NCBI RefSeq assembly: GCF_006345805.1
Contig: NC_043003.1
Coordinates: forward strand, 39,556,001-39,620,000
Length of the DNA: 64,000 nucleotides
DNA from: Octopus sinensis
Lineage: Eukaryota
Direction: 5' to 3'
Below, one piece after another: positions 1 to 64,000 of this stretch. Both the position numbers and the translations under genes were made by a program. Every line of letters starts with the position of its first letter. Positions within the stretch are counted from its first letter, which is position 1. The notes beneath the pieces are model-generated. The model was not told the origin of the DNA, ran no database searches, and saw only the letters and a program-made list of their open reading frames with translations.

Positions 1-473
1 CATATTCCATTCAGTATAACCTGGACTACATTATCAAATGTGTCATTTTTTTAAGACGACGTGGTATGACATGAGGGAAATTTAGCTGCTATTTTCAAGA
101 GGTTGAGAGTCCCATAAAGGTTCTCTCACTGGTAACATAGTGGACATTAATTAAAGTGGAGAGCTAGCAGAATATGTAGCATGCCAGGTAAAATACTTAG
201 GGGCATTTCATCTGTCTTTACATTCTGAGTTAAAATTCCACCAAGGTTAATATTGTCAGTGTTATTTGCACTTTTGCATAATTTAGATGGTGTAGTACTA
301 TATTTTGTTTTTTAATGAATGACTTTTCTGGTAACTTTTCCACTTTAATGATTGGATGTTTACAAATTGTATCGTGACTGTTTTTTTTTTTTACTGCTAC
401 TGATCAGATGTTCTATACAGATATATATACATATATAAGGGATGGGTCTCTGAATTGAGACTTAGTTTCTTGC

Positions 474-885
474 TTAGGAATGGCTGTGTGGTAAGTAGCT
501 TGCTTACAAACCACATGATCCAGGTTCAGTCCTACTGCATGGCACCTTGGGCAAGTGTCTTCTACTATAGCTGACCAAAGCCTTGTGAGGGGATTTGGTA
601 GACGGAAACTGAAAGAAGCCCATTAAATATATGTATATATATATATATATATATGCATGTGTATGTGTGTATATGTTTGTGTGTCTGTGTTTGTCCTCCC
701 AACATTGCTTGACAACCAATGCTGGTGTGTTTACATCCCTGTAACTTAATAGTTCGGCAAAGAAACCAATAGAATAAGTACAAGGCTTACAAAGAATAAG
801 TCCTGGGGTTGATTTGCTTGACTAAAGGTGGTGCTCCAGCATGGCCACAGTCAAATGACTGAATCAAGTAAAAGAATAAAAGAGT
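474..885 (+). mobile_element. SINE family A, full length (tRNA-like head, internal (TA)n/(TG)n, 3' AAAAGAGT-like tail)
   Basis: A box TGGCTGTGTGG, B-box-like GGTTCAGTCC; near-identical copies throughout the window. Confidence 0.85.
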
Positions 886-974
886 AAGTGATTTTTCATA
901 TCAGAGTTCCTTTAATATATTCTTAGTTTCTGTCAGGGTGTTGCTGAGTGTGTTACAAAACAACACATAGAAAA

Positions 975-1014
<40 letters not shown>

Positions 1015-1157
1015 GTATATAAACAAAAGGTTGAATACAAAAATTGAGACACCAAATAAAGAACAATTTGAAAATTGCTTTTAAGCAAGAAACTTAGTCC
1101 CAAATCAGAGACCCTTTCTCTGTATGAAACAAGCTCTGATCACTGAAAGGAAAACAA

Positions 1158-1467
1158 TTCTTTTATTCTTTTATTTGTTTCTGTCATTTGACTGCAGCCA
1201 TACAGAGGCACCACCTTGAAGGGTTCCAGTTGAAGAAATCGACCCAGGACTTATTTTTTGTAAACCTAGTACTTATTCTATTGGTCTCTTTTGCCAAACT
1301 ACTACGTCACAGGAATGTAAACACACCAACATTGGTTCTCAAGTGATGGTGGGGGAACAAACACTGACACAAAGGCACACACACATAAAAAAAAATACGC
1401 ACACACACACACAATAGGCTTCTTTCAGTTTCCCTCTACCAAATCCACTCACAATGCTTTGGTTGGC
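1158..1467 (-). mobile_element. SINE family A, 5'-truncated, reverse orientation
   Basis: Reverse complement of the family A 3' half. Confidence 0.8.
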
Positions 1468-1516
1468 AGCCATTCCTGTGCCTATCATGATATAATTTAC
1501 GAACATCTAATGACTT

Positions 1517-1768
1517 CATCATCATCATCATCATCATCGTTTAATGTCCGCTTTCCGCGCTAGCATGGGTTGGACGGTTCGACCGGGGTCTGGGGAGCCA
1601 GGGGCTGCTCCAGGCTCCAGTCTGATCTGGCAGTGTTTCTACAGCTGGATGCCCTTCCTAACACCAACCACTCCACGAGTGTAGTGGGTGCTTTTTACGT
1701 GCCACCTGCACAGGTGCCAGAGGGGTCTGGCACCGGCCACGATCGATTGGTGCTTTTTATATCATTAA
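1517..1768 (-). mobile_element. RTE-type LINE 3' tail fragment ((GAT)n tail plus 3'UTR)
   Basis: Matches the 3' ends of the LINEs at 34561 and 38493. Confidence 0.8.
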
Positions 1769-2324
1769 AGTGGAAAAAATTATCAGAAACGTCATTTTTA
1801 TTCATTTCTTTTTTCATACACATATACATACACACATACACCTTGTGTGTGTGTGTGCGTGTGTGTGTGTGAGTGTGTGTATGAGGGCATATGCACTAGT
1901 GGTTAGTGTATTGCATTCACAAACATGAGATCATGAGTTCAGTTCCTGGACTGAGTAATGCATTCTTTTCTGTTCTGTTCTTCTCATGTTGCTCTATGAT
2001 CATTTCAACATCTACCTAGCGAGTGGCCTACCAAGCACCTGAACAGGCAATGTAGATTTGATGGAGAGTGTGAGCTTATGAGCAGCACAAGCATTTTATC
2101 ACTATAAACAAATCGTATAGGCAGGTTGTTCAGTAAGACACTGCAGAATCGTCTTTCTTGAATTGAAAACTACATGTATGTTTATGTGTATAGATATACG
2201 TATATACATATGTATGTACTTATGTATGTACATATGTGTGTATGTATGTATGTATGTATGTATGTACGTATGTTTGTGTGTGTGTGTATGTATGTATGTA
2301 TGTATGTATGTATGTATGTATGTA

Positions 2325-2615
2325 TGCCAGAAGGTCTTCAAATCTAACAGAGGCCTCGAAAGACATTTTAAGATCCCCAAAGATCAGAACTTAACTGTAG
2401 CTCTTGATGATCCAAATCGGGTATGCAATCTATGTGGGTGTCTTTTCAAAACATTGTCTGGTTTATATAATGAATATAATGAAATTATTGTATACAGTGC
2501 TCAGGTGCACCACAAGGTGTATGTGGTTTAAAAAGCCACATCAGATACCATGATGGTTCTAAGGTGTAGGTACAAGAAGTGGTCAAACTCTGCATAAGGA
2601 GGAGACAACCACCAC
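2325..2615 (+). mobile_element. LINE ORF C-terminal remnant with two C2H2-like fingers, interrupted by a 58-bp insert
   Basis: [15 protein letters not shown] and VCNLCGCLFKTLSGL|KSHIRYH; no splice context. Confidence 0.55.
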
Positions 2616-2677
2616 CAATATGTATATGTATATAAATATATACATATGTGTGTGTGTGTGTATGTGTGTGTGTGTGT

Positions 2678-2707
<30 letters not shown>

Positions 2708-2708
<1 letters not shown>

Positions 2709-3003
2709 GCCAGTACTCCCTGACTGGCTCTTGTGCCAGTGGCACATAAAAAGCACCATCTGAATGTGATCAATGCCAGGCCCGCCTGACTGGCTCCCAT
2801 GCCAGTGGCACGTAAAAAGCACCCACTACACTAGGAGTGGTTGGCATTAGGAAGGGTATCCAGCTGTAGAAACGTTGCCAGATCAGACTGGAGCCTGGTG
2901 CAGCCGCTGGCTCTACAGACCTCAGTCAAACCGTCCAATCCACGCCAGCATGGAAAACGGATGTTAAACGATGATGATGATGATGATAATGATGATGATG
3001 ATA
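2708..3003 (+). mobile_element. RTE-type 3' tail fragment
   Basis: GGCACGTAAAAAGCAC modules, GGCATTAGGAAGGG...CAGCTGTAGAAA box, (GAT)n tail. Confidence 0.8.
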
Positions 3004-3393
3004 TACATGTATGTATTTGTGTTAGTCTCCCAACCATGTGACAACAAGCGATGGTTTGTTTATGTCTCTGCAACTTAGTGATTCAGTAAAAAAGGTCAAT
3101 AGAAGAAGTACTAGACTTTAAAAAAGGAACAGGTACTAGGATCAATTTGTTTGGGTAAAGTCTTCAAGGCATTTCCCTAGCATGGTCACAATCCAATGAC
3201 TGAAACAAGTAAAAGATAAAAGAAACCATCTTAAAAAAGTAAGGACTCATTAAATAATGTAATCCTAGAAATACCCAGCCTGAGAAAAATAAAATAAAGA
3301 AGTACGATGAGGCTTGAGACTGGAATACATTTTATCATAGATATACTCAATCAGGACTGACCTAGGGTTACACAAGAACAAAATGACAACAAC

Positions 3394-3790
3394 GCTGGAG
3401 TGGCTGTGTGGTAAGTAGCTTGCTTACCAACCACACGGTTCTGGGTTCAGTCCCACTGAGTGGCACCTTGGGCAAGTGTCTTCTACTATAGCCTTGGGCC
3501 AACCAAAGCCTTGTGAGTGGATTTGGTAGACAGAAACTGAAAGAAGCCCGTCGTATATATGTATATGCATATATATGCATGTGTGTGTGTGTTTGTGTGT
3601 CTGTGTTTGTCCCCCCAGCATCAACTGATGCTGGTGTGTTTATGACCCCGTAACTTAGTGGTTCGGCAAAAGACCGATAGAATAAGTACTAGGCTTACAA
3701 AGAATAAGTCCCGGGGTCGATTTGCTCGACTAAAGGCGGTGCTCCAGCATGGCCACAGTCAAATGACTGAAACAAGTAAAAGAGTAAAAG
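3394..3790 (+). mobile_element. SINE family A, full length
   Basis: Same head, body and tail as 474-885. Confidence 0.88.
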
Positions 3791-3838
3791 AGAGAGTAAA
3801 TAGTAATGAAACATAAAAGAAATAAAAACTGTACTGAC

Positions 3839-4065
3839 CGATCAGTGTCATCAATGAGACGATCATGGAATACTCTGTAGACTTCATGTACCCACAGACG
3901 GATTACCTTGTCTGTCTCAACCATGTTGATAGGAGGAACAAGCAGTACACCTTGGATGACCCGTGAGAAATCACGCAGATTAAATACATAATGGCTTTTG
4001 GACGGCGTTGGTAGGAAGGTGACGATAGCATTCTTGTACACCTCCATTGTCGCAGAAACCATAAG
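3839..4065 (-). CDS. DNAH3: DNAH3-like exon 17 (227 nt): LMVSATM...[22 protein letters not shown]...[13 protein letters not shown]
   Basis: gccag acceptor, gtcagt donor; ORF 3730..4062. Confidence 0.95.
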
Positions 4066-7000
4066 CTGGCAATATGAAGAAAAGTTGACAGATAATAAGA
4101 GTTCTTTTTTTCCTTATAGTTGCCCCACACTCTCACATTTTGTGGGACAAGTGTAGTACTTTGAATCAACCAGAGTATATTACTGGTACTTATTTAATCC
4201 AAACCTGCTGAAGTTAACTTTGTCTTTCGCCCTTTCAGGATTGATAGAATAAGTGACCAATCATATCACTGAGGATAATTCACATGACTACATCTCTCTT
4301 ATGAAAGATGATTTGTACAATAATGTTTCTGAAAATTCCCCACCACAAATAGAGTAATTATGACAAAAAAGGAGAAGTGGGGGAAGGCAGAGGGAAAGAG
4401 GAAGATTTGCAGAGAGATACCATTTTTTTTTTTTTGAGGAGAGAAGTGTAGGAAGTGCAGCTGATTCCAGTATACCACTGATGCTTGTTATATTTCATCC
4501 AGAGACAGAGAAGGCGTACGTCGATCCCAACAAGACTTCACCATAGAGCAAGTATAGGTATGACTGTATTATTAAAAGGTTTACATTGCAACTACCTGGA
4601 TTTGAGGTTTGATGCTATCATGTAGTGTCTTGGGTAAATATCTTCTACCACAGTTTTAGACTGAACAATACCTTTTGAGTGACAGAAACTACATGTGAGA
4701 AGAAAGTTAAGATGGCGAGCAGGCAAAAACGTTAGCACGGCGGGCGAAATGCTTAGCAGTATTTCGTCTGCCACTACATTCTGAGTTCAAATTCCGCTGA
4801 AGTCGACTTTGCCTTTCATCCTTTCGGGGTAGATTAAATAAGTACCAGTTATACACTGGGTTCGATGTAACCAACTTAATCCATTTGTCTGTCCTTGTTT
4901 GTCCTCTCTGTGTTTAGCCCCTTGTGGGTATTAAAGAAGTAGGTATTTCGTCTGCTGCTACGTCGACTTTGCCTTTCATCCTTTCGGGATCAATAAATTA
5001 AGTACCAGTTATGTGCTGGAGTCGATGTAATCAACTTAATCCCTTTGTCTGTCCTCCTTGTTTGTCCTCTCTATGTTTAGCCCCTTGTAGGCAATAAAGA
5101 AATACATAACTACATATGAGAAGAAACCCACCATATCACTATCATGGGCTCTTACCCTCAAAAACAACAGAAACCACCACCCCCATTTCCAGCAGGCTTA
5201 GATTGCTACTGTGGGTCTATTTGCAACTAAACTTTCTCCTAATATCATCAAAAAATGAAGCTTCTCAGCTGTAGTGAAAGTGATCCGTCGACAAGCTTGG
5301 GCAATAAAAACAAACCCAACAGTATTCAAAAAGGGCCCTGCTCTGATCATACAGGGAATGCATAGACTCTGTGAGCTGCAGTGCGGGCAATCTGTAGAGG
5401 AGAGTGGTAACTCTGAAAAAGAAAGGAAAATTACAGTGTAGAGAAGTCCCTTTCATTCATACCTCTCTAGTGTTGGTCATACAATAAAATGCATCCAACG
5501 CATGTAAAACGAGAGGTGATATGAAAAGTATCCAGCGCATGTTAAATGAACAAAGATCAGTGGTTTTTCACTGTTGCAGTGTGATGGAGGAGCACAATAA
5601 GAAGCAAGATGTTGTGAGATCCATACAACTGGTATGAGACAGTTTGGTACGTCTGTTTTGGCCCTGCCTATTTGCCATTGCTAATTCAACACTGACTTAT
5701 TTGGAATCAGATGTTTTAATGCTTCTCTCATTCTCTCCCCACCTCTCTCTTTTTCTCTTTGTTTATGTGTGTAAGCATCTAGTTATGTTAGTATTCATGC
5801 ATAATGTCCCTCTCCCTCACTCTATCTATATGTGTACATTTCTGTGTTTATGTGCATGTGTGTGTTTTTATGTGTTTGCCTCCCGTATCATAGAGTATGG
5901 TCACCAAAACAGGTTCAATATCCAGTGACCCATGCCAAATCATCAGCGTCCAAACAGCCATAACCAGTCATCTCATTCTGCCATACAACCTATAAACCTA
6001 TAGCATCATGAATAAATGGAAGTATAATGAAAATAATATATATGTGTTTCTGCATATCAATGTAAATGCTAGTGGTATTGAAGTTCAAAGAAGAGGAGTA
6101 ACTCTGGTTAACTTGGCTGTTCAATAAATAGAGGTTGATGAAATGAGTACCAGACTAAAAACTGGTACAGATATAATTGATTAAAACCCTTGAAGTTGGT
6201 GCATCTCAATGGTTGAGTCAAAGGAATGAATCAAAGCAAAAGGATAAATGGACAAAGTTAAATAATAAGACTTTTCTTTAGTCTTCTAAGGGTTTTAAAT
6301 CAGGAAAGAAAATGTAGCACTTAAAACTCTTTTCGGGATCCCTTTGTTTAGTTGGAGGAATGAAAGAAGTTTTGTTCAGATCAGAGATTTAGCTCAAAAG
6401 TTTTCAACAGAGAAGTCTCCACTAGAAGCAACCAAGGATGGGCAGTTCCTGTGACTTACACAGGCTCTTCTCCAAAACTGGTGACATTGATACGGGTGAG
6501 GTTCCAAGACTGGCAGTGATGAGATCAGCAACTGCAGTGACTGCAGAGACAGCAACTGCAGCAGCAACAGTAATGGCAATAGTTGTGGTAGTGACAACAT
6601 CAACACATCAACAATGACGAATGTTTATTTTGATAAGGCAGGAAGCCAATTCTATTAACATTATTTGATGATTTAGTTGATGTATATTGCAGAAACTTAC
6701 TTCACCTCAAAAACATGGAAACTGAAGTTGATCACCATCAGTGATGAGTTTTTTGGGTTTTTTTGCACCCTTTTCAAACCTAGTCAGGCTCATGGGTCCG
6801 GTTTCCTGGTTTCTATGGCGTATGTGTTCTCCCCAGCTGGATGGGATGCCAGTCCATTGCAGTGTTACTCAAGAAACAGGAAGAAAGAGTGAAAGAAAGT
6901 TGAGGCAAAAGAGTACACCAGGGGTCGCCACCATCCCCTGCCAGAGCCTCATGCAGCTTTAGGTGTTTTCGCTCAATAAACACACACAACGCTTTGTCTG

Positions 7001-10000
7001 GGAATCGAAACCGCGATCCTCCAACCGCAAGTCCGCTGCCCTAACCACTAGGCCATTGTGCCTCCATCAGTTATGATTGCTTGAATATTAAGCAGTTACA
7101 GAAAAGGAAAAACAAAACTGCTTACCTTGCCCATCCGCATAAATGAAGACTCAAAACCTCGTCCAAAATGCCAATCTGAAATCATTCCAAATATTCTGCT
7201 CAGAGTACTGTCATCAAACTCAGTGATGGTTATGACATTTGTATGCCTTGTAAAACGATTTGTAATTGGCTGCCTGCCAGCACTAGGTGGAGCCATTGCT
7301 GACACAAACAACTACAATAAAGAAAAGCAATTATAATGATGATGAGAATTATGAAGACATCAACAGTGGTAGCAACCATTCTACTTTTATTATTATCATG
7401 AACATTTTTACCAATATAATGATAATCATATGCATTTTTACTAATATATGATAATCATATGCATTTCAGCAAGTAGGATGGTTTTTGTAGTGACATCAAA
7501 GTTTAAACAAAAGATTGACCCTTTAGTATTTAAGCCAGCTATGTCTGTCCCATATTGTATGTTTCAACTGGCCAGATTCAGCCTCTCACACCTACCTAAC
7601 AGTGCCATTGTAAAAATAAACAATCACATCATCAAAATATTGAAACTGCAAGATAATACCTGATTGATTCAAAACGATGTGAATACAGAAGCATTACATT
7701 TGACAGAGTAACCTGAATGCTAAGTACTGCAGATGTTAACTGAACAGACACTGTGTGTAGCTTGTTGATAGTGAGATAAAATGTGGGGACGTTGCCTGCA
7801 TTGACAACAGACATTGTATGTAGATGTCGACTGAACAGAGAAATACAGTGTGTAGATGATGAGGGGATAGGTAGACAGACTCATGTATAGGCTGTGTAGA
7901 TATTGACTAAACAGGTACATATAGTGAGTAGATGTAGACATACAGACTTTTAAATATAGAAGTTGTTGACTAAATATATTAATATTGTGTGTAGATATAA
8001 CAGATAGACACTGTCAAATTATAGGGTTACCATATTCTATTATATCAAAAATATTAACATCCATTCCATAGAGCAAGCCACCAGGACCTTTTTTTCAACT
8101 GAAAAACTGTTCCATCACCTGTGGTAACTGTGACAGTGAGAGAAAGAGAAAAAACAACTTTGTGAAAAAGCATTGGAAATACTAGCAGATCTACCCATCT
8201 ATGATGAGGCATAAAATGAGGGAGGGAAGTCATAACAGCAGTATGTATTGATAAATATGTAAATGAACTTTATAGATTACTGGGTGATGTCTTAGAGAAA
8301 TCACATTATCGTTAGTGATACAGCATTCTATTGCAGCTATGTGACATGTGTTTGCAACTAAGTGACATGTGATGATGATACACTCCTGAACTGAAATTTG
8401 CTCCCATCTTCTGTATCATAAGTGGTTATGTGGACCACACCAAATGAAAGCCAGAGCTTCCTTCGACCATTACATAAAAAGTATTAAGAAAAAATATTAT
8501 TCAGATATACTTTTATTTTAGTTGTTTACACTATTTTATGCTTGTTTATACTCTTATACATTCAAAGTTCACAAATGTCCTTATTTAAGTTATGAATCAT
8601 ATTCCATTTGATAATATCAATATGGTTACAAAACTTCTTTGTGGACGATACTTTCTGTTTGGTCGACACTAATTTTCAAATTACTGTAGTCCATTGCTCT
8701 ACTCATAGCAACATATAACTGGCCATGTGTAAACATCGGAATGAGTAAAAATACACCTACATGATCTAAAATCTGACCCTGTGCCTTGTTTGTTGTGAAT
8801 GCACGAGCGGAATCTTTAGGGTTGCAAAATATCAAACTAAGTCTTACCTCTCACGGTTCTATGTGAATAATGTCTGAATGTTCTGGTACCATGGGTTATT
8901 TTGATTGACAAAATGGAGATATAAACAACAGCCACTTCATTTTGAATCCTGCTCAAGACTGACACAATTTCAATATCCACTAAATAATCACACACATTAT
9001 ATACTGACACACAATTTTCCCACTTTATCTTCATTATTAACTTGTCCTTGTGACCCCCTTTGTATCTACAATGGGGCCACTAACTATACTATGAAAATCC
9101 AGAGTTACTTGTGGTTGATGAATTTTTAATAAAAATGCAAAGGTGGTTTGTCAATTGATATCCACAAAATAATCATACTTTCTGATTTTTTAATGCTAAA
9201 AACCTTCCTTTGTAATCCCAAAAAATATCACAACCACCTGGTTCAGCTGTCTGGCTGTGAAGAGGAAGCAAATCTGCCCATCGTAGATGGGCAGATTTTG
9301 CTATCTTACTATAATGGGTATTACGTCCATCTGTCTGTCTAGGTGGCCATGAAGGGGAACAGACAAAGAGATAGACTGGACAGACAGACAGACAGACATA
9401 ACACCCATTATAGTAAGAGAGCAAATCTGCCCATCCATGATAGGAAATAAAGGGATAGTATTGCAAATCAAAACTCACTGAAAACACATACTATAGGGGG
9501 TGGAAATCCAGAGTTAATTCTCGTTGCCAGAAATTTAGCAAAAAAATCAAAGGCGATATCATCATCATTATTATTATTATTATTACAAAACTCAATATCC
9601 ACTAAATAATCATACTTTTCCACATTTTTTTTTTGCTAAAAACCTTCCTGATTACCTCTTTTATAATCTCAAAACACATCGTGACCATTGGTCCAGCCAT
9701 TTGACTGTAAAGAGGGAACAAACAGATAGATGGACATAATGCCCATTATAGTAGAGAAAAATACTTACCACATCTTTGAGAAATATTTTTGATGTGTCCC
9801 GTTTGTCATACCAGTGACCATGATCAATCCACTGTCGCAAGAGTTCAATTGGTGGCTGTGCACCGTATACCTCCTTTGCTGGCATATTTAGGTCATCTAC
9901 AAATATGATAAGCTTCTTCCCAACTGGTGGGCCATAGACACTCTTCCTCCGCCTAGAAATCACATTAAACACCACATCAACTCACACAGAACATGATGAA

Positions 10001-12649
10001 TATGTAAAGTATTTTCAATAGCTTTGACTAGAATATTATCATTATGAAATGCTGATAATATTGGGTTGTCTGGAAAGTTCGTGCCGATTTATAGTAGCTT
10101 ACCTTTCGACTTATTTTAGAACATGGTTGATTTCATAAAATAGAATTTGACTGCACCTATATTTAGAGCACAGTTTAAGCTATCTTTTCATGGAAGAAGG
10201 TTTATGTTCCTATAATATGTGTTAATTCTGTAACCCTTTAAAATGGAAGATAAGAAAGTTCATTTTCGGCACTTGATGCTTTGGGAACCAGACAAAAATT
10301 GCTGCAGCTTGGCTGGAATGTGTTACCCCACCCTCCATATTCACCAGATATTGCTCCACTTATTCAGGTCTCTGAAGAATAGTCTTAATGGTAAAAATTT
10401 CAATTCCTTGGATGATGTAAAAAGATACCTTGATGAATTCTTTGCCACAAAACCACCTCAATTCTGGGAAGAGGGTATTTTCAAGTTAAAGAAAAGATGG
10501 AGACACATTGTGCAACAAAATGGTTCATATTTAATTGATTAAAAATGTAATGGCAAGTATTTATTGACCTTTTTCTTTCCTTTAAAAATCGGCGCAAACT
10601 TTGTGGACAACCCAATAGTATTAAAGAAAGGAAGATTATCAAGTCAAGTGGGTACTATGTGTATTTAACATTTCAAGGCAAATACTAATTGGATGTCAAA
10701 AATGTGATATGCATTACCCATGAAATATTAAAGATTTGCTATGAACACAAAAGAGCAACAGATCCAATCATATATAAAGTAGGAGTAAAACAGATGGCAT
10801 AATCAATTATAAAAGATTTCAGAAAAGAATACTTGATATTATAAGGAGTTTCGTTACATGGTTAGTAGTAAAATAGCTTTGGAATACGGGAGTAATTTGA
10901 TAGCAAACAGTTGAATGTAATCTCAAAAGGTTGCAGTTCAAAAACATCAACATTCCCATGCTTCAAATGATGATGCAAATGACAACAACAGCAACAATGC
11001 CAAACACTAAAGTGGAATATGAAATGAAGTCATATTTAAGTTTGTGATGAAGTGGTGACATAGCAGAAGCCTTGTGATTGATTAGAAGACAATGAAAAAA
11101 CGAAGCTGGTGTCACACGATGCTAACAATCAGACAAATTGTGATTGGAATTCACACACTGCGGCAGGTGACAAAAGTCATTCAATCAAGTCATTAATACA
11201 TGCAAGGAAACAGTCTATACTTGTTCAAGTGAGGACAAAATGACATCGCTGTGCCAACTCATATTGACATGACAGTACTAATAACGCTGAAAGTAAATCC
11301 CACATGTTAAACTTAGACTAACTTAGATGTTATGGAGATGTACTTGCATAGCAAGTGACCTGATCTGAGATCGTGTGCTGGAACGAAAACAATTGCAGTG
11401 TGGAAGGTGTTTGTAAGCCATTTAAGAAACACACAAAAACCATTAGATTCACTTCAACATTTAAATTTAATTTGTCAAAATATTTTCGGGGCTTTGAGAC
11501 CACGACCTGTTCACTGACAAAACTCCGTCAGCATTTGACAAATTAAATTCAAATATTGAAGTGAATCTAACGGTTTTTGTGTGTTTCTTAAATGGCTGAT
11601 AAACACCTTCCATGCTGCAATTGTTGTTAACTTAGATGTGTTTGATCCAAAATTGTTCCAGGCCGTTTCTACCTTAACAGGTGAAGTCATTTTTCAGTCA
11701 AGTTTTGTTGTATCATAGTCCATTTAAGTAGTGAATTGTTATAGGTGGGACCAGTTTAACTCTGAAGACTATAGTATAGTATAACTTACACAACATTTAA
11801 TTGCTTAGATAAAAATAAATTAACTTCTTATTTACATGTGACATCTCTTGAACATTACCGATTACTAATTTTGACACGAGGATTAAATTTCCAAAAGAAG
11901 AAATATAATTGCTAAATTTGACTTCATTATATTACTTGTACATATTTTATTAAACTTGGAGGAGTGGAAAGTGAAGTCAATCCCAAGTAGGATTTCAATG
12001 TTGAACATAAAGGGGTCTAAATAAAAACAAGAAGGAAATTAGTCAGGCTAAATAAACACTAGAATTTCTGCTACTTGAGAATTTTTAAGACAACACCTCT
12101 CTATATCTTACTGAGCACTGTTTATGTAAATACAAGATACTAACACTAAAGAGAAACACAGCTGGAGAACAGAAGACTTAAAATCCATTCTAGATGTAGA
12201 GTTAAAGATGAAATTGCAATATGAGAATAGACAGCAGTGCATCATCATTGCATACAGAGAGCATGTGTGACAACAAGGGTGGTGTAACAAGGGTGGTGTA
12301 ACAACAGGACAGTGTAACAACACGTGTTTGTGAAATGGAAACAGAGTCACAGTAACAACAGAAGGAGAGTTAAAACAAAATGTGTGTGTGTGTGCGTGTG
12401 CGCACATGTTTGTATACTGTGCTTGTGTAGAACTGTCGAGCCAAGTGAGGTCATAGTTGTGGCCGATGCCGGTGTCAGAGCAATTCCGGTGTAGCAAAAA
12501 ATTTGCAAAAATCCCACATTTTTGGAGTTTAGAGGGCTTCAGGGAGTAAATGCCCTTGATTGGTCACAGTAAAAATTTAGCATTTTCTAGTAATCAATTA
12601 GAGCAACATTTCAGCCCTCATATATACATATAAATATATACATACATAT

Positions 12650-12700
<51 letters not shown>

Positions 12701-13581
12701 CTGACATACCCAGTAATTCCCGGGAAAGCAGGGCTTATCCCTTGGTTCCATTTTCATAATTGTTTCACTCATCCAATAACAACAATACAAAGTATGTATC
12801 CCTTAAAACGGTTTTTGTGCATTTACAGAGAATACCGAATTGTCTTTCACAGGATCTTGTTTTTAGGAATTCCCTATAAGTTATGAATACCCAAATTGTG
12901 AAGTCAGTTATGTAATAAAATGCAATAGAGGACAATAAAACATTCGAACAGATAGAAGATACAAAGGCAGACAGGAGAAACAGCTATTTGAAGGACAGGG
13001 AAAAAAGGATGGGTCATTCATAGCCTTCTTTCTTCAGTTAAGTTACCAGATGTCATTACTGTTTTTGACATTTACACTTGAGACAGTTCGATCTGTAACT
13101 AAATTTTGTACAACTCTTTTACTCTATCTTTTAGTACCCCTCATACTTTCTTCCACTTTTCTTTTTCTTGCTCCCCCTCTCTCTCACATTTATTGGACTT
13201 CTCTTTCTATAACTCCCACGTTTCTTTCTCTCCCCTGTACCTTGCCCTTTGTCTTCGATTTTTTTCTAATCCTTCAATCCCACTGCCCCCTACCCCTCTC
13301 TCCTCCTTCCACATGACCGGTGTCCAGCCAGCCATGATCTTTCTTTCTTGGCCTGACTGCTGACCATCAACACCTCTTATGTCCATCTACTATGTTCCTG
13401 CCATTAGGCTTTCACTTCATACATGCCAGCTCAATCTGATTTGTTCTCAGTAGAAAGACACCTGTTGTAATATTCTTGTTGTTTGTATTTGTAATTGTGT
13501 ACCATGTTCTCCGTTTTTTTGTCCCTGTTGATGTACATATTCACTAGTATTCTTACAAAAAATATACATATACATACATAC

Positions 13582-13614
<33 letters not shown>

Positions 13615-13910
13615 TATACGTACATATATATATATATGCATTTGATTTTTTAATGTCTTTACCCCCATACTTTCGTGAGTTGAATTGAGCAAACACTATA
13701 AGAGAGAGATTTTCTTTAAGTATTAGAAATAGTTTTAAAAAAGTTTTTTTGGCTACTATTTCTAATGAGTTCAGTATGTGGCAAAGTAATTTATTTTACT
13801 AAGCCCTTTTATATAATGTAATAATTTGAATTCGCCTTAAATGGTCCCTTTGCATACTGAATACTTGGTGAAATTGATTAATAATTAATTAATTTTACCC
13901 TCAATTGTTG

Positions 13911-13948
<38 letters not shown>

Positions 13949-14976
13949 ACATATATATATATATACATACATATATATATATATACTTATACATACACAC
14001 ATAGATATATATGTACATACATATATATATGCATACATATATATCTCTCTCTATATAAACGGCAGTTTGTCTGTGTGTGTTTCTGTGTGTCTGTTTGGTT
14101 GTACCCTCACCCTGACCACGGCTTTCAACCGATTCTGATGAAACTTGACACACACATAGCCCAATGTCATAATTCAAAACTAACGCAGCGAAAATTTTGA
14201 AAAGTTCCCCCAGTTCTGAAAAAAATCGATAAATTCAACATGGGGTCGAGAATCAGAAACACAAACCACAGACTGTCTAGGGGACGCAACTCCACCTTTT
14301 TAACTCTCAAAAAAATTTACCATCATTTTTTTCCCATTTTTTTGCTATATTTTGGCTATAACTATCTAAAAATGCTTTATAGTTATTTCCCTTACAAACC
14401 CGAGCAATGCCGGGCGATACTGCTAGTACACATATATATACATACATATATATACACATATATACATACATACATACATACATATATATATACATACATA
14501 TATACATACATACATCCTACTCTCTCTCCAACCGGTTAGCTTCTACTTCCTCTACAGCAAGACACCTGTTTCTGTCTTTCTGTCTCATGATAACTTTTCA
14601 TAATCTGACTCAAGATCACCTCCTCCTATGCTGCCTACCCCTTGAAAGTTTTTTTAAAATTTTTTGTCTTGGAAGTACTTGGTGACCCTGTCCATACAGG
14701 TGCCACTTAAAAGCACCCAGTCTACACCGTAAAGTGGTTGGTGTTTGGAAATGCATCCAGCTGTAAAAACCTTGCCAAAACTGACCTCACCTGTGCTTGT
14801 ACCACATAAAAAGCACTAAGTCCACTCCGCTGAGTGGTTGGTGTTAGGAAGGGCATCCAGCTGTAAAAATCCTGCCAAACAATCACAGAAGTCTGGTGCA
14901 GTTATCTGCCTGGCTGGCTCTTGTGAAACCATACCACCCATGCTAGCATGGAAGGCAGACATTAAACGATGATGAT

Positions 14977-15024
<48 letters not shown>

Positions 15025-16466
15025 AAGAGAGAGAGATTTAGATAGATATATAGATATACAGATATAGATATATATATGTATATATATGTTTCCCAACAAA
15101 TCAAATTGAAAACTAAAAATTGCTTAGAAGAGGTTTAAAAGATAAAAAAATATATTTCACACACAAATAGACAAAAATAAGAATATATATATATATAAAA
15201 GTAAACATTCAAGACCAGCTGATAAAAATGTGAGATTCATATGTGAGCTACAATCACTTGGTGAAATTTGGTGAATTTGTAGGCAGGCTAAGGAAAATAT
15301 CAGAGCTTGGTGCAGTAGCTCTGTTATTTCATACTTACTTCTTCTGATAAGACAGTTTAGCATATTCACTGGAAAAAAAGTGTAGAGTTATACACAGCAA
15401 AGTGATATTGCTGACAGCAGTTGTAGCATTGCCTTAGAGTGGAGAGATGCTGTCTGCAGGGCTGGTAAGGGTTGGACCAAAATAATAATAATGGTGGTAG
15501 ATAGTTGTGCTAAGGAAATTTGGGAGTGAAAAAAAAAAGGGTTGAGGTGAGACAAAATGATGATCTTAATTACTGAAAGGCGAAAGAGAGAATGGGGAAA
15601 TGAGTGATGGTGTAGTGAGTGAGCAAGTGAGTGAGTAAGGTAAGAGGAATGAGTGAATAATGGAGGTATTTGGAAATGTGTTGGCATAAAGGTGATAGGA
15701 GCAATGGAGAGAAAGAGTGAGGAAGGGAGAGAGAGGGAGAGATAGTAAGAGACAGGCAGACAGTGAAGGAGTGTGTGAAGGGTAAAATTTGGTTTAATGA
15801 ATGAAAGGAAGATGAGAGAAGAGAGTGGGAGATGATGTGGTAAGTAAGGAGAAGTGAATGAATGAGAGACGGTGTGGTGATGGAAAGATGGAGTAAGAAT
15901 GGGTGAGACATGATGTGAGCAATGAAGACTGTAAGAGGTAGAGTGTAAGTAAGACAAAGAGACTTTGAGAGAATAGAGAAAATAGATACAACCAATGTTC
16001 CCTCTAGTCTTTTGCTATAAGTGTGTACATAAATTTACCTGTGTGCAATTTCTATATTTCTTTGCATAGTATGTACACATCCATGTGAGTAAGTATCATT
16101 CAAATGCCATATGAACCACCTAAGTAAATGTTACACCATTTTGAACAGCATACTATTTATAATTTTAGTATGAAATTAAATGATTAATTTCCTCAGATAA
16201 AAAAAATTGAATTATATCTTGAAGACCAAGTGTACATCATTTTTTCCTTCGTGCTCTTGTTGCCGAGTATTCACACATGCACTCATGCACAGCTTAGAAG
16301 AAACATTGTATATGAGTGTAAGTTTGAGTGAGAGATGAAACAGGAGTATTGGTAGTAAGAAAAAAAGAGATGAGGAAGTGTTATAATATGAAGAAAGCTT
16401 GTGAGCATAGGAAGGTGTTTAACAGAGAGAGTGGAGTAATAGTCAGGGTAATTTAGAAATAAAATA

Positions 16467-16513
<47 letters not shown>

Positions 16514-16697
16514 AAACAAACAACTGAGTAAAAGATGATCTGTATCTTCCAGTAAAATCTTCCCATTCTCTGTATCATCTGATCAAGATCAAGGATTAAG
16601 TTCATTATCAATGGAACAAGTGTAAGAGCCATTGATACTTACTAGATCACATTCGATACTCACCATATGCAGACCACAATCAGGGTTCGGACTAAAT

Positions 16698-16734
<37 letters not shown>

Positions 16735-19700
16735 CTGTCTGTGTGGATGCACACACATCCATGAGCTACATAGCAGTAGTGGGTCAATTCACAGTTGTTA
16801 CTACTGGCTCAGATGATACATCTGTTAGTACAGGATCACATGTAAGACTTGGATCAGATAATACAGCTGTTTGTCTTAAAAAAAACACAAAAGCAACAGG
16901 TTACAAATATATCATCTTGCTACAGAGGATCTAGATGTGTAAAGGAGATGAAACTAATTAATGAAACACTCAAAATCACATTTTATCTCACTCTACAAGT
17001 GTTCTAGCCAAAAACTAGACAAAAGTACCATCCTACCTGTCAAGTTGTGACATAATTATCTCTTGGGTTTGGTAAGCTGTTGTTCTAGCAGAGAAGTTCA
17101 TACAGTTTGGAATGTATCTGTAAAATGAAAGTTATAATTCAAGCGGATGTATGTATGTATGTGCTCGATAGCATGTCTACAGGATAAGTGTGACTACATA
17201 AATACACACACACACACATACATATATAAACACACATTTACACATGCACACACACACACACACGCATGCACACACACACATGCATGCACACACACACACA
17301 CACACATACAGACTCGATATTTTAACCTGCCATGAAATGTCCTGAAAAACAGACTGTTATTTTACTACACAATTACATATACAGGTGTGCATGTGTGTGT
17401 GTGTGTGTGTGTGTGTGCATATGTGCGTGTGTGTGTGTGTGGGAATGTGTTATATATATGTGTGATGGAAGATGTACACATATATTAGGTGTACATGAAT
17501 GGCTTTTGAGGGCCATACAAGCTATGTAGAAAGACGCAGTAACTAAAAAATGATTTTAGTGATAAATTTAGTGTGAAGGTAGGAGTTCATCAAAGTTCAG
17601 TCCTCCGTCCCTTTCTGTTCATCATAGTCCCACAAGCCATCACAGAAGAGTTGAAGACAGGCTGTCCATAGGAACTCCAAACGCTGTACCCAAAATAAGC
17701 TATGAACCCACAAGAGATGTAGTGGAATCACAGTCAGACTAACCAAGTAAGCAAGCTTCATATGTGATAGATGCACAGGAACAGTATGTACTATGAATAC
17801 ACTGAAATCATATTCTCTTAAATGCCCAGATGGCTCATTAGAAGTTGATAGTGTTTGTTACCTAGGTAACAAGAGGAAGTAGCTGCTCCAAAAAAATATA
17901 GTAGCCAGAGTAAGAATGAGTTGGGATAAGTTTAGGGTAACTACAACAGCTGTTGGCATCAAAGGTCTTTTTCTCTCTGAGTAAAGGGACAGATTGTATG
18001 ATGCTTATGTTAGAACTGTGATGCTACATTGTAGTGAGACATAGAGCTTGAATGCAGAAGACTTGAAAAAATTCTCTTGCTCTTTCCTCTTTTACTTGTT
18101 TCAGTCATTTGACTGTGGCCATGCTGGAGCAGTGCCTTTAGTCGAACAAATCGACCCCAGGACTCATTCTTTGTAAGCCTAGTACTTATTCTATCGTTCT
18201 CTTTTGCCGAACCGCTAAGTTACGGGGACATTAACACACCAGCATCGGTTGTCAAGTGATGTTGTGGAGACAAACACAGACACACACACACACATATATA
18301 TATATATACATATATATGACGGGCTTCTTTCAGTTTCCATCTACCAAATCCACTCACAAGGCTTTGGTTGGCCCGAGGCTATAGTAGAAGACACTTGCCC
18401 AAGATGCCACGCAGTGGGACTGAACCCGGAACAATGTGGTTTGTAAGCAAGCTACTTACCACACAGCCACTCCTACACCTCTTAAGGTAACCAAATGCCT
18501 CGTCATCTAATTAGTGATGTGCAGGCGGCTACCCGGTACTACTTTGTTGTGGTGAGAGAGCTTATACCCTTTGAGGGAGGAGCAGCTCGGTTTCATCCAG
18601 TCAGTCTCCCTTTGATTTGACCCCATGTCAGCCTTGTGCACCACTGGGGCTTCGCCTACTTGTCGTAGGTGGCACTGTCCCAACGTAATACACTGGCACC
18701 TGCTACAACCATCGTGCACACCCAGAGTGCACAACCTGCATCTGTCATCGGACTCTCAGTCGGTATCAGGCACCAAAGGGGCCATGCTTCCTGGGCGCGA
18801 AGTGAGGCGCAGGGCAAACCGAAATGGTAGGCACACGCAACCCACCACCTCTTCTCCCCTGGCCAGTTGAAGAAAAAATCCCTCCAGAAATGTGAGACTA
18901 ATGAAGAACAATGGGAAATCATGGTCATGAACAGGTCTGAATTGAGGCAAGCAATTCACAAGGGAACTGGACTTTATGAAAATGAAAAACAAGTCAGTCA
19001 AATGGAAAAGCATGCAACAATGAAGGTGAGAACTAACACAACAGATCATTTCATTGTGTGTCTAGTATGCAGCTGCCATTGTGCATTTGACTTTGGACTC
19101 ACATCATGCATGAAGGTGCACATAATAATATATTTTGAAAAGTATTAACTGAAGAAGTAATGGTGTTACTAGATCGAATAAGCCAGTGGCAAGTTTAAAT
19201 TCATAAACAAGCAGGAGTGGCTGTGTGGTAAGTAGCTTGCTTATCAACCACATGGTTCCGGGTTCAGTCCCATTGCGTGGTACTTTGAGTGAGTGTCTTC
19301 TACTATAGCTTCAGGCCAACCAAAGCCTTGTGAGTGGATTTGGCAGACGGAAACTGAAAGAAGCCCGTCAAATATATGTACATGTATATATGTATATGTG
19401 TGTGTGTTTGAGTGTCTGTATTTGTCCCACCAACATCGCTTCACAACCGATTCTGGTGTGTTTACGTCCCCATAACTTAGTGGTTCGGCAATAGAGACCG
19501 ATAGAATAAGTACTAGGCTTACAAAGAATAAGTCCTGGGGTCAATTTGCTCGACTAAAGATGGTTATCCAGCATGGCCACACTCAAATGACTGAAACAAG
19601 TAAAAGAGTAAGCCATTCCCTGTATTTTGTCATGGAGAAAATTTCTTGCTGTAGACAAATGGTGTAAATACACCTAAATCAGCTTGCAGTGCCACCTATC

Positions 19701-20095
19701 CAGACTGTGAGATGCAAGCATTTCAAAATGGTTATCTCCTCTTCAGTCACAGAGATTGAACAGTGGTGCTGCAAGCTGATAAGAGAGACAATCTCTCTTA
19801 TGTTAGTCTAGTCATGTATATCAGCTGGTACCACTAAGCAGCAGCTGACTGTAAGTAAATTACAAGACAGGAGTGCTAAGCAGTGATGTATATAAATGCT
19901 ATGTTACTACCAGTTCAAATATCAAACTGGAAATAACATTGCATTTATATACATCACTGCTTAGTGCTCCCACCTTATAACAGAAAAAGGCCATGCATAA
20001 AGGGATGTATTTCCTATAATACATAAAAGATCTGAAACATACATATTAAATGTTTTCAAAATATCATTATTAGGTTTAACTTCATTATTACAAAT

Positions 20096-20128
<33 letters not shown>

Positions 20129-20485
20129 TATATATAAATTTAAAATGAGGGTGAAAAATTGGATATTAATTTGATTAACATCAATTTAAAACCAGTGGTC
20201 TAGCATATTAAAATCTGAAGGTTCAGAAAATTGTATTATATACAAATGAGAGGGGTGACCACTATGTGGACAATCCTTATGCTAGAAGCAGACCCACTAT
20301 GGTTTTACCATGTAAGCAAGCAAGACAAATGAAAAGTAACAAAAATATATTTTTGTTACTTTTCATTTGTCTTGCTTGCTTACGTTCTGGTGTTTGCTAA
20401 ATTTTCTTGAGAACATTTCTTAGTGGTAAAACATAGCAGATCTACTTCTAGCATAAGGATTGTCCACATAGTGGTCATCCCTCTC

Positions 20486-20529
<44 letters not shown>

Positions 20530-20872
20530 TCATGTAAGACAAAGCTAAAAATAGAGAAAGATGGAGATGGAGGTTTAAATCTGCAAACAAAGAAAATATG
20601 AAACAAGCGCCTGTCCTTACATGTCCTTGGGTAGTCTTACCAAGTAGCCGTTGGTAATTGCAGACTTGCCAGTACCAGTGGGACCAACCAGTAATAGTGG
20701 TACCTCATGAGACAGGAATGTGTTGAGGAAAAACTGTTGAAATAATGTCTCAGTGGTTGGAATAATCAGTTCACTGACCTAAACAATAAAGTTAAACACT
20801 GTTTTACCATTGGAGAAGACTGTGAGGGGAGAAGGAAACATGTGAGGTGAGAGGAATGATGATGATGATGAA

Positions 20873-20903
<31 letters not shown>

Positions 20904-23900
20904 GTGATGGTGATGGTGGTGGTGGTGTTGGTGGTGGTTTGTCAAAGTATTGTCCTTAAAAGGTTAATACCAGTGTTTCTCATAGTATTGAGACTCTGAA
21001 GGTTGAAAAGAAAGCAGACAGTTCAACACCACAGTAAAAAAGATTTATATAGATGCAAACCCAATATACCTTCTCATTAATGATGAGGTTGGAGAGAAAG
21101 TTTTTTTAGATTTTTTCAGAATGGTGGGAAGTGGAATTTTTGTTTGAGAAACATTGGTTAAGACCACACCTCAACACAAGCCCTTAAATAGCCCTTCATT
21201 ACTAAATGGATCATTATTTTAACCAAACTAGGAAGGATAAACAGATGTAAACTTATTATAAAATATACAAAGAAAAGCAAAAACAATTTTTTAAATTTGA
21301 GGCTAAAAGAAAACGATTCTTAATTACCTTGGCATTTGAAGGGATTGACTGCACTCCTTTGTCTTGGGTATCCATCCAGCTTACCCAGTTACCAGAACCC
21401 TTTTTCTCAAAACAATATTCAAACACTGTTCCTCTTTCAGGGAATGCATTACTCTGTAAAAGATTACAAGAAATAGATCATAGGGTGTACAGTGGAGATA
21501 GCAAGAATGGAATCAATCAATTTCATAGAGGGGTTGCAAAATTCATCCCTATTATAAGAAAGTTCTTGTGGAATTTTAAATTTTGGTTTTAAATGATGCA
21601 TTTTCAAATTAATTTTTGTTAAATTACTTTGACTTTATATATGATTTTAAAGCTTGTTTTCATTCTATCTAATCGTGTTACTCTTTTTCTTTTTGAATAA
21701 TTAGGCCATTTTTTCTGGAACGTTGAATGGACAAAAAGCAAATTTGCACAATTTTCTTATTCCAGCTCAAGCTAGGCCGAAAAGCTGCTGAAACAGCTCA
21801 CGATATCAACAATGCATTTAGCCCAGGAACCACTAATGAATGTATAGCACAATGGTGGTTCAAGAAATTTTGTAGCAGTGACGAGAGTCTTGAAGATGAT
21901 AAGCATAGTGGTCAGCCATCGGATGTTGACAATGATCAACTAAGAGCCTTAGTCGAAGAAAATCCATGCACAACTGTTCGAGAGCTTGCTTCTGGATTAG
22001 ACGTAATGTATATGACAATTTCCAACCACTTGAAAGCGATTGGGAAAACGAATATTCATGAGAAATTGGTGCTTGAATTGAACGACAACCCCAAAAGATG
22101 CTGTTTTGAAGTGTCATCTTCCCTTTTATGCAACAAGAATAACCCGTTTCTCGACCGGACTATGACTTGCGATGAAAAGTGGATTCTTTTACGACAACTG
22201 GTGATGCTCAGCTCAGTGGTTGAACACCGATGAAGCTCCACGGCACTTCCCGAAGCCAAAGTTGCACCAAAAGAAGGTAATGGTGACTGTTTGGTGGTCT
22301 GTGGCCGGTATCATCCATCACGGCTTTTTCTTTTTTTTTATCCAGGCGAAACCATTACGGCAGAGAAGTACTGTCAGCAAATGGATGAAATGCATAAGAA
22401 ACTCCAACAAGAGCCAGCATTGGTCAATAAAAAAGGACCAATTCTTCTCCAAGACGACCCTCGGCCACATGTCGCACAACTGACCCTGCAGAAGTTGAAC
22501 GAATTGGGGTATGAAACTCTGCCTCATTCGCTATACTCACTCTTGCCTATACTCTTGCCTACCGACTACCACTTTTTCAAGCATCTTGACAACTTCATGC
22601 GTGAGAAATGCTTCAAAAACCAAGACGATGCCAATCACACCTTCAACGACTTCATTGCCACCAGAACGCAGGATTTTTACGCTACTGGCATAAATAAACT
22701 TGTTTCACGTTGGCAAAAATGTGTTGATTCTGATGGTGTTTATTTCGATTAATAAAGTTTCATTTGAGCCGAGATATGTGCATCTGAATTTAAAGGTTAA
22801 AAACTGCACAGTGAGAGCTAGCAGTGACCTTCACAAGGAAGTGTGCAGAGTGACATTGCAGTGTTTACTTTGCAAGTTGTGAAGTTTGTGTTTTCGTGAT
22901 CTCATGAGTGCTGTAATTTGTGGTTTTTGTCATGGACAGGAAGTTGGAACAAAGAGCCAATGTGAAATTTTACACTTAACTTGTGAAGTCTGGTATAGAA
23001 ACATTGAGTATGCTTTGGCAAACATGCAGAGATGAAGCAATGGGTCATATGGAACGTTTTGAGTGGCAGGAGCACTTCAAAAGGCATGACAGAGCCGCAA
23101 CTCAATCAAGAGCATGCTTGTCATTTTTTATAACATCCATAGTATTGTGCATTGAGAATTCATCCCCTAGGGCCAAATTGTCAATTGAAAGTTCTAGTCT
23201 GATGTTTTGAAGCCTTAGAGGGAGAATATTCGGTGAAAACAACTAGATCTGTGGAGTCCAAAGATTTAGATTCTTCACAATGGCAATACACCTTGTCGTT
23301 GAGCTTTCCTTACTTGTGAGTTTCTCACAAAAAACATGGTATTGCTTTGGCACCCACCCCATTATTTAATTAACAAAATTACAACCATAATAACATACAT
23401 ATATACAGTATAAAATTCAATACATTTAAGATAAGAATACAAATAGTTATTAAAAAAAACATTAATATAAATTGTTAGAATCATTAAAATCACTTACAGT
23501 TGTTTCAGCCTTTGGAAAAAGTATCTTTCTGTGCCTATACTTGTCAATTATATTGAGGTTATAGGCAGTTAAAAATGGGGTACTTATATATATCCATAGC
23601 CTACATTATATTAATTAGACTGCAGAAAACAACAGAAAACAGAATTACACAGAAGTATGCTGTTCCTTCATTTCAGGCATCAAAAAAATCAACTAACTGG
23701 GTAGAAGCACTGCAAAACAAAGGTGGCGAGCTGGCAGAACCGTTAGCACGCCGGGCGAAATGCGTAGCCGTATTTCGTCAGCCGTTACATTCTGAGTTCA
23801 AATTCCGCCGAGGTCGACTTTGCCTTTTATCCTTTCGGGGTCGATAAATTAAGTACCAGTTACACACTGGGGTCGATGTAATCGACTTAATTCGTTTGTC

Positions 23901-26347
23901 TGTCCTTGTTTGTCCCCTCTATGTTTAGCCACTTGTGGGTAATAAAGAAACATATATTAATTAGACTGTCATACTTACCTTGGTGATTTTACAACTTTTA
24001 GGTTTTGGATGCTTAGAATCTGTGCCACTTATAAGGGTCCTGAAGTACTCATCAAAGCTCTTACGAGATTCAGTGGATGTTATGCCTCCAATGGCCCACA
24101 CCGTACAAAAGAGGAACAGATTTTGGAGCCAGAGGAATATCTGAAAATATAACAGTGAGTTAGCAATAAAATGGCGATGGTCCTCCAAGATCATGAATTT
24201 TCATGATGTTTTCATTCATTCAGAAGGTCAACAGTTGTCCTGAACAAGGTTGGTCTCCAAGCAACAAGTGACCTTTCCCAAAGCATGGGAACCACTCATA
24301 AACTTGTGTTTTGCTCATGGCAGTGTCCTTGTAAGCTGTTTGAAGCACGGCAACTGTTTTGGCTGCCATTTTCCCCAGCAGAAAACAGAATTACACAGAA
24401 GTATGCTGTTCCTTCATTTCAGGCATCAAAAAAATCAACTAACAGAGTAGAAGCACTGCAAAACAAAGATGCACCATGTGGTAGTATGACCTTCTGGGAC
24501 AACACCCGCTGGTACACTGATGCATGTGGTGGTGGGGGGGGATCAAGTGGCTTCTAGCAGCAGAAGCCTCAACTACAACAGGCTTGTACCACAAAGACCT
24601 TTTCCAAGTTACTTCTGGGTACCCCATCATAAATGCTGTCAGCTTCATAGTCTACACATGCATGTCATGTGTTAAAATAATCAGAAATGAAAGTAATAAG
24701 GATATTGAAAGAGGAGTGAAAAGAAATAATAGAAGAGAAACGGAAAAAAGGAAGACAGAGAGAGAAGAAACCAGAAAATGATTGACAGGGAAAGGAGGGG
24801 ATGGAACTAGGTCACAGTTTTCTAGCTATAAGCCTTAGTCTATTGTTTCTGTTACTAGGTAGCTGTTACTAGGGTCTTACACCAACCATGCCATAGAGTG
24901 GTCTGAGTGCTTTTTACATGGCACCAGCACAGGTGAGGTCAGTTTTGGCATGGTTTTTTATAGCTGGACGCATCTTCCAAATGCCAACCATTTCACAGTG
25001 TGGACTGGCACCAGCACTGGCAGAGTCACGAAGTAACTTGCAAGACAAGGAATTTTGAGAGGGGCATTGGAGGAGGTAATCTTGTATCAGGTAATGAAAG
25101 GTCAGAGTGTAACAGAGAGACAGAAAGGCAGAAGCTGGTGTCCTGCTATAGAGAAGGTACATGGCTACCCAGCTAGAGAGAGAGAGAAACAGAGAAAGAG
25201 AGAGAGGAGGGAAAAGAGTGAGAGACAGAGAGCAGGAGAGAGGAAGAGAGAGAGAAAGGTAACAAGAAAGCAGTAGAAACAGGTGTGCTGATGTAAAGGA
25301 GATACTTGGTTACCTAGCGAGAGGGAAGAGTAAGAGAAGGAGAGAGAGTGTGTGAGACAGCAAAGTATAAGTGAGAGCAGGAGAGAGATGGTGGTGAAAT
25401 GTCAGGGTATACTTACAAAAAATGGAGATTGGATGTTTAAAATTAAAATAAAATAGTAAAAAGTAATGGGATTAGAAGTAAAGGAAATGAAACTGCAATA
25501 CAATAAGGTAAAATAAAATGTATATTTTCTCATTTTATATATATTTATATACAGGGCCAGCCTTCAGCCGATTGGACTCCTTGCTCCCAATCGGTCCTGC
25601 ACTCAAGAGGCCACATTCTATTCTGCAACATTTTATGAAGTCTTTTAAAATAATCTACATGGTCTTTCAAAAAAAAAAAACATACTTTTTACACTTTCTA
25701 CACAAGATATCAAAATATAAACCAATTCATCAAAAACTGCTTCGGTCAGCTGCTGAATTTGAAGAAATTTATTGTATTTTTAGTGTAAGGGTCAATATGT
25801 ATATTTGTATGTGAATGTTTGAGAGTGTTTATGGGGATGTTTGGGTAAAATATTTGTGTGACTTTGAGAGTATGTATGTGGGTTAATTGTATGTATATAT
25901 GTGTGCATATACTTGTATGTATCAGTTTCTATGAATATGTTTAATTTTGGGGAAACCTTTTTTTGATTTCAATAAGGTATATTTTATATATATATATATT
26001 TTATATATGTATATAAATTAGAGAAGAACCACCATGTAGCAATTCAACCATAATATAATAATGATAGAATTAAATCATACCATATAGAAAAAATTAAATA
26101 TACAATAAAACATATACCAATAATTAAGTAAAGTACAAAATAATAAATAAGTAGTATATAATTGGTAAAAAGATTACACGTGTTTCATGGTTATATTTTC
26201 AAACTGATAACAGTAAAATCAATTCAATTTAAATATAGTCCCTCTTCAGGTCCATGTATGTGTATAGATGTATATGTATATATGTATGTGTATAGATGTA
26301 TATGTATACATGCATATGTATAGATGTATATGTATATATGTATATAT

Positions 26348-26384
<37 letters not shown>

Positions 26385-29300
26385 CTAGCAGAGACACCTG
26401 GCATTGCTAGGGATTAGAATGGCATAGCTTGTATATAATATATTACAGATATGTTGAAACAGGTGATATGGGAAAGTACAGCATTGACAACAAAACATTT
26501 GTAGAGTAAGTGATGGGATAATTCAATTAAGCAACATGCTATGTGTCCGTTTGGAGTATTTCAGGCCCTAACCTGTGGGTGTTATGTGATTTTTGAATGC
26601 ACCGAGAAGCTGTCAGTGGATATACTCTCTTTTGCAGCAGTTGGCGCTGTGTCTAACATGACCCATCATCTGAAATGTTGACACCTCCTTCGGATTTGTT
26701 GTCCTACATCACTCATTAAGTAAATTTGGAGGAACTGTGGTAGTTCATTTGTGGGTAACAGGGAACCAATGAAGTGATAGACTTGCCCTTGAACTTTGAC
26801 GTCGTAAATTCATGTTTACCTATCTTCTTAGATGCACCAAATGATGTTATTTGCAGAGTTATATTGTCTGATATTGTTCAGAAAATCCTTTGACTGGATG
26901 GAAATGCCTTCTAGAAGATCATTTGAAAATTCAAAAGATCTCTAGAAAAGGCAATTTGTGTTTAGCACACCAACTTGGACAGAGTTATTATTTTGATAAG
27001 AATGGGATGGATCATATCTGAAAACATCTTCAGAAGTTGTGAAGAATGTATTTGTACATAGTCTGTTTCTGAGAGCTATTCTATTGGACCTCTGTCTAAT
27101 CATTAAAACATTGATTTAATGATCCAGCATTAAGTGCTGCAACATGCATTTGCCGATCTTAAGAAAATCTCATCTAGCTTCTCTCTTCAGACTCTCGCCT
27201 TCGATTTTCTACAATCCTCCTTGCTTTATACTTATTTCTGGAGAGATTACGTCTTTTCTTTGGTGGCATATTTTTCTCAATATTGCAAACAAAAAAATTA
27301 TGAACATAGAAAGAAATTATACATTAATCCCTATTTTTGTAAGCAGCTGTATCCATAAAAATGTTATTTGAAGAGAGCAGAATTTGAAAGAAGAGAAAGC
27401 AAAAAGAACACAGAAAGAAAGTGAAAGATGTATGTACGTCTATATGAAATGAACGTGTGTGTGTGTGTGTGTGTGAGAGCATGCTTGCACCTGTGTATGT
27501 GAAAGAGAAAGAAGGTGAGAAGGAGAGATAGCATGAGGGAGTGAAGGTGTGTGTCATGATGACTGATTTCTTTTAAGGTACACACACACACAGAAAATGT
27601 GACGTCATCATATAAAATTTTTATGATAGTTGATTCATGGAAAAGATTGTTAAATTTTTGAAATGCAAATATGTTAATGGAAATTAAGTTTAATTTGTAG
27701 CCAAAATAGTAATGAATCTTTTGATTCCCTATACATCAAAATCTGTAACTTGGTTCTCCCTCAAAGCACCCTACTGTCTTAATCTGACAATTCTCTTTAT
27801 TATGTAGTTTGAATGAAAAACTGTAACTAAAGATTAAGATTATAAACCCCACAGAGAGAGGAAAGAAGAGAGACAGCATAGTGACAGTTTTTGGCTGTCA
27901 TCCTGTATTCCCCTTGCTGCTAAGGAAATGGTATGTGCTGGCTGTCTGAGCAACTGGTTGTTTTAATAGTGGAACAAACAGGACATAAAGATTACAGAAA
28001 TGACGACTTTGAAACTAGCAATTTTGAAAATCTTTTTTAGATTATAAAATGCTCTACTCTCTCATGTATCCATGTTTAAAATTTCAGCACGATCAGATGA
28101 ACAATTCTCAAGTTGTAAGCACACAAACAGACAGACGTGCGCTTTTCCACGACACTCTACCTGCATCTAATGAGGAGGACTGCTTCACCAACCTGGGCTG
28201 CCAACCAGCCCAGTGGACGCCAGGTCTTGGCCAGTTCCATGCAGTCATCCTTTTGCGGTTGCCTGCAAGTGCACTGTGGACCAGTTTAACTTTTTCAGGC
28301 ATCCCCATCATCTAAACATCTCCCCAGTCGAACTCTTCGCTCTTCGATATCTCCAACACCACACTGACATCATCATAAAACTGGCCGACAAGGCCAAAGC
28401 TCTCCGCCAACTTCAAGACACCTCCTTCTACTGCCCTCTGCTCTTTGACCCACGCCAAGCGACCAACAGACTGTGTCCTCCACTATCCATGACTTCATCT
28501 CCTCCTCCTGTCTCGCCCCACTGCCTCCAACTTCATTGTCAGCACCCCTCACACCCCCACTATTTACTTACTCCCCAAAATCCACAAACCTAATAACCCT
28601 GGCCACCCCACCGTCTCCACCTGCAACTGCCCCACCAAACTCATCTCCAGATATCATGACCATGTCCATGTCCCACTAGTGGCTTCCTTCCCCTCTCACA
28701 TCCATGACACCAACCACGTGCTTCGTTTGTTCAACTCTTTCTCCTTCCCATCTGGCCCCTCTAAACTTCTCTTCACTCTTGACATCCAGAGCCTTTACAT
28801 GGTGATCCCTCACCATGAGGGGATGCATGCACTCCAACATTTCCTTGACCTTTGACCCAACCCCCAACCCAACACATCCACACTCATTCATCTGGCCAAA
28901 CTTGTCCTCTCACACAACTGCTTCTCGTTTGCTGGTGATTTCTACCAGCAGTACTCGGGAGTGGTCATGGGAATGTGAATGGGCCCCAACTATGCGAACC
29001 TATTTGTTTGCTATGTTGAGGCCCAAATATTCTCAAGTTTCACTGGTCCCACTCCCGAACTATACGGCCGTTTATATTGAAGACTGTATCGGTGCAACCT
29101 CACTCTCCTGCAAACATCTAGACTCCTTCCTCTCTTTTCTCAAATCTTTCCATCCTGCCCTCCACTTCTCCTGCACTATCCCTGATACTTCTGTATCCTT
29201 TCTTGACATTTCGGTCAGCATTCATTACTCCACTCTCACCACCGCCATCCACTATAAACACACAGACTCACATTCATACCTCAACTTCTCCTCCTCCTAC

Positions 29301-32300
29301 CCTAAACACACCAAGCTTTCCATTCCCTATTCCCAATTCCTCCATCTACACAGGCTCTGTAGAGACGACCATGACTTTGAGACTTAGTCTCAACTCATGG
29401 CTCGCCACTACATCCTTTTATCACATGATATAAATGGTATATCACATCATGTGATATAAATTGTATATTACATCTAGTTTATTTCTTATTTTCATAGCTA
29501 AAATACTATTGTTATTTTCACAGCTAAAATACATATCTCTATCAATTTATTCTATAGATTTTTTTTACGTTATGTTTTCACGTGATAACTTTCTTAGCAA
29601 TGCTAGGTTCTAAGTTTAACATTTAAAATTTTGGTTAACTGATATTCTTCAATAAGATAAGTTATGATTTTATTTTTCATCAATATTGTTACATTTTATT
29701 TGATTATTTATTGTTATGATACGTATATTTCTATAGTTATTTGTTAATTATTATATGTTAAGTTACATACATTTATTTTATTATTTTAGACCTGAAGAGT
29801 GGCTATATTTTTAAATCGAATTAATTTTAAATCAAATTTATTTTAATAGTATCAATTTTATTATAGTCATGAAACACGCGTAGTCAAGTTAACGTTTATT
29901 TAATTTAGTGATTTTTTAAATAATATTTATTATAGTGTAGCAATAGTTATCTTCATTGCTATCTTCACTGTTTGAGAAAAACATTAGGAATGATCTCGTT
30001 TGAGATTACAAACATCTTTGGCTAGTTTAACCTTGTTGTTTCCACTGATATGATTGGTTAGCATCTAAGCACGGTATGTCTCTCTACTTATTTCGCCCCA
30101 GTGTGTAAACTGACCAATCACAGCTTTTGGATAGGACCTTTCATTTGAGCCATCTTAACTCCATAAATAGGCTGATTATTTGATGATTCACCATCTTTCG
30201 GCTTAAGACCTTTTAAGGTCTTGGTCGGAGACCACACAGAGCTTACTCAACAATGTTCCAGTTCAAAAGGCAGACGACAGCCAAGCCAACCATACTATGA
30301 AGACACTATTGCAAACCAGCGTCAGACAGAACGTCATCACCAGCATCATCTCCATCTACGAAGATTTCAACTTGTACACAACAAGATAAATACAGATTCA
30401 ACTCATGCTGTTAGTGTGAAAACCTCACCACGGAAAAACAGTTGCAGTATATATATCTGAAAGAATATCTATATCAAGAGAAAAATATGCACAACAAGTG
30501 ATTCAACTAATCTCCACTCCGAGACTCAAATCTTGTTATAGAACTCATTATCGTGTACTACATGAACTGGTAAAATAACTCTAAAATAACTCCATTTGAA
30601 CTCAAATTGTTGAGACTTCTCTTATGCTCTGTTGTATTCGCATGCACCTTATTCTGTACTTCTGTCGCACACATGAACACACAGACACAAATATTATAAG
30701 CATGCATTCATGACACAACACTATGCTAATAATCACAAATCACTTTGTACACTGTGAATAAAATCTATCTTCTCTTTATAAAAGTAGAACAGTTTTTGGC
30801 GTCCTTTATTCATTTACTTTGCACTGTATATAAACATGTATAATGGCTTATATATAACATAACATTATGTTATGTTGGAATGCAGCCGTGCGCTGTACAA
30901 AAGGAGAAATATGTCACCAAACTCCTCACGTATGGTCGTATTCTCACAATAGTGTATTTAAATTTTTCATATATAATATAGATAATGTCTTTCACTATTG
31001 AATTACTTAATAGAGGTTATATCTCATAATTATATACATATATTATATATTGTGAAATTTGATTTAGAATTGCTAAATTGAATTTTTCCCAGTGAGTTTG
31101 GAATTATATTCCCTACTATTATATATATATATATATATACAAACATACATTATAGCCTCAGGCCCACCAAAGCCTTGTGAGTGGATTTCGTACATGGAAA
31201 CTGTAAGAAGATTGGCATATATATGTGTATATTTGTGTGTGAGTGTGTGTGTTTGTAGCCACACCATTGCTTGACAACTGATGTTGCTGTGTTTACATCC
31301 CTGTAACTTAGCTATTTGGAAAAACACACTGATAGAATAAGTACTAGGCTTACAAAGAATAAATCTTGGGGTTGATTTCTTCGACTAAAGGCCACAGTCA
31401 CATTAACGATACAAGTAAAACAATAAAAATATATGTCATTTTAATCCTGAGCAATGCCGGGTATCGCTGCTAGTGTGTATATATATATATATATATTATA
31501 TATACAGGAGTTGGACAAAATAATGGAAACACCTTAAAATTTCAGACAAATTTATTTTAATATGGGGTAGTACCGCCTTTGGCAGTAATTACAGCTTGAA
31601 TTCTACAAGGTATGGACTCGTACAAAGTTTGAATTGTTTACAAAGGAATTTTTATCCATTCTTCAGCTAAAACAGTGTCCAGTTCTTGTAGTGATGGTAG
31701 TAGATGATATCAACTCCTTGTTTTTATAAAATGCTCCATAAATATTCAATAATATTGAGATCTGGGGACTGTGGTGGCCAGATAAGATGATCAACTTCAC
31801 TAGAATGTTCCTCGTGCCATTCAGTAACAACTTTAGCAGTGTGAATTGGTGCATTATTATCCTGAAAGATTGTGTTTCCCTCCAGAAACTCTTTCGCAAT
31901 GATAGGATGAATTTGATTAGATAAAATGCTTAAATAGTCTTGACTATTAATTCTGCCATAAAGTGAAACCATTGGGCCGGCAGCTTTCCAAGATATAGCC
32001 CGCCAGATCATCACAGATCCTCCTCCATGGTTAACAGTTGGAAGAAAGCAGTCTGGGTCAAATACTTCTTTTGGCTGTCTCCACATGTATACTCGGCCGG
32101 TGGTCGGAAATAAGGTAAAAGATGACTTGTCCAAGAAAATAACATTCTTCCACTGCTCTAGGGACCAATTCTGGAGGTTTTTACTCCACTCTAAATGCTT
32201 TGCAACATTTGATTTTGAAAGTAGTGGTTTTCTGATTGCAGCCCTCCCATGAAATCTGGCTTTGTGCAGCTCCCAGCAAAAAGTTTTTGTGGAAACTGGG

Positions 32301-34445
32301 TTCACGAGGAGGTCATTAAGTTCTGCGGTAATTTTCGGAGCTGTACTTTTGTGATCCTTTCTAACAACTCACGTAAGAGTCCGACAGTCCCTATCTGAAA
32401 GTTTTAGTTTTCTACCGGAGTTTTGTTTTGATGAGGAGGTTTTTACCACTTTCTCAAAGGCTGTCATTACTTTCGAGACAGTACTTCTTGATACACCAAA
32501 CATTTCAGCTGTTTTCGTTACACTAGTGCCTGCCATATGAGCACCAACAATTTTACCTCTTTGAAAGTCTGATAGATCTGTCATTTTAATGAATTTTAAT
32601 TACCTTTTTCCGATGATATCTGTAAAGAAACAGCCATTTTAGCATAACATATTAAGCAACTCTAATAATAAATGAAAAAATATATAAAAATAAACAAGCT
32701 TTTGACGGTATAATAGTTATTTCAAAATTATGATGTTATGATGCTAAGTGTTTCCATTATTTTGTATAACCCCTGTATATATATATATATATATATATAC
32801 ATACATACATACATACATACATAGATACACACACACACACGCACACACACACCTTTCATGCTACTAACATGCACTAAAAACTTCTTATGATACCATGAAA
32901 TTGTAATATTTTCACTAATTTCTTACTCATAATTAGTGAAAGCTAAACTGGTGGACTATGTAAACTGGTTGACTTCTTTTTATATCTATTATTATAACTC
33001 ACTACATAGGAGTAAAATCTCTCCAACAAAACTTTTCACTACACACACACACATAAATATATATTAGTTCATATATAGGTACAGGCATGGCTGTGTGTTA
33101 AGAAGCTTGCTTCCCAACCACATGGTTCTGGGTTCACTCCCACTGCATGGCACCTTGGGCAAGTGTCTTCTACTAAAGCCTCAGGCCAACCAAAGCCTTA
33201 TAAGCGGATGTGGATTAGGTAGACGGAAACTGAAACAAGCCCATATATGTGTGTGTGTGTGTGTGTGTGTAACAGTGTAACATATGGTATAATTAAAAAC
33301 AGGGCAAATATATATGGGTGTGTCTGTGTGTGCGTGTGCATGTATGTATATATTTGCGTGTCTGTGTTCATCTCCCCACCATCACTTGACAACTGATGTT
33401 AGTGTGCTTATGTCCCAGTCATTTAGTGGTTCGGCAAAAGGGACTGATAGAATAAGTACTAGGTTTACAAAGAATAAGTCATGGGGTTGATTTGTTTGAC
33501 TAAAGTTGGTGCTCCAGCATGGCCTCAGTCAAATGACTGAAACATGTGGAAAAAAAATATATATTGGTGAGGATTAGTGTATGCTAGGCTATCTTGTGCT
33601 AGGTCCATTACATCATGACAAGGTCATTACTGTGGTTCTTGTGACTGCAAACACTATGAGATTCAGCATTATACCATTAGGTTGCTATTTACGCAAACTC
33701 ATCCATATATATAAATCAGTTTATTCCAGTAATTACATGCAGACCACCTTACCTGTTGACTTGTCAAGGTTTTTCCACCCTCAGCATCTTTGTCGGAGTC
33801 CCTGATTTCATCCATCAAGCACGTATACATGCTCAGGAAGGAGTAAATAAGTTGCATGTCGGATACTCTGAGGAAGAGTCGGCATTTATGTTGTACAAAG
33901 TAGAGGGTGGGTGGCATGAGCCACTCAAACATGTCATTTATCAGTTCCTTGTGAGCAAGTTCTAGATGGTCTGGGAGTTCATAGTCCATGTAGGATTGCT
34001 TGAAGGGCCTCCATCCCATTTCTTCAGGTTCCATGTAGATCATTCCACATCTGCTCACTGTGGCTGGTGAGGCTTGCTCAAGGTCAGCAGCTTCAAACAG
34101 TAAGTTCATTGCTTTACTCATCTGGATTATTTCACCACTCATTAAACATAGCTATAAAATAGATAATTAAACAGGATAATTAAGATAAAGAAACACAATT
34201 TGTTTAGCTTTTGTTAGTGTGTTATATAAGATGAGAAATTAAAATTTATGAATATAGGCTCAGATGTGGGTGTGTGGTAAGAAGCTTGCTTCCCAACCAC
34301 ATAGTTCCAGATTCAGTCCAACTGTGTGGTACTTTCGGCAAGAGTCTTCTACTATAGCCTCGGACCAACCAAAGCCTTGTGAGTGGATTTGATAAACAGA
34401 AACTGAAAGAAGCCTGTTGTATGTGTATGTGTGTGCATATATATG

Positions 34446-34488
<43 letters not shown>

Positions 34489-37400
34489 TATATATATACA
34501 TAGACATATGTATATACATATATATATACATATGTATATACACATATATAATAATACATACATCATCATCATCATCATCATCATCATCGTTTAACGTCCG
34601 TTTTCCGCGCTAGCACGGGTTGGACGGTTCGACCGGGGTCTGGGAAGCCAGGGGCTGCTCCAGGCTCCAGTCTGATCTGGCAGAGTTTCTACGGCTGGAT
34701 GCCCTCCTAACGCCAACCACTCCGTGAGTGGAGTGGGTGCTTTTTACGTGCCACCTGCACAGGGGCCGGGGGGTCCGGCATCGGTCACGATCGGTTCGAG
34801 CTTTTAAAGTGCCAGTGGCACGGGGGCAACGGGATCCGGGGTACTTTGGGGATCCGGGGTACTTTGAATGGTTAGGGGGTATGTGGAATTGCTGCAGAAA
34901 GCAGCCCGGGTCTTTGCAGTCACAGCATATCTCCAGAGATCTCGGTCCTTCGCCATTGCCTCAGTGAGGCCCAATGCTCTGAGGTCATGCTTGACTACTT
35001 CATCCCATGTCTTCCTGGGTCTACTCTCCCCCTGATACCTTCAACTGTTGGGAGTGGCACTTCTTCACACATCTCTCTTCATCCATCCGCAGCACATGAC
35101 CATACCATCGCAAGCGTCGCTCTTGCACACCACATCTGATGCTTCTTATATCCAGCATTTCTCTCAGGATGCTTACACCTGTCTTGCGTGCACACTGACA
35201 ACAAACATCCAGCGGATCATGCTAGCTTCATTTCTTTCAAGTCTACGCATGTCCTCTGCAGTCACAGCCCATGTTTCATTACCGTGAAGCATGGCAGTTC
35301 ACACACATGCATCATACAGTCTACCTTTCGCTCTGAGGGAGAGACCTTTTGTTGCCAGTAGGGGTAGGAGCTTTCTGAACTTTGCCCAGGCTATTCGTAT
35401 TCTAGTGGTGATACTCTCTGTGCATCCACCTCCGCTACTAACTTGGTCACCCAGGTAGCGGAAACTATCAACTACTTCTAGTTTCTCTCCCTGGAGTGTG
35501 ATGGAATCTGTTTTCTGAGTGTCTGTTGTGTCTATTGTCCCTGTGCATCTGCTGCACATGAAAGCTATCTTATCTGTTAATTTCCCTTTAATGTTGCTGC
35601 ACCTCTTATGTGTCCATAGCTTACATTGGGTGCATCTTATGGAGTTTCTACCTGTACCTTTCTTACAGATTGAGCAGGGCCACCTACCCGAAGGGGTGTG
35701 TGCTGAGTACCTCTTGCTGCTTACTAATACTTTGGTCTTTGCTACATTTATTCTAAGGCCCTTTGATTCTAACCCTTGCTTCCACACCCGAAATTTCTTT
35801 TCTAGTTCCGGTAGTGATTCTGCTATGAGAGCTAGGTCATCGGCATAGAGGAGCTCCCAGGGGCATCCCGTTTTGAATTCCTCTGTTATTGCCTGAAGGA
35901 CTATGATGAATAAAAGGGGACTGGGCTGAGCCCTGGTGCACACCTACTTCTACCCGGAATTTCTTCACTATATCATGCCAGTCCTAACCTTGCTGACAGC
36001 CTCTCTGTATAGAGCCTGTACAGCCCTTATTAGCCATTCGTCAATCTCCAGTTTCCGCATCGACCACCAGATAAGGGAACGGGGAACCCTGTCAAAGGCT
36101 TTCTCCAAGTCTACAAAAGCTATAGTAGGGGTTTATCTTTAGCTAGGTACTTCTCCTGCAGTTGTCGGACCAGGAATATAGCATCAGTGGTGCTTCTACC
36201 TGGTACAAAACCGAACTGCATTTCATCTAAACAAATTCTCTCCCTAATGAGATGGGTTATGACCTTCTCTGAGACCTTCATCACCGGTCCAACAGTTTGA
36301 TACCTCTGTAGTTATTTCTATCTAGAGCATCACCCTTACCCTTGTAAGTTGACTATGTGCTGCTGCACCAGTCATTGGGTATGACTCCATTGTGAACTAC
36401 CTGGTTTACAATGCGGGTGACTATGCCATAGCCCACATAGCCAGCTGTTTTAAGCATCTCAGCAGTGATTCCTGATAGGCCGGGGGCTTTACCTGGTTTC
36501 ATATCCTTAATTGCCTTATCTACAAGGGAGCTGTCTATTCGGGTAGCTGGTCCCTCTACTGGGTCAACATTTGGCAGGCTCTCCTCCTCCCATTCATTCT
36601 CCTCATTCAGCAGTCTTTCATAATGGCTTCTCCAAGCCTCTTTCTTTTCACTAGCAGTAAAAGCAAGTGCCCCATCATCCATTCAGACACATTTCTCTCC
36701 TATAACATCACTATTTTCTCTGACACACTGTCTGGCAATCCGAAATACTTCAGCTCTTTGATCCTCGCGTCGCTGGACATTGGCAAACTTCTTCTTTTCT
36801 GCTACATCTTTGGCTATGTATACCTGCCACCCAGCCTCCCTTTTGGCTATCTGGTACAGTTCCCTGCTGCCCCCATCCTTCCAGGCTTTCCAGGCCCGTC
36901 TCTTTTCACAAATGGCTTTATCTACTGCACTATTCTACCACCACGTAATTCTAGGTCTGGAAGGGACTTTGCACCATCCACAGACTCGGTCTGTGGCACT
37001 CAGCAAGCTGTCCCATAGGAATTCCCAGCTACCTTCTATGTCTGACGTCTGAAGCTCCTCCTCCCTCTCATCAAATTTCTTGATGAGTATGTCCCTAAAT
37101 TTCTGACCATGTGAAGGGTTCTTTAGCCTCCAAATCCTTCTTTTCTGGATTGGTTTGTTTCTTGGAGTCCTTCTGGCCTCAAGCTTAAAGTCACTGATGA
37201 TTAGTCTATGCTGAGGGATACATTCTTCACTCGGGAGGGTCTTTGTATTCAAGAGCAACCCTGCATCCCGCTGTCTGGTGAGGATGAAGTCTATTTGGCT
37301 AGCGGAATCTCCTGACTGATAAGTTATAAGGTGGCAAACTGGCTTCTTGAAGTTAGTGTTGCAGATTGAAAGGTTACATGCATCACAGAATTCCAGCAGT

Positions 37401-38410
37401 CTAGTTCCCTCATCATTTCTGGTGCCAATACCATGGCCACCATGTACCCCAGTGAAGATACCCGATTCCCGCCCAACATGCCCATTAAAATCTCCACCTA
37501 CAAAGATGAGGTCCTTGCTACTAGTCTTTGAAGTAGCCTGCAGAAGGGTATCATAAAAGTTGTCCTTCTGATCATTTGGTAGTCCCACTTGTGGGGCATA
37601 GGCGGAGATAATCATAGCTGTGCCACTCTGTAGGACCAACCTGAGCTTAAGCACTCTATCGCAAACCCTGACAACCTCTATGACCTTATCCACCCATTTC
37701 TCCGCAAGGAGAATGCCTACCCCCTACACCTTCCACGTTACCTTGCCAGAAGAGTTTGTACCTAAGTGCCTTGCCCGTGAGGACCCTAGCTGAAGCACCT
37801 CTCCATCTTACCTCTTGTATGTAGCATACATCAACCTGTCTTCTCTCTAGCATCTCTACAATCTCACTAGACTTGCCTGTCAATGTACCAACATTGATAG
37901 TGCCAACTCTAAAACTGGGAAGGAGATGTGGGGCGGAGGGGGGGATTCAGCGCCTGAGAAGAGGGGGTTGTTGTGGTGGTGATAGTTTTCGTGGCATTTT
38001 TTTTGATCTCTCTTCCGACCTGACCACGCCGTGGGCAGGAGCTGGTGTTAGCAGTGGTCATTCGTTATCGTCACTGAGTAACGTAATTAGGTAGCGTAGT
38101 AAGGGGAAAAATACAGATATTCTAGAGTTGAGTTGGGGGGGGGGTCCAGCTGAGAAAGGTTCACCAGTGAAACGAGAGAGGAGAGATAGTGGAGGGGTGC
38201 GGGTAATATAGGGGAGCACCAGTGGGGAAGGTTGGGGTAAGGAGGAACGATGGCAGGAAGGGTTGGTGCAGGTTCGTAAGAAATAAAAACGTAGGATATT
38301 ACTAGGCGGGGGGTGGGGGACTGGAAGGAGATAGTCGGATGAGGCAGGCAGTGTCAGATTCAAAAACAGGAGGAAGCGTAAGATCAGTGGGCGGTTGATG
38401 AGCTGTGGCG

Positions 38411-38447
<37 letters not shown>

Positions 38448-41400
38448 CATACATATATATATACATACATATAAATATATACATACACATATATATCATC
38501 ATCATCATCGTTTAGCGTCCGCTTTCCATGCTAGCATGGGTTGGATGGTTCAACTGGGGTCTAGGAAACCAGGAAGCTGCAAAAATCCAGTCTGATCTGG
38601 CAATGTTTCTACGGCTGGATGCCCTTCCTAACGGCAACCACTCCGTGAGTGTAGTGGGTGCTTTTTACGTGCCAGATGAGGCTGGCAAACGGCCATGATC
38701 GGATGGTGCTTTTTACGTGCCACCAGCACGGGGGCCAGGCGAGGCTGGCAATGGCCACGTTCAGATGGTGCTTTTTCGGTGCCACCAGCACGGGGGCCAG
38801 GCGAGGCTGGCAACGGCCACGATCGGATGGTGCTTTTCACGTGCCACCGGCACGAGGCCAGGCGGGGAGGCACTGGCAACGGCCACATTCGGATGGTTCT
38901 CTTAAGTACCACCGGCACTGGTATCACAGCTGCAATTTCCATTGATGTTGATTGATTTCGATTTTCACTTGCCTCAACAGGTCTTCACAAGTAGAGTTTT
39001 GTGTCCCAAGAAGGAAAGGTATGCATAAGTGGACTGGCTACATCCCATGTAGAGGCCACGGGTTACGGTTTCACTTGTCCTGCCGGGTCTTCTCACGCAC
39101 AGCATACTTCCAAAGGTCTCGGTCTCTAGTCATTTCCTCAGTGAGACCTAAAGTTCGAAGGTCGTGCTTCACCACCTCATCCCAGGTTTTCCTGGGTCTG
39201 CCTCTTCCACAGGTTCCCTCAACTGCTAGGGTGTGGCACTTTTTCACACAACTATCTTCATCCATTCTCGCCACATGACCATACCAGTGCAAATGTCTCT
39301 CTTGCACACCACAACTGATGCTTCTTAGGTCCAGCTTTTCTCTCAAGGTACTTACACTGTCAAGTATGAACACTGACATTACACATCCATCGGAGCATAC
39401 TGGCTTCATTTCTTGCGAGCTTACGCATATCCTCAGCAGTCACGGCCCATGTTTCACTGCCATGTAGCATGGCTGTTCGTACACACGCGTCATACAGTCT
39501 GCCTTTTACTCTGAGCGAGAGGCCTTTTGTCACCAGCAGAGGTAAGAGCTCTCTGAACTTTGCCCAAGCTATTCTTACTCTAGCAGTTACACTTTCAGCA
39601 CACCCGCCCCCGCTACTGACTTGGTCACCTAGGTAATGGAAGCTATCAACTATTTCTAGTTTTTCTCCCTGGAATGTGGCAGAAGTTGGTCTCAGAGCAT
39701 TTTCAGTGTTTATTGCTCCTGAGCATCTGCCACATACAAAAACTATCTTCCTAGTTAGCCTTCCTTTGACATTGCTGCACTTCTTATGTGTCCATAGCTT
39801 ACACTTGGTGCATCTTATAGAGTTTCTACCTACACTTTTTCTACAGATCGAGCAGAGCCATCTACCTGAAGGCATTTGTCATTTGTCTACCTTCCTACTT
39901 ATTAGGACTTTGGTTTTAGCTAGATTGACTCTAAGGCCCTTTGATTCTAATCCTTGCTTCCACATCTGAAACTTCTCCTCCAGTTCTGATAGTGACTCAG
40001 CAATTAGAGCAAGGTCATCAACATAGAGGAGCTCCCAGGGCATCCTGTCTTGAATTCCTCCATTATTGCCTGGAGGACTATGATAAATAGGAGGGGGCTG
40101 AGGACTGAGCCTTGGTGGACCCCTACCCGGAATTTCTTTACTGTACTAGTTGCCAACCCTCACCTTACTAGTGGCGTCCCTGTAAATGGCTCGCACAGCT
40201 CTCACTAACCATTCATCTATCCCTAGTTTCCTCATTGACCACCAGATAAGGGATCGAGGGACCCTGTCGAAGGCTTTCTCCATGTCAACAAAAGCCAGGT
40301 ACAGGGGCTTATCTTTGGCTAGGTATTTCTCCTGCAGCTGCCTTACCAGGAATATAGCATCAGTGGTACTTTTCCCTGGCAAGAACCCAAACTGCATCTC
40401 ATCTAAACTAACTCTCTCTCTAATTAGTTGGGTTATGACCCTCTTCGTAACTTCATTACCTGATCCAACAGCTTGATACCTCTGCAATTATTTGTATCTA
40501 GGGCGTCACCTTTACCTTTGTAGCAGTTGACTATTATGCTGCTACACCAGTCATTGGGTATGCCTCCTTCATGTATCACCTGATTAACCATACGTGTGAA
40601 TAGGCTATAGCCGACACTACCGGATATTTTGAGCATCTCTGCAGTGATTCCTGATGGGATGGGGCTTTCCCTGTCTTCATGCTTCTAATTGCCTTAACTA
40701 CCGAGGAACTGTCAACTCAGATAGCTGATCCCTCTGTTGGGTCGACATTAGGCAGACTCTCTTTATCTCACTCATTTTCTTTATTCAGCAACCTTTCATA
40801 GTGGTGTCTCCAAACCTCTCTCTTTGCATCCTCATTTAGCGCAAGTGAACCATCATCCATGCGAACACATTTCTTTCCTACCACATCACGATTCTCTCTC
40901 ACACACTGTCTTGCAACACGAAACACCTCAAGTCTTTGGTCCTCTCAAGTTTTTGGTCCTCAAAGTCTTTGGTCCTATATATATATATATATATATATAT
41001 ACTAGACTAGAATAGCCGTGACCCATTGGGTTAGGGTCAGAGTTTCCTAGCAACGGAGTTATGTTTTATGTTTTTTTTTTCCACCTTATTTCACATGCTT
41101 TCAATGAATGTGACATCGAAATCACACATAAACGGCTCCTTACCCCAGAAAAGAAAAGATTTGGCTGCTATTTCTTGCATACCCAGCTACCAAGTAACAG
41201 GTATTTCAAGTCCTTAACCACAAATACCTGTTATGTGGTAGCAGAGCGTGCTAGAAATAGCAGCCAACTCTATGGAGCTGAGATACGTTGAATGTACCCG
41301 AAAAATGTTTTGTAATGATATCCCCTTGGGGGCAATCTTTTGCTTTGATTCTCAGAACTGTCATCTGGATCAGGTGGTTTTGTTCGTTAATTTCCATAAA

Positions 41401-43442
41401 AAAAATTTATGTATTTTCTTTCAATTTAAAGTGAGAGAGAGGTAAAAGTGAAAGAGGTATGAATGTATATATGAAATGGACATGTGTGTGTGAGAGAGAG
41501 AGAGAGTACTACTTACACTTACATGAGAACACACATGTTCACTCACTCTCTCTCTCTCTCTCTCTTCTCTCCCTATCTTTCTCTCACACATACATACAAA
41601 AAAGATGAACACATATGTATTGATGTAAGTATACATGACAATACACCCCTTCACTCACTTTCTTTCTTCCTCTCCCTCTTTTCTTTCTCTCTCTTCCTCT
41701 CTCTCTCTTTCATTCACACACACACGTCCATTTAATATACATGTACATACATCTTTCTTTCACTTTAAAACAAAAATCAATAAATGAAAAATTTTTACAG
41801 AAATTTACGACTTGAAAATAATTTTAAAAAACAATAAACTATTGTGTGGTTAAAGAAAGCTAAATTATAAATACTTACTGTACAAACAACTTACATTTTT
41901 GAAATCACAATCAGTTAAAAATATTTCTAAATGATTAAAATACTGTGTACATCAAAAAGTTGACATTATTTTTTTTTCTGAGAGAGTGCAAAGACTATGT
42001 GTGTGTATACGTCACAGATAACAGATGTGTGTTTGTGTTGATTGACATGCCATGACATTCATAATATGTGTGTGTATTCTTATTCTGTATGTGTGTTGTT
42101 GTCACAGAAGCTGTATTTTTTTCCATCGAGTAATAACAAAAATTGTGTTTAATCATTTTCCTTAATAAATAGAGGTTAAATTTGTACTGCAAGTATGAAA
42201 ATAAATATGCAATAAAATTAAGATAAAATATATTATTTCTGAGATGTTTCAGGTACTCACAAACATCCCTAGATTTTTAGTATTATGAAGATATATATGT
42301 ATATATCTTAGAGCACTCCATTGGTTACAACGATAAGATCAACAGAATAGCTTGCTTGTGAAAATAACGTGCAAGTGGCTGAGCGCTTTACAGACACATG
42401 TACTCTTAACATAGTTCTCAGGGAGATTCAGTGTGACACAGAGAGTGACAGGGCTGGCCTTTTTGAAATACAGGTACCACTCATTTTTGCCAGCTGAGTG
42501 GACTGGAGCAACATGCAATAAAGTGTCTTGCTCAAGGATACAATGCATCACCAGGAATTGAACTCACAACCTTATGATTGCGAGCCAAATGTTCTAACCA
42601 CTAAGTCGTGTGTGTGTGTGTGTCTTTGTGTCTGTGTTTGTCTTCTCATTACCACTTGACAACTAGTGTTTGTGTCTACCTCCCCGTAACTTAGTGGTTC
42701 AGCAAAATAGACCAATAGATTAAGTACAAGGCTTAAAAAATAAGTTCTGGGGTCGATTTCTTCAACTAAAACTCTTTAAGGTAATGCTCCAGCACAACTG
42801 AAGTTAAATGACAGAAACAAGTAAAAAAAAATAAAAGAGTAACAGAGAGTGTGTGTGTGTCTTGAAACTAACCTTTTTGTTGTCGTCAAGGACTGTATTC
42901 ATGTTCTCAATCCAGATGGCATCCACAGGACCATCAAAAATAATCCACTTGCGGTCATCGGTCGCTTCATTAGCAAATGACCTGAATACTGTTGCCAAAA
43001 CCCCTGGGAGAGAGGACAAACAAAAAGAGAAATATGGTAATCACTGGGATTAGAAATAAGCTGTCAGTCACTTGTTTACACTATTGGGTCAAGGAATATT
43101 TAGAGAATTTATGGAATATACGGAAAAAATGGACAGGAAAATAATTATGACGATGATGACGGTGACGATAACAGTGGCAACGATGACAGCAACAACAACA
43201 TCGATGATGGAGAATATATAGAATATAGTCAAAGACAACTAGTTTATCAAGCCAGGCTGAAGCATAAACTAGATCACACAGGCTATATAAGGACAATTAT
43301 TACAAAACAACCTAATTTATAATGTAAACCAAAGTCAATGTATAAAGGGTCAATATACATTGTAGCAACTTAAGATTTTTGAAAATTATGAGGTGTTAGC
43401 AAAGTTTGTGTACAGAGATGTGTTGGAAGAACTTATTTACAT

Positions 43443-43484
<42 letters not shown>

Positions 43485-45737
43485 CCTTCAAGCATAAACA
43501 GAGATAGAAATTGTCCAAATGAATGTATACAGTTCTTGAGAAGATCAGTGCTTGATATAAATCTTGCACTGTTTCAGAGAGAAAATCTTACAATTTTGTC
43601 CTTATCACAAGAACCCATCCAGACAAACACATCAAAAAAAAAAAAATTTGCTAGCTCAGCATGTAGAGGCAAAATGAAGGGGAAATGGGTCATAAGCTTC
43701 TTTTTCATTGGTTGGAGTATCAAAAGTTTTCCTGAGGTGCATTGATTTGATTAATCAGAACCCATGTTAATCACAACTCTAGCCCAGCTCCAACAATAAA
43801 TGCATGTTAGAACTGTATATTTTACAAAATATTTTAAAATTAAAAAGTGAATATTTTAAAATTAAAAAGAACCAGAGTCAAGCTAAACATTGCTACAGGC
43901 AAGACCCAACCTCCAGCCCATATATTTAAACCCAATTTATAAGGGGTAACTGTGCTTTGCAGAATTCCTTTCTAATTTAAAATATTTATACTTCTATAGA
44001 CATGAATTGAGTGCCTCTATCATTGTGAACAGTACTCAGCATTCCAACAAAACAGCGTGGCTCTTTAAGACATTAAACAAAAGTTTCAGATGTTATATCA
44101 ACTAAAGAATAACCAAAGTATTCATCAACTGCCACAATACTAATTTCAAAATGCTGATCGTTTTAGGCGTAGGAGGGGCTGTGTGGTAAGTAGCTTGCTT
44201 ACCAACCACATGGTTCCAGGTTCAGTCCCACTGCGTGGCACCTTGGGCAAGTGTCTTCTACTATAGCCTTGGGCCGACCAAAGCCTTGTGGGTGGATTTG
44301 GTGGACAGAAATTGAAAGAAGCCTATCGTATATATATATATATATGTTTGTGTGTCTGTGTTTGTCCCCACCCTCCAACATCGTTTGACAACCGATGCTG
44401 GTGTGTTTACATCTTCGTAACTTAGCGGTTCGGCAAAAGAGACTGATAGAATAAGTACTAGGCTTACAAAGACTAAGTCCTGGGGTCAATTTGCTCAACT
44501 AAAGGCGGTGCTCCAGCATGGCCACAGCCAAATGACTGAAATAAGTAAGAGAGTAATAGAGTTTAGATTACACAAAATCCAATGAGATACGTTCCATAAT
44601 CTGAGAAGCTTTTATGAGGTAGTATTCAATCAGGTATGCTGGTATTTTGAAAATACCTCATGGACTGGCAATCATGCCTTGTATAGTTACAGACTGCCCT
44701 TGGAAAGTTATAGCACCTGTTCAGCCACCTGCCAGAGATACAGCAAATTCATGGAACTGCAGCATGGCAGATTGTAAAGAGGCAACAGAAGAGCTCAACT
44801 GAGCTAACAATACGTCTTACATTGATGATGAAGAGAGGAATCCTAGAAGATCAACAGTTAGGATCACCAAGCTTTATCAAGAGAGGAACTGCAATGCATC
44901 CATAGGGATGGCATCCATGGTTGTGTAGTCAGATAATGAAAGATTCACTAAGACTCAAACTCTCAATTCAAATTTATAATAATGGAATTGGATGGCAACA
45001 GAAAGTTATGGGAATCTGCAAAAGCTGAGCAGCAGGAGAGAGAGAGAGAGAGCTTCAATCAGACTATAAAATTTAAGTTTTTGTGGCAGTTGATGAATAC
45101 TTTGGTTATTCTTTGGTTGATATAACATCTGAAACTTTTGTTTAATGTTTTAAAGAGCCACGCTCTTTAGTTGGAATGCTGAGTACTGTTCACAATGATA
45201 GAGGCACTCAATTCATGTCTATAGAAGTATAAACATTTTTAAATTAGAAAGGAATTCGGCAAAGCACAGTTACCCCTTATAAATTGGGTTTAAATATATG
45301 GGCTGGAGGTTGGGTCTTGCCTGTAGCAATGTTTAGTTTGACTCTGGTTCTTTTTAATTTTAAAATATTCACTTTTTAATTTTAAAATATTTTGTAAAAT
45401 ATACAGTTCTAGCATGCATTTATTGTTGGAGCTGGGCTAGAGTTGTGATTAACATGGGTTCTGATTAATCAAATCAATGCACCTCAGGTAAACTTTTGAT
45501 ACTCCAGCCAATGAAAAAGAAGCTTATGACACATTTCCCCTTCATTTTGTCTCTACATGCTGAGCTAGCAATTTTTTTTTGTTTTTTGATGTGTTTGTCT
45601 GGATGGGTTCTTGTGATAAGGACAAAATTGTAAGATTTTCTCTCTGAAACAGTGCAAGCTTTATATCAAGCACTGATCTTCTCAAGAACTGTTTACATTC
45701 ATTTGGACAATTTCTATCTCTGTTATGCTTGAAGGTC

Positions 45738-45784
<47 letters not shown>

Positions 45785-48048
45785 TATATATATGCCATGT
45801 AAATAAGTTCTTCCAACACATCTCTGTACACAAACTTTGCTAACATCTCATAATTTTCTAAAATCTTAAGTTGCTACAATGTATATTGACTCTTTATACA
45901 TTGACTTTGGTTTACATTATAAATTGTTTTTCTTTGTAATAATTGTCCTTATAGGAAAACAAGATTTTCTTGGATCTGGGTATGACAAGAATCTAATCCC
46001 ACTTGGATGACAGAATTCATTGTGAATATGTCAAAGAAATCTAGCTGAACATTCCAACACAAGACATCAGTGTGCAAATTCTCTTTTCGACAGTCGTAGA
46101 AAATGTCAAAGCTATATGAATCAAGCTGAACCCTACAATGTAATATCTTGTCATCTTTATTTTGTATTTTTAAGATTTATCAAATATATTTCAGTTAATC
46201 TCGAATGAGAGTAAAGTGTCAGTTAATGTTGCTATTGACATTAGTACTTAGCAGTTGTGACAAATTTATTCTCAATAAAAGGATACAATTTACTTTTGGA
46301 AAGGGTGCAAGAGGGGAAAAACTTACTGGACGCCCACCTTGTGATAACGTAGCTAGACCAACGACTTAATGAGTCAGTAACAAACTCGTCTATCACAATG
46401 CATTACAGAACACAATGCTTTAGCATTGTGTTCTGTAAGTGAGAGAACTCATAACTTGAGGAAAAAATAGAATCACAATCAAGACCATGTTTAACCCTTT
46501 AGCATTCAAATTACTCTATCAAATCTAATACTTGTTTATTCACAGTGTTTTGAATTAATCATGCATTATCTCATAACTTCAAGATTTCAATGATGTGGCT
46601 GAAAATTTTTGGAATGATATTGTAGAGTAGGTGTGAGAAGCCAGATCTAGCTGATTTGAACAAAGAACAGGTGGAATATTTGGGCTGGATATAACCAGTT
46701 TAAATACTAAAGGTTTAATTTCCTTTCAATCTCAATTATCACAGATCTTCTACCATAAATACTACATATTTTATTAGCATACATTGTCTTCTCTCACCAC
46801 AGGTCTTCTATTTTCATGGTAACTCCCTCCAATCACTACAGTTCTCTAAACTTACTATTCATTGAGACACCCTTCGGTCATGACTGACCATGGGATTGCA
46901 CCTAGAAAGTTACCCTCCCAGGCACAAGTCCGGGCAAGGTTGTTTATGAAAGACCAGCAGTTGCCCATGCATACTGGCCTCCCCTCTCCATGCCACCAGT
47001 GTTATCCAAGGGAAAGGCAAAGACCGATACAGCTGGGTACCTGTGATGTCACAACTCATTTCTACAGCTGAGTGAACCGGAGCAAAGTGAAATAAAGTGT
47101 CTTGCTGAAGAACACAACACGCAGCCCGGTCCAGGATTCGAACTCACAACCTCACGATTGTAAGCTCGACGCTCTAACGACTGAGCCATGCGCTTTCACA
47201 AAACTTACTATTACATAATTCATTTCCATAATACTCTCCAGCCACAAGTCTTTTACATACACTGTCACATGTTTTAATACCAGAGTGTAATACACACGAT
47301 ATGGCTAATATTTTATACAGTCATTGAAGAAAAAAGGCACTAAATGCAAGAAAGGTATTTGCAAGTGTTCATTCACAAAAAGAATTGACCTTACCGTCTG
47401 TCCACTCATGGGACACAGGATCAAAGCAACCATATAATTGTCCCATTGTGATAGACTTGGGGTTAATTATGGTATATTTCACTTTGTTTTCTTCAAACAG
47501 TTTACCCTGGCAGAGATCTGTCAAAGCATCTGCAAGAACTTGGTAAGCCATGGTTTTCCCGCCCAAAGGTTCTCCAACAATCATCAAGCCATGGCGTACA
47601 AGAATCATTTCATATACCTGCAACACAGAAGATGTAAATTTATATATACACACATTGTCATCATCATCATCGTTTAACGTCTGTCTTCTATGCTGGCATG
47701 AGATACACAAACACACACATATAACCTGCACTTGGTCGGTTATGAAGACAAGGGTTCCAGTTGATCCAATCAATGGAACAGCCTGCTCATGAAATTAATA
47801 TGCAAGTGGCTGAGTACTACACAAACACATGTATCCTTAATGTAGTTCTCAGGGAGATTCAGCATGACACAGAGTGTGACAAGGCTGGCCCTTTTGAAAT
47901 ACAGGTACTACTCATTTTTTGACAGCTGAGTGGACTGAAGCAACGTGAAATAAAGTGTCTTGCTCAAGGACACAACACATTGCTGGGAATTGAACTCACG
48001 ACCTTATGATCAGGAATCAAATACTCTAACCACTAAGCCACATGCCTT

Positions 48049-48091
<43 letters not shown>

Positions 48092-50557
48092 GCACTGGGT
48101 GAGAGCTAGATATTCTCAGTATAGAAAGCATGTAGTATTGCTCAATGAATTTGAACTTAAACTCCAAATACTTCATCCAGGATTAGGTCCACTGCATCAA
48201 GTACAACTATAAGAGAAATCCAAGAAAAGCTGATATGGAGGTAGTGATGCAGATATACACAATTAGGCTGATTGCTTATCAGCAACACCAACTGTGTGAG
48301 AGTGTGTGCATGTGAGAAAGAGAGAGAGAGAGAGAGAGCATGTGAAGGTCATTCAGCAAGACATTGTGAAACCCTCATCTATCACCTATAACAGGAGAGT
48401 CCACCACATGTATATTTTATTATATATTTATTTTATTTTATTTTATCTAGTTTCAACTCATGAGCTGTGGCCATGCTGGGGCACTGCCATGTATGTATAC
48501 ACATTGTAAAACTTAGGTTGCAAAAATGTAGCTTTTTTCCCCATTGAACTCAAAATTAAAATTAGGAATGCATTTAATACATAGTATTAGGCTGGGAACA
48601 TTATGTTTCAATCACCGCTATCCTTACCATCATCATTTCTCCACGTTTTTTTTTCATGCTTCCATGGGTAGGGCGAATCTTCTCAAAACAGTGTTTCATC
48701 ATGCATCGTGTGTCTGTGTAATTTCCTTCATGAGGCTCAGTCATCTGAGACCAGTCTTCACCATATTATATCACCCTTGATCTCCCTCATCCAGAAGTTT
48801 CATTTATTTTAGCATTCAGCACTTTATTACATAATTGACATCCTTCATATACATCATATTTCCATACCAGCACAGTTCTGCCTTTTTCACATGACATTTC
48901 ATCCCTCTCATCCAGCCTCTCCCTCAGCTCATCTACACTCCATCAATCATGCATACTAACATTATACATCCAGTGAAGCATGCTTGCCTCATCTCTTTCC
49001 AGTCCTTGTTTGCAAATCCTTCACACTTCTAAGCCCTGTAAAAGAGCTTGGACGGTTGGGTTTCTAATCAAGCCTTTTGCAATATCCTTAAAGCCAGGAA
49101 CTTTTCAGCACCACCTTGTGTGTGTATATATATATGTGTGTGTGTGTGTGTATAAGTAATCCATTCTCACCCACCTACCTGAATAATTTTATCCAAGAAC
49201 CATGGAACACATTGTAACTTTCTCTTCACTATGTTTGCCTCCAGAGCATCCATAAATACGCCATAGTCTGGTTGAGGCAGACTAACGCCTGGGAAAAGGT
49301 CAGCAATAATACCTTCAAATAAGGGGACATCCTGTCAAGAGAAAACATAGATATAGTCATTAAAAACTGTTCAAGACATTACTGGATGGAAGAGAATGAA
49401 TATCAAATATAGACAAAGGCTGAGAATCTAAAACATTAGAATAAAAGCAATCTGAAATGGAACCAAAGTAGGAATTATCCATTATTATTGATGCCACTTA
49501 GTGTGTGGTCTACCTGGCCATTTACACTTTAGTGTGCAGTCTAACCCTAACACTAATCCTAACACTAAATTCTAGCCCTATACACTAATCCTAAAATAAC
49601 CCCTAAACCCCTAACCCAAACCACAAACACTAACATTAGCTCTAATATTAAACCTTAACCCTATATCCTGACCCTAACCATAAACCTAACAACTAAACCC
49701 CTAACCCTAACCCACTAAACCCCTAATACTAACCCTAAACAATAACCCTGTATATATTAGTAAGTGAGGCAGTATTAATATCAAGAAGTAATATTTATTC
49801 CCATTTAAATATGGATGTTCTATCAGAACAAACTAACAGAAACTAATAGAAACTGCATGAAGATCATTATACATAATAATGAAATTTTTATATATAAAAG
49901 AGAGGTTGTGTGCTGTCTGTCTCCTACGATTTAGATTCCTTACTCTCACATTTTGCGGTGCAGTTTAACCAAAACCGGGTATCTTATAGTCGTGATTCAT
50001 ATTGAGCCCTTCTGGGTATTAGCACGCGTCTACGATGAGTCTACGATTTTAAAAAAAATTTACCATCAATTTTTCCCATTTTTTAATGCATTTTTGGCAT
50101 ATATAAGGGAAGTAACTCTCTAAAAATTTATTATTAAATCTCAGAACGTAAAAAGCTACAGTAACACCCCCCCCCCCTTTGTGGTTAGCCATATTGAGAT
50201 GGCTATTATACACTTTACATCTCTAAATATACTTATATAGTTATTTCCCTTACAAACCCGAGCAATGCCGGGCGATACTGCTAGTATAATAATAATGAAA
50301 TTATTGTATACAGTGCTCAGTTGCACCACAACTTGTCAAAAGTGCGTATAAAGTATATGCAGTAATGTACAAATATCTGGAAAGCGAACAGTGTATGAGT
50401 GAGATACATGCTTGCGTGTGTATGGAGGGGAGAAAATCAGGTGTAGTGTTGGCGAATCTCAGGAAGCATGGAAGTTTTGAAGGATGCAGTGCTCCAACAA
50501 CTAACAACTAATGCCGGCAGTCTGTTCCATGCTTTAGCAACTCTTAGCGTGTGTGTG

Positions 50558-50602
<45 letters not shown>

Positions 50603-51162
50603 TGTGTGTGTCTTTATGTTGGTATTCATTCTGCATACACCACATGGCAACTGGTGTTGGTTTACTTATATCACTGTCACTTAGCAGTTTGGCAAAAGAG
50701 ACCAATTGACTAAGTACCAAACTTAAAACAAAAACAAAAAAATAAGTATTGGGGCTACTCTGTTCAACTAAATCCTTTGAGGCAGTGCCCCAACATGGAC
50801 ACAGTAAATCAAGTAAAAGAAAGAAAATATAAAAAAAAAAAAACAAATAAAGACATATACTTCACAGAGGCAATGGTGAATGACTGAGTCCTTGGGATTA
50901 TGTTGTGCTTGAGAAGAAAACCCATCAAGCCAAGTAAAATCACAGTCAAGGCAGATACTGGTGTCACACACATGGCACCCATGCTGTTGGTACATAAAAG
51001 CACCCATTTACATTCTTGGAGTGGTTGCCATTAGCAAGGGCATCCAGACATAGGAACCATGCCAAATCAGACTGGAGTCTGGTACAGCCTTCTGGCTTGC
51101 CAGCCCTGGTCAAACTGTCCAACCCATACCAGCATGGACAACAGATGATGATGATTATGATG

Positions 51163-51194
<32 letters not shown>

Positions 51195-51726
51195 GACGAC
51201 GATGATTTCATAGAAAAGACAGAGATCAATGTAAAGCTTGAATGAAAAAGAAAATAATTTTACCTGTGATAAGAATTTTGGAAGGTTAACATCATTGATG
51301 GCTTTCAATAGAAGTACTGATTCGTCTAGAGCACCGTGTTTTAACTTGAGATTACCTGCTGCTGTTAATACAGACTTTACAGCTCTCATACCATAATCAT
51401 AATGATGCTGAGAGGATAACTGCTCTGAACAAAGTTTGTAAGTAGCCACAATCTTCCCGGATAAACTGGAAATGACATAGTGGAGTAGATGTTGTGATTA
51501 CTTAATTACTGGTATAGTTGTTGCTGTCAAAATAATAAACTTTCACCAACACCATTATCTCAACTACCACCACCCCTATCATAAACGCAATCACCAGAGC
51601 TGCAGCCACCACAACTATAACAACCATAAAATAAGTTCCAGTCACCTCTAACATAGCTACATGCCAACAGAACTATCTAGTAACAATTACCAATACAAGT
51701 AGCACAGACATATATAAATGTGTGTG

Positions 51727-51780
<54 letters not shown>

Positions 51781-52061
51781 CACCACACACACACACACAC
51801 AAACATATATATATATATATATATATGTACAAAAAGGAGGCGAGCTGGCAGAATCGTTAGCACACCGGGCGAAATGCTTTGCGGTATTTCGTCTGCCGCT
51901 ACGTTCTGAGTTCAAATTCCGCCGAGGTCGACTTTGCCTTTCATCCTTTCGGGGTCGATTAAATAAGTACCAGTTACGCACTGGGGTCGATGTAATCGAC
52001 TTAATCCCTTTGTCTGTCCTTGTTTGTCCCCTCTGTGTTTAGCCCCTTGTGGGCAATAAAG

Positions 52062-52098
<37 letters not shown>

Positions 52099-52771
52099 AG
52101 GGAGTGATGGAAAGTTCCTGGTTTTAAGGGTATCATAAAAGGCCTGACCACTGCAATAAGTATAAAAATCTGAGAGGGGAATATGTTGAATAAAATCATA
52201 ATTAATTGATCCTTCTGTATTCTCTTTTACCCAAAGCCATATATATATATACATAATAGATGAATTAAAATAATGGTCATTATATATTATTCCTTTATTA
52301 TAGTAAATTTGGCTTACACCTGTTTCCAGTAGTCATTATAAATAGGTTTACCCAATTAGTATATTGATAAAAAGAGGCAAATTGAAAGACCTAAGAAAAC
52401 TAATGATTTTTCTTGCAATGGCTCTGACAAAAATATTAATTTTCTTAGGTCTTTCGATTTACCTCAGTTGATCAATAGACCATTAAAGAATTGTGATGAA
52501 CCATAAATTAGTTCTTTACTAATCTGACAAATATTGTTAGCTTGGTGTGCTAACAGAGAACTTATGAAGTATTTTGCCTGGATTAATAACTTTATTTTCG
52601 TATTACATGTTGTTTACATTTTATGATGTCCCGTACCTATATATGCATACCTATACACATATGTATGTATGTATGTACATATATGGATGTATATATATGT
52701 GTATGTATATATATTATTTATATTATTATTTGATTGAATGCCATGCACCCATTTCCAAGTAAGTTTATCTT

Positions 52772-52820
<49 letters not shown>

Positions 52821-53064
52821 TATATATATGTACAAAAAGGAGGCGAGCTGGCAGAATCGTTAGCACACCGGGCGAAATGCTTTGCGGTATTTCGTCTGCC
52901 GCTACGTTCTGAGTTCAAATTCCGCCGAGGTCGACTTTGCCTTTCATCCTTTCGGGGTCGATTAAATAAGTACCAGTTACGCACTGGGGTCGATGTAATC
53001 GACTTAATCCCTTTGTCTGTCCTTGTTTGTCCCCTCTGTGTTTAGCCCCTTGTGGGCAATAAAG

Positions 53065-53099
<35 letters not shown>

Positions 53100-53770
53100 A
53101 GGGAGTGATGGAAAGTTCCTGGTTTTAAGGGTATCATAAAAGGCCTGACCACTGCAATAAGTATAAAAATCTGAGAGGGGAATATGTTGAATAAAATCAT
53201 AATTAATTGATCCTTCTGTATTCTTTTACCCAAAGCCATATATATATATACATAATAGATGAATTAAAATAATGGTCATTATATATTATTCCTTTATTAT
53301 AGTAAATTTGGCTTACACCTGTTTCCAGTAGTCATTATAAATAGGTTTACCAAATTAGTATATTGATAAAAAGAGGCAAATTGAAAGACCTAAGAAAACT
53401 AATGATTTTTCTTGCAATGGCTCTGACAAAAATATTAATTTTCTTAGGTCTTTCGATTTACCTCAGTTGATCAATAGACCATTAAAGAATTGTGATGAAC
53501 CATAAATTAGTTCTTTACTAATCTGACAAATATTGTTAGCTTGGTGTGCTAACAGAGAACTTATGAAGTATTTTGCCTGGATTAATAACTTTATTTTCGT
53601 ATTACATGTTGTTTACATTTTATGATGTCCCGTACCTATATATGCATACCTATACACATATGTATGTATGTATGTACATATATGGATGTATATATATGTG
53701 TATGTATATATATTATTTATATTATTATTTGATTGAATGCCATGCACCCATTTCCAAGTAAGTTTATCTT

Positions 53771-53814
<44 letters not shown>

Positions 53815-54594
53815 ATATGTGCACATAAAGGTGTAACAAGTTGGAAAAAAACAATACTCGAATACAGGAAACAAAACCATTTTCAAACGTGTATCTATCA
53901 AAGTAATTGTACATAACCTTATTTTGTTCCACTCAAAACAAAACTCTGACGAACAGGAATGAGAAATTTTGAATAACAGTTTTTCGATGGAGTGTATATG
54001 TATATATATATATATATCATTTAGGCATAGCGATACTAATAATCTGATGTTAGAATTCAGTATCCATAGGCTTCAGAATGAAGTGTCAGTTGAGTATAGA
54101 GAGATAATAAGAAATTAGGATGACAAAGGAATAATCAATTATGTTATGAATTTTATTAGCTTACAGCTGTTCCTGCTATAGAATGCAATGCATACACATA
54201 CATATCCAATACACATACTACACACACACACAAACACACACACACACACACACAAAACATGTAAGTAAAGTTCTTCCTTACTTTCTGGCCTGTACAAATC
54301 CCATGGAGTATAGCACAATTTCACCAATGAGTGCATAGTCTGGTACCATCATTGCAACTGTACGGAACAGTACCTGAAATAGCCAAGATTATTTGAGAAG
54401 ATTTAAGTTTTTCTTTACGATAGACACTCCCCCACAATTTTCTATCCATTTAATGGGAACTAGGCTCTTTCAACAAAATCAAACATAACATGTATCAAGG
54501 AAATGGTTTTGCAGCATTACATACTCTCTACTTACATATGAACACAAGTCCCTAAAGTCATCACAAACATAAGGGACACATTCTTCAAAACCAG

Positions 54595-54646
<52 letters not shown>

Positions 54647-57600
54647 ATGTGTGTGTACATATGTATGTATATATAGATAGATAGATAGACAGACGGATAG
54701 ATATACATATATACATATATATATATATAAGTGGGCTGTAACCAGTCCACTTATGAGTACCCTTCATTCATTGGACAATAAACTTTGCTTGCAAAGACCT
54801 GTTGAGGCAAGTGAAATCAAAATCGCTGACGTGGCCAATGACAGTACCACCTGATTGGCATTCATGCCAGTGGAACGTTAAAAGAACCATCCAAGCATGA
54901 TCGTTGCCAGGGCCACTAACTGGTTCTCATGTTGGTGCCACGTAAAAAGCACCATTCGAGCATGATCATTGCCAGCGTCACCTTACTGGTACATGTAAAA
55001 GAACATTTGAGTGTGGTCATTGCCAGTGCTGCTGGACTGGCCCTTGTGCCAGTGGCATATAAAAGCATCCACTACACTCTCAGAGTGAAGGGCATCCAGC
55101 TGTAGAAATTTTGCCAGATCAGATTAGAGCCTGGTGCAGCCTTCTGGCTCGCCGGTTCTCAGTCAAACCATCCAACCCAAGCCAGCATGGAAGGCAGATA
55201 TTAAACGATGATGATGATGATGATGATATATATAATATGAAGGGTTTAGTTCACTTGTGATCTAAACGAAAAGGTATGCTGGGTAAGTGCTATAGTAGGT
55301 CCACCTTTATGTTCCAAGATCACCTCTAAGGCTGGTGTAGGGACCCATGCTAGGGATCTGTTATAGCAGGTATATATTATATTATAGGAAAAATCAAAAC
55401 CAAGGCAGAACAAGTATCTCAAGTCATTTATAATAATTTAATTTGAAGTCTTACAGCCGTTTCTGGGATAACCCAAATGGTAGGTTAGCATGTCCATGCA
55501 CTGAGCATTCTGTCATCTGAGACAAGGTATGAATATTTTAGACATGAAAGAATTTACAGTTTATAAGGAATAAAATTCACAGTTTGTAAGGAATAAAATA
55601 AAAGAGTAAAAGTTGTTAGAAGAATATAGGCAGGAGAATAGTGTGCACAACTCATCTTTTTCCAGAGGATATGGATGTTTGGTCAGTACTTCCATGAAGG
55701 TACAGGTCCTTAGTTAAAATCCCAGGTAAATCCAGGCAGTACTTTGAATGATGAATTCATATTGTAAATGTGTATATAGGAAGTATGATGGACATAGAAT
55801 TTTAACTAAGGACCTATACCTTCATGAAAGTACCGACCAATATATATACATACATATATATATGTATGTCTGCTACTCCAGACTGATGACGAGCAAAGAC
55901 TCAGAAACTAATCTCTGGATGCAGGCTTAGCTGGGGGGAGGTGCTTGTCTCCCCCTTGTAAACATAAGGACACAGGAAATGTGTCAAGGCCAACAGTAAG
56001 TGTTGATGTTTCCTAGGGTTAAATAGCAGTGGTGTGATTCCCTTCATGCGACTGTCACAGTAAGTTGACAGCATACAACTATTCTATCATACCACTACTG
56101 CTTATATCTCTCTGAGATATTTAGAAATGTAATATATATATATATAAAGTGGAGAAAATTGAAAACGCAAATCATAGGCAGTCAAAGAGATTCCCAAACA
56201 TATAAATGAAAATATTCAATCAAAGTAGTTGAATCATATATATTTATACCCATCAACATAAATCATGCATGTACAGGCGTAAAGATTCTCCAAGGGTATA
56301 AAGAATAAAACCAATAGAAATATAGAAGAAATATAAAAAATACATAAAAATACATATAAAATTACATATAAATAAAATTTACAAGTGAGGAGTTATGCAT
56401 GATAGATATAGGAGGTGCAAAACGAACAAGAAGTTGATAAATATAGGAATAAGAACGTCAACCTTTAAAATGGCAAACTGCCAAAAATCATCTAAAAATC
56501 ACAAATACATATAGAATATAAGACAGAAATGACGCTAGATATCAAGGTTAAGAAAGACATAAATAAAATTGGATCCAAAAATAGGAAAGTATTTTTATTC
56601 GTTTTACACCTCCTATATTTATCACGCATAACTCCTCACATGTAAATTTTATTTATATGTAATTTTTATATGTATTTTTATATTTCTTCTATATTTTTTA
56701 CGTATGTTTGGTTTTATTCTTTATACCTTTGGAGAATCTTTATGCCTGTACATGCATGATTTATGCTGATATATATAAATATATATGATTCAATTACATT
56801 TATTAAATATTTTCGTTTATGCATTCGGGAATCTGTTTGACTGCTTATGATTTGCATTTTCAGTTTTCTCTAATCTGTATTTTTTCACATTGGCAAATAT
56901 ATATATATCCTTATTTAATATCCACTTTTTCATGTTCACATAGATCAGATGGAATTTGATGGGGTAGATTTTCTACAGCCAGATGCCCTTCTTGTCATCA
57001 ACCCTCACCAGTTTCCAAAGCAGGGTAATTATTTTCCCATGCCCAAATATAGTTTCACGGAAGATTGGAAATGAAGGACACAGCTTATATGAGAGTGACA
57101 CTCATTTACAACTACCAAGGAGAGACTAACACACACACACACACGATGTGCCTCTTTCAGTTTCTGTCAGACAAATCTACTCTCAAGGCTTTGATTGACC
57201 TGGGGCTATAGTAGAAGGCACTTGGTCAAGAAGCCACATGGTGAGATTGAATCTGAAACCATGTGGTTGGGAAGCAAACTTCTTAACTACAAAGCCATGA
57301 CAGCACCTAGGCACACCTACATCTAGCCACCCCCTATGCCTGTGGCTTAAATTATATAATTCATAAATAGTCACATCACGTGATCACCTGACTGACCAGG
57401 GTATCAGAAGTTACTACACATAGCTGGTCACAATACGTTCACATTGTTTTAGCCTTCGAATGACATCACCCTGCTGGCTAAGCGAGCAGGCCAACAAAAG
57501 AAAGAGTGAGAGGAGGAGTGGTGAAAGAGTACAACAGGGATCACCACCCGCTGCCTGAGCCTCGTGGAGCTTTTTAGGTGTTTTCGCTCAATAAACACAC

Positions 57601-59039
57601 ACAACGCCCGGTCTGGGAATCGAAACCACGATCCTACGACCGCGAGTCCACTGCCCTAACCACTGGGCCATTGCGCCTCCACAAATAGTCACATAATGGA
57701 TACTAATATCTGTAAACAAGACTGCTGATAGTTTCCCCATGTAATTACTAAAAACACTGTAACATAATTAAAGTCAACTACATAACTCATCCACTAACAC
57801 ACAAAACAGCAATTACATACCTTTGAGGGAGAGCCTGTTCACATACAAACACAATAGACTTTATACTAAATGGTGAATTATGCTAACCTTGAGGTTATCT
57901 GGCAGTTCTTGACGACCAGCATAGCCAGGATTCATGGTGATAAATATAGTGCAGGTTCGATCCAGCTTCAGTTCAGTTCCTTCAAAGATGAATTTACTTT
58001 GTTGTTGTGCTATAGCCATTTGAATACTCTGGATTTGTTGTGCAACCACAGACAGTACCTCTAATTCAATACGGTTGAACTCATCAAAGCAGGCCCAGGC
58101 TCCAGATTGGGCTAAACCTTTGAAAAATTTGCCCATTGCTTGGTAATCAAGACCATCAGAACAGTTGAATACTACACACTTTTAATGAAAAGAATATAAA
58201 TTGTTTAGAATAGTATAAGACCAAATTTCATTGACTATAAACCACAATAGAATTACCTTTCTTAAGATGCATGTTTTTCAAAGAAAAATGATCCCATGAA
58301 ACCTTCCTGGGTACTTTAATCATAATTACTTTAAATATTGGTTTCAAATTTTGGCACAAGGACAATAGTTTCAGGATGGGCATAAGTCAATTATATCAGC
58401 CCCAGTGTTCAACTGGTACTTATTTTATTAACCACAAAAGGATGAAAAACAAAGTCAACCTTGATGGTATTTCAGCTCAGAACGTAAAGATGGATGGAAT
58501 ACTGCTAAGAATTTTGCCCAGCATGCTAACAATTCTGCCAGCTTGTTGCCTTAGTTGCTTTAAATATTACATGCTTTGATGCACTAAAAACAATTTTTCC
58601 TGAATAGGTGTTACTGAAATTGGGATTCATCTAATATGCTTGTGCATCTTTTATATGCCATCTAATACTATATACACAGGGTTATATACAAACATGAGAA
58701 TAATTTTCAATAGTTATAAAACATATCCGGAATTATACACACACTGATATATACATACATAACTGTATTTTCAATATCTTTAAAATATAATTGGATTATA
58801 CACTCAAAAGTTATAAAGGTATGTGTGTGTGTGTATATATAAATATATATATGTGTGTGTGTGTGTGTGTATATATACACATACATACATATATACATAC
58901 ATATATACATACATATATATACACATAGACATACATAACATACACGTATGTAATATCACCGATTTTACGTAACTAAAATGACAGCATAATTACACAGGCA
59001 GATATGTACATATAAATATATTAACTATATACATGTATA

Positions 59040-59081
<42 letters not shown>

Positions 59082-62000
59082 CATATATGTATGTGTGTAC
59101 GTATATATGTATGTATATGCATAGAGATGCATATATATGTGCACATATACTCACAGATGCATGCTCACACACCACACAACTCATGTATGCATGTTCAATA
59201 TTTATAAGGAAATCTGTCATTAATTTTAACAAAGTCCTGATCAACCAAAGTCCTATTCATTGATTTGTAGTCTAAAAGTCTGAGGATTCCACAGACACCT
59301 ATGCTTTTATATAATCTTCAAGTAATCAATGTATAATACGCTGGTCTTCAAATCATGCATACAGTTCATCTGATTAGAAGTATAGTCAAAGAAAGGCTAA
59401 ATGCTTTATGGAATAAATATTATTTATGTTGTTTTTAGAGGTGGTGCATTTGCACCAAATCAGTTCCTTGCTTACCTGTTTGCCTACAGCTTTTGCTAGA
59501 TCTTTTGATGTTTCAGTTTTGCCAGTTCCAGCTGGCCCCTCTGGTGCTCCACCCAAGTTCAGTTTTAAGGCCCCCATCAATGTCCTGTGAAAATCAAGAG
59601 TAAAAATTAGCTGGTCTCATGACAATTTTAATGATGAAAATGAGGTTGATAATGTTAACAACAACAGCATAGTGTAACACGATTTCTGTCCTTTGGTAGT
59701 GAATGTTATTTCCTATTTGCTTATCTCTAGAAACTATGGAAAACAGCTAATATTTCATTCAAACTTTGCTTTTGTTATGATATTTATTCAAACCTCAATG
59801 AATCTCCCTCAACACATGGTTATGATGCTCCTCCACTACTTCTGCTCATAATCAGAGATGCACATATTGCCAGCCACTAAGGGACATGCACAAGTGGTTA
59901 CGGTCAAGAACCTGACAAGCAAATCTGTGGTATTGACCAAAATATTTCCTATAACAATATTTCTGCTTCAGCAACTCCGTGCTGAATCTGTCTGAAATGT
60001 AATGGAAAATAGGTCAGTTTCAAAACATTGATGTCCAGATCACAAAAGCAAAGGTAATAGTAGTCATTTCCTTTGATGTCTAGATAGAAGCAAATAAGAA
60101 CTAACACTTACTGACCAAAGGCAAACAACAATAACAATTTGGTTATGCAGTGTAATGATTTGTAACATAGATACAAGACTTCAAATCTGAGTGGAAGGTT
60201 TGCTTTTCTTTTCTTGAGCCATAGTACTCATAAAGCTGGTTGGCCAATTTCCATAACAGATAAGTGACCGAGATCACAACATTCTCTGATTGGGACACTA
60301 GTCTGCTGCAGAGTTCAAGGCCAGCAATTTTTGAGGGGATAGGACAAGTCAATAAAAAAGGGTATTATAGGACCCCAGGCAAATCAATGCACTGGGTCCC
60401 ATTGTATTGGGTTGTCTGGAAAGTTTGTGCCGATTTATAGTAGCTTACCTTTCAACTTATTTTAGAACATGGTTGAGTCCATAAAATAGGATTTGACTGC
60501 ACCTCCATTTAGAGCACAGTTTAAGCTGTCTTTTCATGGAAGAACGTTTATGTTCCTATAACCTATGTTAATTCTGTAACCCTTTAAAATGGAAGATAAG
60601 AAAGTTCATTTTTGGCACTTGATAATTTGGGAACCAGACAAAAATTGCTGCAGCTCAGCTGGGATGTGTTACCCCACCCTCTATATTCACCAGATATTGC
60701 TCCACTTATTCAGGTCTCAGCAGAATAGTCTTAATGGTAAAAATTTCAATTCCTTAGATGACGTAAAAAGATACCTTGACGAATTCTTTGCTATGAAACC
60801 ACCTCAGTTCTGGAAAGAGGGTATTTTCAAGTTAAAGGAAAGATGGAGATGCATTATGCAACAAAATGGTTCATATTTGGTTGATTAAAAATGTAATGCC
60901 AAGTATTTATTAACCTTTTTCTTTCCTTTAAAAATCGGCACAAACTTTCCGGACAACCCAATATATATGACATTCCATATTCTAAATTCTTTTAAACAAG
61001 GTTAAATATGTTCCCTGAAGCAGATAAGGTCAAGGTGACCCAACAACTATATCAATCTCAATCACACAACACACCAAGAAAAGTTTTGTTGACCAAACCA
61101 TTTCTCTTCTTGAAACAACTGACACAGGTGGCTGTGTGGTAAGTAGCTTGCTTACCAACCACATGGTTCCGGGTTCAGTCCCACTGCATGGCATCTTGGG
61201 CAAGTGTCTTCTGCTATAGCCTCGGGCCGACCAATGCCTTGTGAGTGGATTTGGTAGACGGAAACTGAAAGAAGCCTGTCGTATATATGTATATATATAT
61301 ATATGTATGTGTGTGTATGTTTGCGTGTCTGTGTTTGTCCCCCTAGCATTGCTTGACAACCGATGCTGGTGTATTTACGTCCCCGTCACTTAGCGGTTCG
61401 GCAAAAGAGACCGATAGAATAAGTACTGGGCTTACAAAGAATAAGTCCCGGGGTCGATTTGCTCGACTAAAGGTGGTGCTCCAGCATGGCCGCAGTCAAA
61501 TGACTGAAACAAGTAAAAGAGTAAAAGAGAGGTATATAAAAACAGACCTTACCTGTAACATCGGTCTGTCAAGGGGGTAATGACAAGACGAGGAGTGTTT
61601 CCTAGATATTCATAACCATACCTCATCTCTGTCGTGATCATACGTACGATGACATTGTCTACCCAGTAATAACGTAACTGCGCCAACCATAAGAAATCAT
61701 GAGTGTTGTTCACATTCTGTTCACATAGTTCAGAGACAACATCTCGAGCTGTAGATACAAAAGGATAGTTGTTACTTCAAAGATAAGACAACAATAAAGA
61801 ACACATCAACTCTTAAAATTGGCATGGGTTTCATCTGTTTGCAAATTTATACATTTATAAAAAGAAAGAAAATGTTTGACGATGATGATGATGAATTTCA
61901 ATGTTGTTTTCCCTCTTACACACACATACATGCACCTCATTCTCTTCTCATATATGCAAATGCTCGGTTTGGCTTTCACTTACACATCCAAATGTTCCCC

Positions 62001-62720
62001 TCATACCCAAATTCTTCTAATTCTATTCTACTTTCACTTACCTTTCTTTCCAGCTCCACACTAGTTGCTTCCATCCACTTTTGTATAATGCAAGCAACCA
62101 AGTATCTCCTCTACAGAAAGAAACCTGATCCAGCCCTTCCTTTCATACTTTGACCTTTCATCACCAAGCATACATAAAGCTGCCTGCCTCTCTAGTGTAG
62201 TGCCATTCAGCCAAACGGGATCTTATTCTTGCAAGCTAGATGGCAGCTCTACGAATGGAAAAGGCACCTTTTCCATTAGTGTAAAGTTGTTGGCATTAAG
62301 AAGGGCATCTAACCACAGACGCTAAGCCAATGCAGACAATGGAGCACAATGCAGTCCTCCTGTCAGATCCCATCAATCTGTGTAACCCTAGCCAGCATGG
62401 CAGATGGAGGTTAGGAGGAGGAGGAGGAAATGGCAGCAGCAGTGGTAGCAACAGCAGTGACAGTGGCAGCAGCAATGACAACAATCCTCTATTTTGACTT
62501 TCTCATCTTCTCTCTTTTTCTCCTCATCCTGTCTCCTATTCCCACCTCTAGCTCACCCTCAATACCCAGTAAGCCCTAAAACACAAAAGCCACAATTCAT
62601 CTTACCATGAACATCGATGACAATCAATGCTCCAAGTGTTATACGGGCCCCACTGCTTAGTTTTGATCTAACAAGTTCCACTATTTCATCAATCTGCTCA
62701 TTACTTTTCCTGAGGTAGTC
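3839..62720 (-). CDS. DNAH3: Axonemal dynein heavy chain, DNAH3-like (partial gene; 17 exons, ~1011 codons, linker end to just past AAA3); continues beyond both window ends
   Basis: All 17 exons have GT-AG ends and compatible phases. Motifs: GPAGTGKT and CFDEFNR (AAA1), GEPLGGKT (AAA2), GPTGTGKS and FVDDLNMP (AAA3). Segments such as [32 protein letters not shown] and WHFGRGF match my recollection of DNAH3 better than DNAH7/12. The paralogue call needs a tree. Confidence 0.9.
4706..5107 (+). mobile_element. SINE family B dimer (full monomer plus truncated monomer) with 19-bp TSD
   Basis: Head GGCGAGCTGGCAGAA...GAGTTCAAATTCC; TSD 4687-4705 / 5108-5126 with 1 mismatch. Confidence 0.85.
6743..7065 (-). 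mobile_element. SINE family D (tRNA head GGAGGCACAATGGCCTAGTGGTTAGGGCAG), TSD CCATCAGT
   Basis: A and B boxes; TSD 6735-6742 / 7064-7071; A-rich tail. Confidence 0.85.
7126..7311 (-). CDS. DNAH3: DNAH3-like exon 16 (186 nt): [23 protein letters not shown]...WHFGRGF...MGK
   Basis: ttgtag acceptor, gtaag donor; ORF 7096..7311. Confidence 0.95.
8626..8835 (-). mobile_element. Helitron Pif1-helicase C-terminal remnant
   Basis: [19 protein letters not shown]...[12 protein letters not shown]...IVHKEVL, the typical Rep-Hel C-terminus. Confidence 0.85.
8960..9757. mobile_element. Cluster of non-autonomous Helitron-like 5' modules with internal repeats and a fold-back
   Basis: Repeated TC(T)TACTATAATGGG...GTCTGTCTG starts at about 9300 (+), 9420 (-) and 9757 (-); repeated AATATCCACTAAATAATCA units. 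Confidence 0.5.
9769..9952 (-). CDS. DNAH3: DNAH3-like exon 15 (184 nt): AAA3 Walker [10 protein letters not shown]...[29 protein letters not shown]
   Basis: ttctag acceptor, gtaagt donor; ORF 9661..9975. Confidence 0.97.
10061..10615 (+). mobile_element. Internally deleted mariner, 555 bp, with TIRs and TA TSD
   Basis: TIR TTGGGTTGTCTGGAAAGTTCGTGCCGATTT / AAATCGGCGCAAACTTTGTGGACAACCCAA; transposase N- and C-terminal remnants. Confidence 0.92.
11331..11627. mobile_element. Fold-back insertion with 12-bp TSD (TAACTTAGATGT), possibly Penelope-like derived
   Basis: About 92-bp inverted arms 11388-11479 / 11534-11624; TSD 11319-11330 / 11628-11639. Confidence 0.65.
14046..14425 (+). mobile_element. 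Non-autonomous Helitron
   Basis: 5' TC start; 3' CCCGAGCAATGCCGGG hairpin, then CTAG followed by T. Confidence 0.75.
14520..14977 (+). mobile_element. Repeat ending in an RTE-type tail with a duplicated GGAAGGGCATCCAGCTGT box
   Basis: Related copy in reverse at about 24880-25340; ends TTAAACGATGATGA. Confidence 0.6.
17037..17117 (-). CDS. DNAH3: DNAH3-like exon 14 (81 nt): [26 protein letters not shown]
   Basis: ttacag acceptor, gtagg donor; NFSART motif; phase 2/2. Confidence 0.95.
17570..18070 (+). mobile_element. Old degenerate RTE RT fragment (same lineage as the 34.5-41 kb LINEs)
   Basis: [37 protein letters not shown] remnants. Confidence 0.75.
18087..18478 (-). mobile_element. SINE family A, full length, reverse
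   Basis: Reverse complement of the family A consensus. Confidence 0.88.
18490..19135 (+). mobile_element. RTE-derived remnant: GC-rich 5'UTR-like segment joined to an ORF C-terminus with a degenerate C2H2
   Basis: KKSLQKC...[18 protein letters not shown]...CLVCSCHC...GLTSCMKVH resembles RTE C-termini. Confidence 0.6.
19211..19610 (+). mobile_element. SINE family A, full length
   Basis: Family A head, body and tail. Confidence 0.88.
20621..20778 (-). CDS. DNAH3: DNAH3-like exon 13 (158 nt): AAA3 Walker A, VSELIIPT...[17 protein letters not shown]
   Basis: tttag acceptor, gtaag donor. Confidence 0.96.
21328..21453 (-). CDS. DNAH3: DNAH3-like exon 12 (126 nt): [26 protein letters not shown]...PSNAK
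   Basis: ttacag acceptor, gtaatt donor; FPERG motif; phase 0/0. Confidence 0.93.
21550..22810 (+). mobile_element. Decayed Hsmar1/cecropia-like mariner, transposase frameshifted (21727-22752)
   Basis: MDKKQI...GRKAAET...[29 protein letters not shown]; TIRs eroded. Confidence 0.9.
22930..23365 (+). mobile_element. Second mariner lineage, internally deleted, with stops
   Basis: [13 protein letters not shown]...EWQEHFK joined to EFIP*GQIVN...ILHNGN...HPP. Confidence 0.75.
23623..23952 (+). mobile_element. SINE family B with a 5' templated 90-bp insert; 16-bp TSD
   Basis: TSD TATATTAATTAGACTG 23607-23622 / 23953-23968. Confidence 0.85.
23979..24140 (-). CDS. DNAH3: DNAH3-like exon 11 (162 nt): [19 protein letters not shown]...KPKSCKITK
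   Basis: tttcag acceptor, gtaagt donor; ORF 23961..24194. Confidence 0.95.
24170..24475 (-). mobile_element. Mariner 5' fragment
   Basis: [16 protein letters not shown]...DQPCSG...MNENIMKI. Confidence 0.7.
26172..26252 (-). ncRNA. Degenerate minimal type-I hammerhead ribozyme motif
   Basis: GAC-CUGAAGA-G...U-GAAA-C-ACGU-GUA-AUC; stems I and II partly broken; paralogue of 29789-29885. Confidence 0.5.
26385..27130 (-). mobile_element. Internally deleted Helitron (Rep N-terminal remnant plus 3' CTAG end)
   Basis: [11 protein letters not shown] and [15 protein letters not shown]...PQFLQIYL; 3' ...GCAATGCCAGG...CTAG at about 26385. Confidence 0.75.
28150..29400 (+). mobile_element. Penelope-like element reverse transcriptase, frameshifted
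   Basis: [55 protein letters not shown]...SIPYSQFL. Confidence 0.88.
29789..29885 (+). ncRNA. Minimal type-I hammerhead ribozyme in the PLE 3'/pLTR region; predicted cleavage after A29882
   Basis: Stem I GAC/GUC; core CUGAAGA; 9-bp stem II GUGGCUAUA/UAUAGUCAU; GAAA; 2-bp stem III with palindromic ACGCGU; GUA triplet. Confidence 0.65.
31150..31428 (+). mobile_element. SINE family A, 5'-truncated
   Basis: Family A body and tail. Confidence 0.75.
31505..32775 (-). mobile_element. Tc1-like DD34E transposon, full length (1271 bp), decayed ORF
   Basis: 28-bp TIRs CAGG(A/G)GTT..ACAAAATAATGGAAACAC; TA TSD; [46 protein letters not shown]. Confidence 0.93.
33078..33546 (+). mobile_element. SINE family A with expanded internal microsatellite
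   Basis: Family A head and tail. Confidence 0.82.
33753..34151 (-). CDS. DNAH3: DNAH3-like exon 10 (399 nt): [10 protein letters not shown]...[13 protein letters not shown]...LTSQQ
   Basis: ttatag acceptor, gtaag donor; ORF 33699..34142. Confidence 0.97.
34258..34430 (+). mobile_element. SINE family A 5' half, cut off at its internal microsatellite by a LINE
   Basis: Head intact; 3' half not found nearby. Confidence 0.8.
34561..38410 (-). mobile_element. Near full-length RTE-clade LINE (APE endonuclease plus RT with embedded PHD-like finger), frameshifted
   Basis: [47 protein letters not shown], (GAT)n tail. Confidence 0.93.
38493..40976 (-). mobile_element. 5'-truncated RTE LINE, second subfamily (RT plus long 3'UTR with tandem modules)
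   Basis: [49 protein letters not shown] end REKTRQDK*, (GAT)n tail. Confidence 0.93.
41001..42200 (-). mobile_element. Probable non-autonomous Helitron-like repeat with GA/CT microsatellites
   Basis: Minus-strand ACCCAATGGGT hairpin plus CTAG end at about 41001; the 41400-41500 segment resembles 27390-27600. Confidence 0.4.
42310..42605 (-). mobile_element. SINE family E
   Basis: tRNA-like head GTGGTTAG...GTGAGTTCAATTCC; paralogue at 47745-48052. Confidence 0.75.
42606..42830 (+). mobile_element. SINE family A 3' half, degenerate
   Basis: CCCGTAACTTAGTGGTTC...AAATGACAGAAACAAGTAAAA. Confidence 0.7.
42873..43003 (-). CDS. DNAH3: DNAH3-like exon 9 (131 nt): [10 protein letters not shown]...[26 protein letters not shown]
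   Basis: cccag acceptor, gttag donor; ORF 42804..43019. Confidence 0.97.
43286..45953. repeat. Long inverted repeat: arms 43286-44137 and 45081-45953, ~940-bp spacer
   Basis: Arm 2 is the reverse complement of arm 1; 2 mismatches in a 178-bp core segment I aligned. Confidence 0.95.
44166..44561 (+). mobile_element. SINE family A, full length, inside the spacer of the long inverted repeat
   Basis: Family A head, body and tail. Confidence 0.88.
46495..46714 (+). mobile_element. piggyBac-type MITE, 220 bp, TTAA TSD
   Basis: TTAA|CCCTTTAGCATT ... AATACTAAAGGT|TTAA. Confidence 0.75.
46860..47200 (-). mobile_element. SINE with E-type head and a different 3' body; 12-bp TSD AAACTTACTATT
   Basis: A box TGGCTCAGTCG, B box GTTCGAATCC; TSD 46848-59 / 47201-12. 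Confidence 0.87.
47395..47617 (-). CDS. DNAH3: DNAH3-like exon 8 (223 nt): AAA2 P-loop, [22 protein letters not shown]...[23 protein letters not shown]
   Basis: ttgcag acceptor, gtaag donor; ORF 47369..47773. Confidence 0.97.
47745..48052 (-). mobile_element. SINE family E
   Basis: Paralogue of 42310-42605. Confidence 0.78.
48620..49010 (-). mobile_element. Highly degenerate RTE 3' fragment
   Basis: Remnants of the [11 protein letters not shown] region and tail. Confidence 0.5.
49179..49331 (-). CDS. DNAH3: DNAH3-like exon 7 (153 nt): [15 protein letters not shown]...WFLDKIIQ
   Basis: gacag acceptor, gtagg donor; in frame with its neighbours. Confidence 0.96.
49541..49750 (+). repeat. Degenerate (CCCTAA)n telomere-like tract
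   Basis: Many CCCTAA/CCTAA/CACTAA units. Confidence 0.8.
49886..50284 (+). mobile_element. Non-autonomous Helitron sharing its 3' end with 14046-14425
   Basis: Identical ATAGTTATTTCCCTTACAAACCCGAGCAATGCCGGGCGATACTGCTAG terminus. Confidence 0.75.
50288..50527 (-). mobile_element. CR1/L2-type LINE 3' end
   Basis: [23 protein letters not shown]..., 3'UTR and (ATT)n tail. Confidence 0.75.
50930..51205 (+). mobile_element. RTE-type 3' tail fragment with (GAT)n
   Basis: GGTTGCCATTAGCAAGGGCATCCAG box and tail. Confidence 0.7.
51264..51465 (-). CDS. DNAH3: DNAH3-like exon 6 (202 nt): [33 protein letters not shown]...[10 protein letters not shown]
   Basis: ttccag acceptor, gtaaaa donor; ORF 50964..51449. 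Confidence 0.97.
51815..53818 (+). repeat. ~1.0-kb near-identical tandem duplication, each unit with SINE B, a mariner-MITE fragment and a hairpin
   Basis: Offset 999-1003 bp; breakpoints in (TA)n tracts. Confidence 0.95.
51834..52066 (+). mobile_element. SINE family B (second copy 52837-53069)
   Basis: Full consensus with AATAAAGAAATA end. Confidence 0.88.
54282..54373 (-). CDS. DNAH3: DNAH3-like exon 5 (92 nt): [30 protein letters not shown]
   Basis: tttcag acceptor, gtaag donor; contains the LFR arginine-finger region. Confidence 0.96.
54745..55226 (+). mobile_element. RTE 3'UTR fragment (second-subfamily type) with 4 degenerate modules
   Basis: Colinear with 38493-39060 in reverse. Confidence 0.75.
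55448..55523 (-). ncRNA. Hammerhead-like motif with core variant CAGAUGA (U4A)
   Basis: Stem I GUCU/AGAC; GAAAC-GGCU-GUA; stem II weak. Confidence 0.45.
55877..55919 (+). ncRNA. Minimal type-I hammerhead motif (43 nt)
   Basis: 6-bp stem I UCCAGA/UCUGGA; CUGAUGA; stem II GAG/CUC; GAAA; AUC triplet (stem III C-A mismatch). Confidence 0.55.
56152..56870. repeat. Inverted repeat, arms ~280 bp (56152-56429 / 56594-56870)
   Basis: Reverse-complement alignment by eye, roughly 85-90% identity. Confidence 0.88.
57130..57300 (-). mobile_element. SINE family A 5' half, degenerate, reverse
   Basis: Head and body remnants. Confidence 0.65.
57377..57682 (-). mobile_element. SINE with D-type head and an alternative 3' tail; 12-bp TSD AAATAGTCACAT
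   Basis: TSD 57365-76 / 57683-94. Confidence 0.87.
57888..58178 (-). CDS. DNAH3: DNAH3-like exon 4 (291 nt): [12 protein letters not shown]...CFDEFNRI...[18 protein letters not shown] (AAA1 Walker B/sensor I)
   Basis: taaaag acceptor, gttag donor; ORF 57861..58136. Confidence 0.97.
59476..59584 (-). CDS. DNAH3: DNAH3-like exon 3 (109 nt): AAA1 Walker [37 protein letters not shown]
   Basis: cacag acceptor, gtaag donor; overlaps ORF 59386..59580. Confidence 0.97.
60407..60961 (+). mobile_element. Second 555-bp deleted mariner (same family as 10061-10615)
   Basis: Same TIRs, TA TSD, same length and deletion junctions. Confidence 0.92.
61123..61529 (+). mobile_element. SINE family A, full length
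   Basis: Family A head, body and tail. Confidence 0.88.
61553..61748 (-). CDS. DNAH3: DNAH3-like exon 2 (196 nt): [11 protein letters not shown]...QLRYYW...[23 protein letters not shown]
   Basis: tacag acceptor, gtaag donor; hallmark [18 protein letters not shown] motif. Confidence 0.96.
62606..62720 (-). CDS. DNAH3: DNAH3-like exon 1 in window (115 nt, phase 0 to 1): [38 protein letters not shown]
   Basis: Acceptor ttgcag at 62721-22; donor gtaag at 62601-05; absent from the ORF track. Confidence 0.95.
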
Positions 62721-62834
62721 CTGCAAATAAAACAAGCGACAAGTTCACATAGAGACTGCAACAATGTTAACCATAAAGCACTACCTAGCAATTGTAAAAA
62801 AATACTTTGTTTATTTTATAGACATGCCCCGACA

Positions 62835-63481
<647 letters not shown>

Positions 63482-63609
63482 CTGAAGGATGACCTCAGAT
63501 GCTGATCCTTTCAGACGAGACAACAAGGGACCAAGATACCTGGTGCCTTGTTGTTCTCAAGAAGTTTTGTACTCCTCAGAAGAAGTGTCAAGACTGCTTC
63601 ATCTGGCGG

Positions 63610-63842
63610 AAAGGATTGGCCTGCATCAGTCTTGTGCTGGTGCCATGTAAAAAAACTCTTGTATCAGAGCCATGTAAAAGCATCCTGCACACTCTGTAAA
63701 GTGGTTGGCATTAGGAAGGACATGCAGCTGTAGAAACCATTCCAAAACAGACAGGAGCCTGGAGTTGCTCTCCAGCTAGCCAGCTCTGGTCAACTGTCCA
63801 ATCCATTTCAGCATGGAAAATGGACATTAAATGATGATAATG
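63610..63842 (+). mobile_element. Degenerate RTE-type 3' tail
   Basis: GGTTGGCATTAGGAAGG...CAGCTGTAGAAA box; ATTAAATGATGAT end. Confidence 0.65.
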
Positions 63843-64000
63843 AGGAGGAGAAGAGGAGGAGGTGGAGGAGGAGGAGATGAGGTGGAGGAGGAGGAGATGA
63901 GGTGGAGGAGGAGGAGGAGGTTAATAGTGATGGTGACAGCGACAATGGTGGTGATGGTGATGATTACAGTGATAACAATGATGATGGCAGTGGTGGTGGT
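63843..64000 (+). repeat. (GAG/GGA/GAT/GGT)n low-complexity tract
   Basis: Read directly from the sequence. Confidence 0.85.

What the first reader, a model, noticed from the sequence alone, without database searches (positions are those of the whole stretch)
35545..39854. PHD-type zinc finger inserted inside the reverse transcriptase of RTE LINEs
Seen: between the RT motifs KTKVL and LEVVDSF.YLG, both LINEs encode C-x2-C-x10-C-x2-C-x4-H-x2-C-x14-C-x2-C (35545-35676 and 39723-39854). All 8 ligands and the Trp before His are conserved although many other residues differ, and a CDRC remnant occurs in the old copy at about 17765. Known: this is C4HC3 PHD spacing; PHD fingers often read histone H3 tails; in LINEs they are usually reported in ORF1, and BovB-type RTEs have only a short linker here. 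Inference: a chromatin-reading or lipid/RNA-binding module built into the RT that could steer target choice. I cannot confirm whether it has been described.
Basis: partly seen in the sequence, partly recalled or inferred. Interest (0 to 1): 0.8.

Follow-up and report, generated by a model that had tools for sequence, protein, structure and literature searches.

The report
PHD finger inside RTE reverse transcriptase
Two dead octopus RTE-type jumping genes carry a PHD zinc finger built into the middle of their reverse transcriptase; a whole sub-lineage of these elements, from sea anemones to cephalopods, keeps it as strictly as the catalytic site, so the enzyme may itself read chromatin or grip target DNA when it inserts.

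Summary
On the minus strand, both LINE copies encode C-x2-C-x10-C-x2-C-x4-H-x2-C-x14-C-x2-C (35545-35676 and 39723-39854). A third, decayed copy keeps a remnant at 17670-17774 (+).

Evidence that it is a PHD finger:
- Pfam PHD passes its curated threshold in both copies.
- AlphaFold2 models it at pLDDT 91-96.
- Foldseek returns PHD fingers almost exclusively (TAF3, BPTF, Pygo, PHF13).

The module is a roughly 65-residue insertion between RT motif 6 (KTKVL) and motif 7 (FxYLGD). Three PHD-less RTEs have only a short linker there.

In 152 non-identical homologues, each zinc ligand is kept in 94-98%, about as well as YADD. This marks a selected, lineage-defining feature: Octopus, Argonauta, Nematostella, Hydractinia and many unnamed assemblies.

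The closest solved relatives of the family profile are Pygopus PHD fingers. Five residues of the Pygo H3K4me pockets (Y341, V350, A356 and W366 of the K4me2 cavity; I357 of the adjacent T3 pocket) are matched by conserved residues. The acidic lip is missing and the domain is strongly basic (+5.8 on average).

In R2 elements the same loop (motif 6a) wedges into target DNA. Best reading: a chromatin and target-DNA tether used during target-primed reverse transcription. This function is inferred, not shown. I found no published description; automatic annotation already flags the domain.

The parts
34561..37946 (-). RTE LINE copy A. Nearly full length but dead: three in-frame stops (36935-36937, 36683-36685, 35299-35301) and about seven frame changes.
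   Evidence: Six-frame reading. tblastn with the intact relative P0374 covers its residues 24-1028. Pfam finds Exo_endo_phos_2 in 36935-37693(-) and RVT_1 in 35299-35943(-).
36938..37946 (-). Apurinic-type endonuclease (APE) domain of copy A.
   Evidence: Pfam Exo_endo_phos_2, 32.4 bits. Best named database hits are 'craniofacial development protein 2-like', an automatic name that (from memory) derives from a BovB/RTE endonuclease.
35836..35847 (-). RT motif 5 (YADD, catalytic) of copy A.
   Evidence: Residues 33-36 of ORF 35943..35302. Y/F-A-D-D is kept in 149-151 of 152 homologues.
35725..35739 (-). RT motif 6 (KTKVL) of copy A, the upstream border of the insertion.
   Evidence: K, T and K are kept in 141-146 of 152. 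It aligns with INVQKSQ of human L1 ORF2p.
35545..35676 (-). PHD finger of copy A (C4HC3, 44 residues, net charge +10).
   Evidence: AF2 gives pLDDT 91-96. Foldseek top hits are PHD fingers.
35446..35463 (-). RT motif 7 (FRYLGD, primer-grip region) of copy A, the downstream border. The beta-hairpin [11 protein letters not shown] just before it is shared with PHD-less RTEs.
34561..34900 (-). 3' UTR of copy A, ending in (ATG)9, which reads as (CAT)9 on + at 34561-34588. The tail recurs as a separate ~245-bp repeat elsewhere in the window.
38429..40944 (-). RTE LINE copy B. It is 5'-truncated (starts at about residue 405 of about 1030, so it has no APE) and dead. It is 78% identical in DNA to copy A. 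Its 3' UTR holds a 62-bp tandem repeat at 38671-38918.
39723..39854 (-). PHD finger of copy B (net charge +13). A stop codon lies just upstream at 39879-39881.
17516..18074 (+). Old, internally deleted third RTE copy. It runs from RT motif 4 directly into the second half of the PHD and on into the thumb.
17670..17774 (+). Decayed PHD remnant of the old copy ([33 protein letters not shown]). Ligand 4 and the Trp are lost; ligands 3 and 5-8 are kept.

Best explanation
SHOWN. A sub-lineage of single-ORF RTE-type LINEs (APE plus RT, about 1000-1040 aa) carries a roughly 65-residue insertion in the palm of its reverse transcriptase. The insertion lies between motif 6 (KTK) and the beta-hairpin before motif 7 (FxYLGD). 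Its core is a 44-45-residue C4HC3 PHD finger. The three copies in this octopus window are dead relics of such elements. In the lineage as a whole the finger is kept under purifying selection about as strong as on the catalytic YADD.

INFERRED. The finger acts during target-primed reverse transcription as a tether between the RT and the chromatin at the insertion site.
- It keeps a Pygopus-type semi-aromatic methyl-lysine pocket: an aromatic residue followed by Pro before Cys1, the Val of GVG, the Ser/Ala-Ile of NSI, and the Trp of WVH. This pocket could hold a methylated histone H3 tail or a similar peptide.
- Its unusually basic remaining surface would lie against DNA.
- The host loop is the one that in R2 elements (motif 6a) wedges into the DNA upstream of the nick.
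- RTE proteins have no ORF1 and no Pfam-detectable nucleic-acid-binding domain, so this module would supply the missing grip and could bias where the element lands.

Confidence is about 0.95 for the structural part and about 0.4 for the functional part. The figure below is for the functional claim.
For: Identity and fold:
- Pfam PHD is above its curated cut-off in both window copies and hits 31 of 31 family members (best E 5e-10).
- AF2 pLDDT is 91-96 over the finger.
- Foldseek top hits are PHD fingers: TAF3 at rmsd 2.0 A with probability 1.00, then BPTF, Pygo, MLL1 and PHF13.

Insertion:
- YADD-to-xYLG spacing is 120-139 in 146 homologues, against 64 in the PHD-less RTE family P0410/P0417/P0423/P0432.
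- Vanessa and Prosopis RTEs have short linkers at this point.

Architecture: the intact relatives P0374 (1031 aa) and P0390 (1004 aa) read Exo_endo_phos, then RVT_1, then PHD, then the rest of the RT.

Selection:
- Ligands are kept in 94-98% of 152 unique segments and the Trp in 96%.
- P is kept in 91%, V in 93%, I in 90% and L in 94%, all comparable with YADD and KTK.
- All 8 ligands are intact in 121 of 152 segments.

Pygo likeness:
- The family profile's best PDB hits are PYGO2 and PYGO1 PHD fingers (E 8e-7 to 3e-6).
- 38 of 120 homologues carry a precomputed PF27108 'PHD_Pygo' hit.
- In that alignment Pygo1 Y341, V350, A356, I357 and W366 match the conserved [YFW], V, S/A, I and W. Y341, V350, A356 and W366 are walls or base of the K4me2 cavity, and I357 lines the adjacent T3 pocket. 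W366E, V350E, A356E and an I357 mutant abolish or nearly abolish H3K4me binding in Pygo (PMC2726290).

Position: R2 motif 6a contacts and wedges into upstream target DNA (PMC11204384, PMC12180492, PMC13188248).

Charge: mean net charge is +5.8 +/- 2.1 and never negative, while the flanking RT segment is neutral.
Against: - No binding data of any kind exist.
- Pygo's acidic lip D352 falls in a two-residue gap, and the invariant E360 that holds H3 A1/R2 is replaced by variable small or polar residues.
- Pygo's histone-binding face is acidic, whereas this domain is strongly basic. The H3 tail is itself basic (general knowledge).
- The aromatic residue before Cys1 is absent in 21% of members (D or H instead).
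- A PHD signature does not guarantee histone binding. Plant VEL PHD superdomains lack it (PMC9640981, listed).
- I could not obtain model coordinates. Whether the pocket faces solvent or packs on the RT is unknown, and the equivalence with R2 motif 6a rests on linear position only.
Confidence: 0.4

Rival explanations
1. Pure nucleic-acid clamp or wedge. The finger does not read histones. Its basic surface and exposed aromatic residues bind target DNA, the primer strand or the RNA template next to the primer grip. This would be an enlarged version of R2 motif 6a, or work like a retroviral zinc knuckle that stacks aromatics on bases.
For: - Net charge is +5.8 on average and +10 and +13 in the window copies.
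- It sits in the same loop as R2 motif 6a, which wedges into DNA, next to the motif 7 primer-grip hairpin.
- RTE proteins otherwise show only APE and RT domains.
- Pygo's acidic histone-contacting residues are lost.
Against: - Most characterised PHD fingers bind peptides, not nucleic acids (general knowledge).
- The residues that are conserved map precisely onto a methyl-lysine pocket rather than only onto basic patches.
- This rival is not exclusive of the best explanation.
Confidence: 0.3
2. Structural brace or docking site for a protein partner. The zinc module stabilises the palm-thumb junction, or recruits a host factor or a second RT molecule through the PHD surface, as Pygo PHD binds BCL9 HD1 on its rear face. 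It has no role in reading chromatin or DNA.
For: - Pygo-type PHDs have a dedicated protein-binding rear surface (PMC2726290).
- Conservation of the surface residues G, N, S and L is compatible with a fixed protein interface.
- PHD-less RTEs function without the module.
Against: - A mere brace would not need the pocket-forming Trp, Val, Ser/Ala and Ile pattern.
- No partner is known.
- The high positive charge is unexplained.
Confidence: 0.2
3. Lipid- or membrane-binding C1/FYVE-like module.
For: - There are sub-threshold Pfam hits to C1_1 and C1_2 in 18 and 19 of 31 members.
- One FYVE domain (EEA1) appears low in the Foldseek lists.
- The surface is basic.
- A lipid link has been proposed for LINE ORF1 esterases (PMC3905857).
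Against: - C1 scores in the window copies (14.9-23.8 bits) stay below the curated cut-offs (26-26.5) where PHD passes; for the other members only E-values were returned.
- Ligand order is C4HC3, without the leading His of C1 domains.
- The top 40 Foldseek hits are PHD fingers with probability up to 1.0, against 0.16-0.87 for FYVE.
Confidence: 0.03
4. Chance cysteine pattern or neutral passenger in decaying repeats, with no function.
For: The window copies are pseudogenes. Within the window alone, retention of the nine key residues is only marginally significant (P = 0.054).
Against: - Ligands are 94-98% conserved over 152 segments that are about 40-55% identical to copy A, from cnidarians to cephalopods.
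- Intact ORFs of 1000 aa or more carry it.
- Pfam is above threshold and the predicted fold is confident.
Confidence: 0.01

Closest known systems
Pygopus (PYGO1/2, fly Pygo) PHD finger, an H3K4me2/3 reader that binds BCL9 HD1 on its rear face
   Same: - It is the best PDB match of the family profile (E 8e-7).
- It shares the signature [Y]-P-C-G-x-C ... V ... (A/S)-I-x-C ... C-x-K-W-x-H-x-x-C-(S/T)-G.
- Four of the five K4me2-cavity residues (Y341, V350, A356, W366) and I357 of the adjacent T3 pocket have conserved counterparts (PMC2726290).
- 38 of 120 homologues have precomputed PHD_Pygo hits.
   Different: - The two-residue 'DD' of the Pygo loop, including the lip D352, is deleted, and E360 is not kept.
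- The loop between ligands 6 and 7 is shorter (14 residues).
- The surface is basic instead of acidic.
- The domain is embedded in a polymerase palm rather than at the C-terminus of a Wnt co-activator.
- Whether it descends from a captured Pygo gene is unknown.
PHD fingers in or next to ORF1 of CR1/L2 (Jockey superfamily) LINEs (Kapitonov & Jurka 2003; Metcalfe & Casane 2014, PMC4120745)
   Same: It is a PHD finger carried by a non-LTR retrotransposon. [quoted passage not shown]
   Different: Those fingers lie in ORF1 or at the N-terminus of the ORF, as separate modules. Here the finger interrupts the RT catalytic domain of an ORF1-less RTE element. That paper describes ORF2 structure as 'highly constrained'.
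R2 RT 'motif 6a' loop
   Same: It occupies the same linear position, after RT motif 6 and before motif 7. In cryo-EM structures it protrudes from the RT and wedges into upstream target DNA.
   Different: Motif 6a is a short loop without zinc. R2 has separate N-terminal ZnF/Myb DNA-binding domains and a restriction-like endonuclease. Spatial equivalence was not tested here.
Classical PHD-less RTE elements (BovB, C. elegans RTE-1, lepidopteran and plant RTEs)
   Same: - Single-ORF APE-RT architecture.
- APE hits named 'craniofacial development protein 2-like'.
- Shared C-terminal RLRW(F/Y)GHV...GRGRP(R/K)KTW motifs.
- A microsatellite-like 3' end instead of poly(A).
   Different: About 32-33% RT identity to copy A, against 40-55% within the PHD-bearing group. 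Only about 9-15 residues lie where the PHD group has about 75.
RTE-2_OV, the octopus brain-expressed RTE LINE (Petrosino et al. 2022, PMC9115989)
   Same: [quoted passage not shown]
   Different: The paper calls the finger C2H2 and does not place it inside the RT. Its sequence was not retrievable from the held supplements, so I cannot tell whether it is the same module.

Membership tests
PHD finger (Pfam PF00628) | Eight zinc ligands in the order C4-H-C3 with canonical spacing | tested here: met
   C-x2-C-x10-C-x2-C-x4-H-x2-C-x14-C-x2-C in both copies. In the first 120 homologues the spacing is 10 or 11, then 4, then 14 in 76 of 81 intact fingers.
PHD finger (Pfam PF00628) | Profile score at or above the curated gathering threshold | tested here: met
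   26.4 and 25.3 bits against 24 for the ORFs; 31.5 and 29.2 bits for the fingers alone. 31 of 31 family members hit PHD.
PHD finger (Pfam PF00628) | Cross-brace fold with a small two-stranded sheet and a short helix | tested here: met
   This is a prediction only. AF2 pLDDT is 91-96, with strands 101-103 and 110-112 and helix 113-116. Foldseek matches TAF3 PHD at rmsd 2.0 A, probability 1.00, target TM 0.64.
PHD finger (Pfam PF00628) | Binds two zinc ions | not testable with these tools
   Needs metal analysis of purified protein.
Methyl-lysine-reading (Pygo-type) PHD finger | Pocket-dividing Trp two residues before the His ligand | tested here: met
   Trp is present in 146 of 152 segments. 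[quoted passage not shown]
Methyl-lysine-reading (Pygo-type) PHD finger | Second aromatic wall (Y341) and hydrophobic base (V350, A356) of the K4me cavity | tested here: met
   [Y/F/W] in 120 of 152, Val in 141 of 152, Ser/Ala in 144 of 152. Copy A has Thr instead of Val.
Methyl-lysine-reading (Pygo-type) PHD finger | Acidic contacts to the H3 tail (lip D352; invariant E360 for A1/R2) on an acidic binding face | tested here: not met
   D352 and D353 fall in a gap, and E360 aligns with a variable G/S/T/Q position. Net charge is +5.8 on average.
Methyl-lysine-reading (Pygo-type) PHD finger | Measured binding to an H3K4me peptide | not testable with these tools
   Requires peptide array, ITC or NMR.
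RTE clade of non-LTR retrotransposons | Single ORF with N-terminal APE endonuclease followed by RT, and no ORF1 | tested here: met
   P0374 and P0390 are single ORFs of 1004-1031 aa with Exo_endo_phos followed by RVT_1. Copy A shows APE then RT on one strand, with no further ORF in the 450 bp upstream.
RTE clade of non-LTR retrotransposons | Closest relatives are recognised RTE elements | tested here: met
   APE hits are named 'craniofacial development protein 2-like' and include lepidopteran, plant, nematode and crustacean RTE-type copies. The RT C-terminal motifs are shared with the Vanessa and Prosopis RTEs.
RTE clade of non-LTR retrotransposons | 3' end made of short tandem repeats rather than poly(A) | tested here: met
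   (CAT)9 at 34561-34588, which is (ATG)9 on the element strand, closes copy A and its tail-only relatives.
RTE clade of non-LTR retrotransposons | Placement within RTE proper versus RTEX in an RT phylogeny with reference (Repbase) sequences | not tested
   No reference library of named LINE consensus sequences was available.
C1 (DAG/phorbol-ester-binding) domain | Profile score above threshold and the H-x12-C... ligand pattern | tested here: not met
   C1_1 and C1_2 score 14.9-23.8 bits against cut-offs of 26-26.5. There is no leading His ligand. Foldseek gives PHD fingers.

The most novel reading that the evidence does not exclude
A reverse transcriptase with a built-in histone-mark reader. 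On this reading, a Pygopus-type H3K4me-binding PHD finger was captured once by an ancient metazoan RTE lineage and grafted onto the RT loop that faces target DNA. Target-primed reverse transcription would then be licensed or steered by the chromatin state of the nucleosome next to the nick. This would be a chromatin reader embedded in a polymerase palm and a natural template for chromatin-aware gene-insertion tools.
Probability: 0.25. Interest if true: 0.8.

Novelty: new variant of a known kind. Interest (0 to 1): 0.55.

Why it matters
LINE reverse transcriptases are usually treated as architecturally fixed. Target choice is attributed to the endonuclease or to separate DNA-binding domains.

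Here a reader-type zinc finger is kept for hundreds of millions of years inside the catalytic domain, at the loop that touches target DNA in R2. That would be a different solution for an element with no ORF1 and no other Pfam-detectable nucleic-acid-binding domain.

If it reads histone marks, it makes one question directly testable: do non-LTR elements sense chromatin at the moment of integration? PHD-less sister RTEs provide a natural control.

It also matters for the current effort to engineer R2 and LINE proteins for transgene insertion, because it shows that this loop tolerates a folded 65-residue module.

For annotation, the RVT_1 plus PHD architecture seen in many 'uncharacterized' invertebrate proteins can be read as this RTE sub-lineage.

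Tried and rejected
1. Plus-strand reading of the given coordinates gives only stops.
2. A search with the N-terminal RT piece returned only fragments under 200 aa and said nothing about PHD presence.
3. The APE-based search also returned only split gene models (at most 460 aa). PHD-less relatives therefore had to be examined through their loci.
4. Two exact-protein look-ups (Hydractinia P0035, Necator P0158) were not on record.
5. The cluster-member look-up gave no organism names for the ENA hits. The taxonomic range therefore rests on the few named hits: Octopus, Argonauta, Nematostella, Hydractinia.
6. Literature searches were run on RTE + PHD, RTEX, 'PHD inserted in reverse transcriptase domain', recent AlphaFold + LINE papers, and motif 6a + ORF2p. 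None found a description of an RT-embedded PHD. Kapitonov & Jurka 2003 is not held.
7. The RTE-2_OV sequence could not be found in the held supplements.
8. C1, FYVE and RING readings were considered and rejected on ligand order, thresholds and fold matches.
9. The chance explanation was rejected on family conservation.
10. The geometry of the finger relative to the RT active site could not be examined, because predicted coordinates are not returned.
11. A rooted phylogeny to prove single acquisition was not attempted, for lack of reference and outgroup sequences.

Full report
WHAT IS IN THE WINDOW

The window is animal DNA. The best named protein hits are from Octopus vulgaris, O. bimaculoides and O. 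sinensis.

The finding's coordinates hold the described motif on the minus strand. 35545-35676(-) and 39723-39854(-) both translate to C-x2-C-x10-C-x2-C-x4-H-x2-C-x14-C-x2-C with a Trp two residues before the His. The plus-strand frames contain only stops.

The two fingers belong to two RTE-type LINE copies in the same orientation.
- Copy A (34561-37946) is almost full length. It reads as APE endonuclease, linker, then RT. It is dead, with three in-frame stops and about seven frame changes.
- Copy B (38429-40944) is 5'-truncated at about residue 405 and is also broken. It is 78% identical to A in DNA over 1.87 kb.
- A third, older, internally deleted copy lies on the plus strand at 17516-18074.

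Both younger copies sit, in sense orientation, in an intron of a dynein heavy-chain gene.

IS IT A PHD FINGER?

Yes, by every test available here.
- Pfam PHD (PF00628) scores 26.4 and 25.3 bits in the two ORFs, against a curated cut-off of 24. It scores 31.5 and 29.2 bits for the isolated fingers.
- C1, RING and other treble-clef families stay below threshold.
- All 31 diverse family members scanned hit PHD, with a best E of 5e-10.
- phmmer against PDB sequences finds only PHD fingers at the top: PHF13, SHPRH, PHF23, Spp1, AIRE, TAF3 and BPTF.
- AlphaFold2, run on a 40-sequence alignment, models the finger at pLDDT 91-96 within the 214-residue ORF.
- Foldseek against the PDB returns PHD fingers almost exclusively. 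The best is TAF3 PHD at rmsd 2.0 A and probability 1.00, followed by BPTF, Pygo, MLL1 PHD3 and PHF13.

IS IT INSIDE THE RT?

Yes.
- In copy A the order is YADD (motif 5, 35836-35847), KTKVL (motif 6, 35725-35739), the finger (35545-35676), a beta-hairpin, then FRYLGD (motif 7, 35446-35463).
- Intact database relatives are single ORFs. P0374 (1031 aa) has Exo_endo_phos at 29-240, RVT_1 at 551-755 and PHD at 771-815, and the rest of the RT follows. P0390 (1004 aa) is arranged the same way.
- Three RTEs chosen through their endonuclease or RT, not through the finger, have no finger: a Vanessa cardui element (L002), a Prosopis cineraria element (L003) and the family of P0417. They have only about 9-15 residues between motif 6 and the hairpin.
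- Over all proteins collected, the YADD-to-xYLG spacing is 64 in the PHD-less family and 120-139 in 146 others. The insertion is therefore about 65 residues.
- The closest solved proteins by sequence are human L1 ORF2p (E 1.5e-26) and R2 proteins. The insertion point corresponds to the approximately 20-residue loop after INVQKSQAFLY of ORF2p.

IS IT SELECTED, AND HOW WIDESPREAD IS IT?

Within the window alone, 11 of 44 residues differ between A and B and none of the nine key residues is hit. That could happen by chance about once in 18 (P = 0.054).

The family settles the question.
- The 214-residue ORF has 360 homologues in the 90%-clustered collection. In the 50%-clustered library it has 138 representatives at E <= 1e-30.
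- Of the first 120 homologues, 81 have an intact C4HC3 pattern with almost fixed spacing.
- In 152 non-identical motif 5 to motif 7 segments (the hits used are about 40-55% identical to copy A), each ligand is present in 94-98%. This matches the catalytic YADD (149-151 of 152) and KTK (141-146 of 152).
- Non-ligand residues of the finger are also strongly kept: P before Cys1 (91%), G-V-G (90%, 93%, 87%), N-S/A-I (85%, 95%, 90%), W-x-H-K (96% for W), S-G, L (94%), and F/Y before the last Cys pair (97%).
- All eight ligands are intact in 121 of 152 segments. The remainder are evidently decayed copies.

Named hosts are cephalopods (Octopus spp., Argonauta hians) and cnidarians (Nematostella vectensis, Hydractinia symbiolongicarpus). 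Most hits come from unnamed ENA assemblies, and I could not name them.

The PHD-bearing RTs are 40-55% identical to copy A and the PHD-less RTEs about 32-33%. This fits one acquisition in an old metazoan sub-lineage but does not prove it.

WHAT KIND OF PHD FINGER IS IT?

A profile of 31 diverse fingers finds Pygopus PHD fingers as the best solved relatives (PYGO2 at 8e-7, PYGO1 at 1-3e-6). These rank ahead of KDM5B, PHF13, PHF23 and TAF3. Thirty-eight of the 120 first homologues carry a precomputed hit to PF27108, which a later output names PHD_Pygo.

The HMMER alignment can be numbered against the Pygo1 crystal-structure paper (PMC2726290). The numbering is self-consistent: Y341-P-C-G, E349-V350-N351-D352, A356-I357-L358-C359-E360, W366.
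- In Pygo1 the K4me2 cavity has walls W366, Y341 and D352 and a base of V350 and A356.
- I357 lines the T3 pocket.
- W366E, V350E, A356E and an I357 mutant abolish or nearly abolish H3K4me binding.
- E360 and backbone carbonyls hold A1 and R2.

In the RTE finger the counterparts are as follows.
- Y341 matches [Y/F/W], aromatic in 79%.
- V350 matches Val (93%).
- A356 matches Ser/Ala (95%).
- I357 matches Ile (90%).
- W366 matches Trp (96%).
- D352 and D353 fall in a two-residue gap.
- E360 aligns with a variable G/S/T/Q position.

The hydrophobic and aromatic part of a methyl-lysine pocket is therefore conserved, and the acidic part is gone.

The finger is also strongly basic. Net charge from first to last Cys is +5.8 +/- 2.1 across the family and never negative. 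It is +10 and +13 in the window copies. The preceding 42 RT residues are neutral.

HOW IT MOST LIKELY WORKS

The following are shown:
- a folded zinc module of PHD type;
- its insertion between RT motifs 6 and 7;
- purifying selection on it in a single-ORF RTE sub-lineage.

The rest is inferred. In R2 elements the loop after motif 6 ('motif 6a') protrudes from the RT and wedges into the upstream target DNA, between the contacts of the ZnF and Myb domains (PMC11204384, PMC12180492, PMC13188248). RTE proteins have no ORF1 and no Pfam-detectable DNA-binding domain.

My best reading is that the finger is the element's grip on the insertion site during target-primed reverse transcription. Its basic surface would lie on DNA. 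Its Pygo-like pocket would hold a methylated lysine, most plausibly on the H3 tail of the adjacent nucleosome. I put this at about 0.4.

Three rivals remain.
- A purely nucleic-acid-binding wedge, about 0.3. It is favoured by the charge and the lost acidic residues. It is disfavoured by the precise conservation of pocket residues.
- A structural brace or protein-docking module, about 0.2. Pygo PHD also binds BCL9 on its rear face.
- A C1/FYVE-like lipid binder, about 0.03. It fails on thresholds, ligand order and fold matches.

Two caveats apply. A PHD signature alone does not prove histone binding, as plant VEL PHD superdomains show (PMC9640981). And I could not inspect model coordinates, so the exposure of the pocket and the spatial equivalence with motif 6a are untested.

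COMPARISON WITH WHAT IS KNOWN, AND NOVELTY

PHD fingers in LINEs are known, but in or next to ORF1 of CR1/L2-type elements. A 2014 survey states that no functional study of a LINE PHD exists and that ORF2 structure appears 'highly constrained' (PMC4120745).

Eight full-text searches found no paper describing a PHD finger inside an RT or in RTE elements. The library is incomplete, and Repbase Reports and Kapitonov & Jurka 2003 are not held.

[quoted passage not shown] This may be the same module mislabelled, but its sequence was not retrievable.

Automatic annotation already sees the domain. UniProt names some octopus fragments 'Zinc finger PHD-type domain-containing protein', and precomputed Pfam gives RVT_1+PHD.

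I therefore rate it a new variant of a known kind. It is a real, widespread and apparently undescribed RTE sub-lineage whose RT carries a Pygo-like PHD finger. It is neither a new class of system nor, in this window, a live element.

VERDICT

- Observation: confirmed.
- Interpretation: partly supported. The structure is confirmed; the function is plausible but untested.
- Interest: 0.55.
- Most novel reading not excluded: a chromatin-mark-reading reverse transcriptase, probability about 0.25, interest 0.8 if true.

Noticed in passing
34561-34827; also 1516-1760, 2746-2997(-), 14788-14979(-), 38429-38735, 50973-51180(-), 55037-55227(-), 63676-63849(-): A repeat of about 245 bp ending in (CAT)n on +, which is (ATG)n on the element strand. 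It is the 3' UTR tail of LINE copy A (92% identical at 1516-1757). It recurs at least eight times with similar inner boundaries. It is either a SINE-like non-autonomous partner sharing the RTE tail or a set of tail-only truncated copies.
   Followed up: partly
38671-38918: The 3' UTR of copy B contains a 62-bp tandem repeat (3.9 copies, 83% matches) that copy A lacks. Part of its unit (GGTGCTTTTTACGTGCCACC) is also in the 245-bp tail repeat.
   Followed up: no
34437-34550 and 38412-38496: Both LINE copies end next to (AT)n or (TATA)n microsatellites. The 5' end of copy A lies within about 450 bp of the 3' microsatellite of copy B, so the two are head-to-tail neighbours. This may reflect AT-rich or microsatellite target preference or microsatellite seeding by RTE tails.
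   Followed up: no
33699-34142(-) and 42804-43019(-): These look like exons of a dynein heavy-chain gene. The first hits Dynein_AAA_lid at 39.7 bits. The second reads ...[29 protein letters not shown] and has no Pfam hit. The two younger LINEs lie in the intron between them, in the gene's orientation.
   Followed up: partly
31724-32584(-): A Tc1/mariner-type DNA transposase remnant (DDE_3 at 47.6 bits, plus HTH domains), split into two ORFs.
   Followed up: partly
1300-1467 and at least 10 other places (e.g. 18215-18372, 19315-19481, 61226-61393): A second short interspersed repeat family of about 165 bp, 72-78% identical between copies and unrelated to the LINE tail.
   Followed up: no
47981-48042(-): Rfam tRNA match at 33.6 bits (gathering score 29) that ARAGORN does not call. 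It may be a tRNA-derived SINE head or a tRNA pseudogene.
   Followed up: no
database hits P0001 and P0241: Close homologues of the octopus LINE RT are deposited under bacterial names ('Herbaspirillum sp.' MAG, 67% identical; 'Escherichia coli', 73% identical). These are almost certainly eukaryotic DNA mis-binned in bacterial assemblies.
   Followed up: no
L001 6001-7011 (Nematostella vectensis): The annotated Nematostella 'gene' LOC125560947 is a fragment of this RTE sub-lineage. Its finger has lost the last Cys pair through a small deletion, which illustrates that many 'uncharacterized proteins' with RVT_1+PHD are decayed LINE copies.
   Followed up: partly

What the first reader, a model, noticed from the sequence alone, without database searches (positions are those of the whole stretch)
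43286..45953. ~850-bp near-perfect intronic inverted repeat starting ~280 bp from an acceptor
Seen: the arms are about 96-99% identical by eye and both include the same (TA)n at different lengths. There is no TSD, no transposase and no second copy in the window. The spacer holds a SINE A and a decayed fragment. Inference: a recent inverted duplication or long-TIR fold-back element. The pre-mRNA could form a very long duplex, a substrate for ADAR hyper-editing or Dicer, close to the exon 9 branch point. The divergence argues against an assembly artefact.
Basis: partly seen in the sequence, partly recalled or inferred. Interest (0 to 1): 0.72.

Follow-up and report, generated by a model that had tools for sequence, protein, structure and literature searches.

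The report
Long inverted repeat in dynein intron
A real, fairly young, non-coding 2.7-kb "fold-back" (two ~860-bp mirror-image arms) sits inside an intron of a ciliary dynein motor gene and would make the unspliced RNA form a very long double-stranded hairpin, but nothing suggests it is more than an ordinary transposon remnant or local inverted duplication.

Summary
Arms 43286-44137 and 45081-45953 are inverted copies with 19 substitutions in 849 aligned bases (97.8% identity) and 7 indels, including different (TA)n lengths. The spacer is 943 bp: one SINE with its own target-site duplication, plus about 540 bp found nowhere else in the window. The element fills 2,668 of the 4,391 nt of intron 8 of a minus-strand axonemal inner-arm dynein heavy-chain gene and ends 282 nt upstream of the exon-9 acceptor. 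It is non-coding, with no Pfam domain in six frames, and has no other copy in the 64 kb. Folding the transcribed strand gives 828 arm-to-arm base pairs (MFE -1589 versus about -565 kcal/mol when shuffled).

Its origin is unresolved. The termini TATA...TATA can hide a TA/TATA target-site duplication, which would suit a Tc1/mariner-like long-TIR non-autonomous transposon. TSDs of 3-12 bp and foldback-type subrepeats are absent. An in-situ inverted duplication fits almost as well. No public collection reachable here held DNA of this organism or a close relative (the positive controls failed too), so copy number and empty-site tests could not be run. There is no evidence of function. Verdict: an ordinary intronic inverted repeat and a plausible ADAR substrate, of low to moderate interest.

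The parts
43286..44137 (.). Left arm of the inverted repeat (852 nt, 31% GC). On the minus-strand transcript it is the 3' arm of the hairpin.
45081..45953 (.). Right arm of the inverted repeat (873 nt, 31% GC). On the transcript it is the 5' arm of the hairpin.
43446..43480 (.). (TA)17.5 microsatellite inside the left arm
45746..45793 (.). (TA)24.5 microsatellite at the homologous position in the right arm
44138..45080 (.). Spacer (943 nt), which forms the loop of the hairpin
44165..44567 (+). Copy of the window's abundant SINE with a tRNA-like head, inserted in the spacer. It has a plausible target-site duplication GTTTTAG/GTTTAG and is 7.7% (K2P) from the family consensus.
44568..45080 (.). 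Unique, non-coding part of the spacer (39% GC). It has no match in the window and no Pfam domain.
43284..43289 (.). Left junction ...GGCTA|TATAAGG. TA(TA) here could be one copy of a TA/TATA target-site duplication.
45950..45955 (.). Right junction ...CCTTATA|GGAAAAC. It holds the matching TA/TATA.
43004..47394 (-). Intron 8 (window numbering) of the dynein heavy-chain gene, 4,391 nt, which hosts the element
42873..43003 (-). Exon 9: ...[44 protein letters not shown], in the AAA2 region of an axonemal inner-arm dynein heavy chain (DNAH7/3/12-like)
47395..47617 (-). Exon 8: [22 protein letters not shown]...VSHEWTD(G), carrying the AAA2 P-loop

Best explanation
This is a genuine, evolutionarily young, non-coding fold-back insertion riding passively in intron 8 of an axonemal inner-arm dynein heavy-chain gene. 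Its most likely origin is a non-autonomous cut-and-paste DNA transposon with unusually long terminal inverted repeats of about 860 bp. It would have integrated at a TA-rich site (...CTATA|TA|TAGG...), so its TA/TATA target-site duplication is indistinguishable from the palindromic ends of the arms. The internal region of about 540 bp also carries a SINE. The element encodes nothing. Its one predictable molecular effect is that the arms in the pre-mRNA (minus strand) pair into a near-perfect hairpin of about 830 bp with a 943-nt loop. Such a hairpin is a typical promiscuous ADAR substrate and is removed with the intron. Shown here: the repeat, its anatomy, its intronic position, its non-coding nature and the predicted duplex. 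Inferred: the transposon origin, the TA duplication, editing, and the absence of function. The layer 'real, passive, dsRNA-forming intronic passenger' is about 0.85 likely. The transposon origin specifically is about 0.45.
For: The arms are 97.8% identical with sharp outer and inner ends. The termini TATA...TATA lie in a TA-rich context, with a further TA on the left flank. This is compatible with the TA duplication and AT-repeat target preference of Tc1/mariner-type elements (established knowledge). The size of 2.27 kb without the SINE and the absence of any protein domain in six frames suit a non-autonomous element. The arms are more AT-rich (31% GC) than both flanks and the spacer (37-39%). 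Substitutions are spread evenly (6/6/7 per third, P = 0.61), as expected for one event followed by neutral decay. The fold gives 828 arm-arm pairs with helices up to 78 bp and an MFE of -1589 versus about -565 kcal/mol for shuffles, and the duplex persists in the whole-intron fold. Nearby inverted repeats are the conventional ADAR substrate across metazoans, octopus included (PMC9989829).
Against: No transposon hallmark is independently significant. The TA/TATA duplication is self-complementary, so it is equally well just the end of the repeat. The termini do not resemble canonical Tc1/mariner ends as I recall them. The recurrence of the terminal 10-mer inside the arms is not significant (P about 0.12-0.14). 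There is no transposase remnant and no second copy in 64 kb. Family copy number in the genome could not be tested. TIRs of about 860 bp are rare among characterised superfamilies.
Confidence: 0.45

Rival explanations
1. In-situ inverted duplication. One arm is ancestral intron sequence. An ~860-bp stretch was copied in reverse about 540 bp away (more if the SINE was already present), by replication template switching, snap-back priming or double-strand-break repair. No transposition was involved. The RNA-level consequences are the same.
For: No unambiguous TSD exists. Arm and spacer sequences are unique within the window. There are no coding remnants and no subterminal repeat structure. Divergence is evenly spread and low, consistent with a single recent event. 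The spacer SINE (7.7% from consensus) may predate the arm divergence (about 1.1% per arm), which would suit a pre-existing intron segment.
Against: The repeat ends exactly in a TA-palindrome within a TA-rich context, which a random breakpoint would do roughly 10% of the time (inference from base composition). There is no significant microhomology or pre-existing short inverted repeat at the inner junctions (P = 0.23). The arms differ in GC from both neighbouring segments. The SINE age argument collapses when only transversions are counted (0.9% versus 0.6%).
Confidence: 0.35
2. Two independent insertions of the same ~860-bp dispersed repeat in opposite orientation, about 0.5-0.9 kb apart. This would mirror the inverted SINE pairs seen elsewhere in the gene.
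For: Inverted pairs of dispersed repeats are common in this window.
Against: Both copies would need identical 5' and 3' boundaries. Neither arm has its own TSD, TIR or tail. The arms are much more alike (97.8%) than any other repeat pair in the window (at most 89%). There is no third copy in 64 kb.
Confidence: 0.07
3. Assembly artefact, for example a chimeric join of haplotypes or reads that created a spurious inverted copy.
For: The same window contains a ~100%-identical 1-kb tandem duplication at 51811-53816, so local assembly quality is not beyond question.
Against: There are 19 substitutions and 7 indels between the arms. The spacer is 943 bp, unique, and has its own SINE. Both junctions are sharp. 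Palindromic read artefacts give identical arms with little or no spacer (general knowledge).
Confidence: 0.05
4. A functional cis-element. The duplex would be used by the host as an ADAR-recruiting editing inducer for neighbouring exons, as an endo-siRNA hairpin locus, or as a regulator of exon-9 splicing. This concerns function and is compatible with any of the origins above.
For: Long intronic duplexes can induce editing at sites about 150 nt away (PMC3479170). The duplex is very long and only 282 nt from exon 9.
Against: There is no unusual local structure in or around exon 9 to receive editing (z = +0.83). No exon lies inside the loop. The divergence pattern is neutral-looking, with no compensatory bias: only 2 G-U pairs, and the mismatches simply break the helix. 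There are no RNA data.
Confidence: 0.05

Closest known systems
Long-TIR non-autonomous Tc1/mariner-type (ITm) DNA transposons
   Same: Terminal inverted repeats; a possible TA duplication in an AT-repeat target; a short non-coding internal region.
   Different: The arms of about 860 bp are several times longer than typical long-TIR members (roughly 200-460 bp, from memory). The terminal bases are not canonical. There is no transposase remnant. No family copies could be shown.
Foldback elements (Drosophila FB, MuDR/Foldback group) and Galileo-like P-superfamily elements with 0.7-1.2-kb TIRs
   Same: Very long inverted arms, a small or absent coding centre, and hairpin-forming potential.
   Different: No 9-bp or 7-8-bp TSD. 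The arms are complex unique sequence, not arrays of tandem subrepeats.
Small inverted duplications from replication template switching or fold-back repair
   Same: The layout is arm, unique spacer, inverted copy. There is no unambiguous TSD, and the sequence appears to be single-locus.
   Different: No junction microhomology was detected. The ends coincide with a TA palindrome. The ancestral single-arm state has not been observed.
Inverted Alu/SINE pairs in introns, the canonical ADAR hyper-editing substrates
   Same: An intramolecular intronic dsRNA formed by nearby inverted copies. It meets the criteria of at least 80% identity, at least 50 nt and within 2 kb used in PMC9989829.
   Different: The arms are not members of an abundant dispersed family within this window. 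The duplex is about twice as long and far more perfect than the window's own inverted SINE pair (about 400 bp, 88%).
Drosophila hpRNA (endo-siRNA hairpin) loci and intronic editing inducer elements (Gabra-3; PMC3479170)
   Same: A long transcribed hairpin near coding sequence.
   Different: There is no evidence of processing, of conservation, or of a target or receiving hairpin.

Membership tests
Tc1/mariner-type (ITm) transposon, non-autonomous | TA target-site duplication flanking the TIRs | tested here: inconclusive
   TA and TATA readings are possible, but they are the self-complementary ends of the repeat itself.
Tc1/mariner-type (ITm) transposon, non-autonomous | Terminal inverted repeats | tested here: met
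   852/873-nt arms at 97.8% identity.
Tc1/mariner-type (ITm) transposon, non-autonomous | DDE/D transposase or a remnant of one, or a related autonomous partner | tested here: not met
   No Pfam domain in six frames at E <= 1. A partner elsewhere in the genome could not be tested.
Tc1/mariner-type (ITm) transposon, non-autonomous | Multiple dispersed copies with the same termini | not testable with these tools
   No copy in the 64-kb window. No genome of this clade is in the reachable collections, and the controls failed too.
Foldback (FB; MuDR/Foldback group) | 9-bp TSD | tested here: not met
   No direct repeat of 3-12 bp at the junctions, allowing for shifted termini.
Foldback (FB; MuDR/Foldback group) | Arms built of tandem subrepeats | tested here: not met
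   Only (TA)n and one 22-bp doublet per arm.
hAT / P (Galileo) / Mutator | TSD of 8, 7-8 or 9-11 bp | tested here: not met
piggyBac / Kolobok | TTAA TSD. KolobokP additionally has long terminal direct repeats. | tested here: not met
   No TTAA at the junctions. The repeats here are inverted, not direct (PMC9587614).
Penelope-like element with inverted pseudo-LTRs | RT/GIY-YIG remnant and a hammerhead ribozyme motif in the repeats | tested here: not met
   No Pfam hit. No hammerhead or other Rfam family at E <= 0.1, only sub-threshold mir-297 on (TA)n.
In-situ inverted duplication (template switch / fold-back repair) | An ancestral allele or orthologue with a single arm plus the spacer | not testable with these tools
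   No related genome was reachable.
In-situ inverted duplication (template switch / fold-back repair) | Microhomology or a short pre-existing inverted repeat at the switch points | tested here: inconclusive
   The weak 17-nt similarity beyond the inner ends is not above chance (P = 0.23).
Intramolecular ADAR (hyper-editing) substrate | Reverse-complement match of at least 50 nt at 80% identity or more within about 2 kb on one transcript (criterion of PMC9989829) | tested here: met
   About 850 nt at 97.8%, with 943 nt between the arms, both within one intron of a minus-strand gene.
Intramolecular ADAR (hyper-editing) substrate | Clustered A-to-G mismatches in RNA reads | not testable with these tools
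   No RNA data are available.
hpRNA / endo-siRNA locus | 21-23-nt small RNAs mapping to both arms | not testable with these tools
   No small-RNA data are available.

The most novel reading that the evidence does not exclude
The near-perfect ~830-bp intronic duplex is not a passive passenger but is used by the host. In an animal with very active ADARs (if the source is a cephalopod, as the SINE suggests from memory), it could act as an editing inducer that recruits ADAR to the adjacent dynein exons. Alternatively it could be an endo-siRNA-producing hairpin that tunes expression of this ciliary motor gene.
Probability: 0.05. Interest if true: 0.6.

Novelty: new member of a known kind. Interest (0 to 1): 0.25.

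Why it matters
If the repeat is real and transcribed, it is one of the longest and most perfect intramolecular dsRNA sources one would expect in a protein-coding pre-mRNA. That makes it a convenient natural probe for ADAR hyper-editing or Dicer activity in the tissues that express this axonemal dynein. If it is a transposon, it would document a family with exceptionally long TIRs. If it is an in-situ duplication, it is a clean small example of template-switch mutagenesis. Nothing here suggests a new kind of system, and inverted repeats in introns are routine in repeat-rich animal genomes.

Tried and rejected
1. Copy number through the large protein collection. I searched a 1,416-aa composite of stop-free translations from the arm, the unique spacer and the flanks. 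It returned nothing, and the flank positive controls also failed, so the result is uninformative.

2. Host identification and orthologous introns through dynein exons. The single-exon query reached at most 84% identity and only short ORFs. The multi-exon query reached at most 67% identity, with only proteins up to about 1,000 aa scored and bivalve DNAH3 as the best named hit. My 1e-100 cut-off there would also have hidden single-exon hits. Two fetched loci came from unrelated genomes with compact introns. The exhaustive representative search and the cluster look-up gave no informative names.

3. Exact look-ups of the exon-8 and exon-10 ORFs: none is on record.

4. Literal scans with a 22-mer from the arm found nothing in viral or metagenome contigs. 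The SINE control also found nothing, so those collections hold no DNA of this clade.

5. A literature search for stretches of the SINE consensus gave no hits. The attribution to a cephalopod therefore rests only on my memory of the octopus SINE, together with mollusc-leaning dynein hits.

6. Terminal-motif recurrence as possible transposase-binding sites. The 10-mer ATAAGGACAA occurs only inside the element, but under a proper null P is about 0.12-0.14. Rejected.

7. Extension of the repeat past the inner ends as a fold-back primer: P = 0.23. Rejected.

8. Dating the SINE against the arms. The result depends on whether transitions are counted, so the order of events is unresolved.

9. Rfam gave only sub-threshold mir-297 hits on (TA)n, and ARAGORN found no tRNA.

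10. KolobokP was considered because it occurs in molluscs. It has direct terminal repeats, not inverted ones. Rejected.
Full report
OBSERVATION. The repeat finder reports collinear inverted segments that together span 43286-44137 and 45081-45953, and I read the sequence directly. A gapped alignment of the left arm against the reverse complement of the right arm is continuous from end to end. Restricted to the arms, it has 849 aligned positions, 19 substitutions (9 transitions, 10 transversions; 97.8% identity; K2P 0.023) and 7 indel events. Two of the indels are the different lengths of the shared (TA)n tract, 17.5 versus 24.5 units. The outer ends are sharp...CACAGGCTA|TATAAGGACAATT... on the left and ...AATTGTCCTTATA|GGAAAACAAG... 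on the right. The inner ends are sharp too (...CTGCCACAA| on both sides), and the weak similarity beyond them is not above chance (P = 0.23). All other inverted pairs in the window are 137-400 nt at 76-89% identity, and at least one is an inverted SINE pair. The focal repeat is therefore an outlier in both length and identity.

GENE CONTEXT. The ORF-like segment next to the element translates to [44 protein letters not shown]. This matches residues of about 1670-1712 of solved axonemal inner-arm dynein heavy chains (DNAH7, DNAH3, DNAH12; E down to 8e-19). Nine further dynein exons can be read on the minus strand, including the AAA1 P-loop GPAGTGKT and the AAA2 GEPLGGKT. All have canonical AG/GT boundaries. 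Exon 8 ends at 47395 and exon 9 begins at 43003. Intron 8 is thus 47394-43004 (4,391 nt), and the element occupies 2,668 nt of it. On the transcript the order is: exon 8, 1,441 nt of intron, the reverse complement of the right arm, the 943-nt loop, the reverse complement of the left arm, 282 nt of intron, exon 9. No exon lies inside the loop.

ANATOMY. The spacer (44138-45080) contains one copy of the window's abundant SINE at about 44165-44567. Its family has at least 12 copies in the window, and six were aligned. The copy has a plausible target-site duplication, GTTTTAG/GTTTAG, so it is a separate insertion. Without it the spacer is about 540 bp. The remaining 513 bp, and both arms, have no other copy in the 64 kb, even in a low-stringency BLAST with (TA)n masked. 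There is no ORF longer than 71 aa and no Pfam domain in any of six frames at E <= 1. Rfam gives only sub-threshold mir-297 hits on the (TA)n tract, and ARAGORN finds nothing. The arms contain no tandem subrepeat arrays, only (TA)n and one 22-bp doublet. The arms are 31% GC, compared with 37% in both flanks and 39% in the unique spacer.

TRANSPOSON HALLMARKS. I scanned for direct repeats of 2-12 bp at the junctions, allowing the true terminus to be shifted by -3 to +9 bp. Only TA and TATA were found, and these are the self-complementary ends of the repeat itself. TSDs of the hAT, P/Galileo, Mutator/Foldback, piggyBac/Kolobok and Harbinger types are excluded. A Tc1/mariner-type TA duplication in a TA-rich target (reconstructed target ...GGCTATATATAGGAAAA...) is compatible but cannot be demonstrated. 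The terminal 10-mer ATAAGGACAA recurs, inverted, about 310 bp inside each arm and nowhere else in the window. However, the chance that some k-mer from the terminal 30 nt recurs at 10 nt or more within the arm is 0.12 for shuffled interiors and 0.14 empirically. I do not count this as evidence.

AGE AND HISTORY. Substitutions are evenly spread (6/6/7 per third; largest gap P = 0.61 under uniformity). This fits one event followed by neutral decay and shows no patchy gene conversion. The spacer SINE is 7.7% (K2P) from a leave-one-out consensus, compared with about 1.1% per arm. That difference is almost entirely transitions (21 transitions, 3 transversions). On transversions alone the two ages are similar, 0.9% versus 0.6%. 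The order of SINE insertion and repeat formation therefore stays open.

RNA CONSEQUENCE. Folding the transcribed strand of the element with ViennaRNA gives an MFE of -1589 kcal/mol, compared with about -565 for shuffles. There are 828 arm-to-arm base pairs (572 A-U, 254 G-C, 2 G-U) in 24 helices, the longest 78 bp. The same 828 pairs appear when the whole 4,391-nt intron is folded. The structure far exceeds the criterion used in a 22-species survey for intramolecular editing substrates: at least 50 nt at 80% identity or more, within +/-2 kb. That survey identifies pairing of nearby inverted repeats as the conventional ADAR substrate, in Octopus bimaculoides among others (PMC9989829). Promiscuous editing of such a duplex is therefore a reasonable expectation from established ADAR biology, but no RNA data were available. 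A long intronic duplex can also induce editing at a hairpin about 150 nt away (PMC3479170). Here, though, exon 9 and its surroundings show no unusual local structure (z = +0.83). The branch point, normally within about 40 nt of the acceptor, lies roughly 240 nt from the duplex. By looping out 943 nt and zipping up about 1.7 kb, the hairpin would if anything shorten the effective intron.

EXTERNAL COMPARISON. The decisive tests are copy number in the genome and the state of the orthologous intron, and I could not run either. A composite ORF query from the arms, spacer and flanks found nothing, and its flank controls failed as well. Dynein queries returned only distant sequences: at most 84% identity on one exon and at most 67% on ten exons, with bivalve and gastropod proteins as the best named hits. 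Two fetched loci came from unrelated genomes with compact introns. Exact ORF look-ups failed. Literal scans of viral and metagenome contigs found neither the arm nor the SINE control. The SINE consensus looks to me like the abundant octopus SINE, but that is memory and was not tested; a full-text search for it found nothing.

INTERPRETATION. The element is real, young, non-coding and intronic. Two origins remain close. I slightly favour (about 0.45) a non-autonomous long-TIR DNA transposon inserted at a TA-rich site. The reasons are that the repeat ends exactly in a TA palindrome within a (TA)n-like context, that the arms differ in composition from both neighbouring segments, and that the size and lack of coding capacity suit such an element. 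An in-situ inverted duplication (about 0.35) explains the lack of any significant transposon hallmark and the apparent uniqueness equally well. Two independent insertions of one repeat family (about 0.07) and an assembly artefact (about 0.05) are unlikely. Against the former, both arms have identical boundaries. Against the latter, the arms differ by 26 events and the spacer is unique. A host function (about 0.05) has no support. Classic foldback membership fails on two tested defining features, the 9-bp TSD and the tandem-subrepeat arms.

VERDICT. This is a new member of a known kind, an intronic long inverted repeat that can form dsRNA. It may serve as a natural ADAR/Dicer probe but is not surprising to a specialist. 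Interest: 0.25.

Noticed in passing
window 51811-53816: A tandem duplication of about 1 kb (51811-52813 and 52814-53816) is essentially 100% identical apart from microsatellite length. It is either very recent or an assembly artefact. It lies in a dynein intron about 6 kb from the focal repeat.
   Followed up: partly
window ~34300-40000, minus strand (intron 9): GC-rich block (45-48% GC) holding remains of a non-LTR retrotransposon. Its ORF pieces hit Exo_endo_phos_2, RVT_1 and a PHD finger. There appear to be two partial copies, with frameshifts.
   Followed up: partly
window 18084-18474 and 19213-19611: An inverted pair of the abundant SINE (about 400 nt, 88% identity, 738-nt spacer). It is a second, more ordinary dsRNA-forming pair in the same gene. 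The SINE family has at least 12 copies in the window.
   Followed up: partly
window 42491-42610 and 47065-47190: Two copies in direct orientation (75-85% identity) of a second repeat whose minus strand carries a tRNA-like T-arm motif (GGTTCGAATCC-like). They bracket exon 9 plus the inverted repeat.
   Followed up: no
window 56116-56432 and 56592-56922: Another inverted repeat, with ~320-nt arms at 80% identity and a 159-nt spacer, rich in (TA)n. Its nature was not determined.
   Followed up: no
window 1516-1760 and 2746-2992: An inverted pair (83% identity) of a repeat that begins with (TCA)n followed by GTTTAAC. It is probably a third dispersed repeat family.
   Followed up: no
window 43140-43215: A degenerate trinucleotide tract of GAT/GAC type (ATGACGATGATGACGGTGACGAT...) lies in the 282 nt between exon 9 and the left arm.
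   Followed up: no
window 28001-30000: Strong negative GC skew (-0.37) and AT skew (-0.12) in one 2-kb bin. I did not examine it.
   Followed up: no
window 51453-57887, minus strand: The dynein exon expected between exons 4 and 6 (...[13 protein letters not shown]...-type segment) was not located cleanly. Only a frame-ambiguous fragment was seen in the stop-free segments.
   Followed up: no
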